Part shown: positions 1 to 22,043 of the stretch, piece after piece
Position numbering within the stretch: the stretch's first letter is position 1
Layout: each line of letters starts with the position of its first letter
Source: a virus
Virus record (IMG/VR): IMGVR_UViG_3300029822_000952
DNA: 22,043 bases
Direction: 5' to 3' (one strand)
The notes under the pieces: generated by a model
Told to the model about the DNA's origin: nothing
Databases searched by the model: none
What the model saw: only the letters and a program-made list of their open reading frames with translations
Translations under genes and position numbers: made by a program

Positions 1-211
1 TCGAGGTGCCGCGGGGCGAGGCGGGGGAGGGGTTGAAAAATCAGAGGGCTGCCTAGCTTCCGGAAGCCTGGAGGATGATACCTACCTGCAAACTCTTATT
101 ATGCATCTAACCGTATACCAGTCCGGGCAGGGGGTAACAGACTAGTCCTCTGTTATTGTTCATTCATCATCTTCATACCCCTGTCCTCCTTATTACCTAA
201 CGATTAAATTC

Positions 212-238
212 ATGTGGAAACCATTATTATATCCACAT
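212..238 (+). promoter_or_regulatory. Putative pilin promoter: TATA-like TTATTATA (224-231) flanked by the inverted repeat ATGTGGA/TCCACAT
   Basis: ATGTGGA 212-218 and TCCACAT 232-238 are exact reverse complements; TATA-like box lies about 50 nt upstream of ATG 281. Confidence 0.5.
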
Positions 239-280
239 CGTAATCTCGCCTCCGTGGGGAGACCCACAAGAGGACTAGAG

Positions 281-730
281 ATGAGATTTGTAAAAAAGAA
301 CTGGAAGGACCGCAAGGGTGTGTCCCCGGTCATCGCCACCATCCTGATGGTCGCGATCACCGTGGTGCTGGCCGCGGTGCTGTATGTGATGGTAATGGGC
401 TTCGGCGGCGACAACGGCGGGCAGGCCCCGGCGTTCAGCGTGACCAAGGACGCATCCAACAAGAGATTTACCGTCAGCATCAACCCGGCCACGGACATCA
501 GCAGCTTCAAGGTGAAGGTCGGAGACTCGACCGCTGTGGATCTGTCTGCCCTCACCGGAGATCTAAAGTTTATTGATGCAGGCGGCGATACCAAGGTCAG
601 TAGCGGCGATTATTTCACCTACACCCCTGGGACTGTTGATACTATCGTTGACATCCTATGGGTTAATGGAGACTCCAGCCAGGTGGTAGCGACCTTCACC
701 GTGTCGCTCCCCGCGCCAGCTGATCCTTAA
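281..730 (+). CDS. Archaeal type IV pilin (class III signal peptide; Pilin_N/DUF1628-like), 149 aa
   Basis: MRFVKKNWKDRKG|VSPVIATILMVAITVVLAAVLYVMV: basic leader, G cleavage site, hydrophobic helix; start re-set from 212 to ATG 281. Confidence 0.9.
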   Translation: MRFVKKNWKDRKGVSPVIATILMVAITVVLAAVLYVMVMGFGGDNGGQAPAFSVTKDASNKRFTVSINPATDISSFKVKVGDSTAVDLSALTGDLKFIDAGGDTKVSSGDYFTYTPGTVDTIVDILWVNGDSSQVVATFTVSLPAPADP

Positions 731-750
731 GCCTGACCCGACTCAAACCC

Positions 751-762
751 CTTATTTTTTTC
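751..762 (+). terminator. Oligo-T archaeal terminator after pilin
   Basis: CTTATTTTTTTC 21 nt after the stop codon. Confidence 0.55.
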
Positions 763-903
763 AATTACCACTTTCAGCCGTTCAGAACGCTCTTTTTAGG
801 GCGGCCAGTCTCTATTTTTCTCTCGAATGATGAGGGTAATATTCGGCCACCTCCCCCCACTCGACGTTTATATCCGTCGCTCAATCGAGGCCGGGCCCGG
901 AGG

Positions 904-1098
904 ATGGGGGGCGAGGATGGAGACCAGATGAAATCATCGTTGGAAACAGAAAAATTGCTGGAATATGTCTATCAGCGTCAGGCCGCCCTAGTTCGGCCAG
1001 ATGAACGCGATACGCATCCATTGCTGAACGAGCTGGCCGACATAATTATCGAGATAAAAGACCGAACGTTTGAGGAAATCGACCGAATGAGGCGTTAA
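904..1098 (+). CDS. Hypothetical protein, 64 aa (alternative start 928)
   Basis: TTTATAT box at 867-873 about 30 nt upstream; stop overlaps the stop of the convergent wHTH gene (TTAA 1095-1098). Confidence 0.55.
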   Translation: MGGEDGDQMKSSLETEKLLEYVYQRQAALVRPDERDTHPLLNELADIIIEIKDRTFEEIDRMRR

Positions 1099-1397
1099 TC
1101 CTCGGCAACATACGCCTCGATCTCGGCCAACTTGTCGGCGACGAACTGGCCGCGCTCGGTCAGTGTGTAGTTGTACGTGAGATAGGGCCGCTCAATGGTC
1201 TCCTTTCGAACCAATCCAGCCTCTATCAACTCTGCCAGGACATCCTTCAGCCTGTAATAATTCCCGGGTATCCCTCGGATGTCCTGGGTCTGTATCATCC
1301 TTGAATCTCGTATGAGCATGATCAGCTGTATGGTTCCCGCCTTCGCCAGTAATGCCATAATCTGACTGCTCAATGGTATTCCCGACTCAAAAAACAT
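1095..1397 (-). CDS. Winged-helix transcriptional regulator (HxlR/MarR-like), putative repressor, 100 aa
   Basis: MFFESGIPL...YYRLKDVLAELIEAGLVRKE...YNYTLTERG: HTH plus wing with the typical Y.LT..G motif; the upstream part of the 218-aa track ORF is antisense to the 1519 gene. Confidence 0.8.
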   Translation of the reverse strand: MFFESGIPLSSQIMALLAKAGTIQLIMLIRDSRMIQTQDIRGIPGNYYRLKDVLAELIEAGLVRKETIERPYLTYNYTLTERGQFVADKLAEIEAYVAED

Positions 1398-1518
1398 TGG
1401 TACAGTTAAGAAGTATTGTATTCTTCTTGTCGAGTAGTATATAGAAATCAATTTATAATCTATAGCTCCAATCACCGCCGACCGTGTACCAATTGGTACT
1501 CGGTATGGAGATGAGAAA
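1398..1518. promoter_or_regulatory. Divergent promoter/operator region (lysogeny switch-like)
   Basis: AT-rich; TTTATAAT 1452-1459; perfect 14-bp palindrome GTACCAATTGGTAC 1486-1499; half-site ATTGGTAC 1396-1403; AAGAAG/CTTCTT inverted repeat 1408-1428. Confidence 0.7.
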
Positions 1519-1869
1519 ATGCAACCCGAACCACAGATTGTGAAACTACTCGTCGCCAACGGCCTCCGGCCGGCGGAGGCGAGAACGCTGGCCTGCTGGA
1601 ACGAAGATGACGACGAGCTGACCCAGCTCGACATGGAGAACATAGCTGGACTGAGGCAGCCAGAGGTTAGTCTGGCCGTCTGCGAGATGCGCCGCCGTGG
1701 CTGGCTGCGACAGATCGCCAAGCGGAAGCCCGAGCGTGGAGCACCCGTCAAGGTCTACACCCTCGCCATACCCATGCGTGACATCGTGCGCGAGATCGTG
1801 GCCGAGCGCACCAGGGAGATAGACCAGGCCCAGGAGCTGACCGTCCAGCTGCTTCAGGCGGTAGCGTGA
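1519..1869 (+). CDS. Winged-helix transcriptional regulator (TrmB/ArsR-like), 116 aa
   Basis: LTQLDMENIAGLRQPEVSLAVCEMRRRGWL...GAPVKVYTL; GGAG upstream; divergent from the 1095-1397 gene. Confidence 0.8.
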   Translation: MQPEPQIVKLLVANGLRPAEARTLACWNEDDDELTQLDMENIAGLRQPEVSLAVCEMRRRGWLRQIAKRKPERGAPVKVYTLAIPMRDIVREIVAERTREIDQAQELTVQLLQAVA

Positions 1870-2048
1870 TGCCAGACTACGAACTTATCAACATAATGGC
1901 CGACCGGGACCGCCGTGAATGTGAGGCCGAGATCAAGGCCGCAGAATACGACGCCTGGGCCGAGCAGATCGCCGCCTTGCGCCTCACTCCCGACATGCCG
2001 CCCGAGGCCATCCACGACATGATCGCCAACGCCCTGGGGGAGGAATGA
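1869..2048 (+). CDS. Hypothetical protein, 59 aa
   Basis: TGATG coupling to the upstream gene and ATGA coupling downstream. Confidence 0.6.
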   Translation: MPDYELINIMADRDRRECEAEIKAAEYDAWAEQIAALRLTPDMPPEAIHDMIANALGEE

Positions 2049-2500
2049 GCATGGTCGCCAAGATACTCGATCCAAGCCTCCTCACCTACGAGCCCCGGAG
2101 GGAAAGGAACTACGAGAAGCTGAAAAAAGCCCTTGGAGAATATGGCGCCCCTGGTGAGTGGGGATTCAAGTACGTCTTCAAGGGCTATGGCTATCGCCAG
2201 TCCACTATGCAGTACGGCGTCGAACTGGCAGTCCCCCAGGGCTGCCAGGACCTCGACGGTGTCAAAGCCGAGGTCCTGGAGATCGTCCAGCACCTAAGGG
2301 CCGCTGAGGGAATAAAGATCATCCAGATAAACGAGCACACCCACGGAGACTTTGGCGTCTGGCAGCTGGAGTACTGTCCAGAGTATGACCGCTGGGACAT
2401 GACCAGGCAATATTACATGCGCGTGGTCGAGAGATACAGCGGCACGCTCGATGAGATGATGGACAGGATCGCCAGAAACCACTACGTGGAGGTGGCGTGA
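2045..2500 (+). CDS. Hypothetical protein, 151 aa
   Basis: GGGGAGG RBS, ATGA overlap, coding-like composition. Confidence 0.7.
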   Translation: MSMVAKILDPSLLTYEPRRERNYEKLKKALGEYGAPGEWGFKYVFKGYGYRQSTMQYGVELAVPQGCQDLDGVKAEVLEIVQHLRAAEGIKIIQINEHTHGDFGVWQLEYCPEYDRWDMTRQYYMRVVERYSGTLDEMMDRIARNHYVEVA

Positions 2501-2502
2501 GC

Positions 2503-2763
2503 ATGTCCGAGGTCAAGATCACCGCCATGCTCGACCTGGTCAAGGGCGATGCGTCCTGGGAGGAGGTCGGCCGGGACCTAGGGGCGTTCCTGGATGCCAA
2601 TACCCCGGAACTCGACCCCGCCGACGTCGTGCTGGAGGTCAGCTACATCCCCGAGGACGGCGACATCCTCCTGCGGCTGCCCGGACACATGAGCATCTGG
2701 CTCCCCAAATGGCAGCTGGAGAAGGCCATAACGATGGCGGTCCAGAAGGAGGCCGGAGTGTGA
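2503..2763 (+). CDS. Hypothetical protein, 86 aa
   Basis: GGAGGTG RBS; stop directly abuts the integrase ATG. Confidence 0.65.
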   Translation: MSEVKITAMLDLVKGDASWEEVGRDLGAFLDANTPELDPADVVLEVSYIPEDGDILLRLPGHMSIWLPKWQLEKAITMAVQKEAGV

Positions 2764-3807
2764 ATGCCGCCCTCCGAACGCAACGCTCTGGAGTTGATCG
2801 ACGAATACCTGGGGAAAAAGGTTCGTCGTGGCCGACTGAGCCAGGGAAAAGCCGACGCATACCGCGCCAGGTTGATGATCGCTCTGGACTCCCTGCGCGA
2901 CGCTGGGCTGGGCTGCACCCCGTCCACCATCGGGGAGCCGGAGATCGAGCACATACTGGACGTGACCTTCGGGCACGAACGCCCCCGCTCGAAGCGCTGG
3001 GACGTGTCGATCCTGAACGGCTACCTCAAGCACTACGGGAACAAGGTCATCGACGAAATGATGATTACCTGGCCCCAGGACGGCCGGGTGAACGTGGACT
3101 GGCTCTCATCGCAGGAAGCGGTGGCCATGCTGGAGGCCGCCCGGCCGGGCATCGAACAACTGGTCGTCCATCTGGAGCTGCGCCTATGGTTGCGTCGCAT
3201 CGAGGTCCAGCGGATGACGCCGGAGGACATCCAAGAGATGAGGATGCTCGATCCGGAGACGGAGGAGGAGTTCGACGGCTTCATCCACATCCACGGCAAG
3301 GGCCGGGCCGGCGGAAAATGGCGGACGCTGCCATACGCTCCGGAGACCAAGGACATACTGCGGGAGTACGACCGCCAGCGCGAACGGATGATCGCCAAGG
3401 CCAGGGAGATCGACCCGCAGGCACAGCTCCCGAGGGACGAGAACGGCCGGGAGGTCTACGTGATCTACCGACGCCGGGGCCGTTTGGGAGCTTACTCGAA
3501 ATCGGGCATCGACAGCATCGTGGCCAGGGTGGCCAAGAGGGCCGGGATAGCCAGGACCATCACCAATCACACGCTGCGCAGGACCGGAGCGCGGATAGCG
3601 TACTTCGCCGGCGTGCTGCTGGTGGAGATCATGGAGGGGCTGGGCCACTCGTCGGAGAAGGAGACCATCAAGTATCTCGGGCTGACCGTGAACGAGCTTT
3701 CCAGGGCGCAGGCGAAGGTGCATCAGTACCTGCAACGCGTCAAGGCGAGAATGAAGGACGGAGCGCCGCCGGTCGCCCCGTCGGAAGGGGCGAGGGTGTC
3801 GGGATGA
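2764..3807 (+). CDS. int: Tyrosine recombinase/integrase, 347 aa
   Basis: Catalytic set present: R (LWLRRIEV), K (HGKGR..GKWR), H-x-x-R (NHTLRR), LGH, Y (TIKYLG). Confidence 0.93.
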   Translation: MPPSERNALELIDEYLGKKVRRGRLSQGKADAYRARLMIALDSLRDAGLGCTPSTIGEPEIEHILDVTFGHERPRSKRWDVSILNGYLKHYGNKVIDEMMITWPQDGRVNVDWLSSQEAVAMLEAARPGIEQLVVHLELRLWLRRIEVQRMTPEDIQEMRMLDPETEEEFDGFIHIHGKGRAGGKWRTLPYAPETKDILREYDRQRERMIAKAREIDPQAQLPRDENGREVYVIYRRRGRLGAYSKSGIDSIVARVAKRAGIARTITNHTLRRTGARIAYFAGVLLVEIMEGLGHSSEKETIKYLGLTVNELSRAQAKVHQYLQRVKARMKDGAPPVAPSEGARVSG

Positions 3808-4049
3808 TTGTACAGAAGTGTTCAGGGCAAAAAAAGAAGGTAGCCAGTAAGGTGGAGTGGGCTCTGCCGGATTTGACCATCCCACCCAGACTGGAAAATC
3901 TGCAAAATGCCCCTGAAAAAACCCTAGAAAATGGCCCGAAAACTCACGCTCTCGCCGACGAAATGAAGCGGTGGGCACATAGGGCGTACATCCTCAACAG
4001 CGCCGTAGCGGCTGAGCGCCTAGTAGTCATCGAGGAGGCTGGACCATGA
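3804..4049 (+). CDS. Possible 81-aa ORF spanning the attP site
   Basis: ATGA overlap with integrase stop and ATGA overlap with the next gene; no recognisable domain. Confidence 0.4.
   Translation: MIVQKCSGQKKKVASKVEWALPDLTIPPRLENLQNAPEKTLENGPKTHALADEMKRWAHRAYILNSAVAAERLVVIEEAGP
3853..3878 (-). other. attP-like site: tRNA 3' end (T-loop, T-stem, acceptor strand)
   Basis: Minus strand reads GGTCAAATCCGGCAGAGCCCACTCCA = TCAAAT T-loop + CCGGC T-stem + AGAGCCC acceptor strand + A discriminator; 46 nt after integrase; T7 tract follows on the minus strand (3835-3829); no 5' tRNA half present. Confidence 0.75.
3891..3943. repeat. Five phased A-tracts beside attP
   Basis: A-tracts start at 3895, 3904, 3916, 3928, 3939 (spacing 9, 12, 12, 11). 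Confidence 0.6.
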
Positions 4050-4186
4050 GCACCATCCTCATGCAGTGCGACCGCTGCCACCGCGTTTACACCGTTGACA
4101 CGGTGCGCGACCGCATGATCTGCCCGGCCTGCCGCGCTCAGACCTCGCAGCAGCTCATCATCCGCCTGCCGGTCGAGGTGATCTGA
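4046..4186 (+). CDS. Zinc-ribbon microprotein, 46 aa
   Basis: Hand translation MSTILMQCDRCHRVYTVDTVRDRMICPACRAQ...EVI; CxxC...CxxC; GAGGAGG RBS; coupled at both ends. Confidence 0.7.
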   Translation: MSTILMQCDRCHRVYTVDTVRDRMICPACRAQTSQQLIIRLPVEVI

Positions 4187-4368
4187 TGGCCGAGCAGTCG
4201 GAACCCATTCACAGGTGCGAATGCGGGTCCGAGGAGGGGGTCACCGAGATGTTGGGCTGCCTGCCGCTCATGTCATGGTGCGCTCGCTGCGGCAAGGCAT
4301 ACGACCCATGGAACGGTTTCATACGGGTGCCAAGCCAGGACCGCCCGCTCATCGAGGAGGTGATCTGA
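4186..4368 (+). CDS. Zinc-finger microprotein, 60 aa
   Basis: HRCECG...WCARCG; GAGGTGA RBS; TGATG coupling. Confidence 0.7.
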   Translation: MAEQSEPIHRCECGSEEGVTEMLGCLPLMSWCARCGKAYDPWNGFIRVPSQDRPLIEEVI

Positions 4369-4674
4369 ATGGCGGCCATCGAGATCTCGTTCCGGCCGGA
4401 CATGCGGGAGGCCATCGTCGCCGGCCGCAAGTGCTGCACATCGCGGACCAGCTGCAAGGGGCGGCCGGGCGACACGTTCGCCATAGGCACTCGCCAGTAT
4501 CGATTGACTGCCGTCCGCCGCCACCCGCTTCACTACGTCGCCTCGGTGCTCTACAAAGATGAGGGCGTCGACAGCCCGGCGGAGTTCGGCGCCCTCTGGG
4601 CCGAGATATACCCAGTACGTGGATGCGACCCGTTCCAGCTCGTCTGGGTCCACCATTTCGAGGAGGTGGCCTGA
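4369..4674 (+). CDS. ASCH-domain protein (YqfB-like), 101 aa
   Basis: ISF...AIVAGRKCCTSR...GD...YKDEG...AEIYP matches the ASCH G-x-K-x-x-T-x-R motif and downstream E. Confidence 0.85.
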   Translation: MAAIEISFRPDMREAIVAGRKCCTSRTSCKGRPGDTFAIGTRQYRLTAVRRHPLHYVASVLYKDEGVDSPAEFGALWAEIYPVRGCDPFQLVWVHHFEEVA

Positions 4675-4835
4675 TGCACACGCCAGGATGCCGGACCTGT
4701 GCCCACCAAGGCCAGATGCCGGACCTGCCGCCCTGCTCCGTATGCAGCCGCACATACTCGCTGCAATGGGAGCCGACGGCCACGGCGGCCACGCTGATCG
4801 GCATCATCCAGGACGACCCGGCCGGGGTGATCTGA
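4674..4835 (+). CDS. Zinc-finger microprotein, 53 aa
   Basis: MHTPGCRTCAH...PPCSVCSR; GAGGAGGTG RBS; TGATG coupling. Confidence 0.65.
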   Translation: MHTPGCRTCAHQGQMPDLPPCSVCSRTYSLQWEPTATAATLIGIIQDDPAGVI

Positions 4836-5041
4836 TGCGCGACCTACCATCTTGGACCGCTGCCCTGGTCGAGGAAGTGGACATCGACGCCGACGCGCAT
4901 GCTCAGGTCGGGCATTGCGACCACGCAGCTTTCTCCTCCGCACATCGGGCGGTCTGCTACGCCCGGCACAGCGCGGCGGATACAGTCATCGTCTACGACC
5001 GCGACGGCAACATAATCTTCCCTGAGGAGGCGAGCCTGTGA
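4835..5041 (+). CDS. Hypothetical protein, 68 aa
   Basis: MRDLPSWTAALVEE...; GGGGTGA RBS; TGATG coupling. Confidence 0.6.
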   Translation: MRDLPSWTAALVEEVDIDADAHAQVGHCDHAAFSSAHRAVCYARHSAADTVIVYDRDGNIIFPEEASL

Positions 5042-5148
5042 GCTACCCCGATTCTTCGGCATCGGTGTTCCTCGCCGTCGAGGTCCTGGCGTTCATGTCG
5101 CTGTGGGCCGGCATGATCCTATGGGCGTTCCTGTCCGTGGCGGGGTAG
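5038..5148 (+). CDS. Small membrane protein, 36 aa
   Basis: GTG start overlapping the upstream TGA, GAGGAGG RBS; hydrophobic SVFLAVEVLAFMSLWAGMILWAFLSVAG. Confidence 0.55.
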   Translation: MSYPDSSASVFLAVEVLAFMSLWAGMILWAFLSVAG

Positions 5149-5156
5149 GTGATCGC

Positions 5157-5501
5157 GTGAAATGCCCTCTCAAGCCCGGCCTAACGTGCCGTGCGGGCCT
5201 CGCAGAGGTCGAGGGGACGCCCTGTCCCGGATGCCCGGCAGGACGCGCTAACGGCCGTCCTGCGGCCTCCGGCGACCTGCCCCTATCGCCCCCTCTAGCA
5301 GCCCTCCGGAGGCAGCTCCGGGACCGCCTCGCGGAGGTCGAAACGACCCCCCGGAGAGTGCCAAAAGTAAAGACTACGAGTAAAGACCTTGTAAAGAGCA
5401 AAAGTAAAGACTTTTTTTCGGCGTCTGGCTCCGAGGCGAGTAAAGACCTCGAAGTAAAGACCCGAGTAAAGACCCTTTACTTTGCCGGGGTGGCTCCATG
5501 A
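5157..5501 (+). CDS. Cys-rich protein (CPLKPG.C...CPGC), 114 aa; 3' half overlaps the iteron array
   Basis: GTG start after AGGTGAT; N-terminus paralogous to 13746-13922. Confidence 0.6.
   Translation: MKCPLKPGLTCRAGLAEVEGTPCPGCPAGRANGRPAASGDLPLSPPLAALRRQLRDRLAEVETTPRRVPKVKTTSKDLVKSKSKDFFSASGSEASKDLEVKTRVKTLYFAGVAP
5366..5481 (+). repeat. Iteron-like AGTAAAGAC array (putative replication origin)
   Basis: Exact copies at 5366, 5379, 5403, 5439, 5453, 5465; variant GTAAAGAG at 5391; inverted CTTTACT at 5475-5481; further copy at 5753 inside the next gene. Confidence 0.8.
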
Positions 5502-6697
5502 AGAACATCCGCCTCCACCCCACCCGCCGGAGGGTCTACGAACTGCTAGTAGACGGGGCTGCCCCGGGGGTCGGTCTTGCCCCTACCAGCATCATTGATC
5601 TGATGAACAAGGAAGGCAAGATAACACCGCAGCGGGTTTATCAGATTATCAGGGAGTTGAGGAAAGAAGGCTATGTCCGGCAGATAACGGGCTCCAGCAT
5701 GTACGTCCGTGGTCGTAAGGCCGCGATGCTGGACTATCTCATCAGCTCGGAGAGTAAAGACCTTGTAAACCCCTCTAACGGAGGGGGTCCGATTGCCCAT
5801 TATCCGAGTCAAGGGCATAATAATGGACCCGCAACCCCAATTTTTGAGACCTTCGTCCCGACCGCCGAGGCCCACGTTAACGGCCGTTACATCTACCCCG
5901 TCCTGCGCGTCGGGGAGTTATACGAGCCGTTCCGCGTCCGGGACGAGCAGGGCGAGATCTCCGAGTGCGTGGTATGGGACCCCGAGCCACGACAGCTCCG
6001 AGGCGTGACCTACTACACCGGCCGGGTGCCCATCCACGGCGGCATGACCATCCAGTATTGGCAAGGGGCCGTCGAGCAGTCCCTCCATATCTGGCCGACG
6101 CCGGTGACGCTGCTCCCGGGACGCGTCCACGAGGCCGAGGGCGACCTGGCAGCCAAGGCCCAGGACGCCGCCAACTGGCTCGGCCGCTTCGGCGGCTGGC
6201 GTCTGGGCGTGCCAAGATTTTCGAGCAACGAGGACGGCCCGGGCATCCATTACGCCTGCAATGATCCGGCCATAGTCGGCAATTTCCCCGAGGGATTCAA
6301 GCCCGACAACGGGGCCGGATACTGGCTGGACAGCACCCCGCCCCCCAGGTCCTACGAGACCACCGACGCTGAGCGCATGGAGGCCACCGTCAATTTTGCG
6401 GCCATCACCCGCGACCTCAAGCGGGGCCAGGCATCCCTCGGCCAGGGCGTCGCCGCGATGGAGGCCGCCATCGAGCGCCGCCAGCTGGAGGTGCTACAGC
6501 TCCGCTATGACGCCCTGGGCCAGCAGGCCGAGCTATGGCAGGCCATCGGCGACATGTCGGAGATACAGCTCCGCACCATCCACGCCCAGCACATCCAGGC
6601 GCACGTCGGCGGCCCAGGCCCTGGACCATCAGACCCCGCCACCGCCAGCACCACGGACAGTGACCCCGACGCCCGCAAGGGAGGCATGTACCAATGA
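5498..6697 (+). CDS. wHTH-domain protein, putative replication initiator, 399 aa
   Basis: N-terminal wHTH (ITPQRVYQIIRELRKEGYV), C-terminal coiled coil; directly downstream of the iterons and contains one. The Rep role is inferred from context only. Confidence 0.55.
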   Translation: MKNIRLHPTRRRVYELLVDGAAPGVGLAPTSIIDLMNKEGKITPQRVYQIIRELRKEGYVRQITGSSMYVRGRKAAMLDYLISSESKDLVNPSNGGGPIAHYPSQGHNNGPATPIFETFVPTAEAHVNGRYIYPVLRVGELYEPFRVRDEQGEISECVVWDPEPRQLRGVTYYTGRVPIHGGMTIQYWQGAVEQSLHIWPTPVTLLPGRVHEAEGDLAAKAQDAANWLGRFGGWRLGVPRFSSNEDGPGIHYACNDPAIVGNFPEGFKPDNGAGYWLDSTPPPRSYETTDAERMEATVNFAAITRDLKRGQASLGQGVAAMEAAIERRQLEVLQLRYDALGQQAELWQAIGDMSEIQLRTIHAQHIQAHVGGPGPGPSDPATASTTDSDPDARKGGMYQ

Positions 6698-7113
6698 GGA
6701 CAGACTACGACGACACCATAGCACAGATCGAGCAGGAGTACCGCAGAGGAGAGTACAGCGACCTGGACGCCGACCCCGAGGCCGAGGCCAGGGCCAGGTC
6801 CAGGCAGGAGCAGGAGGCGCTAGACAAGGACCGCAAGCGGGCGCGAGGATCCAGGAGGCTCGCAGAGGTCGCCTTCACCCCCAGTGGCCTGCCGGCCATC
6901 CGCAACGACGGCCGCACCCTGGCCGACGTGGAGCTGGAGCTGGCGGCCGGTCGGTACGGCTACCGCGCCGAGCCCTGGACCGGCCCTACCGGCCCAATGG
7001 CCGTCCCCGAGGTGGCCGACTCCCCGCAGCGGTTCCGCGCTCTCATCGACGCCTGGGAGCGCGACCCGGCCGCCTACCTGGCCGAGCTGCGCCGCAGGGG
7101 GCTGGTGCGATGA
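6694..7113 (+). CDS. Hypothetical protein, 139 aa
   Basis: GGGAGG RBS, ATGA coupling at both ends. Confidence 0.7.
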   Translation: MRTDYDDTIAQIEQEYRRGEYSDLDADPEAEARARSRQEQEALDKDRKRARGSRRLAEVAFTPSGLPAIRNDGRTLADVELELAAGRYGYRAEPWTGPTGPMAVPEVADSPQRFRALIDAWERDPAAYLAELRRRGLVR

Positions 7114-7280
7114 TCGAGCTGACGCGCCGACGCTATCGCTGCCCGGACCCATGCGTCTACAAATGCGTCATTGAGATGACATCCCAGTATGTCAAAAATC
7201 CCATCCAATGCGCCTACGGTCGTGGATGGATATACGACTGGATACTGCTCGATGAGCCGGCCGGGGGTGAGCGGCGATGA
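7110..7280 (+). CDS. Cys-rich microprotein, 56 aa (paralog of 13922-14089)
   Basis: MIELTRRRYRCPDPCVYKC...C...IYDWILLDEPAGGERR. Confidence 0.7.
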   Translation: MIELTRRRYRCPDPCVYKCVIEMTSQYVKNPIQCAYGRGWIYDWILLDEPAGGERR

Positions 7281-7431
7281 TCCAGCAGGGCGAGATCCCC
7301 GACTGCTACGGTATCGAGTGCTGCGATGAGTGCGCGATCGACTGCCCATTTTACATGGACTGCGAGGCCGACAGCCGAGAGGACGAGGATGACGACTGGG
7401 TTGGCGATGGCCTGGGGGGTGAGTGAGCATG
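7259..7431 (+). repeat. 173-bp exact direct repeat, copy 1
   Basis: Identical by eye to 14454-14626 (offset 7195). Confidence 0.95.
7277..7426 (+). CDS. Acidic Cys-rich microprotein, 49 aa, copy 1
   Basis: MIQQGEIPDCYGIECCDECAIDCPFYMDCEADSREDEDDDWVGDGLGGE; RBS and ATGA coupling. Confidence 0.7.
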   Translation: MIQQGEIPDCYGIECCDECAIDCPFYMDCEADSREDEDDDWVGDGLGGE

Positions 7432-8199
7432 TGCAACTACTGGAGCTGCATCCTCCACCGCGACGGCCGCGTGCTCCATGTGCGCGATGAGGACAGCCAC
7501 GAGGCGATCGTACAGCACTACCATCTCGACGACAACCGGCTGACCGACCGCGATTTCATCCGCATCGAGATCACGCCCGGCGACGCACTGAGCCGCGATC
7601 GGGCAGATTGGAGCTATAGGGTCGATGAGCCCCGGACCCTGCCGGACTGGTACGCCAACGACACCAGGCGCTGGGACGCCGTCGTATGGGCCGAGTGGGA
7701 GCGCGTGATGTCCGAGCAGATATGGGACACGCCCTGGTATGGCCGCGTGACGACCATGCGCGACCGTCTCGCCGCCCTCCGCCCCGGAGAGGCAGCGGTA
7801 TCTAGATCCGCCGTCCGCCCCGCGCTCGAAGAGCATCGCAAGCGCCTGATGGCGCTGGACGGCGAGCAACGCCAGTGGGCCATCTCGGAGGTGCGTTTTC
7901 ACAGTCCAGCAGAGTGGGCATCGGTCAGGGACTCGGTCTGGGACTCGGTCTGGGACTCGGTCTGGGACTCGGTCTGGGACTCGGTCTGGGACTCGGTCTG
8001 GGACTCGATCTGGGCATCGGTCAGGGCATCGGTCTGGGCATCGGTCTGGGCATCGGTCAGGGACTCGGTGGTCCATGAGGATGATGCCAACTACGGCCTG
8101 CCGCTGCTCGACATGCTGGCGGCCGGATGTGTGCTCTACGGTATCGATGACGATGGTGTCGCCCACGTGATCATGGTCGGCAAGGATGGAGGTGAGTGA
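7429..8199 (+). CDS. Tetrapeptide (W/R-D/A-S-V) repeat protein, 256 aa
   Basis: ATG after GGGGGTGAGTGAGC; MCNYWSCIL...DSHE N-terminus of a kind seen in phage repeat proteins; 13 tetrapeptide repeats. Confidence 0.75.
   Translation: MCNYWSCILHRDGRVLHVRDEDSHEAIVQHYHLDDNRLTDRDFIRIEITPGDALSRDRADWSYRVDEPRTLPDWYANDTRRWDAVVWAEWERVMSEQIWDTPWYGRVTTMRDRLAALRPGEAAVSRSAVRPALEEHRKRLMALDGEQRQWAISEVRFHSPAEWASVRDSVWDSVWDSVWDSVWDSVWDSVWDSIWASVRASVWASVWASVRDSVVHEDDANYGLPLLDMLAAGCVLYGIDDDGVAHVIMVGKDGGE
7915..8070 (+). repeat. 12-bp tandem repeat, 13 units (consensus TGGGACTCGGTC)
   Basis: WASV RDSV (WDSV)x5 WDSI WASV RASV WASV WASV RDSV. Confidence 0.95.
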
Positions 8200-8201
8200 G
8201 C

Positions 8202-8366
8202 ATGACCGGCACCCAATGCCACAAGTGCGGCCGCTGGATGACCGCCCAGCCGGAAACCGACATCATCCACGGAGAGCGGGTATGGTTTGGGACGACCTAT
8301 TATTGCGAGCGGTGCGACGACTCGATCTATGTAGACCGCCCAGCCCCGGCCGGGGGTGAGCAGTGA
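8202..8366 (+). CDS. Zinc-ribbon microprotein, 54 aa
   Basis: MTGTQCHKCGRW...YYCERCDD...GGEQ; GGAGGTGA RBS. Confidence 0.7.
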   Translation: MTGTQCHKCGRWMTAQPETDIIHGERVWFGTTYYCERCDDSIYVDRPAPAGGEQ

Positions 8367-8542
8367 TGGCTCGAGTCGTGCGATGCAAACACTGCCGCAA
8401 GGAGGTCGATGAGGCGACCGCCGCCAACTCCATCCAGTGCCTGGGAGCAGTGTTCTGCGACATGCAATGCTGGAGAAGATGGTCACGGGCCAGGGCACAG
8501 GCGGAACATGCCGAGGAAGAAGGAGATGATCCCCATGCCTGA
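8366..8542 (+). CDS. Zinc-finger microprotein (CxxC...FCxxxC, TRASH/FCS-like), 58 aa
   Basis: Hand translation MARVVRCKHCRKEV...AVFCDMQCWRRW; TGATG coupling. Confidence 0.65.
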   Translation: MARVVRCKHCRKEVDEATAANSIQCLGAVFCDMQCWRRWSRARAQAEHAEEEGDDPHA

Positions 8543-8957
8543 ATCGGACTGCGCCCTGACCGCTCTCGGCATGACGCTGGCCGACCGCATCGGGGGCGGC
8601 TGGTCTCAGCCCGAATATGAGACGTGCGACATATGCGGACGTCCGAACGAGGACGATGAGCATCACGTCACCAGCCGCCGGGGGAGGTCCGGCAACTGGT
8701 ACTATTGCAAGTCCTGCCTGGCCGGCGAGATCCTACGAGGGGAACCGTGCCCATACGTCCACATCAGCGAGTACAACGGATACGAGTATTGCAGCCATCC
8801 AGACGTTGGGGGCATGGGCTATCATCCATATTGTCGCCCGGATCCCCGCTCATCAGGCTTCCGCTGCCCCCTCGGGCTGTCGGGCAAGTGCTGGCAGCCA
8901 GTCAATAAGGCCGAGCCGGAGCGGGACGGCCGCCAAGCCACGCTGGAGGGATTCTAA
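8535..8957 (+). CDS. Cys-rich zinc-binding protein, 140 aa
   Basis: MPESDC...CDICG...YCKSCL...; start re-set from 8409 to ATG 8535 after AGGAGA. Confidence 0.65.
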   Translation: MPESDCALTALGMTLADRIGGGWSQPEYETCDICGRPNEDDEHHVTSRRGRSGNWYYCKSCLAGEILRGEPCPYVHISEYNGYEYCSHPDVGGMGYHPYCRPDPRSSGFRCPLGLSGKCWQPVNKAEPERDGRQATLEGF

Positions 8958-9136
8958 TGCAAAAACTAGGCCACATGTATTTTCGGTTAAAATCGAGTAC
9001 CTGTCCCGTCACTAGCCAGCGGCCGGAGCGGGAGCGGTGCGAGCAGTGCAAGCACATGATCGTCAGGGGCCCCGCCACCGGCGAGGGCCGCGCCATCCCT
9101 GAGCCAACCATGTTCTGCCGGCATCGGAGGGCCTAA
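8957..9136 (+). CDS. Cys-containing microprotein, 59 aa
   Basis: MQKLGHMYF...CPVT...CEQCKH...FCRHRRA; TAATG coupling, GGAGG RBS. Confidence 0.6.
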   Translation: MQKLGHMYFRLKSSTCPVTSQRPERERCEQCKHMIVRGPATGEGRAIPEPTMFCRHRRA

Positions 9137-9137
9137 G

Positions 9138-9308
9138 ATGACCGCCCCATGCACCTGGTGCGGCCGGCCCACCGAGCCGGGACAGCGCCGCTACGTGGAC
9201 CGATACGTCACCTGGTGGGTATGCGTCGACTGCTACCGGGCGACTCGCCGCGCCCCGGTGCCGGCCATGCCGCTCGGGAGCGCCCAGAACAAGGGGGGAT
9301 TGGCGTGA
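9138..9308 (+). CDS. Zinc-finger microprotein, 56 aa
   Basis: MTAPCTWCGR...WVCVDCYR; GGAGG RBS. Confidence 0.65.
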   Translation: MTAPCTWCGRPTEPGQRRYVDRYVTWWVCVDCYRATRRAPVPAMPLGSAQNKGGLA

Positions 9309-9484
9309 GCCGTCGGTGCTCTAACTGCTACTGGGTCGATTGGGGGGACGTCGAGGATCTCGACAACGACCCATGCGAGCATTGCCGCTATGATCCCGGA
9401 CGATACAACTGGCGGTCTAGGGACTCTCCCGTCACATGGATATACTACCGGGAGAGCCGCAGCGTACGGAGGCCAGCGCCATGA
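9305..9484 (+). CDS. Zinc-finger microprotein, 59 aa
   Basis: GTG start overlapping TGA; RRCSNCYW...PCEHCRY. Confidence 0.6.
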   Translation: MSRRCSNCYWVDWGDVEDLDNDPCEHCRYDPGRYNWRSRDSPVTWIYYRESRSVRRPAP

Positions 9485-9669
9485 ATTCCGAACCCGTTAC
9501 ATGGAGATGCAACCGGCCGGGCTGTCCGGATGCTTTGTATTCGGACGGCTGCCGGTGCACATGCCCCGACTGGCCGGGACGTAAGTGCCCCGCCAATCCT
9601 CGCCGAAAAGCGAATTGGGTGAAGGAGGGCGCGGACCTGGATGGCGAGAAGATGGGGGAATTTGCATGA
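9481..9669 (+). CDS. Cys-rich microprotein, 62 aa
   Basis: MNSEPVTWRCNRPGC...GCRCTCPDW...KCP; ATGA coupling at both ends. Confidence 0.6.
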   Translation: MNSEPVTWRCNRPGCPDALYSDGCRCTCPDWPGRKCPANPRRKANWVKEGADLDGEKMGEFA

Positions 9670-9986
9670 GCAAAAAACGAGCTAAGAAGCACGATATGTA
9701 TGGCTGCTTACAGCCTCCAAGGGGGCAACCCGTTTGGATGCACGACGATGAGGAAATCATAGGCGAGATAGGAGGTCCAAAGTTTGCCTTTGAGTTCTTC
9801 ATTCACGCCGACGGGTTCGGAGTTCTAAATCTTATTACACCCGGAGGGCAGAGAGTCGATAGAATCCTCATCAAAGAGGGGAGATTTGTTCAGGACGAAG
9901 ATTGGATTAGGTTAAATAACACCGCTCAAAAGTGTAACCCCTCACCGGACCGCCGGACTGCTGGGTTACAGTCGGAGGGATTGTAA
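9666..9986 (+). CDS. Hypothetical protein, 106 aa (AT-richer than its neighbours)
   Basis: ATGA overlap at 9666; MSKKRAKKHDMYG... Confidence 0.6.
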   Translation: MSKKRAKKHDMYGCLQPPRGQPVWMHDDEEIIGEIGGPKFAFEFFIHADGFGVLNLITPGGQRVDRILIKEGRFVQDEDWIRLNNTAQKCNPSPDRRTAGLQSEGL

Positions 9987-9996
9987 AGGAGATTAC

Positions 9997-10033
9997 ATAT
10001 ACACATAATGTATATATACGCATAATGTATATA
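9997..10033 (+). promoter_or_regulatory. Internal promoter with two tandem palindromic operators
   Basis: ATATAC(A/G)-CATAA-TGTATAT at 9997-10015 and 10014-10032; CATAATGTATATA direct repeat at 10004 and 10021; TATATATA at 10011-10018. Confidence 0.65.
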
Positions 10034-10055
10034 CTACAATTAGAGGTTGAGCAAG

Positions 10056-10355
10056 ATGGTGACCAAGAAGAAAATTGAGGAAATGTATGCGAGCAAGAAC
10101 GAGGGCCACGTCCCCGCAGCCGTGATGAGGCAGCTGGACAAATACGAGGAGGACGCCAAGGGCATCCACACGACGGACATGTCCATGCTGTTGCAGGACG
10201 CCCCTGCGGTGCGGTATCTGGAGGATTACGAGGTCGTCAGGGAGATCACCGATGGCATCCAGAGGGAGTACATGGACCTAGGACGCATCATGTACATGAG
10301 CGAGGGCCTGCTGCGCGATCTCAACGGCATGGGCGACCTGCCCGGCGGCATGTGA
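10056..10355 (+). CDS. Hypothetical protein, 99 aa (alternative TTG start 10047)
   Basis: GAGGTTGA RBS; first gene after the internal promoter. Confidence 0.65.
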   Translation: MVTKKKIEEMYASKNEGHVPAAVMRQLDKYEEDAKGIHTTDMSMLLQDAPAVRYLEDYEVVREITDGIQREYMDLGRIMYMSEGLLRDLNGMGDLPGGM

Positions 10356-10360
10356 TTCCG

Positions 10361-10444
10361 ATGAAGGCGACCATCGGCCTGGAGCTGTTCGGCGAGGTAC
10401 AGGGGAAGCTGATGGAGATAATAGAGCAGGGGCCATCGCAATGA
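10361..10444 (+). pseudogene. 27-aa ORF carrying a duplicate of the 5' end of the 10590 gene
   Basis: MKATIGLELFG then diverges (EVQGKLMEIIEQGPSQ). Confidence 0.5.
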
Positions 10445-10593
10445 GCATCACCATACACCGCTGCAAGCGATGCGGGCATGAGTGGGCGCAGCGCGGCGAG
10501 AGCAAGCCGAAGACATGCCCCAACCCCGCCTGCCGCTCCCCCTATTGGGACAAGGAGCGCACCAGGCCGCGTCCGGAGGCCCGGAAGGCATGA
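10441..10593 (+). CDS. Zinc-ribbon microprotein, 50 aa
   Basis: HRCKRCGHEW...KTCPNPACRSPYWD, a common archaeal/viral zinc-ribbon pattern; ATGA coupling at both ends. Confidence 0.75.
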   Translation: MSITIHRCKRCGHEWAQRGESKPKTCPNPACRSPYWDKERTRPRPEARKA

Positions 10594-11006
10594 AGGCGAC
10601 CATCGGCCTGGAGCTGTTCGGCGACAACAATCGGCAACGTCTTGAAGCTGAGAGGCGGATGATTAATGAGCTATCGCCCGGCTTAGGCGACCAAGTCATC
10701 GGCCAGGACCCCGACAGCATATGGATTGCTGAGATCATTGGCTACAACGACCGCTCTGAATACCAACGCCGGTACCTGCGAGGGCGACGGGATTATACCA
10801 AGGCCAACTCCAAAGGCTCTCGGGGCGTTTTTATGTGGTACATCCTGGAGGCCGGAAAGACCTACGAGGTAAGTTCCAGAGCATCATGGTCGCGCATGGA
10901 CCGATATTTCTGCATCGTGTCTCCAGAGGGCGACATCATAAGGATAAGCAAAGAGGAGGTGGACGCATGGCTGAGCCTGCTTCATGGAAGCGAGAACTGG
11001 GCATAG
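10590..11006 (+). CDS. Conserved hypothetical viral protein upstream of ibrAB, 138 aa
   Basis: DYTKANSKGSRGV...GKTYEV...RYFC motif; overlaps the IbrA start by 40 nt. Confidence 0.7.
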   Translation: MKATIGLELFGDNNRQRLEAERRMINELSPGLGDQVIGQDPDSIWIAEIIGYNDRSEYQRRYLRGRRDYTKANSKGSRGVFMWYILEAGKTYEVSSRASWSRMDRYFCIVSPEGDIIRISKEEVDAWLSLLHGSENWA

Positions 11007-12181
11007 ACGTTCTGACCGCCGCCAGGCAGCGCATCGCCTGGGTGTTCGACAATTTCCCACGCATATACGTCTCGTTCAGCGCTGGAAAGGACAGCACGGT
11101 CATGCTGCACCTGGTGGCCGAGGAGGCGCGTCGCCGCGGCAAGAAGATCGGCGTGCTTCTCGTCGATCTCGAAGGGCAGTACAAACTGACGATCGATCAC
11201 GGGCTGAGCATGTTCCGCGAGTACGAGGACGTGATCGAGCCGTTCTGGGTCTCGCTCCCTCTGCTGCTGCGCAATGCCGTGTCGCAGTACCAGCCCCGCT
11301 GGACGTGCTGGGACCCCGAGGCCCGCAAGGACTGGATACGCCAGCCTCCGGAGATCGCCATCACCGACGAGCGGTTCTTTCCGTTCTTCCGGCGCGGCAT
11401 GGAGTTCGAGGAGTTCGTTCCCGAGTTCGGCCACTGGTACGGGGGCGGCAAGCTGACCGCCTGCTTCGTGGGCATCCGCACCGACGAATCGCTCAACCGC
11501 TGGCGGACCATCGCCTCCTCGACCAAGCAGCGCATGGACGGTAAGGGCTACACCACCTGGATCGGAGAGGCGCTCTACAACGTCTATCCGATCTACGACT
11601 GGCGGACCGAGGACATCTGGCGCTATCACGGCAAATATCCCGACAGGCAGCATAACCAGCTCTACGACCGCATGCACCAGGCGGGGCTGACGGTGCATCA
11701 GATGCGCATCTGCCAGCCGTACGGTGACGACCAGCGCAAGGGACTATGGCTGTTTCACATCATCGAGCCGGAGACGTGGTCGCGCGTCGTCGCCCGCGTC
11801 AACGGCGCGAACCAGGGCGCGCTGTACGCTCAGGAGAACGGCAACATCCTGGGCATCAACAAGGTCACGCTGCCGCCCGGGCATACATGGCAGAGCTTCT
11901 CGATATTGCTTCTGCAATCGATGCCGGAGCGGACGGCGGACCATTACAAGGACAAGATCGCGGTGTTCCTGCACTGGTGGTCTCAGAGGGGCTACCCGGA
12001 CGGCATACCGGACGACGGGGAGATGAGCAAGGACGCCCCGAGCTGGAAGCGCATCTGTAAATCGTTGCTCCGCAACGACTACTGGTGCAAGGGGCTGTCG
12101 TTCACGCAGACAAGCTCAGCGGCATACGAGCGCTACAAGAAGATGATGAAGGTGAGGCGGAATAAATGGAACCTGATCTAG
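10967..12181 (+). CDS. ibrA: IbrA-like PAPS-reductase/PP-loop protein with DUF3440-like C-terminus, 404 aa
   Basis: YVSFSAGKDS PP-loop, GIRTDESLNR, YPIYDW, MRICQPYG, WKRICK.LL.ND motifs; GAGGAGGTG RBS before ATG 10967. Confidence 0.88.
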   Translation: MAEPASWKRELGIDVLTAARQRIAWVFDNFPRIYVSFSAGKDSTVMLHLVAEEARRRGKKIGVLLVDLEGQYKLTIDHGLSMFREYEDVIEPFWVSLPLLLRNAVSQYQPRWTCWDPEARKDWIRQPPEIAITDERFFPFFRRGMEFEEFVPEFGHWYGGGKLTACFVGIRTDESLNRWRTIASSTKQRMDGKGYTTWIGEALYNVYPIYDWRTEDIWRYHGKYPDRQHNQLYDRMHQAGLTVHQMRICQPYGDDQRKGLWLFHIIEPETWSRVVARVNGANQGALYAQENGNILGINKVTLPPGHTWQSFSILLLQSMPERTADHYKDKIAVFLHWWSQRGYPDGIPDDGEMSKDAPSWKRICKSLLRNDYWCKGLSFTQTSSAAYERYKKMMKVRRNKWNLI

Positions 12182-12687
12182 AATGGACGGCGAGGCATCC
12201 GGTGTCCCACGTTCGGTGGGTGCCGGCCGGGCAGGTGCACGCGAACGACTACAACCCCAATTCCGTGGCTCCGCCGGAGATGAGGCTGCTGCGCATCAGC
12301 ATCGAGGAGGACGGGTTCACGCAGCCCATCGTGGTGTGGCAGGTTGCCGATAACGAGTATGAGGTCGTGGACGGGTTCCACCGCCACCTCGTCGGCCGAG
12401 AGCTCGGAATGACCCATCTGCCCGTCGTGGTGGTCAACCAGGACCGCTCCGACCGAGGCGACAGGATCGCGTCGACCATCCGGCATAATCGGGCCAGGGG
12501 CAAGCACCAGGTCGGCGCCATGAGCGACATCGTGCAGGAACTGGCGCGACGCAACTGGAGCAACGAGAAGATAGGGCGGGAGCTCGGCATGGAGCCCGAC
12601 GAAGTCCTGCGGCTCAAGCAGATCTCCGGGCTGGCGGAACTGTTCGCCGATGAGGAGTTCAGCGAGGCATGGGATGTCGATGTGTGA
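12166..12687 (+). CDS. ibrB: IbrB-like ParB/Srx-domain protein, 173 aa
   Basis: ANDYNPN.V...SI.EDGFTQPIV...VVDGFHR...STIRHNRARG; overlaps the IbrA stop by 16 nt. Confidence 0.88.
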   Translation: MEPDLEWTARHPVSHVRWVPAGQVHANDYNPNSVAPPEMRLLRISIEEDGFTQPIVVWQVADNEYEVVDGFHRHLVGRELGMTHLPVVVVNQDRSDRGDRIASTIRHNRARGKHQVGAMSDIVQELARRNWSNEKIGRELGMEPDEVLRLKQISGLAELFADEEFSEAWDVDV

Positions 12688-12717
12688 ACATAATGACCGC
12701 ATCCAAGAGGTGACGCC

Positions 12718-12993
12718 ATGAGAGCCGCCCTATACGCCAGGGTCTCGACCGACGACCACGACCAGAACCCCGAGACCCAGCTCCGCGTGCTGCGGAAGAT
12801 GGCCGAGGCCCGAGGATACACGATCTTCCGGGAGTACATCGATGAAGGATGGTCGGGCGCTGACCCAGGCCGCCCTGGCATGATAAAGCTCCGCAAGGAC
12901 GCCAAGGCCCACCGCTTCGACGTGCTGCTGGCCCAGGACACCATGGATCGTCTGGTCAGGATGCGGGCCGCCGTCGAGGGGAGGAGAGCATGA
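12718..12993 (+). pseudogene. Truncated serine recombinase (resolvase catalytic domain only), 91 aa
   Basis: LYARVST catalytic Ser, SG...RPG, DRLVR, then ends without helix E or a DNA-binding domain. Confidence 0.75.
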
Positions 12994-13307
12994 TCGCCGC
13001 CGAAGTGCTCCAGGCAGAATGGCTCGACCGCCCGGTCAGGCAGATGGCGGCCATCGCTCACATCGGGGAGATGCAGGAGCGGGTGGAACGTGGCCACGCC
13101 GACATGGGCGAGACCACGGCGCTCCGTATCCGCGAGACGCTGGGGGCCAGTAACAACGTCTACAAATTGCTCCAGATACTCCAGGAGGACGGCCTCATAC
13201 GCCAGGGTCCAGTGGTCAGGGTCAGATGGCGCTATTCCGCGCCGTGCTACGAGCTGACTCCGCTTGGCTGGGAGCTGTACCATTCTATCAGGAGGCTCGT
13301 GCAATGA
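12990..13307 (+). CDS. Winged-helix protein, 105 aa
   Basis: TTALRIRETLGASNNVYKLLQILQEDGLI...YELTPLG. Confidence 0.7.
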   Translation: MIAAEVLQAEWLDRPVRQMAAIAHIGEMQERVERGHADMGETTALRIRETLGASNNVYKLLQILQEDGLIRQGPVVRVRWRYSAPCYELTPLGWELYHSIRRLVQ

Positions 13308-13549
13308 CCACGCTCGACAGTTTCCTATCAGAGGCCGACAAGCGTCCGAACTACCTGGCCGAGCAGAAGCGACGCAAGGCCGAGATCGAGGCGAGACGCC
13401 CCTCGCAGATCCCGGAGGACCTGCTGCTCCTGGAGGACGAGCGGCAGTTCTGCGACGCGTATCGGGCGAGGTACCGAGTCAATGCGCGAGGCATCGAGAT
13501 CATGCAGTGGTTCCATGCCGAAAAGCTCCGCAAGAGGAGGCGGTGCTGA
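13304..13549 (+). CDS. Hypothetical protein, 81 aa
   Basis: GGAGG RBS, ATGA coupling; MTTLDSFLSE... Confidence 0.6.
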   Translation: MTTLDSFLSEADKRPNYLAEQKRRKAEIEARRPSQIPEDLLLLEDERQFCDAYRARYRVNARGIEIMQWFHAEKLRKRRRC

Positions 13550-13749
13550 TGGACCCGAGCACCCGCGGACTGCTGGGACACATCACCCGCTGGAATCATC
13601 ACCGGCGTCCATACATCCGGCGCTATCCGGCGAACTGCATCTGGCGCGGATGGCTGCCGCCGATGGCTATCGACGAGCTGAGGCAGTTCGGCAACTCCGT
13701 CAGGCCCCTGGGCGGCGGCGTGTACATACTGAACGAGGTGATCGAGTGA
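13549..13749 (+). CDS. Hypothetical protein, 66 aa
   Basis: GAGGAGG RBS, TGATG coupling; MDPSTRGLLGH... Confidence 0.55.
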   Translation: MDPSTRGLLGHITRWNHHRRPYIRRYPANCIWRGWLPPMAIDELRQFGNSVRPLGGGVYILNEVIE

Positions 13750-13922
13750 GCTGCCCTCTGAAGCCCGGCATCTCGTGCGCCAGGACGTCCGAGATGGTCG
13801 AGTCGACTCCTTGCCCAGGCTGCACCGCCGGAGACGCTAACGGCCGTTCTAGACGCCCTGAGCCTGTGCGTGCCACACTCATCGCCACCGTCCGAGTGGT
13901 AGATCCCATGGGGGTGCGGTGA
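13746..13922 (+). CDS. Cys-rich microprotein, 58 aa (paralog of the 5157 N-terminus)
   Basis: VSCPLKPGISC...PCPGCTAGDANGR; GAGGTGA RBS, GTGA overlap. Confidence 0.65.
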   Translation: MSCPLKPGISCARTSEMVESTPCPGCTAGDANGRSRRPEPVRATLIATVRVVDPMGVR

Positions 13923-14089
13923 TGGTCGAGCTGACGCGCCGCCGCTATCGCTGCCCGGACTCCTGCGGCCTGGATTGCACCATCGAGGTCAACAGCACCA
14001 GGGTGATCGATGACTGGGAGTGCCCCGGCAACCGTGGGCACATCTACGACTGGATACTGCTCGATGAGCAAGATGGAGGTGAGCAGTGA
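13922..14089 (+). CDS. Cys-rich microprotein, 55 aa (paralog of 7110-7280)
   Basis: MVELTRRRYRCPDSCGLDC...C...IYDWILLDEQDGGEQ. Confidence 0.7.
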   Translation: MVELTRRRYRCPDSCGLDCTIEVNSTRVIDDWECPGNRGHIYDWILLDEQDGGEQ

Positions 14090-14475
14090 TGGCCCGTAAG
14101 AGAACTTGTTCCTGGTGCGGTCCAGGCGACCAATCCGGACCCAATAACGGGTTCTACTACCTGTGCGAGGAATGCTACGACGAATGGGACTATTACATGC
14201 ACATAGGGAGGCTGGCCGTCAAGGAGTTGAAGCTGACCCACCCAGGCGCGTACCGGAGCCGGATGGAGGACATGATCAGGTCCCATTCCGACTTGTTCAG
14301 GCGGTTCGGCAATCTCAAGACTATCCAGACAGCGCTAGATAAGGGCGATATGGGCCCGATGGTGGAAGCCCTCCCGAAGGAGTTCGCAATGAAGCATTAC
14401 CCGGAGCATTTCGACGAGGCGGGGAACTGTAAATCGAACGTCTTGGCCCGTAAGGCCGGGGGTGAGCGGCGATGA
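14089..14475 (+). CDS. Zinc-finger protein, 128 aa
   Basis: CSWCG...YLCEECY; ends in GGERR. Confidence 0.7.
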   Translation: MARKRTCSWCGPGDQSGPNNGFYYLCEECYDEWDYYMHIGRLAVKELKLTHPGAYRSRMEDMIRSHSDLFRRFGNLKTIQTALDKGDMGPMVEALPKEFAMKHYPEHFDEAGNCKSNVLARKAGGERR

Positions 14476-14626
14476 TCCAGCAGGGCGAGATCCCCGACTG
14501 CTACGGTATCGAGTGCTGCGATGAGTGCGCGATCGACTGCCCATTTTACATGGACTGCGAGGCCGACAGCCGAGAGGACGAGGATGACGACTGGGTTGGC
14601 GATGGCCTGGGGGGTGAGTGAGCATG
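14454..14626 (+). repeat. 173-bp exact direct repeat, copy 2
   Basis: Identical by eye to 7259-7431. Confidence 0.95.
14472..14621 (+). CDS. Acidic Cys-rich microprotein, 49 aa, copy 2
   Basis: Identical to 7277-7426. Confidence 0.7.
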   Translation: MIQQGEIPDCYGIECCDECAIDCPFYMDCEADSREDEDDDWVGDGLGGE

Positions 14627-14794
14627 GCCTGGGGATACCCCAAATTCGAGATCACCGCGACGGTGGACGGCGAGGAGGTGGGCTCGGTCAGGACGGGCAT
14701 AACCAACGCCATGTGCTACATCCACGACTGGATGGCCCGCTACTCTACCGAGACCCTGACCATCGTCATAGTGCCGGGAGGTGAGCGGCGATGA
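14624..14794 (+). CDS. Hypothetical microprotein, 56 aa
   Basis: Hand translation MAWGYPKFEITATVDGEEVG...PGGERR; cassette-type junctions at both ends. Confidence 0.65.
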   Translation: MAWGYPKFEITATVDGEEVGSVRTGITNAMCYIHDWMARYSTETLTIVIVPGGERR

Positions 14795-14997
14795 ACGGCC
14801 TGCACGGCACGCCCCAGCCCCATCACGTCATGGCCGGAGGCCAGGTCAGATGCGAGAGGTGCGGCCGGCCGACCCGCGAGATCGCCAAGGCGCTCATCGA
14901 CGCGGCCGCCAATGCCGAGGGCATCGACATGCCCCCGCTGTACCGCGAGTGCGAGGACGGCAACCAGTACGAGGCCGATGGCCTGGGAGGTGAGTGA
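14791..14997 (+). CDS. Cys-containing microprotein, 68 aa
   Basis: VRCERCGRP; GGAGGTGA RBS; ends in GLGGE. Confidence 0.65.
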   Translation: MNGLHGTPQPHHVMAGGQVRCERCGRPTREIAKALIDAAANAEGIDMPPLYRECEDGNQYEADGLGGE

Positions 14998-14999
14998 GC

Positions 15000-15050
15000 A
15001 TGGCCAGACCAGCCGTATTGTGTGCAAATGATGGAGGTGAACGGCAATAA
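15000..15050 (+). CDS. 16-aa mini-ORF between two cassette junctions
   Basis: MARPAVLCANDGGERQ; strong RBS upstream. Confidence 0.4.
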   Translation: MARPAVLCANDGGERQ

Positions 15051-15289
15051 CTCGCAAGATCTCCGCCGACGTCCGGATCTGCAACGGCTCCCGGCCCGGC
15101 ACCGTCCGCGTGGTGGTCGAGCTCCCGGAGGACCTCGGCGGCATGCTCGACCAACTCGCTATCATTGAGAAGGTGCCCAAGAAGGTCACGATCCGCAAGG
15201 CCCTGGAGGACCTGCGTGAGGAGATCCGAGAGCACGGCATCGGCATCCTGTTCGAGGATGGCGAGCAGGGAGAGCCAGGCGCTCTCTAA
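15047..15289 (+). CDS. Ribbon-helix-helix (CopG-like) regulator with apparent ATA start, 80 aa
   Basis: VRVVVELPEDLGGMLDQLAIIEKVPKKVTIRKALEDL; GGAGGTGA at 15033-15040; in-frame TGA at 15038 excludes an upstream ATG. Confidence 0.6.
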   Translation: MTRKISADVRICNGSRPGTVRVVVELPEDLGGMLDQLAIIEKVPKKVTIRKALEDLREEIREHGIGILFEDGEQGEPGAL

Positions 15290-15320
15290 ACATCTTTCTC
15301 ATCTCTTTTTCTATAAAAAG
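15290..15320 (+). promoter_or_regulatory. Pyrimidine terminator of the accessory region overlapping the TATA box of the membrane-protein operon
   Basis: TCTTTCTCATCTCTTTTTC then TATAAAAA 15312-15319; CTTTTT-CTAT-AAAAAG inverted repeat 15305-15320. Confidence 0.6.
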
Positions 15321-15377
15321 ACATATGCTGGTATACATCGCGTGGTTGTAATCTTATAGTTGTCCGATACTCAACGG

Positions 15378-16007
15378 ATGTCTCCCAAGAGCATCTCCAC
15401 CGACAAGAGGGGCGCGACCCCGATCGCCGCCATCGCCGCCGTCATTGCGACGATCGCGCTATCTTCCGCCCTCCTACTCTTGGCCGCCGCTCCCGCGAGC
15501 GCGGCCGACGTGAGCTCTACGTCAATGAGCGCCGACGCGACCGCATACACCGTAGCCCCGGGCGGCGAGGTCATCATCAAGATCTCCGACATGCCCGACA
15601 ATACTGGAATCGCCCAGGTGAACTTCGAGGACGCTGACGGCTTCAACGCCGACGAATGGTTCACCGCGACCTCCACCGAGAAGGAACTCGCGGCCACTAT
15701 CAAGATCGTCGCCGACGAGGAGACTCCGCTCGGCGATTACATCGTTGAGATCGTCCCGGCCGGCAACGCCTCCCAGGCCATCGAGGTCGAGCTGACCGTG
15801 CAGCACTCCGTCGCCCAGGTCCTGAGCGGCAACGCCATGTACCTCGGCGCCGGCATCGGCCTGATCGTGGTCGCCGGGCTCATGGGCCAGGCCATCCGCA
15901 ACAAGAAGGCCAAGCGCATCACCAAGCCCCTGAGCACCCTGATGATCGTCGCCGGCGTGGCCAGCCTCGCGTGGGTCGCCTACCAGACCGTTGTCGTGCT
16001 CATCTGA
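15378..16007 (+). CDS. Membrane-anchored putative virion protein: signal peptide, Ig-like beta domain, two C-terminal TM helices, about 209 aa (alternative TTG start 15360)
   Basis: Hydrophobic N-terminus ending PASAA; YTVAPGGEV...ATIKIV...LGDYIVEIV; TM-RNKKAKR-TM. Confidence 0.75.
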   Translation: MSPKSISTDKRGATPIAAIAAVIATIALSSALLLLAAAPASAADVSSTSMSADATAYTVAPGGEVIIKISDMPDNTGIAQVNFEDADGFNADEWFTATSTEKELAATIKIVADEETPLGDYIVEIVPAGNASQAIEVELTVQHSVAQVLSGNAMYLGAGIGLIVVAGLMGQAIRNKKAKRITKPLSTLMIVAGVASLAWVAYQTVVVLI

Positions 16008-16016
16008 GGTGATCTC

Positions 16017-18344
16017 GTGAACACCGTCGCACGCAAAACCCTCTCGATCATGATGGTCATAGGCCTCGTGGTCGGGGGGCTCCCCCTATTTTTTGCCGCC
16101 ACCGACAACGCCGAGGCAGCCGTAGGAGTCTGGGAGAAGCGCACGTCAGCCATGTCCGTCATGCACTCCAACGGCAAGCTCACGGTCGATGTGTCAACGT
16201 TCGAGGATGAGGGCAACAAGCCTATCCAGGGCTATACCCTGCTGCTCAAATGGGACCAATGCCGCAAGGACCTCAACCCACTGAGCGGATTCTGGCGCAC
16301 CATACGCTCGCCGCAAACGGCCACCATCACCACTGACGCCAAGGGCGAGGCCGAGTACAAGTTCAGTCTGGGTAACGGAGTCTGGACCGAGAATCTATGG
16401 ATCTACGGCTCCAGCGAGGGGTGGCAGATCATCGAGTATTTCCTGGGGAATATTGCCTCCACCAACATCCATCTCGACATCCAGACCCAGGCATCGATGG
16501 CCACGCAGCACGCTATCCAGCGCGCCGACACGCTAGGACTCATCCATGACTGGTACGAATTGGCACCCGCGGCGTTATCTCCGAGCGAAGGTGGAGCACC
16601 AATCAAACATATAGACGTCTGGGCCAGCCAACAGTATGTTGGTGCTACTCAGATTACTATGAACTGGCTAATGGAAACGAATGGCCATCAATCAAATGTT
16701 GTGACCGCTGTACCAGGCACATCATCCGCTGGCTCGATAAAGTATTCCAATATCAAAAATTATTATGTGGATGAGTTGAATTTATTACCTGCAGCGAAGG
16801 GCGGGAAAACTCAATATTATGCATTCGAAGACTGGATGTGTTATGGGGAGGTATGGTTCTCAGTATATAAGCCGTCAACTGGAGTAACAGATATGCGGAA
16901 TTACCGCACAACGCTCTATGCCGACGATGGGAAAAATAACATTACCGTTTGCGTTCTTGAACCACATGCCCCTCAGACCAAGATCCCGATGGTTAAGTAT
17001 GACCTAGCCCCGGGAATGTATAATTTCATTGTTAAGATCGAGAATCTCTATACGGGGGAGACCTATGCCGCCTCTGCTTACATCAGTTTATACACCGGCT
17101 CTAGTGCGGACCTCGTCCTAGGCGACCTCGATGAGCTCGATGTTTTGCCAACTATAGATGTGTGGTCCGATACAAGTACTGCTGTCACCATAAATCTAAA
17201 CGGACGATGGGGAGAATGGCAGACATCCGGATATTCTACGACCATTACCGATCAGGATCTCGTCCCAGTGGCCGCGCATATCAGGGGCATCTATCCGCTC
17301 GTAATCAGCAATCCGAGATGGGACAAGACACCCATCGCCGAAAATCTGAATGGTTTTAAATTTGATGTATACAACATACACCCAGAGCAGACCATAGAGA
17401 CGGTAAACCTCGCCCTTACTACAGATAACGGAACTCAGGTATGGGCCACGACTGTCGGTTCACAAGCCTATCCTACATGGACTGACGCATCACAGTTCAC
17501 GACGGTCCACCTAACTCACATATCCATGCCGGCCGAACCACGCAAATTGTACACCCTGATAATATCGTGCGGAGGTGCTGTCACCGAGATCCCCGTGGTG
17601 TTCTACCCGGCCGAGATGGATCCTGATGTGATCTACGAGCCTAAGAAGGACCTCGATGAAATCATCAAGGACTACGGAACGGTCAACGCTGCCGCCCTCA
17701 AGGCCTATCACGACTGGGCCGTGAGCATGCAGCCCAGGATCAAGGTCATAAAGGCCGACGTGCAGAACTACACCAAGCTCTTCGAGCAGCGCCTCGCCGT
17801 GGACAACCTGGCCCTCTCCGACGCCGCCGCCACGCGTGGCCTGGAGCTGATCACCGCGCTCAAGGAGATCTGCAAGGGCGATGGCTCGGACACCAGTATC
17901 GGCGAGCTCACATCCCATGCCCAGGGCATCTGGTCATCCTACCAGGCCGCGCTGCTGTACCGGGAGACCGCTATATCCTACGAGGCCGGCCAGACCGCGT
18001 TCGGCAATTCGACCGCCCTTGATGCCTGGTACCAGGACCTCGTGAGCAAGCGGATCACGGTCGGCCTGCAGGAGCAAAAACAGGGAGATGACCCCAACAG
18101 CGTCGCTGTCTGGGTCGGCGTCGCCGTCGCCCTGGTGGTCGGCGGCCTGGTGATGTACCTCTGCTGGAAATACATCATCCCGCCGCTCAAGCGCGTCATG
18201 CCCAAGGGCCGCAGCCCCCGCCTCAGGACGATCCGCGCCGTGACGCCGGTGGTCGTGACCATCGTGCTCGCCGTTATCATCGCCCTGGTGGCATTCCTCG
18301 CCACCTGGAACATAGCCCTGAGCATCGAGGCCGCTCTGAGGTAA
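16017..18344 (+). CDS. Large membrane-anchored surface protein, putative spike/receptor-binding or fusion protein, 775 aa
   Basis: GAGGTGA RBS; signal peptide ending AEA; beta-rich ectodomain, then helical/coiled-coil stalk, then two TM helices with a basic loop. The spike role is inferred from architecture and gene order. Confidence 0.65.
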   Translation: MNTVARKTLSIMMVIGLVVGGLPLFFAATDNAEAAVGVWEKRTSAMSVMHSNGKLTVDVSTFEDEGNKPIQGYTLLLKWDQCRKDLNPLSGFWRTIRSPQTATITTDAKGEAEYKFSLGNGVWTENLWIYGSSEGWQIIEYFLGNIASTNIHLDIQTQASMATQHAIQRADTLGLIHDWYELAPAALSPSEGGAPIKHIDVWASQQYVGATQITMNWLMETNGHQSNVVTAVPGTSSAGSIKYSNIKNYYVDELNLLPAAKGGKTQYYAFEDWMCYGEVWFSVYKPSTGVTDMRNYRTTLYADDGKNNITVCVLEPHAPQTKIPMVKYDLAPGMYNFIVKIENLYTGETYAASAYISLYTGSSADLVLGDLDELDVLPTIDVWSDTSTAVTINLNGRWGEWQTSGYSTTITDQDLVPVAAHIRGIYPLVISNPRWDKTPIAENLNGFKFDVYNIHPEQTIETVNLALTTDNGTQVWATTVGSQAYPTWTDASQFTTVHLTHISMPAEPRKLYTLIISCGGAVTEIPVVFYPAEMDPDVIYEPKKDLDEIIKDYGTVNAAALKAYHDWAVSMQPRIKVIKADVQNYTKLFEQRLAVDNLALSDAAATRGLELITALKEICKGDGSDTSIGELTSHAQGIWSSYQAALLYRETAISYEAGQTAFGNSTALDAWYQDLVSKRITVGLQEQKQGDDPNSVAVWVGVAVALVVGGLVMYLCWKYIIPPLKRVMPKGRSPRLRTIRAVTPVVVTIVLAVIIALVAFLATWNIALSIEAALR

Positions 18345-18345
18345 C

Positions 18346-18645
18346 ATGGCTAAGGCTGTAGTCCTGCCCAAACCCTTTACAATTCTCTTATTTTTCCTAG
18401 GGCTAGCCATTGCCCTGGCGGCGGTCGATCACGTCCTTGCGATAGTGGCCACTCTCGTGGACCAGCTCACCGGCCGGGTGGGTTCCATGGACCCCACCGC
18501 CTCCATCTGGGGCATCATCGCCGCCGTCGTGCTCGTTATCATCCTGAGCAAGAGCGCGAAGTCTATCTCCACGTTCCTCGGCGGCTTCGTGGCCGGCTGC
18601 CTCCTGAGATTCGTCCTGATGGCCGGAGAGGTTGGATTATTATGA
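18346..18645 (+). CDS. Small multi-pass membrane protein, 99 aa
   Basis: Three hydrophobic segments; GAGGT RBS. Confidence 0.8.
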   Translation: MAKAVVLPKPFTILLFFLGLAIALAAVDHVLAIVATLVDQLTGRVGSMDPTASIWGIIAAVVLVIILSKSAKSISTFLGGFVAGCLLRFVLMAGEVGLL

Positions 18646-20201
18646 TCACTCGCACCCGCATCCTAGCGGCAGCCCTCGCCCTGGTCGCCCTCATGACGCT
18701 GCTCATGAGCTCCACCAGCGCTCTCGCCGCCGACCCCGACACCGAGATCCGGTACTATCGCATGTCCGTCTACACCGGCGCTGACGCCAACGGGACGGCC
18801 GTCAAGGTCCTCGCCCCGCAGCAGGACATGAGCTATCCGCGCAACTGCACGCTCTACATGGTCGTAAGCAACTACGGCGACAGCATCCTTGAGGTCCGGG
18901 CGGGCGGCCAGGTCCTCGGCACCGTCAGCCCTCGGGACATGACTATGATCCAGTTCGCCACTCCGGCCGGCACCCAGTCCACCTATCCCCTGGAGTTCTA
19001 CTCAGGCGTTCACCGTTACCTGGCAATCTCCTACACCATGACTTCGGTATCGTTCGACATATACAACGAGATGGACATGCCCGGCCTCGAGGAGATGAAA
19101 AAGGACTATGAGGACAGGCTCAATAAGGAGCGGGCATTGAGGGAGCGTAACACGACCATCGAGGTCGACCCCGATCTCATCAAGGCCCTCGAGGCCGCCC
19201 GGACCCCCATCATTCTCTCTGCCGGACTGGCCGTTATTGGCATATTCCTCGCCTTCAGCGTCAAATGGGGCACGCGTCTTCTCAACCCGCTCAACGGCAT
19301 CAACTACATCGTGCTCTTCGTGGCGGCCATCGCGCTGGGCCTGTTTGATGGCTACAGCGGCCTCCTCAAGGGCAACCTGCTCTATTTCCTCCCGTTCGCC
19401 GCTGCCTACATGGGCACCTATTGGCTCTACAGGATCCCCACGACCCACACAGCCAGATTGGACATCAGGGAGCACCGCCTGACCATCGGCCAGCGCGTGT
19501 TCTATGAGGATGCAGAGGACGGGGTGCAATGTGAGGCTCCCCAAGACTGGCGCCGCGTCCTTGCGAGATGGATACGCGGCGACCGCTGCATAGTACAGGC
19601 CAACGGCTCCCTAATCCCCGATTGGCAGGTAAACGACCTCGACACCGGCGAGGAGTCGCCCCTGCTGCTGATCAACTCGGAGAGCATCAAGGAGGCCACG
19701 CAGAAGCCCGTCGAGGAGCAGTCCCTCAAGGAGAGGCTACTAGGAGCTCCGGGCGACACCCGCAAGCAGCTAAACCTCGCCAAGGGCGGGGCATTCTCGC
19801 ACGTCGACTACCTCGTAAACCCGGACGGCTGGACCAAGATAATGAACGAAAATCAGAGGCAGTTCCAGGCCATACACCGCCTGCTGAGCAGCATCCCCAC
19901 CCTTGCCCGCTCCCTCTCGGAGGAGATCATCGAGTACATCCACGGCTACCGGGCCGAGGAGCCGACCAGGTTGTTCCGCACGTTCATCATTCGCACCCTG
20001 CAGCGCGACCCTATGGCCATGATAGATGGAGACATATGGGAGAGATATCAGGAGTTCAAGGACGATAGGGCAAAGCTCGGCCACCTGGTCGCCGAGCTCG
20101 ATGATGAGATCAAATCGCAGGACAGGCCGCTCGACCGCGAGGACCTGCGAGCCCCTGACCGCAATGCCGGCCACATGGGCAAGGGGGGAAGCCAACAATG
20201 A
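18642..20201 (+). CDS. Membrane protein: signal peptide, ectodomain, coiled coil, about 3 TM helices, cytoplasmic domain, 519 aa
   Basis: MITRTRILAAALALVALMTLLMSSTSALA; LEEMKKDYEDRLNKER coil; hydrophobic segments around aa 190-262. Confidence 0.8.
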   Translation: MITRTRILAAALALVALMTLLMSSTSALAADPDTEIRYYRMSVYTGADANGTAVKVLAPQQDMSYPRNCTLYMVVSNYGDSILEVRAGGQVLGTVSPRDMTMIQFATPAGTQSTYPLEFYSGVHRYLAISYTMTSVSFDIYNEMDMPGLEEMKKDYEDRLNKERALRERNTTIEVDPDLIKALEAARTPIILSAGLAVIGIFLAFSVKWGTRLLNPLNGINYIVLFVAAIALGLFDGYSGLLKGNLLYFLPFAAAYMGTYWLYRIPTTHTARLDIREHRLTIGQRVFYEDAEDGVQCEAPQDWRRVLARWIRGDRCIVQANGSLIPDWQVNDLDTGEESPLLLINSESIKEATQKPVEEQSLKERLLGAPGDTRKQLNLAKGGAFSHVDYLVNPDGWTKIMNENQRQFQAIHRLLSSIPTLARSLSEEIIEYIHGYRAEEPTRLFRTFIIRTLQRDPMAMIDGDIWERYQEFKDDRAKLGHLVAELDDEIKSQDRPLDREDLRAPDRNAGHMGKGGSQQ

Positions 20202-20614
20202 AGGAGGAGGAGTATCGGGAGAACCTAGCGCACTTCCTGATCAACGAGGTCAAACTAGCATTGGGCCTGCAGGAGCAATACGAGCCCTACCGCGCTCGGG
20301 AGGACTACCTGACCAGGTACTTCCCAACCCTCGATGAGCGGGCGAGGAAGGCAGTCCTGTACGAGCTCAAGGAGGAGGCGAGCCGCAAGGGCACTGCCTC
20401 TATGGCCCGGGTGCTGTCCGACTCTCCCGAGGTCCTGGCCGGCGCGTTTTCGAACCTCCGCAGGATGCAGACCAAGCCCACGCAGAAAGCCATCATCTCC
20501 CGCACCCCGCCCCGCTCGGCCCGGGAGATAATGGACGACCAATTCATCCTGGAACGCGAGCCGGATGAGGAGGAGCCCGACGCCGACACACTGGAGGAGG
20601 TCGAGACCCAATGA
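20198..20614 (+). CDS. Hypothetical helical protein with acidic C-terminus, 138 aa
   Basis: ATGA coupling at both ends. Confidence 0.75.
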   Translation: MKEEEYRENLAHFLINEVKLALGLQEQYEPYRAREDYLTRYFPTLDERARKAVLYELKEEASRKGTASMARVLSDSPEVLAGAFSNLRRMQTKPTQKAIISRTPPRSAREIMDDQFILEREPDEEEPDADTLEEVETQ

Positions 20615-21945
20615 TCCACGTCCGGGAATCAATTTTCGAGGTATGCCGGACCAAAACGCATAGGGATCCCGGGAAGAAATTGAAGGATTTGACTGAGAGA
20701 GTGCTCCGGGATCTCACCCCGCCCCTCGACTCCGAGATGTTCCCAAAGGACCGCATTGACCTGATCACCGTGGCCGCCTTCGGCCAGCCTGGCTCTGGCA
20801 AAACAACCCTTATCGAGCACCTGGCCGGCCACTTTGCCAAGGTCTATGACGACCAGACCAACATCGTCGGCATACGGGGTTCTCGATTCTCGGACCTGGC
20901 AGCCAAGATGGACGACCGCCCCGTCCAGGTGCTCGTGGTCGATGACGCCAAGGCCATGTCGAGAGGTGGGTTCAAAAATATCGATGATATGAATGAACTG
21001 GACGACATACGGCACCGATATAAGCAGATCCGAGTAACGGCCGGCCATCCCCCGAGCGGCTATATAGTAGCCATCCACGTCAAGCAGCGCTATAAGGACC
21101 TCGACATCAAATTCCGTCAGGCCCACTACAGATTTTTTAAGACCACAGCTGGACCCGACGACAAATGGGATATGATCTCGCAAATCGGCCCGGAAGCCTA
21201 TGGATTCCTGGAGCGCATCATGCGCCGCATCAATGAGCTTCGGGACCAAACTGCCAAGGGGGAGTGTATCGTGACCGTGGATTGGATTCGTGGGAGCGGC
21301 CGCTTTTACTCTAGTCTCCCCGAGAGATCTAACGTTAACTGGCTCCGCGTCGAGGACTCCGGCGAGCTCCACCGCACCGCCGACCTCGCTCCCTCGGCCA
21401 TCATCGAGGAGGGCGGGGCCTTCGTGGTCGATACCTCCCCCATCCTCGACCTGATCAGACAGGACGGGGGCGAGTGGCCCCTGAAGGTCAGGGTGTTCGA
21501 GGCCTACCAGGGCGCCGCTTCTCAGTCCCAGGTGGCCGAGCAATACAAGATCTCCCAGGGCTCGGTGAGCAATTACAGCAAGGAGGTCAAGGGCATGATA
21601 TCCAAGATTGTCGGGGAAGCCTATGAGAAATGGGCGGCTAAGCAATGGGAGAAGGAGCTCGGAGTCAAGAAGGTCGAGAGGGACGGGAGCAAGGGCGAGC
21701 CGGACATCATGGTCTATCACGACTCCGGCCGCGTGACCGTAGTGAGCTGCAAATGCTATTACGACAACAAAACCACGAGCATCCCGATTAAGGCGATCGA
21801 GCCCGAGCTCATCAAAGCGCGGGAACTCGCAGCGGCCGGATTATTAGAGCGCCTAGTGGTCGACTTTAATAATATCGCCAAAAAATCCAGACAACTCCGG
21901 GGCATCGATCCTGAGCATCACGATAGCGTTATCACGTTCAGGTAA
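20611..21945 (+). CDS. P-loop ATPase (Zot/pI/A32-like, FtsK-HerA clade candidate) fused to HTH and PD-(D/E)xK-like nuclease, 444 aa
   Basis: Walker A GQPGSGKT, Walker B VLVVDD, HVKQ...LD..FR motif; SQSQVAEQYKISQGSVSNY HTH; GEPDIMV...VSCK. Confidence 0.75.
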   Translation: MIHVRESIFEVCRTKTHRDPGKKLKDLTERVLRDLTPPLDSEMFPKDRIDLITVAAFGQPGSGKTTLIEHLAGHFAKVYDDQTNIVGIRGSRFSDLAAKMDDRPVQVLVVDDAKAMSRGGFKNIDDMNELDDIRHRYKQIRVTAGHPPSGYIVAIHVKQRYKDLDIKFRQAHYRFFKTTAGPDDKWDMISQIGPEAYGFLERIMRRINELRDQTAKGECIVTVDWIRGSGRFYSSLPERSNVNWLRVEDSGELHRTADLAPSAIIEEGGAFVVDTSPILDLIRQDGGEWPLKVRVFEAYQGAASQSQVAEQYKISQGSVSNYSKEVKGMISKIVGEAYEKWAAKQWEKELGVKKVERDGSKGEPDIMVYHDSGRVTVVSCKCYYDNKTTSIPIKAIEPELIKARELAAAGLLERLVVDFNNIAKKSRQLRGIDPEHHDSVITFR

Positions 21946-22043
21946 ATGCCCCCCTTAATAGGCAAACAAACAAGGGCTTCCGGTGCCCCTCCCGACCCTC
22001 CGGACGGCCCTTTCCTTTCCCCCTCCCCGGCGATTCTTCAACC

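Follow-up and report, generated by a model that had tools for sequence, protein, structure and literature searches.

The DNA analysed here, called the window throughout, is a linear contig of 22,043 nt from a virus (IMG/VR record IMGVR_UViG_3300029822_000952). From position 1519 to 5148, it carries 12 genes on one strand that abut or overlap, and this row runs on across a short tRNA-derived sequence, the attP core (Table 1). The coding sequence (CDS) that bridges the core is joined to both of its neighbors: its ATG (3804-3806) overlaps the TGA of the integrase gene (3805-3807), and its own TGA (4047-4049) overlaps the ATG of the following gene (4046-4048), the junction reading ATGA in both cases. 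The core begins 50 nt past the integrase stop, and integration leaves the integrase gene whole.

Table 1. Features of the integrase and attP region of the window (aa, amino acids; positions in nt)
Feature	Position	Strand	Description
Candidate promoter	1444..1457	+	best BRE/TATA-like site before the integrase operon; 12.7 bits, 4th best in the window
Integrase operon	1519..3807	+	116-, 59-, 149- and 86-aa genes, then integrase; contiguous or overlapping
Tyrosine integrase	2764-3807	+	PF00589, E 1.1e-7, 32.2 bits vs cut-off 27.1
attP-bridging CDS	3804..4049	+	81 aa; start on integrase stop, stop on next start
P arm	3808..3856	.	3' trailer and T7 terminator for the rebuilt tRNA
attP core	3857..3876	-	tRNA-Val T55 to A73 plus one base (C)
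P' arm	3877..3962	.	repeat units and a motif near the core
Conserved C-terminal domain of bridging protein	3936..4046	+	K-x3-L-x3-(I/M)(K/R)xWA-x6-L-x6-(G/E)RLV(V/I)
46-aa protein	4046..4186	+	two CxxC motifs (CDRC, CPAC); weak zinc-ribbon Pfam matches
Five small genes	4186..5148	+	60, 101, 53, 68 and 36 aa; gene calls on the identical contig L020
T7 run, candidate terminator	5412..5418	+	inside the iteron region; no other plus-strand run of at least four T in 1500-5500
Putative replication protein	5498..6697	+	399 aa; N-terminal MarR-like winged helix, central beta-rich domain, C-terminal long helix

The integrase gave no match in a scan of viral contigs and, by tblastn against a phage collection, matched Bacillus phages alone, with 34% of the query covered; a megablast search of the window against phages gave no match. 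In the putative replication protein (Rep), the winged helix resembles MarR (VIA Z 9.0, rmsd 3.1, 84 residues aligned), and the central domain (residues 117-290) has weak matches to the TBP fold (Foldseek E 0.03-0.07). A Rep_trans structure was absent from the Foldseek and VIA lists for the 399-aa protein, the latter list being filled by the winged helix. Homologs of Rep were found in 7 of 260 genomes of the order Methanomassiliicoccales. Elements of the pleolipovirus type carry a VP4-like spike and an NTPase module; in the window, 20611-21945 gives weak AAA/NTPase Pfam matches.

The core is the 20-mer TCAAATCCGGCAGAGCCCAC, on the minus strand at 3857-3876, which occurs once in the window even with three mismatches allowed (none expected from shuffles) and corresponds to the last 19-20 nt of a Methanomassiliicoccales tRNA-Val. 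A 19-mer of it is the exact 3' end of tRNA-Val(TAC) in the Methanomassiliicoccales genome G020, and the three tRNA-Val isoacceptors of a second genome, G001, share the same 3' end with one mismatch to the window core. The original prediction, which had read a single copy of a tRNA 3' end here from the T-loop onward, expected host tRNA genes with this 3' end and the acceptor GGGCTCT, and such genes were found. The T7 tract that it placed after the tRNA copy also exists, as A7 on the plus strand at 3829-3835, 21 nt past the discriminator base. ARAGORN detects no complete tRNA in the window and an intact tRNA-Val at attR of its relatives. Both arms carry recurrent motifs: TGTACAnAAGTGTTCAGGGCAAAA and AGCCAG(A/T) are conserved in the P arm (eight attR/attP P arms, aligned by eye), and in the P' arm, 3890-3944 holds five CTGNAAAA(T)-like units, while a GCAAAATGCCCC motif lies at a distance of 25 nt from the core, as it does in three further lineages.

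Relatives are found inserted at a tRNA-Val gene, where an intact tRNA stands next to the integrase gene and a displaced copy of the tRNA end marks the far side. In three contigs with an integrase 77% identical to that of the window (L001, L012 and L013), a full tRNA-Val(GAC) stands 50 nt after the integrase gene, and in L001 a displaced copy of the tRNA end lies 5.8 kb away. Positions 2747-3876 of the window match the integrase-side end of the L001 element up to the rebuilt tRNA, and positions 3857-4096 match its far (attL) end. The homology of the integrase side ends exactly at 3876, within the T-loop. The displaced attL copy of L001 and of G018 has TTTTA where TTTGA stands in the tRNA, and the crossover must accordingly lie 3' of C56. 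Three further proviruses measure 13.8 kb (G025), 14.9 kb (L027/L072, with two exact copies of the core) and 15.4 kb (G018), and genome G020 retains a 95-nt scar. A contig with an 87% identical integrase (L022) ends inside the tRNA and contains the exact core; in this contig, as in G025 and L027, a full-length integrase gene adjoins the tRNA. One contig with an inverted, rearranged core copy (L023) was set aside. Integrated copies bounded by attL and attR, which the original prediction proposed to look for, are available from several proviruses, with direct repeats of the core at their ends and the tRNA rebuilt. Since the gene order of these relatives is a permutation of that of the window, cut at the core, the core is attP rather than attL or attR, and its target is tRNA-Val.

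The core corresponds to codons 18-25 of the bridging CDS. The 81-aa open reading frame (ORF) proposed originally, overlapping the integrase stop and the next start, is present, and its continuity is conserved in five lineages. In the window, L068, G025, L027 and L062, one frame is open from the integrase stop across attP to the next gene (shuffle P 0.0085-0.05 for each lineage), and the other two frames contain 1-8 stops. The start and the integrase stop overlap as ATGA in the window, as TTGA in two lineages (G025, L027) and as GTGA in two more (L068, L062); at the other end, the stop overlaps the following start in all four lineages compared (4/4). The CDS is in two halves, separated by 14-19.5 kb, in three proviruses (G025, L027/L072 and L062), and joining the halves at the inferred attP restores a continuous frame. 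Differences between the bridging ORFs of the window and L001 fall mostly at third codon positions, and a conserved Arg is encoded by CGC in the window and AGG in G025.

The motif that defines the C-terminal domain was obtained from two alignments (A1 and A2), and AlphaFold2 predicts the P' part of the protein as one long helix without a DNA-binding fold (mean pLDDT 73). A profile search of 1.84 billion proteins retrieved 10 representatives of the bridging family only, and every representative examined adjoins a tRNA 3' end. A word-indexed protein search with the 81-aa ORF returned its self-match alone, the protein has no match in Pfam or PHROGs, and a tblastn search of phages with a family member gave chance matches only. 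With a single-helix model and no Pfam or PHROG match, the protein may still be a regulator.

The coding status of this ORF may be questioned. According to one explanation, attP occupies a non-coding spacer and a small gene starts at the core or after it (TTG 3873 in the window, or an ATG or TTG after the core in relatives), so that the upstream third is open by chance, the coupling to the integrase gene is accidental, and the small gene stays intact after integration. Several features agree with this explanation. The spacers between integrase and core measure 53, 52, 52, 56, 55 and 52 nt and are not conserved modulo 3, and within the family each of the three reading frames of the core is in use. 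G025, L062 and L059 have a start codon immediately past the core, and a shorter protein could therefore arise from the provirus. An overlap of the NTGA type arises whenever the codon before TGA ends in A, G or T, as it should in about three quarters of the genes with this stop. Finally, GC3 is 0.51 in 3804-3962 and 0.56 in the whole bridging ORF, vs 0.69-0.93 in the neighboring genes, with a codon score near zero; DNA-level constraints on the att arms may be the cause of the low value. The 52-nt spacer, found instead of 53 nt in the closest relatives known by their P arm alone (L022 and the G020 scar) and in the decayed L001, would break the frame unless the P' arms compensate.

Against these points stands the frame itself, which is open back to the integrase stop in all five lineages that have both arms and an intact integrase. 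G025 and L027, whose P arms measure 56 and 55 nt, use different frames of the core, and compensating frame changes keep both ORFs open from the TTG on the integrase stop as far as the conserved domain. L027 also lacks any start codon (ATG, GTG or TTG) in the stretch from core to conserved domain. In the haloarchaeal virus SNJ2, discussed below, a gene of the same layout is both expressed and indispensable. A non-coding upstream third, considered on the basis of the 1-nt spacer difference among relatives and the low GC3, was dropped because the frame compensation at the L027/L072 attL, together with the shuffles, makes chance openness unlikely. The explanation by a non-coding spacer is regarded as improbable. 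A 28-aa mini-gene starting at ATG 3963 was also rejected, as in-frame third-position conservation reaches upstream of this ATG in L001 and G025. The 81-aa bridging ORF is regarded as a real gene, complete in the circular form only.

Transcription signals were scored with a BRE/TATA weight matrix derived from 23 promoters of host tRNA genes, whose own scores have a minimum of 5.5 and a median of 15.6 bits. On the plus strand, no run of four or more T occurs from 1500 to 5411. The highest TATA-like score inside the integrase gene is 2.7 bits, although a matrix made from tRNA promoters may miss a start of this kind, and the highest in 3808-4046 is 5.7 bits. A strong promoter between 3880 and 4046, which would have supplied the downstream genes independently of the integrase operon, was not seen, the 5.7-bit score being the top one there and no site being promoter-like. 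Because neither a TATA-like site nor a T-run separates the integrase from the genes downstream, integration should split the 12-gene unit. The original prediction that integration cuts the main operon, Rep included, is accordingly retained in part: the bridging gene and the six small genes would be cut off, but Rep lies beyond the T7 run and near a TATA-like site. TATA-like scores reach 9.7-11.2 at 5402-5418, beside that run, and Rep may have its own transcript, because it lies beyond the run at 5412 and beside this moderate site.

It could be argued that attP and the bridging gene are real and that their splitting has no regulatory role, since a weak and unrecognised promoter in the P' arm, for example near 3890-3944, would keep the downstream genes transcribed. 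TATA-like scores of 5.1-5.7 at 3896 and 3918 are compatible with this, as is the good TATA box (10.5 bits) that G018 has at the matching place, the boundary between core and P' arm. In addition, the start mapped in SNJ2 lies inside the integrase gene and not at the first promoter of the operon, so such promoters can be hard to predict. Nevertheless, the scores of the P' arm are at the very bottom of the host range, and four of the five attL junctions have no good TATA-like site. This possibility, too, is considered unlikely. The six small genes and the bridging gene would clearly be disconnected by integration, and the further proposal that recombination itself switches off replication might hold, by analogy with SNJ2.

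Evidence for a free circular form comes from several assemblies. The same attP junction was found on at least 10 contigs from at least six samples; datasets with this virus include SRR1562008, SRR1562009, ERZ724039, ERZ795074 and ERZ27283067. A sister genome, the 24.5-kb contig NODE_1658, bears a near-identical int-attP cassette with the identical 1128-bp block, and its first 772 nt are the same as its last 772 nt, so that it closes into a circle. This block is perfectly identical in viruses that are otherwise diverged, which suggests that the cassette acts as a module. The junction might instead be the joint of two tandem integrated copies, or of elements stacked at one tRNA, which would have the same sequence as attP; the window is linear with no terminal overlap found, a 100% identical contig (L020) reaches 111 nt past the window start without matching its end, and L021 and L022 end inside the core, but this is highly improbable given that neither a tRNA 5' half nor a host gene is present in the 22 kb, that the sister genome with the identical block closes on itself, that one contig has 171x coverage by its name, and that the attP form recurs on so many contigs. 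Circularity is observed for the sister genome, and the window is probably the free form of a temperate virus as well.

The arrangement at this locus can be compared with several known systems. The SSV1 fusellovirus has attP inside its integrase gene, which is split by 'suicidal' integration into a tRNA gene. As in the window, an archaeal virus carries attP within a CDS that is split at a tRNA; however, SSV1 splits the integrase, whereas the window keeps it whole and splits its downstream neighbor (pNOB8-type, not SSV-type). In mycobacteriophages, attP is reportedly placed inside the repressor gene, and the shortened form is said to be active and stable, an account attributed to Broussard and coworkers in 2013. 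Here again attP lies within a gene whose product is changed by integration, but the split gene of the mycobacteriophages is a repressor, and that of the window encodes a small helical protein after the integrase with nothing that marks a repressor.

Closer precedents than the phage switches are the haloarchaeal pleolipoviruses and SNJ2, and the idea of a gene that is complete in the circle only is therefore not new. An attP-bridging CDS between the integrase and a CxxC protein was described for Halfvol1, Halfgib1, Humcor1, Harhisp1, SNJ2 and HRPV-9 (Dyall-Smith et al. 2021, section 3.7, Fig. 9; PMC7911831). There, as in the window, three genes are tightly packed on one strand, the start of the CDS overlaps the integrase stop, the core lies inside it, its stop overlaps the start of the CxxC gene, and it is whole in the circle only. 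The differences concern the host, which is a member of the Methanomassiliicoccales (Thermoplasmatota) with tRNA-Val as the target for the window and of the Halobacteria for the published viruses, and the bridging protein, which for the window forms a small family of its own, without detectable similarity to anything in the phage collection searched.

In SNJ2, the operon orf3-orf2-int-orf26-orf25...orf19 is rebuilt on excision, and co-transcription, a start inside the integrase gene, ORF26 expression and the requirement of each ORF for replication were all measured (PMC13107129, 2026). Its core is 14 bp long and lies in tRNA-Met, and the last gene of the operon encodes the Rep-Arvir initiator, which combines a TBP-like nuclease domain with a MarR-like winged helix (PMC13107129). 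Both viruses have, in the same direction, an integrase, an attP-spanning ORF, a compact row of small ORFs and a winged-helix replication protein downstream, and in both integration separates the two halves. They differ in that the putative Rep of the window, with its winged helix at the N-terminus, follows the iterons and the T7 run, whereas Rep closes the operon in SNJ2. The SNJ2-type int-attP cassette also has accessory genes upstream of the integrase (Wang et al. 2018, PMC5861418), and in this cassette, as in the window, small overlapping genes are co-oriented with the integrase, attP follows directly, and the whole is modular.

The explanation held to be likely as a whole is that the window is the free circle of a pleolipovirus-like temperate virus whose hosts are Methanomassiliicoccales. 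The tyrosine integrase would recombine the core with the identical 3' end of the host tRNA-Val gene, after which the P arm of the virus would give the tRNA its 3' end and T7 terminator. In the provirus, the rebuilt tRNA would have the integrase gene as its neighbor, and all genes lying to the right of the core would be moved to the far end. The run from 1519 to 5148 is presumed to be transcribed as a unit, with the promoter near 1444 as its probable origin. Integration would then split both the bridging gene and the transcript and may silence what lies downstream: the C-terminal half of the bridging gene and the six small genes would have neither an upstream promoter nor translational coupling to the integrase. 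By analogy with SNJ2, excision would be needed before this block could act, either as an early module or as one that supports replication; the link to replication is taken from the literature.

A more tentative proposal, judged possible and somewhat less probable than not, is that the bridging gene serves specifically to sense genome topology and is maintained by selection in the pleolipovirus-like viruses that infect two archaeal phyla. Ribosomes coming from the integrase gene would be required for its translation. Its helical C-terminal domain, which would always adjoin a tRNA-derived core whether the target is tRNA-Val, tRNA-Ile or another tRNA, would turn on the early or replication block in the excised circle only, and this selection would have left its mark in the frame compensation that distinguishes G025 from L027.

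Haloarchaeal viruses are not alone in having an integrase, an attP-bridging gene and a CxxC protein in this order, which recurs in viruses of Methanomassiliicoccales, archaea of a different phylum. The setting is also different, as these hosts are methanogens of guts and digesters, the targets are tRNA-Val, tRNA-Ile and others, and the bridging protein looks unrelated. The compensating frame changes provide sequence-only evidence of selection for continuity across attP, and this evidence lends support to the idea that the topology of the genome itself controls which genes such temperate viruses express. For this group of viruses, an att site and its target tRNA are now available, together with a means of distinguishing free and integrated forms in metagenomes, and the minimal int-attP cassette could become an integration tool for methanogens that lack genetics.

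A search of the whole window that tolerated up to three mismatches returned the 20-mer core once, where shuffled sequences predict zero, confirming the single copy on the minus strand claimed in the original prediction. On that strand, the core takes in T55 of the T-loop and the 3' strands of the T-stem (CCGGC) and acceptor (AGAGCCC), then the discriminator A and one further base; the bases preceding it on the tRNA strand are non-tRNA, and ARAGORN found no complete tRNA in the 22-kb window. The core lies 50 nt beyond the stop of a tyrosine integrase, in a stretch where the GC content falls from about 0.64 to 0.51, and an A7 run at 3829-3835 gives the tRNA strand a T7 run 21 nt past the discriminator. 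At 3890-3944, within the bridging gene, the P' arm holds five CTGNAAAA(T)-like units at intervals of 9-13 nt; it also has a CTGG, and the P arm an AGCCAG. These elements may serve as arm-type binding sites or reflect bent DNA.

The exact window 19-mer is the 3' end of tRNA-Val(TAC) in one genome (G020) among 260 of the order Methanomassiliicoccales, and this tRNA has the predicted acceptor GGGCTCT. A 95-nt remnant of a window-type integrase end and P arm adjoins it (locus L011 72-165, contig G020:C38; last integrase codons plus P arm, 89% identity), the remaining element having been lost. In another genome (G001), the 3' end common to all three tRNA-Val isoacceptors has one mismatch to the window core. 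A scan with the integrase located a copy 77% identical in a Methanomethylophilaceae MAG (L001), with a full tRNA-Val(GAC) 50 nt past it on the opposite strand and a second, partial copy of the tRNA 3' end 5.8 kb away. Nucleotide homology between the window and this locus extends through the integrase and ends exactly at 3876, and the next 220 nt of the window match the opposite end of the L001 element. The latter is a 5.8-kb remnant (L001 5254-11108) with its integrase (10001-11040) split into two frames and with stops in what remains of its bridging gene.

The same geometry recurs in integrated relatives at L012 and L013, at L022 (integrase 87% identical, exact core, contig end inside the tRNA), in G025 (13.8 kb), at L027/L072 (14.9 kb, two exact core copies), and in G018 (15.4 kb). 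Each runs from attL through small genes, the replication gene, structural genes, and int to the rebuilt tRNA, as would result from opening the window at the core. The homology break, these permuted relatives, and the exact tRNA 3' end in G020 show that the site was rightly called attP. The tRNA sequence TTTGA is replaced by TTTTA in the displaced attL copies of L001 and G018, which places strand exchange 3' of C56. The L022 element looks like a restriction-modification cargo island rather than a virus, because it encodes (1102-6548) a BglI/SfiI-like endonuclease with a methyltransferase plus an Eco57I-type enzyme. The att site at L023 (11040-11075) looks rearranged: after an integrase of 59% identity, the place of the tRNA is taken by an inverted copy of a tRNA-Val-like 3' end.

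Integrase homologs (E < 1e-50) occur in 21 of the 260 genomes, always with a tRNA 50-100 nt beyond the int stop on the other strand. The closer homologs adjoin tRNA-Val and the more distant ones tRNA-Ile or tRNA-Met, the target changing from clade to clade: Val from 48% identity upward (L059, L050, L027, L044), Ile at 38-45% (L055, L056, L060, L062, L063), and Met at 39-41% (L064, L065).

At least six samples yielded the attP junction, with an identical 81-aa product, on a total of at least 10 contigs, and virus genes flank it in every case. One of these contigs (NODE_1658, L066/L067; 24,455 nt) begins and ends with an identical 772-nt sequence; this sister genome is therefore circular, with an implied size of about 23.7 kb. 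Its ends lie in a gene with ~459-nt tandem repeats (PKD-type domains). No such closure was obtained for the window itself. The window (1-20, 21946-22043) and a 13,973-nt variant contig (L048) both end in one C-rich stretch lying between the ATPase and pilin genes, and a contig 100% identical to the window (L020) extends 111 nt beyond the window start (L020 1-111) and does not match the window end; this region may be variable or hard to assemble.

The 81-aa frame spanning attP is open, its ATG overlapping the integrase TGA and its own TGA overlapping the start codon (ATG) for a 46-aa protein that has two CxxC motifs. It was initially read as not a real gene because of its low GC3 (0.56 vs 0.69-0.93 for neighboring genes), the lack of a homolog in a word-indexed protein search, and differences in int-to-core spacer length (53 nt in the window; 52 in L022, L001, and the G020 scar; 56 in G025 vs 55 in L027). 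This reading was dropped after a conserved domain, open frames in five lineages, and compensating frame changes were found. The domain, encoded 3' of the core, follows K-x3-L-x3-(I/M)(K/R)xWA-x6-L-x6-(G/E)RLV(V/I); most changes separating the window from L001 are at third codon positions, and the conserved Arg is CGC in the window and AGG in G025. An exhaustive profile search of 1.84 billion protein representatives returned only ten members, and each one examined starts with residues translated from the antisense strand of a tRNA 3' end. Neither Pfam nor PHROGs gave a match, and AlphaFold2 models the part 3' of the core as one long helix (pLDDT 73).

Five lineages in which the integrase is intact and the sequence of both arms is available (window, L068, G025, L027, L062) are informative. 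In all five, a single frame crosses the P arm, core, and P' arm without interruption, beginning with an NTG on the int stop (ATGA, TTGA, or GTGA) and stopping on or near the next gene, and the other two frames contain 1-8 stops; dinucleotide shuffles put the chance of such an open frame at 0.0085-0.05 per lineage. Furthermore, G025 and L027 use a common host site and read its core in different frames (EWAHPDL vs SGPTRI), yet neither frame is interrupted between the int stop and the conserved domain; a 1-nt difference in the P arm is therefore offset beyond the core. Continuity across the core is conserved and the peptide there is not, which fits translational coupling to int. As far as sequence comparison can tell, the predicted ORF, coupled at both ends, is real.

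Coordinates of the main features and of the BRE/TATA matches in the window
Feature	Position	Strand	Remark
Tyrosine integrase (int)	2764-3807	+	PF00589
Bridging gene	3804-4049		81 aa
P arm	3808-3856		int side
attP core	3857-3876	-	20-mer
P' arm	3877-3962		
Putative replication protein	5498-6697		399 aa
BRE/TATA match	1444		12.7 bits, ahead of int operon
BRE/TATA match	15312		upstream of gene block
BRE/TATA match	10003		upstream of gene block
BRE/TATA match	pilin leader		upstream of gene block
BRE/TATA match	5402-5418		9.7-11.2 bits, iteron region ahead of 399-aa protein

Twelve genes between 1519 and 5148 abut or overlap. On the plus strand no run of four or more T occurs between 1500 and 5411, the first after 1500 being a T7 at 5412; the remaining runs of at least five T in the window lie mainly at or near gene-block ends. 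A BRE/TATA weight matrix was trained on 23 host tRNA promoters of the loci analyzed (scores of the training set: median 15.6 bits, minimum 5.5), and several of its best matches in the window stand just upstream of gene blocks. The original prediction named a strong promoter at 3880-4046 as evidence against it; as far as the sequence shows, no such promoter is present, the best site by this matrix reaching 5.7 bits in 3808-4046 and 2.7 bits inside int. A good site is likewise absent at four of the five attL junctions of relatives, the exception being G018 (10.5 bits at the core edge). The simplest reading would be a single transcript extending from about 1470 to 5412 and severed by integration; this split-operon model has the best support. 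Integration clearly disconnects the bridging gene and six small genes of unassigned function.

A 1128-bp block of the window (2924-4051), covering most of int together with attP and the bridging gene, shows 100% identity between L045-L047 on one side and the window and L048 on the other, with flanks that differ by 11-16% and unrelated structural modules. Its edges are sharp (2923/2924 and 4051/4052), and an identical block so bounded amid diverged flanks points to a recent exchange of the int-attP cassette between viruses.

Pleolipovirus-like proviruses of Methanomassiliicoccales have been mentioned (PMC10919331). In many haloarchaeal pleolipoviruses attP falls in a CDS (Dyall-Smith et al. 2021, PMC7911831, section 3.7) that begins at the int end, finishes on the gene of a CxxC-motif protein, and is complete only in the circle (PMC7911831); the window has this layout in every respect, CxxC partner included. 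The haloarchaeal SNJ2 has an int-attP cassette with accessory genes upstream of int (PMC5861418), and upon its excision one co-transcribed unit is formed from the int operon, the orf26 gene spanning attP, and a compact series of seven ORFs, the last of which encodes Rep (2026, PMC13107129). Whereas Rep closes the SNJ2 operon, the gene for the putative replication protein of the window does not close the tight array; it is preceded by about 350 nt of iterons, the T7 run, and a TATA-like site of moderate score. The N-terminal domain of this protein is a winged helix (VIA Z 9.0, rmsd 3.1, 84 residues aligned), and its central β-rich domain gives weak TBP-fold matches (Foldseek E 0.03-0.07). The TBP fold is the one reported for Rep_trans and Rep-Arvir initiators, with the domain order swapped in the 399-aa protein.

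The mechanism is of a kind already described and, for SNJ2, demonstrated, and it is by analogy that integration might act as the predicted off-switch for replication in this virus. The window extends the bridging layout to a further host phylum, where the bridging proteins form their own family.

Follow-up and report, generated by a model that had tools for sequence, protein, structure and literature searches.

Integrons comprise the integrase IntI, an attI site and attC cassettes. Short conserved boundary sequences were reportedly linked to the modular evolution of lambdoid phages by Susskind and Botstein. In a summary (PMC3974807), the lambdoid boundary ('linker') sequences at gene boundaries are proposed as targets for homologous recombination through which modules are exchanged intact. 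T4-type phages carry mobile regulatory cassettes termed PeSLs (i.e. promoter-early stem-loops; Arbiol et al. 2010, PMC2839356; Comeau et al. 2014, PMC4122927). The SAS/ESAS elements of cluster K mycobacteriophages contain a 13-bp virus-specific repeat in the RBS position, 3-7 bp before start codons (Pope et al. 2011, PMC3203893). SAS precede genes of different families and occur solely in the non-structural half of the genome, with essentially none in the host genome (PMC3203893).

The stretch of DNA analysed here (i.e. the window; 22,043 nt, IMG/VR record IMGVR_UViG_3300029822_000952) is a putative pleolipovirus-like element of Methanomassiliicoccales of ~22 kb. Its layout (a small membrane protein, a ~775-800-aa spike-like protein, membrane proteins, a P-loop ATPase and an integrase) matches that of pleolipovirus-like proviruses of Methanomassiliicoccales, with which it also shares the host order; VP4-like fusogens in such proviruses are mentioned in PMC10919331. 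A sequence search with the 775-aa protein against solved structures produced no match. The hosts of the virus are methane-producing archaea of gut and digester. Comparisons were made with 29 related contigs (210 kb in total), one of which (L004) was 100% identical to a contig of Methanomassiliicoccales RumEn M1. The core protein was ~45-55% identical among relatives sharing linkers. In the accessory operons, tiny genes follow one another in translationally coupled chains, and variation among relatives was concentrated just downstream of g4, the integrase-proximal gene.

Many of these tiny genes were joined by a few reused linkers of 15-30 nt spanning the stop, ribosome site and start (Table 1). 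Each linker combines the final few codons of the preceding gene with an SD motif (GGAGGTGA), a fixed spacer and a stop/start overlap. The positions given in a preliminary description of this DNA were reproduced for the left halves GGCCGGGGGTGAG (7259, 8348 and 14454), GATGGAGGTGA(G/A) (8185, 14072 and 15030) and GATGGCCTGGG(G/A)GGTGAG (7406, 14601 and 14977), as were their mixed pairings with the right halves CGGCGATGA, CAGTGATG and TGAGCATG and the resulting protein tails GGE, GGEQ, GGERR and GGERQ. A second, shorter family, GAGGTGATCTGA(A)TG, is found where genes meet at 4186, 4369 and 4835, and a variant of it lies at 4674. The 173-bp duplication, described as beginning and ending in such junctions, runs from within one linker to the ATG of the following gene. 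As the 16S rRNA 3' end reads GGAUCACCUCCU, the S linker is a perfect anti-SD complement; rRNA pairing does not account for the spacers of R1 (GCGGCG), R2 (GCAGTG) or R3 (GTGAGC). Copies of the C/R3 linker at 14600-14629 and 14976-15005 place 30-nt direct repeats on either side of g38-g39.

Table 1. Coordinates of linkers, repeats and associated microgenes in the window.
Feature	Position	Strand	Context
S linker GGTGATCTGATG	4177..4188	+	g4 (4046-4186) / g5 (4186-4368)
S-type linker GGTGATCTGAATG	4359..4371	+	g5 / g6 (4369-4674)
S linker GGTGATCTGATG	4826..4837	+	g7 (4674-4835) / g8 (4835-5041)
g13, 56-aa Cys-rich gene	7110..7280	+	paralog of 13922-14089; tail A (EPAGGERR) at end
173-bp exact repeat, left copy	7259..7431	+	linker A/R1, g14, linker C/R3 to next ATG
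R1 linker GGTGAGCGGCGATGA	7266..7280	+	g13/g14
g14 copy 1, 49-aa acidic Cys-rich microgene	7277..7426	+	
R3 linker GGGTGAGTGAGCATG	7417..7431	+	g14/g15
g15, 256 aa, 12-nt tandem repeat inside	7429..8199	+	presence/absence gene between two R3 linkers
R3 linker, left half B GATGGAGGTGAG	8190..8204	+	g15/g16
g16, 54-aa zinc-ribbon-like gene	8202..8366	+	tail A at end
R2 linker GGTGAGCAGTGATG	8355..8368	+	g16/g17
35-nt exact repeat	10361..10395	+	begins at ATG; second copy 10590-10624
g35, paralog of g13	13922..14089	+	tail B (QDGGEQ)
R2 linker	14078..14091	+	g35/g36
g36, 128 aa, C-terminal AGGERR	14089..14475	+	between R2 and R1 linkers
173-bp exact repeat, right copy	14454..14626	+	contains g14 copy 2 (14472-14621)
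R1 linker	14780..14794	+	g38 (14624-14794) / g39 (14791-14997)
C/R3 linker copy, 30 nt	14976..15005	+	29/30 identical to 14600-14629; after g39
Decayed R1-type linker GATGGAGGTGAACGGCAATAA	15030..15050	+	ATA instead of relatives' RHH-like gene ATG

The sharing of junctions was assessed in an alignment of 44 junctions anchored at the start codon, from which duplicates (i.e. the 173-bp copy) had been removed, against 2000 column-preserving shuffles. Six junction pairs shared ≥14 nt in register as compared to 0.007 expected, and eight pairs shared ≥12 nt as compared to 0.07 expected. None of the 2000 shuffles matched the observed counts, and the GGTGA-carrying subset alone gave the same result. 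A host control comprised 199 coupled SD junctions from two Methanomassiliicoccales genomes (240 kb covered). Sharing of ≥12 nt was observed for 2 of 19,701 host pairs and 6 of 666 pairs in the window or, for GGTGA-bearing junctions, 0 of 190 and 6 of 78 pairs, respectively. Junction identity beyond the SD motif, on which the preliminary description had relied, is far above that of host operon junctions rather than at their level. R1 (GGTGAGCGSCGATGA) occurred 26 times in 19 distinct contexts across the 29 contigs, its neighbours being 16 distinct genes upstream and 13 downstream. Searches of 200 host-order genomes (~340 Mb) returned eight R1 matches, at least two of them in related proviruses, and none for the reversed control. 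Chance does not account for the linkers, which are specific to the virus family.

An origin solely from duplication or assembly error, in which the junctions derive from the 173-bp duplicate and older paralogs or a 7.2-kb circle was misthreaded through the 173 bp, appears extremely unlikely. Two of the listed junction pairs do reflect the 173-bp repeat alone (14454 and 14601 both lie in its second copy and are not independent), the window contains the paralog pair g10/g34 besides g13/g35, and the k-mers commonly used in assembly are shorter than 173 bp. The g36-to-g14 joint was present in the window's contig and in none of the relatives, so the double-g14 arrangement is likewise seen in this contig alone. 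Against such an origin, the excess of shared junctions persists without duplicates and 29 independent contigs, which come from different samples and assemblers, carry these linkers as well; at 15-27 nt, the linkers are shorter than assembly k-mers and cannot cause misjoins.

The history of one microgene, g14, was followed through the relatives. Its exact protein was found in at least 22 contigs, and its DNA was identical at 145-150 of 150 positions (97-100%) whilst at least seven upstream and four downstream neighbours differed. At least 10 upstream/downstream combinations were observed, with neighbours that were unrelated or just 65-87% identical. The 27-nt leader of g14 (GAGCCGGCCGGGGGTGAGCGGCGATGA) was attached to at least five unrelated upstream genes and varied solely by G/A changes in the SD and at a G/C site in the spacer. 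As the nine tail bases (GAGCCGGCC) were invariant in all five unrelated upstream genes, leaving differences in SD and spacer alone, the comparison indicates that the leader is shared through common descent of the DNA and not through convergence of protein tails.

Relatives differed by whole genes lying between two copies of one linker. Gene g15 was absent from four contigs (L034, L037, L038 and L042), which have g14-R3-g16. In L001 and L035, a further gene (gX) had a copy of R1 on either side (17/18 nt) at a place where the window has a single R1. In L005, g4 was directly joined to g8 via one S linker, so that g5-g7 form a block, bounded by two S linkers, that is either present or absent. The two 173-bp copies of the window enclose a 7.2-kb block; L001 contains one copy and lacks these intervening 7.2 kb. 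The linkers next to a given gene also varied. Tail A of g16 was followed by R2 in the window, R1 in L034, L038 and L042, and GCGCCATGA in L037; the linker ahead of g8 was S in the window and R1-like in L022; and the g13 family has tail A or tail B', its orthologs ending in either tail A or QEGGERR. At the g4/g5 S linker, the conserved g4 tail precedes the linker in 10 relatives and at least eight different genes follow it. Left and right linker halves assort independently.

Homology between genomes changed abruptly at such positions. Identity to L001 rose from 88% to 100% and then fell to 98.5% at junctions, and homology to this contig stopped at 4192, beside the g4/g5 S linker. Blocks of 99.2-99.9% identity to L002 and L021 occurred in genomes that were elsewhere 64-81% identical. 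In the window, 13 of 14 ends of homology blocks were within 20 nt of a start codon and, overall, 43 of 95 coincided with gene junctions as compared to 8.6 expected, so that breakpoints are non-random, as the cassette proposal had anticipated. Junctions with shared linkers were block ends in 10 of 11 cases and other junctions in 13 of 25 (Fisher P = 0.027). A stricter claim, that crossovers always switch within the GGTGAG core, did not hold: some block ends were located within genes (e.g. a joint in mid-g39 in L001/L002), the window's resolvase fragment is cut at ~81 of 235 aa, and homology began 6-20 codons inside the homologs of g8, g18 and g20. The 35-nt repeat likewise lies in a gene start and not in an RBS linker, its copies flanking a 229-nt unit that holds a 50-aa gene (10441-10593).

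Exceptions of this kind would fit a rival explanation, in which recombination is random and illegitimate and is followed by selection (i.e. Hendrix-type), with the linkers as passengers that serve as a virus-specific translation or re-initiation signal and not as a crossover substrate. The 13 breakpoints at junctions without shared linkers, those inside genes or gene 5' ends and the coding location of the 35-nt repeat (10361/10590) all favour this explanation. Retention of linkers where the core protein has diverged fits a functional constraint, and SAS offer a parallel, being virus-specific, in the RBS position, ahead of unrelated genes and partly unexplained by rRNA pairing (PMC3203893). However, the same gene was found with different linkers on either side, so the linkers are not simply passengers of one gene; four separate presence/absence cases were flanked by the same linker twice; block ends were enriched for shared-linker junctions; and the identical GAGCCGGCC ahead of g14 in five unrelated genes argues for recent shared DNA descent. 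On balance, random recombination followed by selection is judged unlikely, though a serious contender. Block ends at junctions would fit linker-caused crossover and selective survival of junction crossovers alike, and do not separate the two.

A dedicated system of cassette exchange was also considered, in which the linkers are recognition sites for a site-specific enzyme of virus or host and cassettes are excised as circles and reinserted as in integrons. Such an enzyme could be either the tyrosine integrase or a serine resolvase, or else a nuclease whose target is the tail A palindrome (CCGGCCGG). Consistent with this, the g14 unit has its left boundary at one fixed position in at least five contexts, variation clusters beside the integrase-proximal gene, serine resolvases occur in the arrays of relatives (full-length in L004 and after R1 in L003) and the 7.2-kb block with one g14 copy could form a circle. 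Yet neither hairpins nor inverted repeats were detected in the linkers (z -1.6 to +1.7), homology boundaries near g14 were nested (-27, -22, -17 and -15 relative to the ATGA) with no single cleavage point, several linker types behaved alike and the window's own resolvase is truncated. The integrase is of a generic Xer-like/phage type and scored 19.6 bits with the integron-integrase model, for which the cut-off is 265. Exchange by a dedicated enzyme is thus very improbable, and the preliminary comparison with an integron-like array does not hold for the features that define an integron. Identity with an integron was rejected, attC-like hairpins and IntI both being absent.

Short-homology recombination at reused translational-coupling linkers is the best reading of these sequence comparisons and, with modest confidence, probably the correct one. 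Unrelated genes are joined by the same linkers, both inside a single genome and across co-circulating relatives, so that the linkers form islands of DNA identity. Exchange from linker to linker could be general recombination, or it could proceed by annealing or template switching. Within one genome, out-of-register exchange would remove or duplicate the intervening genes; between genomes, genes would be inserted or swapped. The same process would spread and homogenise the linkers. The SD, spacing and stop/start overlap would be kept in every product, and expression of downstream genes is therefore proposed to survive. We infer that linker identity is itself a cause of crossovers, beyond what selection lets through, and that a site-specific enzyme is not needed. 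The original idea of crossover at linkers is thereby retained with respect to the reality of the linkers, the junctional breakpoints and the whole-gene presence/absence, and abandoned with respect to confinement to the GGTGAG core and the integron analogy.

Integrons and the arrays described here share small promoterless genes that are expressed from upstream signals and are gained or lost as units at defined boundaries; in these arrays, however, boundaries are nested instead of falling at one cleavage point and units are coupled by translation. SAS resemble the linkers in being virus-specific, in occupying the RBS position and in being partly unexplained by 16S pairing. The SAS sequence is different and is read as a translation signal and not a recombination site, ESAS have inverted repeats that the linkers lack, and the stop/start overlap and shared C-terminal tails of the linkers are not described for SAS. 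The linkers may nonetheless be conserved for translation, as proposed for SAS, with recombination as a by-product. As with the lambdoid boundary sequences, conserved sequence lies at gene boundaries and intact modules are proposed to be exchanged there, whereas the linkers are defined at the nucleotide level, reused dozens of times and separate single microgenes within one operon. PeSLs and linkers are both short conserved expression signals reiterated among small non-essential ORFan genes in hyperplastic regions. In both, where one phage or virus has a gene between two cassettes, a close relative has a single cassette, expression of the shuffled genes is kept (as proposed here) and no dedicated recombinase is invoked. 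PeSLs differ in length (~100 bp, against 15-30 nt for the linkers) and in being transcriptional (promoter and terminator), whereas the linkers consist of translational elements (C-terminal codons, SD, spacer and stop/start overlap); PeSL mini-circles have been shown physically, whereas the linker system is known from sequence. Modular shuffling of the PeSL/boundary-sequence type is a better-fitting known model than the integron, and a pattern known from bacteriophages is here met in a virus with an archaeal host.

The window carries ~45 mostly tiny, closely packed genes in a single plus-strand chain, many of which encode Cys-rich proteins of 46-140 aa; larger genes are listed in the table. No Pfam match above cut-off was obtained for the microproteins, no Rfam family was found in the window and the 775-aa protein (spike) had no match in a PDB sequence search. 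The ATPase gave weak P-loop matches and a 26% match to an ATP-binding protein of an Aeropyrum globular virus. Translational coupling to the following gene has been preserved in the resolvase fragment. Proviruses with pleolipovirus-type fusogens are known from Methanomassiliicoccales (available text of PMC10919331), and the window, as judged by gene layout in the sequence, looks like a pleolipovirus-like virus of this order.

Larger genes and modules of the window
Feature	Position	Strand	Remarks
Tyrosine integrase	2764-3807	+	Pfam Phage_integrase, 32 bits
Winged-helix protein gene	5498-6697	+	Iteron array in front
PAPS-reductase/DUF3440 and ParB_N pair	10967-12687	+	
Serine-resolvase fragment	12718-12993	+	Cut after ~81 residues as compared to the 235-aa homolog in L004, a related provirus
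Module of membrane proteins, 775-aa protein and P-loop ATPase	15360-21945	+	

The preliminary description had reported long sequences shared between gene junctions. Each of these motifs was found in place, although two of the listed junction pairs merely represent the copies of a 173-bp repeat (7259-7431 and 14454-14626) and are not independent. The linkers are 15-30 nt in length, contain an SD and a stop/start, overlap coding sequence and lack a stem-loop. A total of 44 junctions, with the 173-bp duplicates removed, were aligned on the start codon and compared to column-preserving shuffles (n = 2000). Six junction pairs shared at least 14 nt in register as compared to 0.007 in shuffles, with 0 of 2000 shuffles reaching six, and the excess persisted in the subset with GGTGA at the SD position. 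As the 16S rRNA of two host-order genomes ends in GGAUCACCUCCU, the linker family of the 4046-4835 genes (S, GAGGTGATCTGATG) complements the anti-SD in full and adds a TGATG overlap. Pairing with the rRNA leaves the spacers of three other families (i.e. R1, GGTGAGCGSCGATGA; R2, GGTGAGCAGTGATG; R3, GGTGAGTGAGCATG) unexplained.

A host baseline for junctions was obtained with the same pipeline. Pairs sharing at least 12 nt amounted to 2 of 19,701 for host-order junctions (240 kb, two genomes) and 6 of 666 for the window, and those among GGTGA-bearing junctions to 0 of 190 and 6 of 78, respectively. A 15-nt R1 pattern had eight matches in 200 host-order genomes (~340 Mb), at least two of which are in related proviruses, and a reversed control had none. 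Junction identity beyond the SD is greater than at host operon junctions, contrary to one of the refuting outcomes named in the preliminary description. A pure SD plus ATGA constraint was ruled out by the shuffle excess and the host-junction comparison, and a general host operon style by the rarity of R1 in host-order genomes and the junction-pair counts. These baselines, set at the level of the order for a virus whose host order is itself deduced, indicate that the linkers belong to the virus family and not to host operons. Linker reuse also explains the GGE(RR/Q) tails common to unrelated microproteins, a point of relevance to annotation.

An orthology survey of 13 main loci showed that most junction families are orthologous with one context each and that only family S, R1, R3 (and R2) join different genes. 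Across 29 non-redundant loci (210 kb), R1 occurred 26 times in 19 distinct contexts (16 upstream and 13 downstream genes), R3 18 times in seven contexts and S 12 times in 10 contexts, with every occurrence being at a junction and on the coding strand. Linker halves assort independently. The C-terminus of the g13 family is either tail A (PAGGERR) or tail B' (QEGGERR/QDGGEQ), tail A of g16 leads into R2, R1 or a third spacer, and the linker ahead of g8 is S in the window and the related L005 but R1-like in L022. A diverged tandem-paralog array with conserved linkers was ruled out as the genes after the linkers are clearly unrelated (e.g. resolvase, a 256-aa g15 and a Cys-free g38). Within g15, a 12-nt tandem repeat of ~14-17 units (GGGACTCGGTCT / GGGCATCGGTCT; 7891-8094) encodes a WDSV/WASV-type peptide repeat. 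An RHH-like gene (15047-15289) has ATA at position 15047 in the window, and also in the related contig L001, as compared to ATG in four relatives (MTR(R)ISA...); its next canonical in-frame start is a GTG at 15110 and the linker in front (15030-15050) resembles R1 with three G-to-A changes.

Relatives were located using the winged-helix protein and a 209-aa membrane protein, and the contigs were then compared. An exact 22-nt linker search of viral contigs gave no match, single-protein and profile searches of viral and genome contigs detected no relatives, and a metagenome contig search yielded just five short contigs. One relative (L004) is surrounded by host DNA matching a contig of Methanomassiliicoccales RumEn M1 at 100% identity, L022 is a provirus inside a 391-kb host contig, and two host-order genomes contain related R1-bearing proviruses (L025, G001:C1:92367-95381; L027, G063:C31:2483-5497). 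As L004 and L025 are both in G001 (i.e. RumEn M1), at least two elements of this virus family are present there. A G/C-rich inverted repeat (GGGGGAGGGGTTGAA... / ...TTCAACCCCTCCCCC) marks the break point shared by the window (1-60 and 21980-22043), L001 (1-60) and L020. This common break and an Illumina adapter at the start of L001 had prompted consideration of a linear genome with terminal repeats, which was rejected in view of the uninterrupted sequence from the ATPase to a pilin-like gene, across the shared break point, in L022 (integrated) and L005. The genome is more likely to be circular or integrated, with the common break being an assembly break.

Comparison with L001, which is 96-100% identical to the window over most of its length, placed all breaks in homology at gene junctions (1872/2758, 4192/5147, 7280 and 7264/14459). 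This contig has one copy of the microgene g14 and is without the 7.2 kb that separates the 173-bp copies of the window. Both L001 and L035 have an extra gene, gX (zinc-ribbon, ~52-54 aa), between g13 and g14 with two flanking R1 copies (17/18 nt), whereas a single R1 occupies this site in the window, L006, L036, L040 and L041. Similarly, the order g14-R3-g15-R3-g16 of the window is g14-R3-g16 in L034, L037, L038 and L042 (four samples), and g4-S-g5-g6-g7-S-g8 is g4-S-g8 in L005. The relatives thus support the original proposal that whole coupled microgenes are gained, lost or exchanged from junction to junction, with gX, g15 and g5-g7 each lying between two copies of one linker.

Block ends were counted over all pairs of at least 88% identity, producing 95 distinct internal ends. 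Breakpoints in relatives were not random, with 13 of 14 in the window and 43 of 95 overall (8.6 expected; P ~2e-20) falling no more than 20 nt from a start codon, the latter being probably an underestimate as automatic gene calls are imperfect in the other loci. The proposal that crossovers occur at the shared junctions themselves was partially upheld. Alignments between mosaic relatives end within linkers, and block ends were found at 10 of 11 shared-linker junctions as compared to 13 of 25 others (Fisher P = 0.027). Nevertheless, many junctions that lack a shared linker likewise coincide with block ends, and some joints are intragenic, being located mid-g39 (L001/L002) and at around residue 81 of the 235-aa resolvase homolog. 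Homology begins 6-20 codons inside the g8, g18 and g20 homologs, and an exact 35-nt repeat at 10361/10590 starts at an ATG and is in a gene start, not an RBS linker. Breakpoints would accumulate at junctions even if selection did no more than remove joins that disrupt genes, such that the comparative data cannot prove that linker identity causes crossovers.

Near-identical accessory blocks are also shared by otherwise diverged genomes. A five-gene block (9138-10390 in the window) is 99.9% identical to L021 (17303-18555) and 99.2% to L002 (12850-13695), which are otherwise just 64-81% related to the window, and in L021 this block follows the ATPase gene (i.e. another genomic position). The small-gene content of these viruses turns over fast, which calls for caution in annotation. 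The 35-nt repeats (10361-10624) flank a 229-nt unit, in which a 50-aa zinc-ribbon gene accompanies a dead-end ORF of 27 aa, and have the form of an insertion footprint. Iteron words ahead of the winged-helix gene vary among the relatives compared (L012 included), being AGTAAAGAC in the window (5340-5495), GTCAAGGGC in L001 and L002, where they precede the wHTH gene by ~80 nt, and GTAAAC-type in L009. The winged-helix protein diverges along with these words, suggesting a co-varying initiator/iteron specificity.

The exact 49-aa g14 protein was detected in at least 22 contigs, and its DNA was identical at 145-150 of 150 positions across all contexts read. At least seven genes adjoin g14 upstream and at least four downstream (g15, g38, a homolog of g16 and one further gene), in at least 10 combinations; where homologous, these neighbours are only ~65-87% identical. 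Identity starts with the same 27-nt leader (GAGCCGGCCGGGGGTGAGCGGCGATGA) in five unrelated upstream genes, and 22, 17 or 15 nt ahead of the ATGA in other contexts. The leader varies only by a G/A change within the SD and a G/C change within the spacer. The invariance of nine tail bases (GAGCCGGCC) favours DNA that is identical by descent over convergent selection for a peptide tail; this invariance and the nucleotide identity of the tails ruled out a protein-level tail motif. Spread of g14 at near-identity suggests that it is under strong selection. The linkers flanking g14 (7251-7276 and 7405-7431) are imperfect direct repeats of one another (GGCCGGGGGTGAG / GGCCTGGGGGGTGAG), and tail A holds an 8-nt palindrome (CCGGCCGG). 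In theory, the 7.2-kb block between the two g14 copies could represent a separate circle that the assembler incorporated into the virus, as the g36-to-g14 joint is present only in the window contig and the 173-bp repeat is longer than typical assembly k-mers.

The most likely mechanism is recombination over the short homology of reused linkers, alongside filtering by selection, in preference to an enzyme system like that of integrons. Whole coupled microgenes would be gained, lost and exchanged by recombination between the linkers, and selection would filter the resulting joins. It is very unlikely that the linkers are sites of dedicated or semi-dedicated gene capture, at which a virus or host enzyme would act (e.g. 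on the palindrome) and circles of g14 or of the 7.2-kb block would reinsert at any linker; if true, this would be a functional counterpart of the integron built on translational-coupling signals. The origin of virus mosaicism is a question of long standing, and it is viewed either as recombination at short conserved boundary sequences or as random illegitimate joins filtered by selection. This virus family provides an unusually clean natural test bed for both views as the linkers have limits known to the exact nucleotide and are rare in host genomes, g14 is near-identical in at least 10 neighbourhoods, and linker-flanked genes are present or absent among relatives.

Conservation of the linkers as virus-specific translation signals is a live alternative, by analogy with the SAS of cluster K mycobacteriophages. 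These repeats have a 13-bp consensus (GGGATAGGAGCCC) upstream of starts, are virus-specific, lie at the RBS position before unrelated genes and were interpreted as translation signals (PMC3203893). The linkers of the window are unlike this consensus in sequence, the likeness being in behaviour only.

The likening of the array to an integron was not borne out. Gain and loss of units at sites (i.e. gX, g15, g5-g7 and the 7.2-kb block) is an integron-like trait but is non-diagnostic as other models share it. Integrons have attC hairpins at cassette ends, whereas the linkers are without attC-like folding: five junction segments of 51 nt, folded as ssDNA, had z-scores of -1.6 to +1.7 as compared to shuffles and formed no hairpin. 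The window integrase scored 19.6 bits with the integron integrase model (TIGR02249; cut-off 265) and its best model, a generic XerA-like one, was also far under cut-off. The analogy therefore fails on both the absence of folded structure and an integrase that is not IntI.

Targeting of homologous recombination by conserved boundary sequences is an old idea (available text of PMC3974807), and here too short conserved gene-boundary sequences mark the limits of homology between mosaic relatives. The closest described mechanism, by analogy, is the PeSL-mediated modular shuffling of T4-type phages. In the available text of PMC2839356 and PMC4122927, one phage has an ORFan with a conserved regulatory cassette on either side where its relative has just one cassette, and mini-circles were detected. 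An expression cassette is likewise reiterated between small accessory genes of these viruses (26, 18 and 12 times for R1, R3 and S in 210 kb), and two cassettes correspond to one among relatives for gX (L001), g15 (L034, L037, L038 and L042) and g5-g7 (L005). The PeSL cassette comprises a sigma-70 early promoter and a terminator stem-loop, whereas the linkers have an SD and stop/start instead of a stem-loop; they are translational elements of one-fifth to one-tenth the length, in a virus of an archaeal host. The present findings extend gene shuffling of the linker type to a group of archaeal viruses (i.e. of Methanomassiliicoccales, gut/digester methanogens) and to purely translational linkers.

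Follow-up and report, generated by a model that had tools for sequence, protein, structure and literature searches.

IbrA and IbrB, which owe their name to activating the expression of prophage genes, are among the most widespread phage gene pairs without known biochemistry and are often mislabelled as sulfur-metabolism genes. Sandt et al. are said to have reported on the pair experimentally and, to our knowledge, no IbrAB has been assigned a modification chemistry. In Escherichia coli (the IbrAB island of ECOR-9 and O157:H7, and the K-12 paralogues YbdN/YbdM), a two-domain IbrA and an IbrB composed of a ParB-like domain plus a helix-turn-helix (HTH) are encoded in A-then-B order with a 16-nt overlap. 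A published archaeal precedent is HeimV2, a virus-like element of Heimdallarchaeum whose IbrA and IbrB have bacteriophage or Firmicutes-associated sequences as closest relatives (Wu et al. 2022, PMC8813620). A pairing like that of IbrB and IbrA is also known from DndB and DndC, a ParB-superfamily protein and its partner, a PP-loop ATP pyrophosphatase that acts on DNA (PMC10853773), and in the DpdA/DpdB 7-deazaguanine DNA modification system a ParB-like NTPase assists the DNA-modifying enzyme (PMC12839542).

The locus analysed here, within a 22,043-nt stretch of viral DNA (IMG/VR record IMGVR_UViG_3300029822_000952; hereafter the window), is an intact IbrAB-type operon of three overlapping plus-strand genes at 10590-12687, coupled via ribosome sites: orf138 (10590..11006), an unnamed but conserved third component, IbrA (10967..12181) and IbrB (12166..12687). 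The overlap between orf138 and IbrA spans 40 nt, with GAGGAGGTG located 6 nt upstream of the IbrA ATG, and that between IbrA and IbrB 16 nt, with a ribosome-binding site ahead of the IbrB start. An earlier note, made from the sequence alone, had described an IbrA-like, an IbrB-like and a third gene in one overlapping block; this arrangement holds, and the open reading frames lie where that note had placed them. The two named genes travel together: tblastn retrieved IbrB in 158 of 160 IbrA-holding loci and, across homologous loci, the identities of IbrA and IbrB to the window proteins co-vary (Spearman 0.72).

The window copy shares with the E. coli pair the domain composition, the gene order, the 16-nt overlap and all family-invariant motifs. 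The IbrA-like protein of E. coli O157:H7 is 51% identical to the window IbrA over its full length (E 3e-149), and the protein named “IbrB-like domain-containing protein” by PGAP is 60% identical to the window IbrB, likewise from end to end (E 3e-70). The two differ in their setting, an enterobacterial island in one case and an archaea-associated provirus in the other, in the short form of the window IbrB, and in the gene upstream, which encodes an AAA domain in the O157 locus and orf138 in the window. The same layout of small ORF, DUF3440 and ParBc genes, again with a 16-nt A/B overlap, occurs in genes 6-8 of the Chlorobiaceae phage CV-1-33 (MT192033.1), a tailed phage infecting a green sulfur bacterium; its module, lying near ERF and RusA genes, has 64% DNA identity to that of the window. 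The homologous IbrA gene, in the copy from a Chlorobiaceae MAG (locus L005), has ~45% G+C against 62% in the window. As to HeimV2, which we compare by description, it is a 44-kb element of another archaeal phylum with tail-fibre predictions, whereas the window represents a ~22-kb envelope-type element. Within this common, already named and unsolved family the window copy is ordinary, its host being what is unusual.

IbrA comprises a PAPS-reductase-like PP-loop domain (approximately residues 9-266) followed by a helical DUF3440 region. It matches PF11922 DUF3440 (E 9e-36) and PF01507 PAPS_reduct (E 7.8e-12), both above the Pfam cut-offs, and PHROGs phrog_2302 (E 6e-81, covering positions 5-375 of 381); like those of IbrB (PF02195 ParB_N, E 1.5e-09; phrog_2159, E 9e-66), these scores far exceed what chance would give. 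None of the 58 family-invariant residues is missing. The ATP pyrophosphate-binding motif, the PP-loop SFSAGKDS (11072..11095, plus strand), contains S38, G40, K41, D42 and S43, invariant in a 36-sequence alignment. The earlier note had singled out its spelling as unusual; it is real, the family consensus being SFSGGKDS, but 40 of 150 homologous loci, and 6 of the 120 closest proteins, have the alanine as well, and we attach no meaning to this common variant. A second motif, RICQPYG (11705..11725, plus strand), holds C249, the only invariant cysteine of IbrA, in a loop just past the core domain; every one of 270 homologues carries the pattern RxCxP[YF]G, and the loop is of low confidence in the AF2 model (pLDDT 58-75). 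Two other cysteines, C114 and C374, are at least 90% conserved in the family alignment.

A sulfur-assimilation auxiliary gene coding for a CysH-type PAPS reductase is a frequent viromics label for such proteins. It could draw on the PF01507 match, on JGI calling relatives “phosphoadenosine phosphosulfate sulfurtransferase”, and on a preprint that puts DUF3440-bearing proteins in a clade of a viral CysH tree (10.1101/2021.01.05.425418), but we find it hardly credible here. IbrA stays far below both models, with 31.7 for TIGR02057 (cut-off 254.2) and 26.7 for the cysH model TIGR00434 (cut-off 165.1); where IbrA reads SFSAGKDS the aligned stretch of CysH reads SSSFGIQA, the ATP-type PP-loop being missing from CysH; and IbrA, obligately paired with a ParB-like protein, has no ECGLH tail (ECG[LI]H).

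The AF2 model of the IbrA N-domain best resembles the FAD synthase PAPS domain (Z 15.4), APS reductase (Z 14.7) and CysD (Z 14.2), and the matches also include the Cap9-CdnD complex as well as LarE and TtuA-type sulfur transferases (Z ~10). Together with one invariant cysteine that might carry sulfur and the pairing of the same superfamilies in DndB/DndC (PMC10853773), the sulfur transferases would agree with a Dnd- or Ssp-like DNA phosphorothioation, the analogy with DndC and SspD drawn in the earlier note. This analogy nevertheless failed every test run, and we regard phosphorothioation as very unlikely. With the DndC model TIGR03183, whose cut-off is 290.4, IbrA obtains 21.5 bits; the PADLOC DndC model gives only E 5e-07 on a fragment (residues 168-257), and SspD no hit at E<=0.01. 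BrxP (PADLOC), likewise well short of its cut-off, reaches E 1.4e-4 over 21 residues only. The IbrA family alignment lacks the three-cysteine 4Fe-4S site and the cysteine dyad of DndC (PMC10853773), and IbrA itself has no CC or CxxC pair. Partners are likewise missing: DndA, DndD and DndE are absent from the 17 window ORFs scanned, which include all five of at least 399 aa, the large ORFs include no cysteine desulfurase and no SspA-C, and no Dnd-type cluster recurs across the 160 IbrA loci. The broader suggestion of the same note, that the module modifies DNA or nucleotides, can still reasonably be inferred.

IbrB is a short form, devoid of the N-terminal helical extension of some homologues, with a ParB/Srx-fold N-domain and a C-terminal HTH. 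Its DGFHR motif (12370..12384, plus strand), formed by D69, G70, F71, H72 and R73, is invariant in 30 sequences and occupies the place of the GERR arginine patch of ParB; the RHNRARGKH segment is likewise invariant and kept in the window copy. The ParB_N domain might be taken to indicate a partition protein for an episome, with IbrA being incidental. The chances of this appear very slim, since the canonical GERRxRA patch is replaced by DGFHR, IbrB reaches just 31.7 with the ParB partition model TIGR00180, whose cut-off is 58.45, no ParA was detected among the ORFs scanned, and IbrB is tied to IbrA in loci that are mostly in tailed-phage or chromosomal contexts.

The conserved helix-turn-helix-like segment of IbrB (12568..12621, plus strand; KIGRELGMEPDEVLRLKQ) contains the invariant residues L140, G141, M142, E146, L148, R149, L150 and Q152, and at the DNA level this stretch is 69% identical to IbrB-like genes of E. 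coli. Its conservation would suit a pure transcription regulator, in which IbrB sits on promoters via the HTH and IbrA serves as co-activator or ligand sensor. Published descriptions do name the IbrA/IbrB pair regulators (PMC8813620, PMC4490671), and in E. coli K-12 a LysR repressor in turn controls the paralogous ybdNM operon (PMC9068703). We hold this explanation to be unlikely: a complete catalytic PP-loop and 58 residues invariant across phyla exceed the needs of a sensor, the module has been retained in an archaeal setting, where the transcription machinery differs from the bacterial one, and gene activation could itself follow from a DNA mark.

The third gene, orf138, codes for a protein rich in beta strands, with helices at its flanks. 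In 61 of the 160 loci the gene immediately preceding IbrA encodes a homologue, at gaps of -16 to +126 nt, and at E<=1e-3 the family profile collects 1,437 representatives of clusters. The window is a further instance that confirms the 138-aa protein as a regular third component in one major form of IbrAB. Despite a well-predicted structure (AF2 pLDDT 91.6), it shows no recognisable fold (best Foldseek E 0.1; best VIA Z 4.2, to generic beta-sandwiches), none of its top 50 fold matches is a GNAT, an Atlas feature search did no better than chance, with a peak at 0.80, and no Pfam, NCBIfam or PADLOC family matched. Scanned one by one with Pfam, family members returned nothing beyond five weak matches to Phage_Gp111 (E 0.008 at best), and no known domain was recognised in proteins where the family occurs fused. 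The small protein found elsewhere in an IbrB-small-IbrA layout is unrelated (hhalign probability 0.2%).

The module seems to have come from bacterial phages. The best 80 genome loci for IbrA are all bacterial, approximately 600 viral contigs carry the gene, more than 8,000 close homologues exist for the pair, and the best IbrB match is a Peptococcaceae locus (81%). In a tree that is bacterial and phage throughout, the window IbrA is nested with Bacillota-type and viral sequences (98* clade), the same picture as that described for HeimV2. Bacterial phages, which the earlier note had proposed as the source, are thus the most likely one judging from these sequence relationships. The transfer was not recent because the codon use of the module matches that of the element. 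In agreement with the archaeal virus setting assumed in that note, the window codes for an archaeal type IV pilin domain (212-730), and its IbrA falls in the same cluster of at least 90% identity as HPP44499.1, deposited as a Methanomassiliicoccaceae archaeon (MAG). Both observations lend indirect support to a provirus-like element associated with Methanomassiliicoccaceae, which are methane-producing archaea. Scans of viral contigs with the 775-aa protein and the ATPase of the element, as well as two metagenome scans, retrieved no related proviruses. That a complete copy, adapted in composition, resides in a non-tailed provirus linked to archaea means that IbrAB crosses the domain boundary as a unit.

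The neighbourhood of related modules is one of DNA metabolism, with recurrent genes for SNF2 helicases (7 loci, in 4 directly upstream), DnaB (8), ResIII/DEAD helicases (3) and terminase gpA (5). Since the module is kept in both bacterial and archaeal settings, its target must occur in archaea too, which favours a universal one such as DNA or nucleotides over a bacterium-specific host protein. What follows on the substrate, chemistry and biological role of IbrAB is inference. We tentatively favour, at a little less than even confidence, an ATP-dependent, DNA-directed marking complex captured from bacterial phages by an archaea-associated, provirus-like element. IbrB, through its ParB/Srx fold and HTH, would bind DNA, probably in a nucleotide-dependent manner, and position IbrA. 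In this respect DpdB might offer a functional model, by analogy, for the role of IbrB; the enzymes assisted differ, DpdA being a tRNA-guanine transglycosylase homologue and IbrA a PP-loop protein. IbrA would then spend ATP, release PPi and transfer the adenylate to an oxygen of the DNA or of a nucleotide bound to it, and the adenylated target might subsequently be substituted or stay marked. The invariant Cys249, on its mobile loop, may take part in the reaction, and orf138 could be one of several interchangeable small partners across the module family. The outcome would be a covalent DNA mark altering how DNA is read or cut.

The module could instead be directed to free nucleotides, small molecules or a protein, for example in the breakdown or synthesis of a signalling nucleotide or the modification of orf138 or a host protein, possibly in counter-defence. 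The closest folds of IbrA adenylylate small substrates (FMN by FAD synthase, sulfate by CysD), the relatives of the ParB/Srx fold include kinases (SbnI and SerK, both weak profile hits of IbrB), and the fold list of IbrA contains the protein-modifying PP-loop protein 9nto. Such a target nonetheless looks quite improbable given the conserved HTH of IbrB and the recurrence of helicases and replication genes as neighbours, and no defence or anti-defence family was matched. Several observations do speak against DNA marking: some PP-loop enzymes work on RNA, small molecules or proteins instead, the Cap9-CdnD complex among the fold matches of IbrA being an example, the window contains no donor-supplying enzyme, and neither orf138 nor the DUF3440 region has yielded a functional lead, the latter (residues 256-404) having given nothing usable in a profile search of PDB sequences and an Atlas search.

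A bolder version of the DNA-marking complex, which we consider possible but doubtful, is that IbrAB and its small partner form a host-independent DNA machine operating in bacteria and archaea with a chemistry new for DNA. For instance, IbrB and IbrA together might equip DNA with a group that is ADP-linked or activated in another way, an example suggested by the kinases among the fold relatives of IbrB and by the adenylylation of phosphate or sulfate oxygens by the nearest folds of IbrA. Interchangeable third proteins (orf138 here; elsewhere a small helical protein, SNF2 and others) would set the target. If this were true, the archaeal copy would be the cleanest evidence for a universal target.

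Expression of the module might be controlled from further upstream. A scan for bacterial promoters and terminators gave counts at shuffle level, and archaea do not follow the bacterial consensus. A stretch at 9987..10046 (plus strand), noted on reading the sequence itself, contains two copies of CATAATGTATATA; it is the sole AT-rich intergenic gap upstream of the module, and the genes downstream of it are coupled by overlaps, so that it is possibly the promoter or operator of an operon running into the module.

The family matches of its two main products identify the gene pair in the window as genuinely IbrAB, because Pfam, PHROGs, the identities to Escherichia coli O157:H7 and a shared gene overlap all agree, bearing out the assignment in the earlier note. 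IbrA, a PAPS-reductase-like PP-loop protein with a DUF3440 region, matches PF11922 (E = 9e-36), PF01507 (E = 7.8e-12) and phrog_2302 (E = 6e-81), and IbrB, with a ParB/Srx fold and a helix-turn-helix, matches PF02195 and phrog_2159 (E = 9e-66). The adjacent O157:H7 pair is 51% identical for IbrA (E = 3e-149) and 60% for IbrB (E = 3e-70), with the same 16-nt overlap as in the window. In a DNA search, genes named “IbrB-like domain-containing protein” by PGAP were matched in 588 of 5,426 E. coli genomes; the K-12 ybdNM operon belongs to the family too (PMC9068703). IbrAB has already been reported in the archaeal virus-like element HeimV2, where its closest relatives are phage-like (PMC8813620), so that what is new here is the host group and not the kind of module. 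An archaeal type IV pilin domain is encoded at 212-730 of the window, and one of the 30 members of the IbrA cluster at ≥90% identity, which come from many samples, was deposited as Methanomassiliicoccaceae archaeon HPP44499.1. Proviruses with VP4-like fusogens have been published for the order of Methanomassiliicoccus (PMC10919331).

The module consists, as had been described, of three overlapping ORFs on the plus strand at 10590-12687: orf138 (10590-11006), IbrA, starting at ATG 10967 with GAGGAGGTG 6 nt upstream, and IbrB, starting at 12166 after GGTGAGG. IbrA begins within orf138, with a 40-nt overlap, and IbrB begins within IbrA, with one of 16 nt; the following gene starts 30 nt past the IbrB stop with a ribosome-binding site in front. 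Upstream, a 50-aa zinc-ribbon ORF (10441-10593) overlaps the orf138 ATG with its stop (ATGA). The orf138 start has an exact 35-bp duplicate 229 bp upstream (10361-10395 versus 10590-10624); this duplication flanks a 229-bp unit carrying the zinc-ribbon ORF, and orf138 itself is uninterrupted. The sole AT-rich gap upstream of the module, intergenic at 9987-10046 and holding two direct copies of CATAATGTATATA, may be an archaeal promoter/operator for the whole gene string into the module.

Across loci, only IbrA and IbrB are constant companions; the more identical the IbrA of a locus is to the window's, the more identical its IbrB tends to be (Spearman 0.72). Of 160 loci with an IbrA homologue, 61 have an orf138 homologue immediately 5' of that gene, and the three-gene layout of Chlorobiaceae phage CV-1-33 is identical to that of the window. 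The orf138 family has 1,437 representatives by profile search, no family was found in the libraries searched, and the predicted model (pLDDT 91.6), a beta-rich domain plus helices, had no convincing match to any solved fold in structure searches. Four members (P0129, P0135, P0136 and P0188) are longer, about 255-261 aa, one being a partial tandem duplication and three having a C-terminal helical extension without Pfam match. In the second major layout, a small helical protein stands between IbrB and IbrA; we rejected its equation with orf138, the two being unrelated. Such proteins (L023:1399-1815, L027:747-1130 and about 20 others in one alignment) form a separate unnamed family with the motifs WE, SCEHNLT and NRxAWxGxAAC, fused to the IbrB C-terminus in six loci (e.g. 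L052, L053 and L069) to give ~375-aa products.

At E ≤ 1e-10, IbrA has over 8,000 homologous proteins; identity is 68-77% for the best of them and 97% for a single further cluster. The gene is present on about 600 viral contigs. A 36-sequence alignment has 58 invariant columns, among them those of the PP-loop (S-x-G-K-D-S), of two PAPS-reductase-fold segments (GIRxDESxNR and YPIYDW) and of RxCxP[YF]G, which holds the sole invariant cysteine and is kept in 270 of 270 homologues. The SFSAGKDS spelling, previously regarded as unusual, turned out to be common: 40 of 150 loci have it, as do 6 of the 120 nearest proteins. IbrB is constrained as strongly as IbrA, with NDYNPN, DGFHR, RHNRARGKH and the C-terminal helix-turn-helix invariant or nearly so; it fails the ParB partition model, with DGFHR instead of the arginine patch, and is not a partition ParB.

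The analogy with DndC/SspD phosphorothioation drawn earlier found no support: models of DndC, CysH, CysD and BrxP all fell far under the cut-off for IbrA, the SspD model gave no match, the family alignment has neither a cysteine dyad nor a three-invariant-cysteine site, and Dnd/Ssp partner genes were not found among the 17 ORFs scanned in the window and do not recur in the 160 loci. In the predicted IbrA structure (pLDDT 81.8; no solved structure was found in the PDB), residues 9-266 make up a PAPS-reductase-like domain of the nucleotide alpha-hydrolase type whose nearest fold is the PAPS domain of FAD synthase (Z 15.4, rmsd 3.6, 175 aligned), followed by APS reductase (Z 14.7), CysD (Z 14.2), and PP-loop thiolases and LarE (Z 10-12). 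Residues 267-404 are helical in the model, and sequence-profile and Atlas searches with this part returned no usable match. An action of IbrAB on nucleotides or proteins can be envisaged, and we consider it improbable. Neighbouring genes include SNF2 helicases in seven loci (four immediately 5' of IbrA), DnaB helicases in eight, terminase gpA in five and ResIII/DEAD helicases in three. Given the intact PP-loop enzyme, the constant IbrB companion, these DNA-acting neighbours and retention in two domains of life, we tentatively favour, at a level just short of probable, a predicted two-enzyme complex on DNA. IbrB would bind and position, and IbrA, whose PP-loop is of the ATP type and whose invariant cysteine lies on a mobile loop, would activate a target oxygen at the expense of ATP. 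Activation of prophage genes is the function behind the IbrAB name; it could be a consequence of such DNA-directed activity, and its being a separate regulatory role seems unlikely. ParB-superfamily proteins paired with DNA-modifying enzymes have precedents in DndB/DndC (PMC10853773) and DpdB/DpdA (PMC12839542). A counter-defence role of the module is possible.

In the IbrA tree (112 rows, unrooted), the window's protein forms a group (99*) with two others, one 97% and one 77% identical to it, nested in an 11-row clade (98*) with the Peptococcaceae locus L001, viral contigs and P0004, named by NCBI as from a Bacilli bacterium MAG. All other rows are bacterial or viral, all of the best 80 species-genome loci are bacterial, from many phyla, and the best IbrB match is again L001 (81%). 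The suggested acquisition from bacterial phages agrees with this picture, its direction into the archaeal element being a parsimonious reading and not proven because the tree is unrooted. The transfer was not recent, since codon usage agrees with the backbone: GC3 is 0.84-0.87 in IbrA and IbrB, 0.68 in orf138 and 0.69-0.88 in backbone genes, and RSCU correlates at 0.83 between module and backbone and at 0.85 between backbone halves. In the closest homologues from bacteria and viruses, GC3 is 0.46-0.51.

The IbrAB genes lie, with otherwise small ORFs, in a 7.2-kb stretch bracketed by the two copies of a 173-bp direct repeat, which are identical (7259-7431 and 14454-14626). Sequence adjoining the repeat also occurs as diverged copies (78-80%; 7095-7279 and 13907-14091), which makes the flanks of this block paralogous segments. 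Beside IbrB, at 12718-13307, two ORFs make up what looks like a resolvase gene that has been truncated or frameshifted. The first, of 91 aa, matches positions 1-78 of 145 of PF00239 (E = 7.6e-16), so that the serine-recombinase catalytic domain is covered in its N-terminal half only, and keeps the YARVST serine; the second, of 105 aa, is out of frame and has no family match. A resolvase accompanies IbrAB in none of the 160 other loci. At 7891-8093, within overlapping ORFs on both strands, a 12-nt unit (GGGACTCGGTCT or a variant of it) occurs about 13 times in tandem. The 446-aa ORF at 2709-4049 has a GC1 of 0.81 and a GC3 of 0.45, opposite to all other genes of the window; the coding frame is probably a different one, and the overlapping frame at 2764-3807 may be the real gene.

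Follow-up and report, generated by a model that had tools for sequence, protein, structure and literature searches.

We interpret the six-gene block at positions 15378-21945 of the window (the whole stretch of viral DNA analysed here, 22,043 nt, IMG/VR record IMGVR_UViG_3300029822_000952) as the conserved membrane/surface-plus-NTPase core of a temperate circular element of Methanomassiliicoccus that belongs to an assemblage of pleomorphic proviruses and whose spike has been replaced, a reading to which we give somewhat better than even chances. Our verdict is that the element represents a lineage new to a known but unclassified provirus group and distinguished by replacement of the spike. The present data establish the gene structure of the block, its conservation, the topology of its products, the circular and integrated states of the element, its homologies and the fold similarity of one product to t26-6p of plasmid pT26-2.

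Table 1 Features of the window discussed in the text, in order of position.
Feature	Position	Strand	Evidence
Archaeal type IV pilin-like gene	212..730	+	Pfam Pilin_N, E 1.2e-11
Tyrosine integrase	2764..3807	+	Pfam Phage_integrase, E 1.1e-7
attP core, copy of a tRNA 3' end (T-loop to acceptor stem)	3847..3876	-	Sequence reading
399-aa protein with N-terminal HTH	5498..6697	+	tblastn 31-57% identity in all loci; weak HTH_20 match
59-aa ORF	15110..15289	+	Directly upstream of the module; tblastn 66-88% identity in 7/7 loci
TATA-like box, candidate module promoter	15303..15320 (about)	+	TTTTTCTATAAAAAGA, read from the sequence, just 5' of the module
Small membrane protein, 215 aa (~209 aa from the conserved start)	15378..16007	+	Hydropathy; alignment A4, 47-79% identity
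775-aa surface protein, candidate host-recognition or fusion protein	16017..18344	+	Alignment A1, AF2 models, structural match
Hypervariable low-GC centre of the 775-aa gene (~residues 200-400, approximate boundaries)	16617..17217	+	A1, GC, pLDDT
Conserved membrane-proximal ectodomain of the 775-aa protein, residues 395-692	17199..18092	+	Beta-sandwich, then four long helices
99-aa protein, three TM segments	18346..18645	+	Hydropathy; 43-57% identity in 5 relatives
519-aa membrane protein	18642..20201	+	Alignment A3, hydropathy, A3 HMM
138-aa acidic soluble protein, no TM segment	20198..20614	+	ORF call, hydropathy, conservation
444-aa P-loop NTPase, last gene of the operon	20611..21945	+	Walker A GQPGSGKT; weak Pfam P-loop matches only

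The block consists of six forward-strand ORFs (Table 1), the first of which can be opened at 15360 or at 15378; alignment with relatives agrees with the latter start, the one originally proposed. Successive ORFs are spaced by 9, 1, -4, -4 and -4 nt (negative values are overlaps), and hydropathy and motif reading identified four of the products as membrane proteins, one as a small soluble protein and the last as a P-loop ATPase. The order of the six genes and of the 59-aa ORF was identical in every locus spanning the block (7 loci from independent samples, with 33-94% protein identity), the exception being the 99-aa gene, which was not found separately in L005. Because gene order is kept in all of these loci, the block is more than a chance arrangement. 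The 59-aa ORF had no family match in a Pfam search and we read it as a putative small ribbon-helix-helix-like regulator. RNA-seq run contigs span the whole block in one piece, which does not in itself prove a single transcript, DNA carry-over being possible, and the near-full presence of the module in contigs of an RNA-seq library, which stems from another study than the sample that probably yielded the window, is weak evidence. Scans of the six module proteins against Pfam, PHROGs and NCBIfam returned only weak generic P-loop matches and recognised no capsid, portal, terminase or tail protein and no conjugation-type ATPase or relaxase; the same held for Pfam in the other window ORFs tested. 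ORF calls, hydropathy and seven-locus synteny thus confirm the observation behind the original prediction, namely six coupled genes behind one TATA-like box without tail or capsid genes, and the outcomes it had named as speaking against it were absent: neither T4SS components nor S-layer proteins were matched, and the operon does not belong to the core chromosome.

The window behaves as a circular, tRNA-integrating 22-kb element of Methanomassiliicoccus. In L005 the two ends of the window map about 110 bp from each other, and two loci (L008 and L009) are circular permutations of one genome. The relatives are circles of 14-15 kb, the minimal size of the element, or are integrated in Methanomassiliicoccus contigs, the window copy measuring 22 kb; one of them (L002) lies inside a 294-kb contig, adjoining host-type genes, and L003 and L013 lie in a MAG of an 'uncultured Methanomassiliicoccus sp.', in agreement with the Thermoplasmata-like host proposed earlier, here a methanogen. 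The close family was found in 1 of 260 Methanomassiliicoccales genomes. The element was also present in fermentation pit-mud and sludge communities, to whose methane formation Methanomassiliicoccus contributes. An ORF at 2709-4049 (446 aa) was rejected as a gene, since the overlapping frame listed in Table 1 has the integrase domain. At the attP core, contigs from runs X1 and X3 depart from the window at position 3876 and go on for 19 nt into the remaining tRNA T-arm, which we take as the integrated form. A tRNA search of the relatives' loci found none and these loci lack the att core of the window, so that they have different sites of integration. The temperate and integrative lifestyle proposed earlier is upheld by the tyrosine integrase, the tRNA-type attP, the integrated relatives and the circular forms. 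Outside the module, the gene of the 399-aa protein, a candidate replication or maintenance protein, is the only other one common to all relatives. Read across the circular junction, the ATPase gene is followed by the pilin-like gene, which occupies the same position in L002 and L003.

Sequence-detectable homologues outside the close family were found for only two of the six module genes, those of the ATPase and of the 519-aa protein, and both lead to proviruses of the same host order. The ATPase profile (A2) matched 23 of 260 Methanomassiliicoccales genomes, the loci with homologues of the two proteins have the same gene order, and phmmer comparison of the window NTPase with the NTPases of Methanomassiliicoccales proviruses gave E values of 1e-8 to 1e-47. 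The A2 match ends the module in 11 of the 12 loci fetched, and in those 11 the module comprises a 610-730 aa protein whose TM segments are N- and C-terminal, a further membrane protein and a ~150-200 aa soluble protein besides the ATPase; a 3-TM protein of ~100-130 aa precedes in 4 of the fetched loci, placing a small 3-TM protein beside the large one as in the window, and several have additional large anchored proteins. The 519-aa protein, with a signal peptide, a ~150-aa ectodomain, 2-3 TM segments at 189-238 and a conserved ~260-aa tail without TM segments, gave A3 HMM matches at the syntenic position in L030 (1e-12), L031 (2e-8), L035 (4e-7), and L038 and L039 (~1e-4, the weakest 2.5e-4). 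By these sequence matches it is homologous to the gene that precedes the ATPase block in the pleomorphic proviruses published for Methanomassiliicoccales. These are vir422-447 from Medvedeva et al. 2023, as taken up by Baquero et al. 2024 (PMC10919331). The supplement of the latter lists R9T6T6, R9T4L7 and R9T7P5 as Methanomassiliicoccales VP4-like fusogens, and the N-termini of these three recur letter for letter in large proteins of L035, L039 and L040, all of which are among the A2 NTPase matches. Because the ATPase-bearing loci include those of the VP4-like fusogens of Baquero et al., the pleomorphic-provirus reading is largely right. Four frames of 458-508 aa that weakly matched phrog_2231 in the 260 genomes (E ~1e-4) and show no relation to the window or to the loci with the ATPase were rejected as the published VP4-like proteins, which form a family of 610-641 aa (A7).

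The window element thus has in common with the Methanomassiliicoccales proviruses the host order, integration, a homologous NTPase with a polytopic membrane protein upstream, and the succession of large N/C-anchored protein, membrane protein, small soluble protein and NTPase. It differs from them in that its large anchored protein falls outside family A7 and in its additional 215-aa membrane protein, which has an N-terminal signal/TM segment, a conserved ~110-aa ectodomain and two C-terminal TM segments, matched no family in Pfam or PHROGs, and had no homologue in the distant Methanomassiliicoccales loci. The position of the 138-aa protein is filled by a soluble ORF (147-188 aa) in most distant loci, sequence homology between these positional equivalents not being detected. 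Of the earlier proposal of a divergent pleomorphic-type virus, the NTPase, the 519-aa protein and the gene order common with published proviruses are supported, and the VP4-type fusogen is not supported.

The window has the pleolipovirus module order of small membrane protein, spike, conserved ORFs and NTPase, as compared with the maps of HRPV-1 and AvPV1; like gp04-gp10 of AvPV1, it runs from a small membrane protein through an anchored spike, a small ORF, a membrane protein of ~520-550 aa and an ORF of ~125-140 aa to the NTPase, and its 215-aa protein sits at the position of the VP3-like protein. Circularity, temperate lifestyle and genome size class (7-18 kb) are also common to Pleolipoviridae, Thalassapleoviridae and the window element. 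The VP8 profile phrog_1979 found no match in the module (control HRPV-1 VP8, 9e-97), but a VP8-type NTPase is a weak feature since AvPV1's own NTPase was missed as well; hhalign aligned the window NTPase with HRPV-1 VP8 from Walker A to Walker B only, with 58% probability. Comparison of the module profiles with single pT26-2, AvPV1 and HRPV-1 proteins by hhalign gave nothing significant, the significant match being that of the ATPase to Aeropyrum globular virus 1 (AGV1; 97% probability, E 9e-11, 150 columns). The conserved core of the window ATPase comprises the N-terminal ~200 aa, its C-terminal half being kept in close relatives only and having no counterpart in AGV1, and by profile comparison this core is homologous to AGV1 gp32. 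AGV1 has been isolated and is a temperate virus with spherical, tail-less virions of 60 nm (bioRxiv 10.1101/2021.04.21.440749) and an 18-kb circular dsDNA genome; its ATPase too is encoded last in a multi-gene operon, and it also has a pilin-like protein, gp19, which the window protein matched weakly (E 1.2e-5). The two have no further gene in common, and the host of AGV1 is a hyperthermophilic crenarchaeon.

The 775-aa protein has an N-terminal signal/TM segment and two C-terminal TM segments (695-713 and 745-763 by hydropathy), differing in this double anchor from the singly anchored pleolipovirus spike. Between them lie a conserved N-domain, a hypervariable AT-rich middle, and a conserved beta-sandwich followed by a four-helix bundle. 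Columns 200 to 450 of alignment A1 are almost devoid of conserved positions, the GC content of the middle is 0.48-0.53 compared with 0.62 in the flanks, and AF2 pLDDT there is below 50. A variable low-GC middle between conserved ends is the pattern expected of a receptor-binding type of protein, and since the surface protein appears exchangeable while the NTPase and membrane scaffold stay, we mark it as a likely host-range determinant. Searching 1.84 billion proteins with the A1 profile yielded 10 relatives, namely its own small family and one short relative of 401 aa on a 2.3-kb contig, and tblastn of the protein against a phage collection gave no match. Sequence searches of the PDB with profiles A1, A2 and A7 and with HRPV-1 VP4 returned nothing useful, and in the ESM Atlas a feature search with the 775-aa and 519-aa proteins and a shape search with the second model returned no usable match or generic GH2-type beta-sandwiches. 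The full-length AF2 model was poor (mean pLDDT 55), its N-terminal half being badly modelled. The best and clearly separated structural match, with two models and two programs, was t26-6p (2wb7) of plasmid pT26-2, whose two C-terminal domains residues 395-692 resemble in the models; the t26-6p fold is thereby predicted for the 775-aa protein. The original prediction of a pleolipovirus-type VP4/VP5 fusogen was not supported, given this best structure, the lack of similarity to family A7 (no A1 HMM match, no phmmer link, 0.8-1.6% probability in hhalign) and the absence of a match to the VP4 profile phrog_2231 at E <= 0.1, a profile that recovered HRPV-1 VP4 (3e-126) and AvPV1 gp06 (1e-30). Likewise, hhalign of A1 against AvPV1 gp05 and gp06 gave less than 1% probability, and HRPV VP5, with its V-shaped VP5/VP4 fold (PDB 6QGL/6QGI), was absent among the matches listed in four structural searches of the two models, in which the N-terminal half is poorly modelled.

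The match to t26-6p raises the alternative that the block serves an integrative plasmid as a pT26-2-type apparatus for secretion or for DNA or protein transfer, its membrane proteins assembling into a complex of the cell envelope, its ATPase driving DNA transfer from cell to cell and no particle being formed. The pT26-2 elements are regarded as plasmids restricted to Thermococcales and Methanococcales with no virions known, and a transfer system has been proposed for their core (Badel et al., PMC6972569). The two large proteins have a common design, t26-6p (739 aa) having hydrophobic segments at its N-terminus, a helical bundle followed by two C-terminal TM segments and, in the last helix, an (E/Q)AGD motif also found in the 775-aa protein; in both elements a run of membrane-protein genes is followed by that of an ATPase, of ~430 aa in pT26-2. 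Scanning the viral contigs of IMG/VR with the alignment built on the ATPase yielded no relative, which also favours this alternative. Against this alternative, the t26-6p Pfam domains PF22265, PF20984 and PF22092, present in members of its family, are not found in the 775-aa protein at E <= 0.1 and hhalign of A1 against the t26-6p family (A6) was not significant (0.5% probability). No counterpart of the other six core proteins (among t26-5p, 6p, 7p, 11p, 13p, 14p and 15p) was detected with module profiles or window proteins, the ATPases of window and pT26-2 (t26-14p) have the Walker A motif alone in common, and no VirB4/TraG/FtsK-type translocase or relaxase was recognised. Moreover, the transfer role of the pT26-2 core is itself putative, a virus-derived origin being also discussed, and the window element differs from that family in its host, Methanomassiliicoccus, of a different phylum, and in its integrase, which is not of the split SSV type. 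We therefore regard a transfer apparatus as unlikely.

The 775-aa protein could instead belong to the VP4 fusogen lineage, diverged beyond recognition, which would make the element a plain pleolipovirus-related member. Its position and topology are those of the VP4-like proteins in the nearest outgroup loci (L030 and L031), and VP4 proteins are so extremely divergent that phmmer with HRPV-1 VP4 misses the solved VP5 chains and the VP4-like proteins published for Methanomassiliicoccales escape phrog_2231 at E <= 0.01. An indirect path also exists, in that family A7 matched the t26-6p family in hhalign (73% probability, E 3e-5, with controls at 0.2-0.3%, a suggestive result) and t26-6p matches the 775-aa protein in structure. 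This chain of weak links is, however, indirect, and none of our sequence, profile or structural searches ties the 775-aa protein itself to VP4 or VP5, so that we accord simple divergence from VP4 little probability. A broader relationship, with t26-6p, the 775-aa protein and the Methanomassiliicoccales VP4-like proteins forming one diverged superfamily of membrane-anchored surface or fusion proteins, is conceivable but doubtful. The remaining alternative, already named beside the original prediction, is a vesicle-disseminated plasmid of the pR1SE kind whose membrane proteins load the element into extracellular vesicles of the host without dedicated entry machinery. It would account for membrane proteins with one NTPase, the lack of a capsid gene and the small circular integrative replicon. 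It is mostly a difference in naming from our main reading, and both the conserved stalk with hypervariable head of the 775-aa protein and the genes common with published pleomorphic proviruses point to specific host recognition; as a separate explanation we find it improbable.

Under the favoured reading of a pleomorphic-provirus core with a replaced spike, we infer particle formation and the role of each protein for an element known here from sequence alone. The 215-aa, 775-aa, 99-aa and 519-aa proteins would be inserted in the membrane of the host. With its two C-terminal helices as anchor, the 775-aa protein would display a variable receptor-binding region on the conserved beta-sandwich/four-helix-bundle stalk and mediate attachment and perhaps fusion. 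The NTPase may act together with the 138-aa protein and the 519-aa protein's cytoplasmic tail to recruit or process the circular genome at the membrane, and the genome would exit the cell in a host-derived lipid vesicle without lysis.

Non-tailed enveloped archaeal viruses are hardly known outside halophiles and a few hyperthermophiles, and those of methanogens are predicted proviruses only; the Methanomassiliicoccales proviruses that bridge to the window element are themselves predicted viruses only. The t26-6p structure has stood as an orphan since 2009, and no function is known for the conserved core of pT26-2. The window element suggests that members of one assemblage can swap the surface protein for a very different one and retain the NTPase and membrane scaffold. 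The fold link to t26-6p further leads to the hypothesis that the pT26-2 core serves particle formation and entry rather than conjugation. If the doubtful superfamily were true, that core would be an envelope and entry module of the pleomorphic-virus type, and pT26-2 elements would themselves be either enveloped viruses of a cryptic kind or replicons carried in vesicles, to which the window would provide the first bridge.

The six module genes share one strand of a window with a GC content of about 60% (22,043 bp) and are tightly packed, with gaps of 9 and 1 nt and the other neighbours overlapping by 4 nt. Hydropathy analysis bore out the membrane topologies claimed for the module proteins in the original prediction, and searches of all six against Pfam, PHROGs and NCBIfam gave no matches beyond weak generic P-loop ones.

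Features of the window discussed in the text
Feature	Position	Strand	Description
Type IV pilin-like gene	212-730		archaeal type; no assembly genes nearby
Convergent pair	904-1098 / 1095-1751	+ / -	64 aa / 218 aa; separated from the ATPase gene by the pilin gene
Tyrosine integrase	2764-3807	+	ORF
Copy of tRNA 3' end	3847-3876	-	after the integrase gene
Direct repeat	7259-7431 and 14454-14626		exact, 173 bp; flanks a 7.2-kb block
258-aa ORF	7423-8199		13 tandem 12-nt units at 7891-8093
IbrA/IbrB-like pair	10835-12687		PAPS-reductase/DUF3440 gene (E 9e-36) overlapping ParB_N gene (E 1.5e-9)
91-aa ORF	12718-12993		N-terminal resolvase domain alone (Pfam E 7.6e-16)
TATA-like box	about 15303-15320	+	ahead of the module, from sequence
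Small membrane protein	15378-16007	+	N-terminal hydrophobic segment, two C-terminal TM segments
775-aa protein	16017-18344	+	signal/TM segment, two C-terminal TM segments
99-aa protein	18346-18645	+	three TM segments
519-aa protein	18642-20201	+	signal peptide, 2-3 TM segments, tail of roughly 260 aa
138-aa protein	20198-20614	+	acidic, soluble
444-aa protein (ATPase)	20611-21945	+	Walker A

A profile of the ATPase matched 23 of 260 genomes of the host's order, and 12 of the matching loci were fetched. In 11 of these the ATPase closes a module. Its largest constant member is a protein of 610-730 aa that has TM segments at both ends, two of them C-terminal; a membrane protein and a soluble one of about 150-200 aa complete it, and some modules encode further large anchored proteins. 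In 4 of the 11 a small 3-TM protein (about 100-130 aa) is encoded ahead of the large one, and the profile of the window's 519-aa protein matched the membrane protein in five loci. The large proteins of all eleven loci group into a single family, A7. As 'VP4-like fusogens' of Methanomassiliicoccales pleomorphic viruses, Baquero et al. 2024 (PMC10919331, supplement) list UniProt R9T6T6, R9T4L7, R9T7P5 and others, and three of the listed N-termini are found with identical sequence in the large proteins encoded at L035, L039 and L040. Two homologous genes and the shared gene order thus place the window element as a relative of published, unclassified pleomorphic proviruses of Methanomassiliicoccales, in support of the pleomorphic-type affiliation originally predicted. 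The three loci are separate ATPase-ended modules of a single genome (one 1.93-Mb contig), each with its own A7 protein plus extra large anchored proteins; the exact N-termini of the UniProt R9T... _METII entries indicate that this genome is Methanomassiliicoccus intestinalis. The convergent gene pair is common to the window and the distant provirus L031 (E 3.5e-11 and 5e-22) and may have a conserved role in regulation or immunity.

The ATPase core also aligned with gp32 of Aeropyrum globular virus 1 (AGV1; hhalign 97% probability, E 9e-11, 150 columns), sharing several motifs in addition to Walker A; AGV1, a temperate virus that has been isolated, is spherical, measures 60 nm and has a circular genome of 18 kb (bioRxiv 10.1101/2021.04.21.440749). 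In the C-terminal part of the ATPase (21700-21945, residues about 355-444), E363-P364-D365 and S379-C380-K381 are invariant in 9/9 homologues, a pattern reminiscent of the PD-(D/E)xK nuclease motif. AGV1 likewise encodes a type IV pilin-like protein (10355-10780), matching that of the window (phmmer E 1.2e-5), with the N-terminal helix the probable source of the similarity.

The eight aligned homologues of the 775-aa protein are conserved at the ends and nearly unalignable in the middle, coinciding with a drop in GC to about 0.48. When 1.84 billion representative proteins were searched with the protein's profile, there were only ten matches, all from its own family. The full-length AF2 model was poor (pLDDT 55) with residues 420-660 confident; modelling residues 395-692 separately from 13 sequences (pLDDT 72, pTM 0.71) gave a beta-sandwich followed by four long helices. 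For both models, the top PDB match in Foldseek was 2WB7, t26-6p of the Thermococcus plasmid pT26-2 (full-length, E 1.2e-8, next best 3.6e-5; residues 395-692, E 3.8e-6, the sole match <1e-3, next best 1.7e-3). In the VIA searches, the matches next in rank each cover one domain, either the beta-sandwich or helices. The two proteins are similar in length (739 vs 775 aa); in both, the N terminus has hydrophobic segments, the helical bundle is followed by two TM segments, and the last helix contains an (E/Q)AGD motif. As Pfam and hhalign detected no relationship, homology is likely on the modelled structures but not proven. Residues 309-377 of t26-14p, the pT26-2 core ATPase (10037-11338 of locus L014), match phrog_2666, annotated as terminase large subunit (E 4.6e-9), which would fit a packaging-type role for the core of this 'plasmid'.

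The original identification of the 775-aa protein as a VP4-type fusogen was not supported: 2WB7 headed the structure search and the haloarchaeal VP4 profile phrog_2231 gave no match. That silence counts for little, because this profile, which recovered the VP4-like protein of the control virus AvPV1 at 1e-30, also misses family A7; the VP8 profile phrog_1979 had no match in the module either. That the protein is a VP4 diverged past recognition seems improbable. By HMM, phmmer and hhalign searches it is not a member of A7. At its position, L030 and L031, the outgroup loci closest to the window (ATPase E 1e-40 to 1e-47), have an A7 protein, the simplest reading being that the surface protein was replaced in the window's lineage. 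Compared by hhalign, A7 and the t26-6p family reached 73% probability (E 3e-5), a suggestive value against the 0.2-0.3% of control profiles with the t26-6p family, and at low stringency they are colinear from end to end. This may connect a plasmid-family protein remotely with viral fusogens. The three best matches of the t26-6p HMM among 866 ORFs were all A7 proteins. On these two results, the 775-aa protein, t26-6p and A7 might be members of a single old superfamily. N-terminal glycine-zipper matches are shared by several A7 and t26-6p proteins.

Eight ATPase relatives (62-93% identity) lie on contigs with the six module genes in unchanged order and a 59-aa ORF ahead; a 399-aa HTH protein is the sole further gene conserved in all. 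Two of these contigs (15,463 and 15,441 bp) are related to each other by circular permutation, and the window's terminal bases map about 110 bp apart in the relative L005, so that the window represents a circular genome, possibly in permuted form. Two relatives represent integrated forms, one adjoining host-type genes in a 294-kb contig, the other inside a MAG labelled uncultured Methanomassiliicoccus sp. Contigs from sequencing run X1, the window's probable source, and, from another study, RNA-seq run X3 break at the tRNA-like site and continue 19 nt into the rest of a tRNA T-arm, as expected for an integrated form. In runs X2 and X3, from two other studies, contigs link 7280 and 14459 across 144 letters of other sequence; block-free variants therefore exist, and the 7.2-kb block is accessory to a minimal genome of about 14.8 kb. 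The IbrA/IbrB-like pair lies inside the block and is absent from every relative fetched. The repeats of the 258-aa ORF (TGGGACTCGGTC-like units) encode a four-residue repeat in a protein with no family match, and the 91-aa resolvase ORF looks like a remnant, since the matching ORFs of the distant proviruses L030 and L040 are longer, at 229 and 222 aa. Runs containing window sequence came from fermentation, mud and sludge metagenomes; scanning IMG/VR viral contigs with the ATPase alignment found no relative.

Members of the pT26-2 family are considered plasmids, for which a transfer system has been hypothesised (PMC6972569), and the module could be a related transfer apparatus, as the likeness to t26-6p would allow; we consider this rather unlikely, no conjugation-type translocase or relaxase having been recognised. 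A vesicle-borne plasmid, with which the small genome would also agree, seems a long shot beside the kinship to loci published as pleomorphic proviruses. That kinship, an ATPase also present in a real spherical virus, the way the 775-aa protein varies between head and stalk, the small genome and the lack of a recognised conjugation-type translocase or relaxase lead us to favour, as somewhat better than an even call, an envelope/egress-entry module belonging to a putative non-lytic virus of vesicle-like type. Our literature search found no paper with both 'pT26-2' and 'Methanomassiliicoccales'. Pleolipovirus-related proviruses in Methanomassiliicoccales are an element kind already known; in the literature searched, no description exists of this lineage, of its 775-aa protein or of the structural link with t26-6p.
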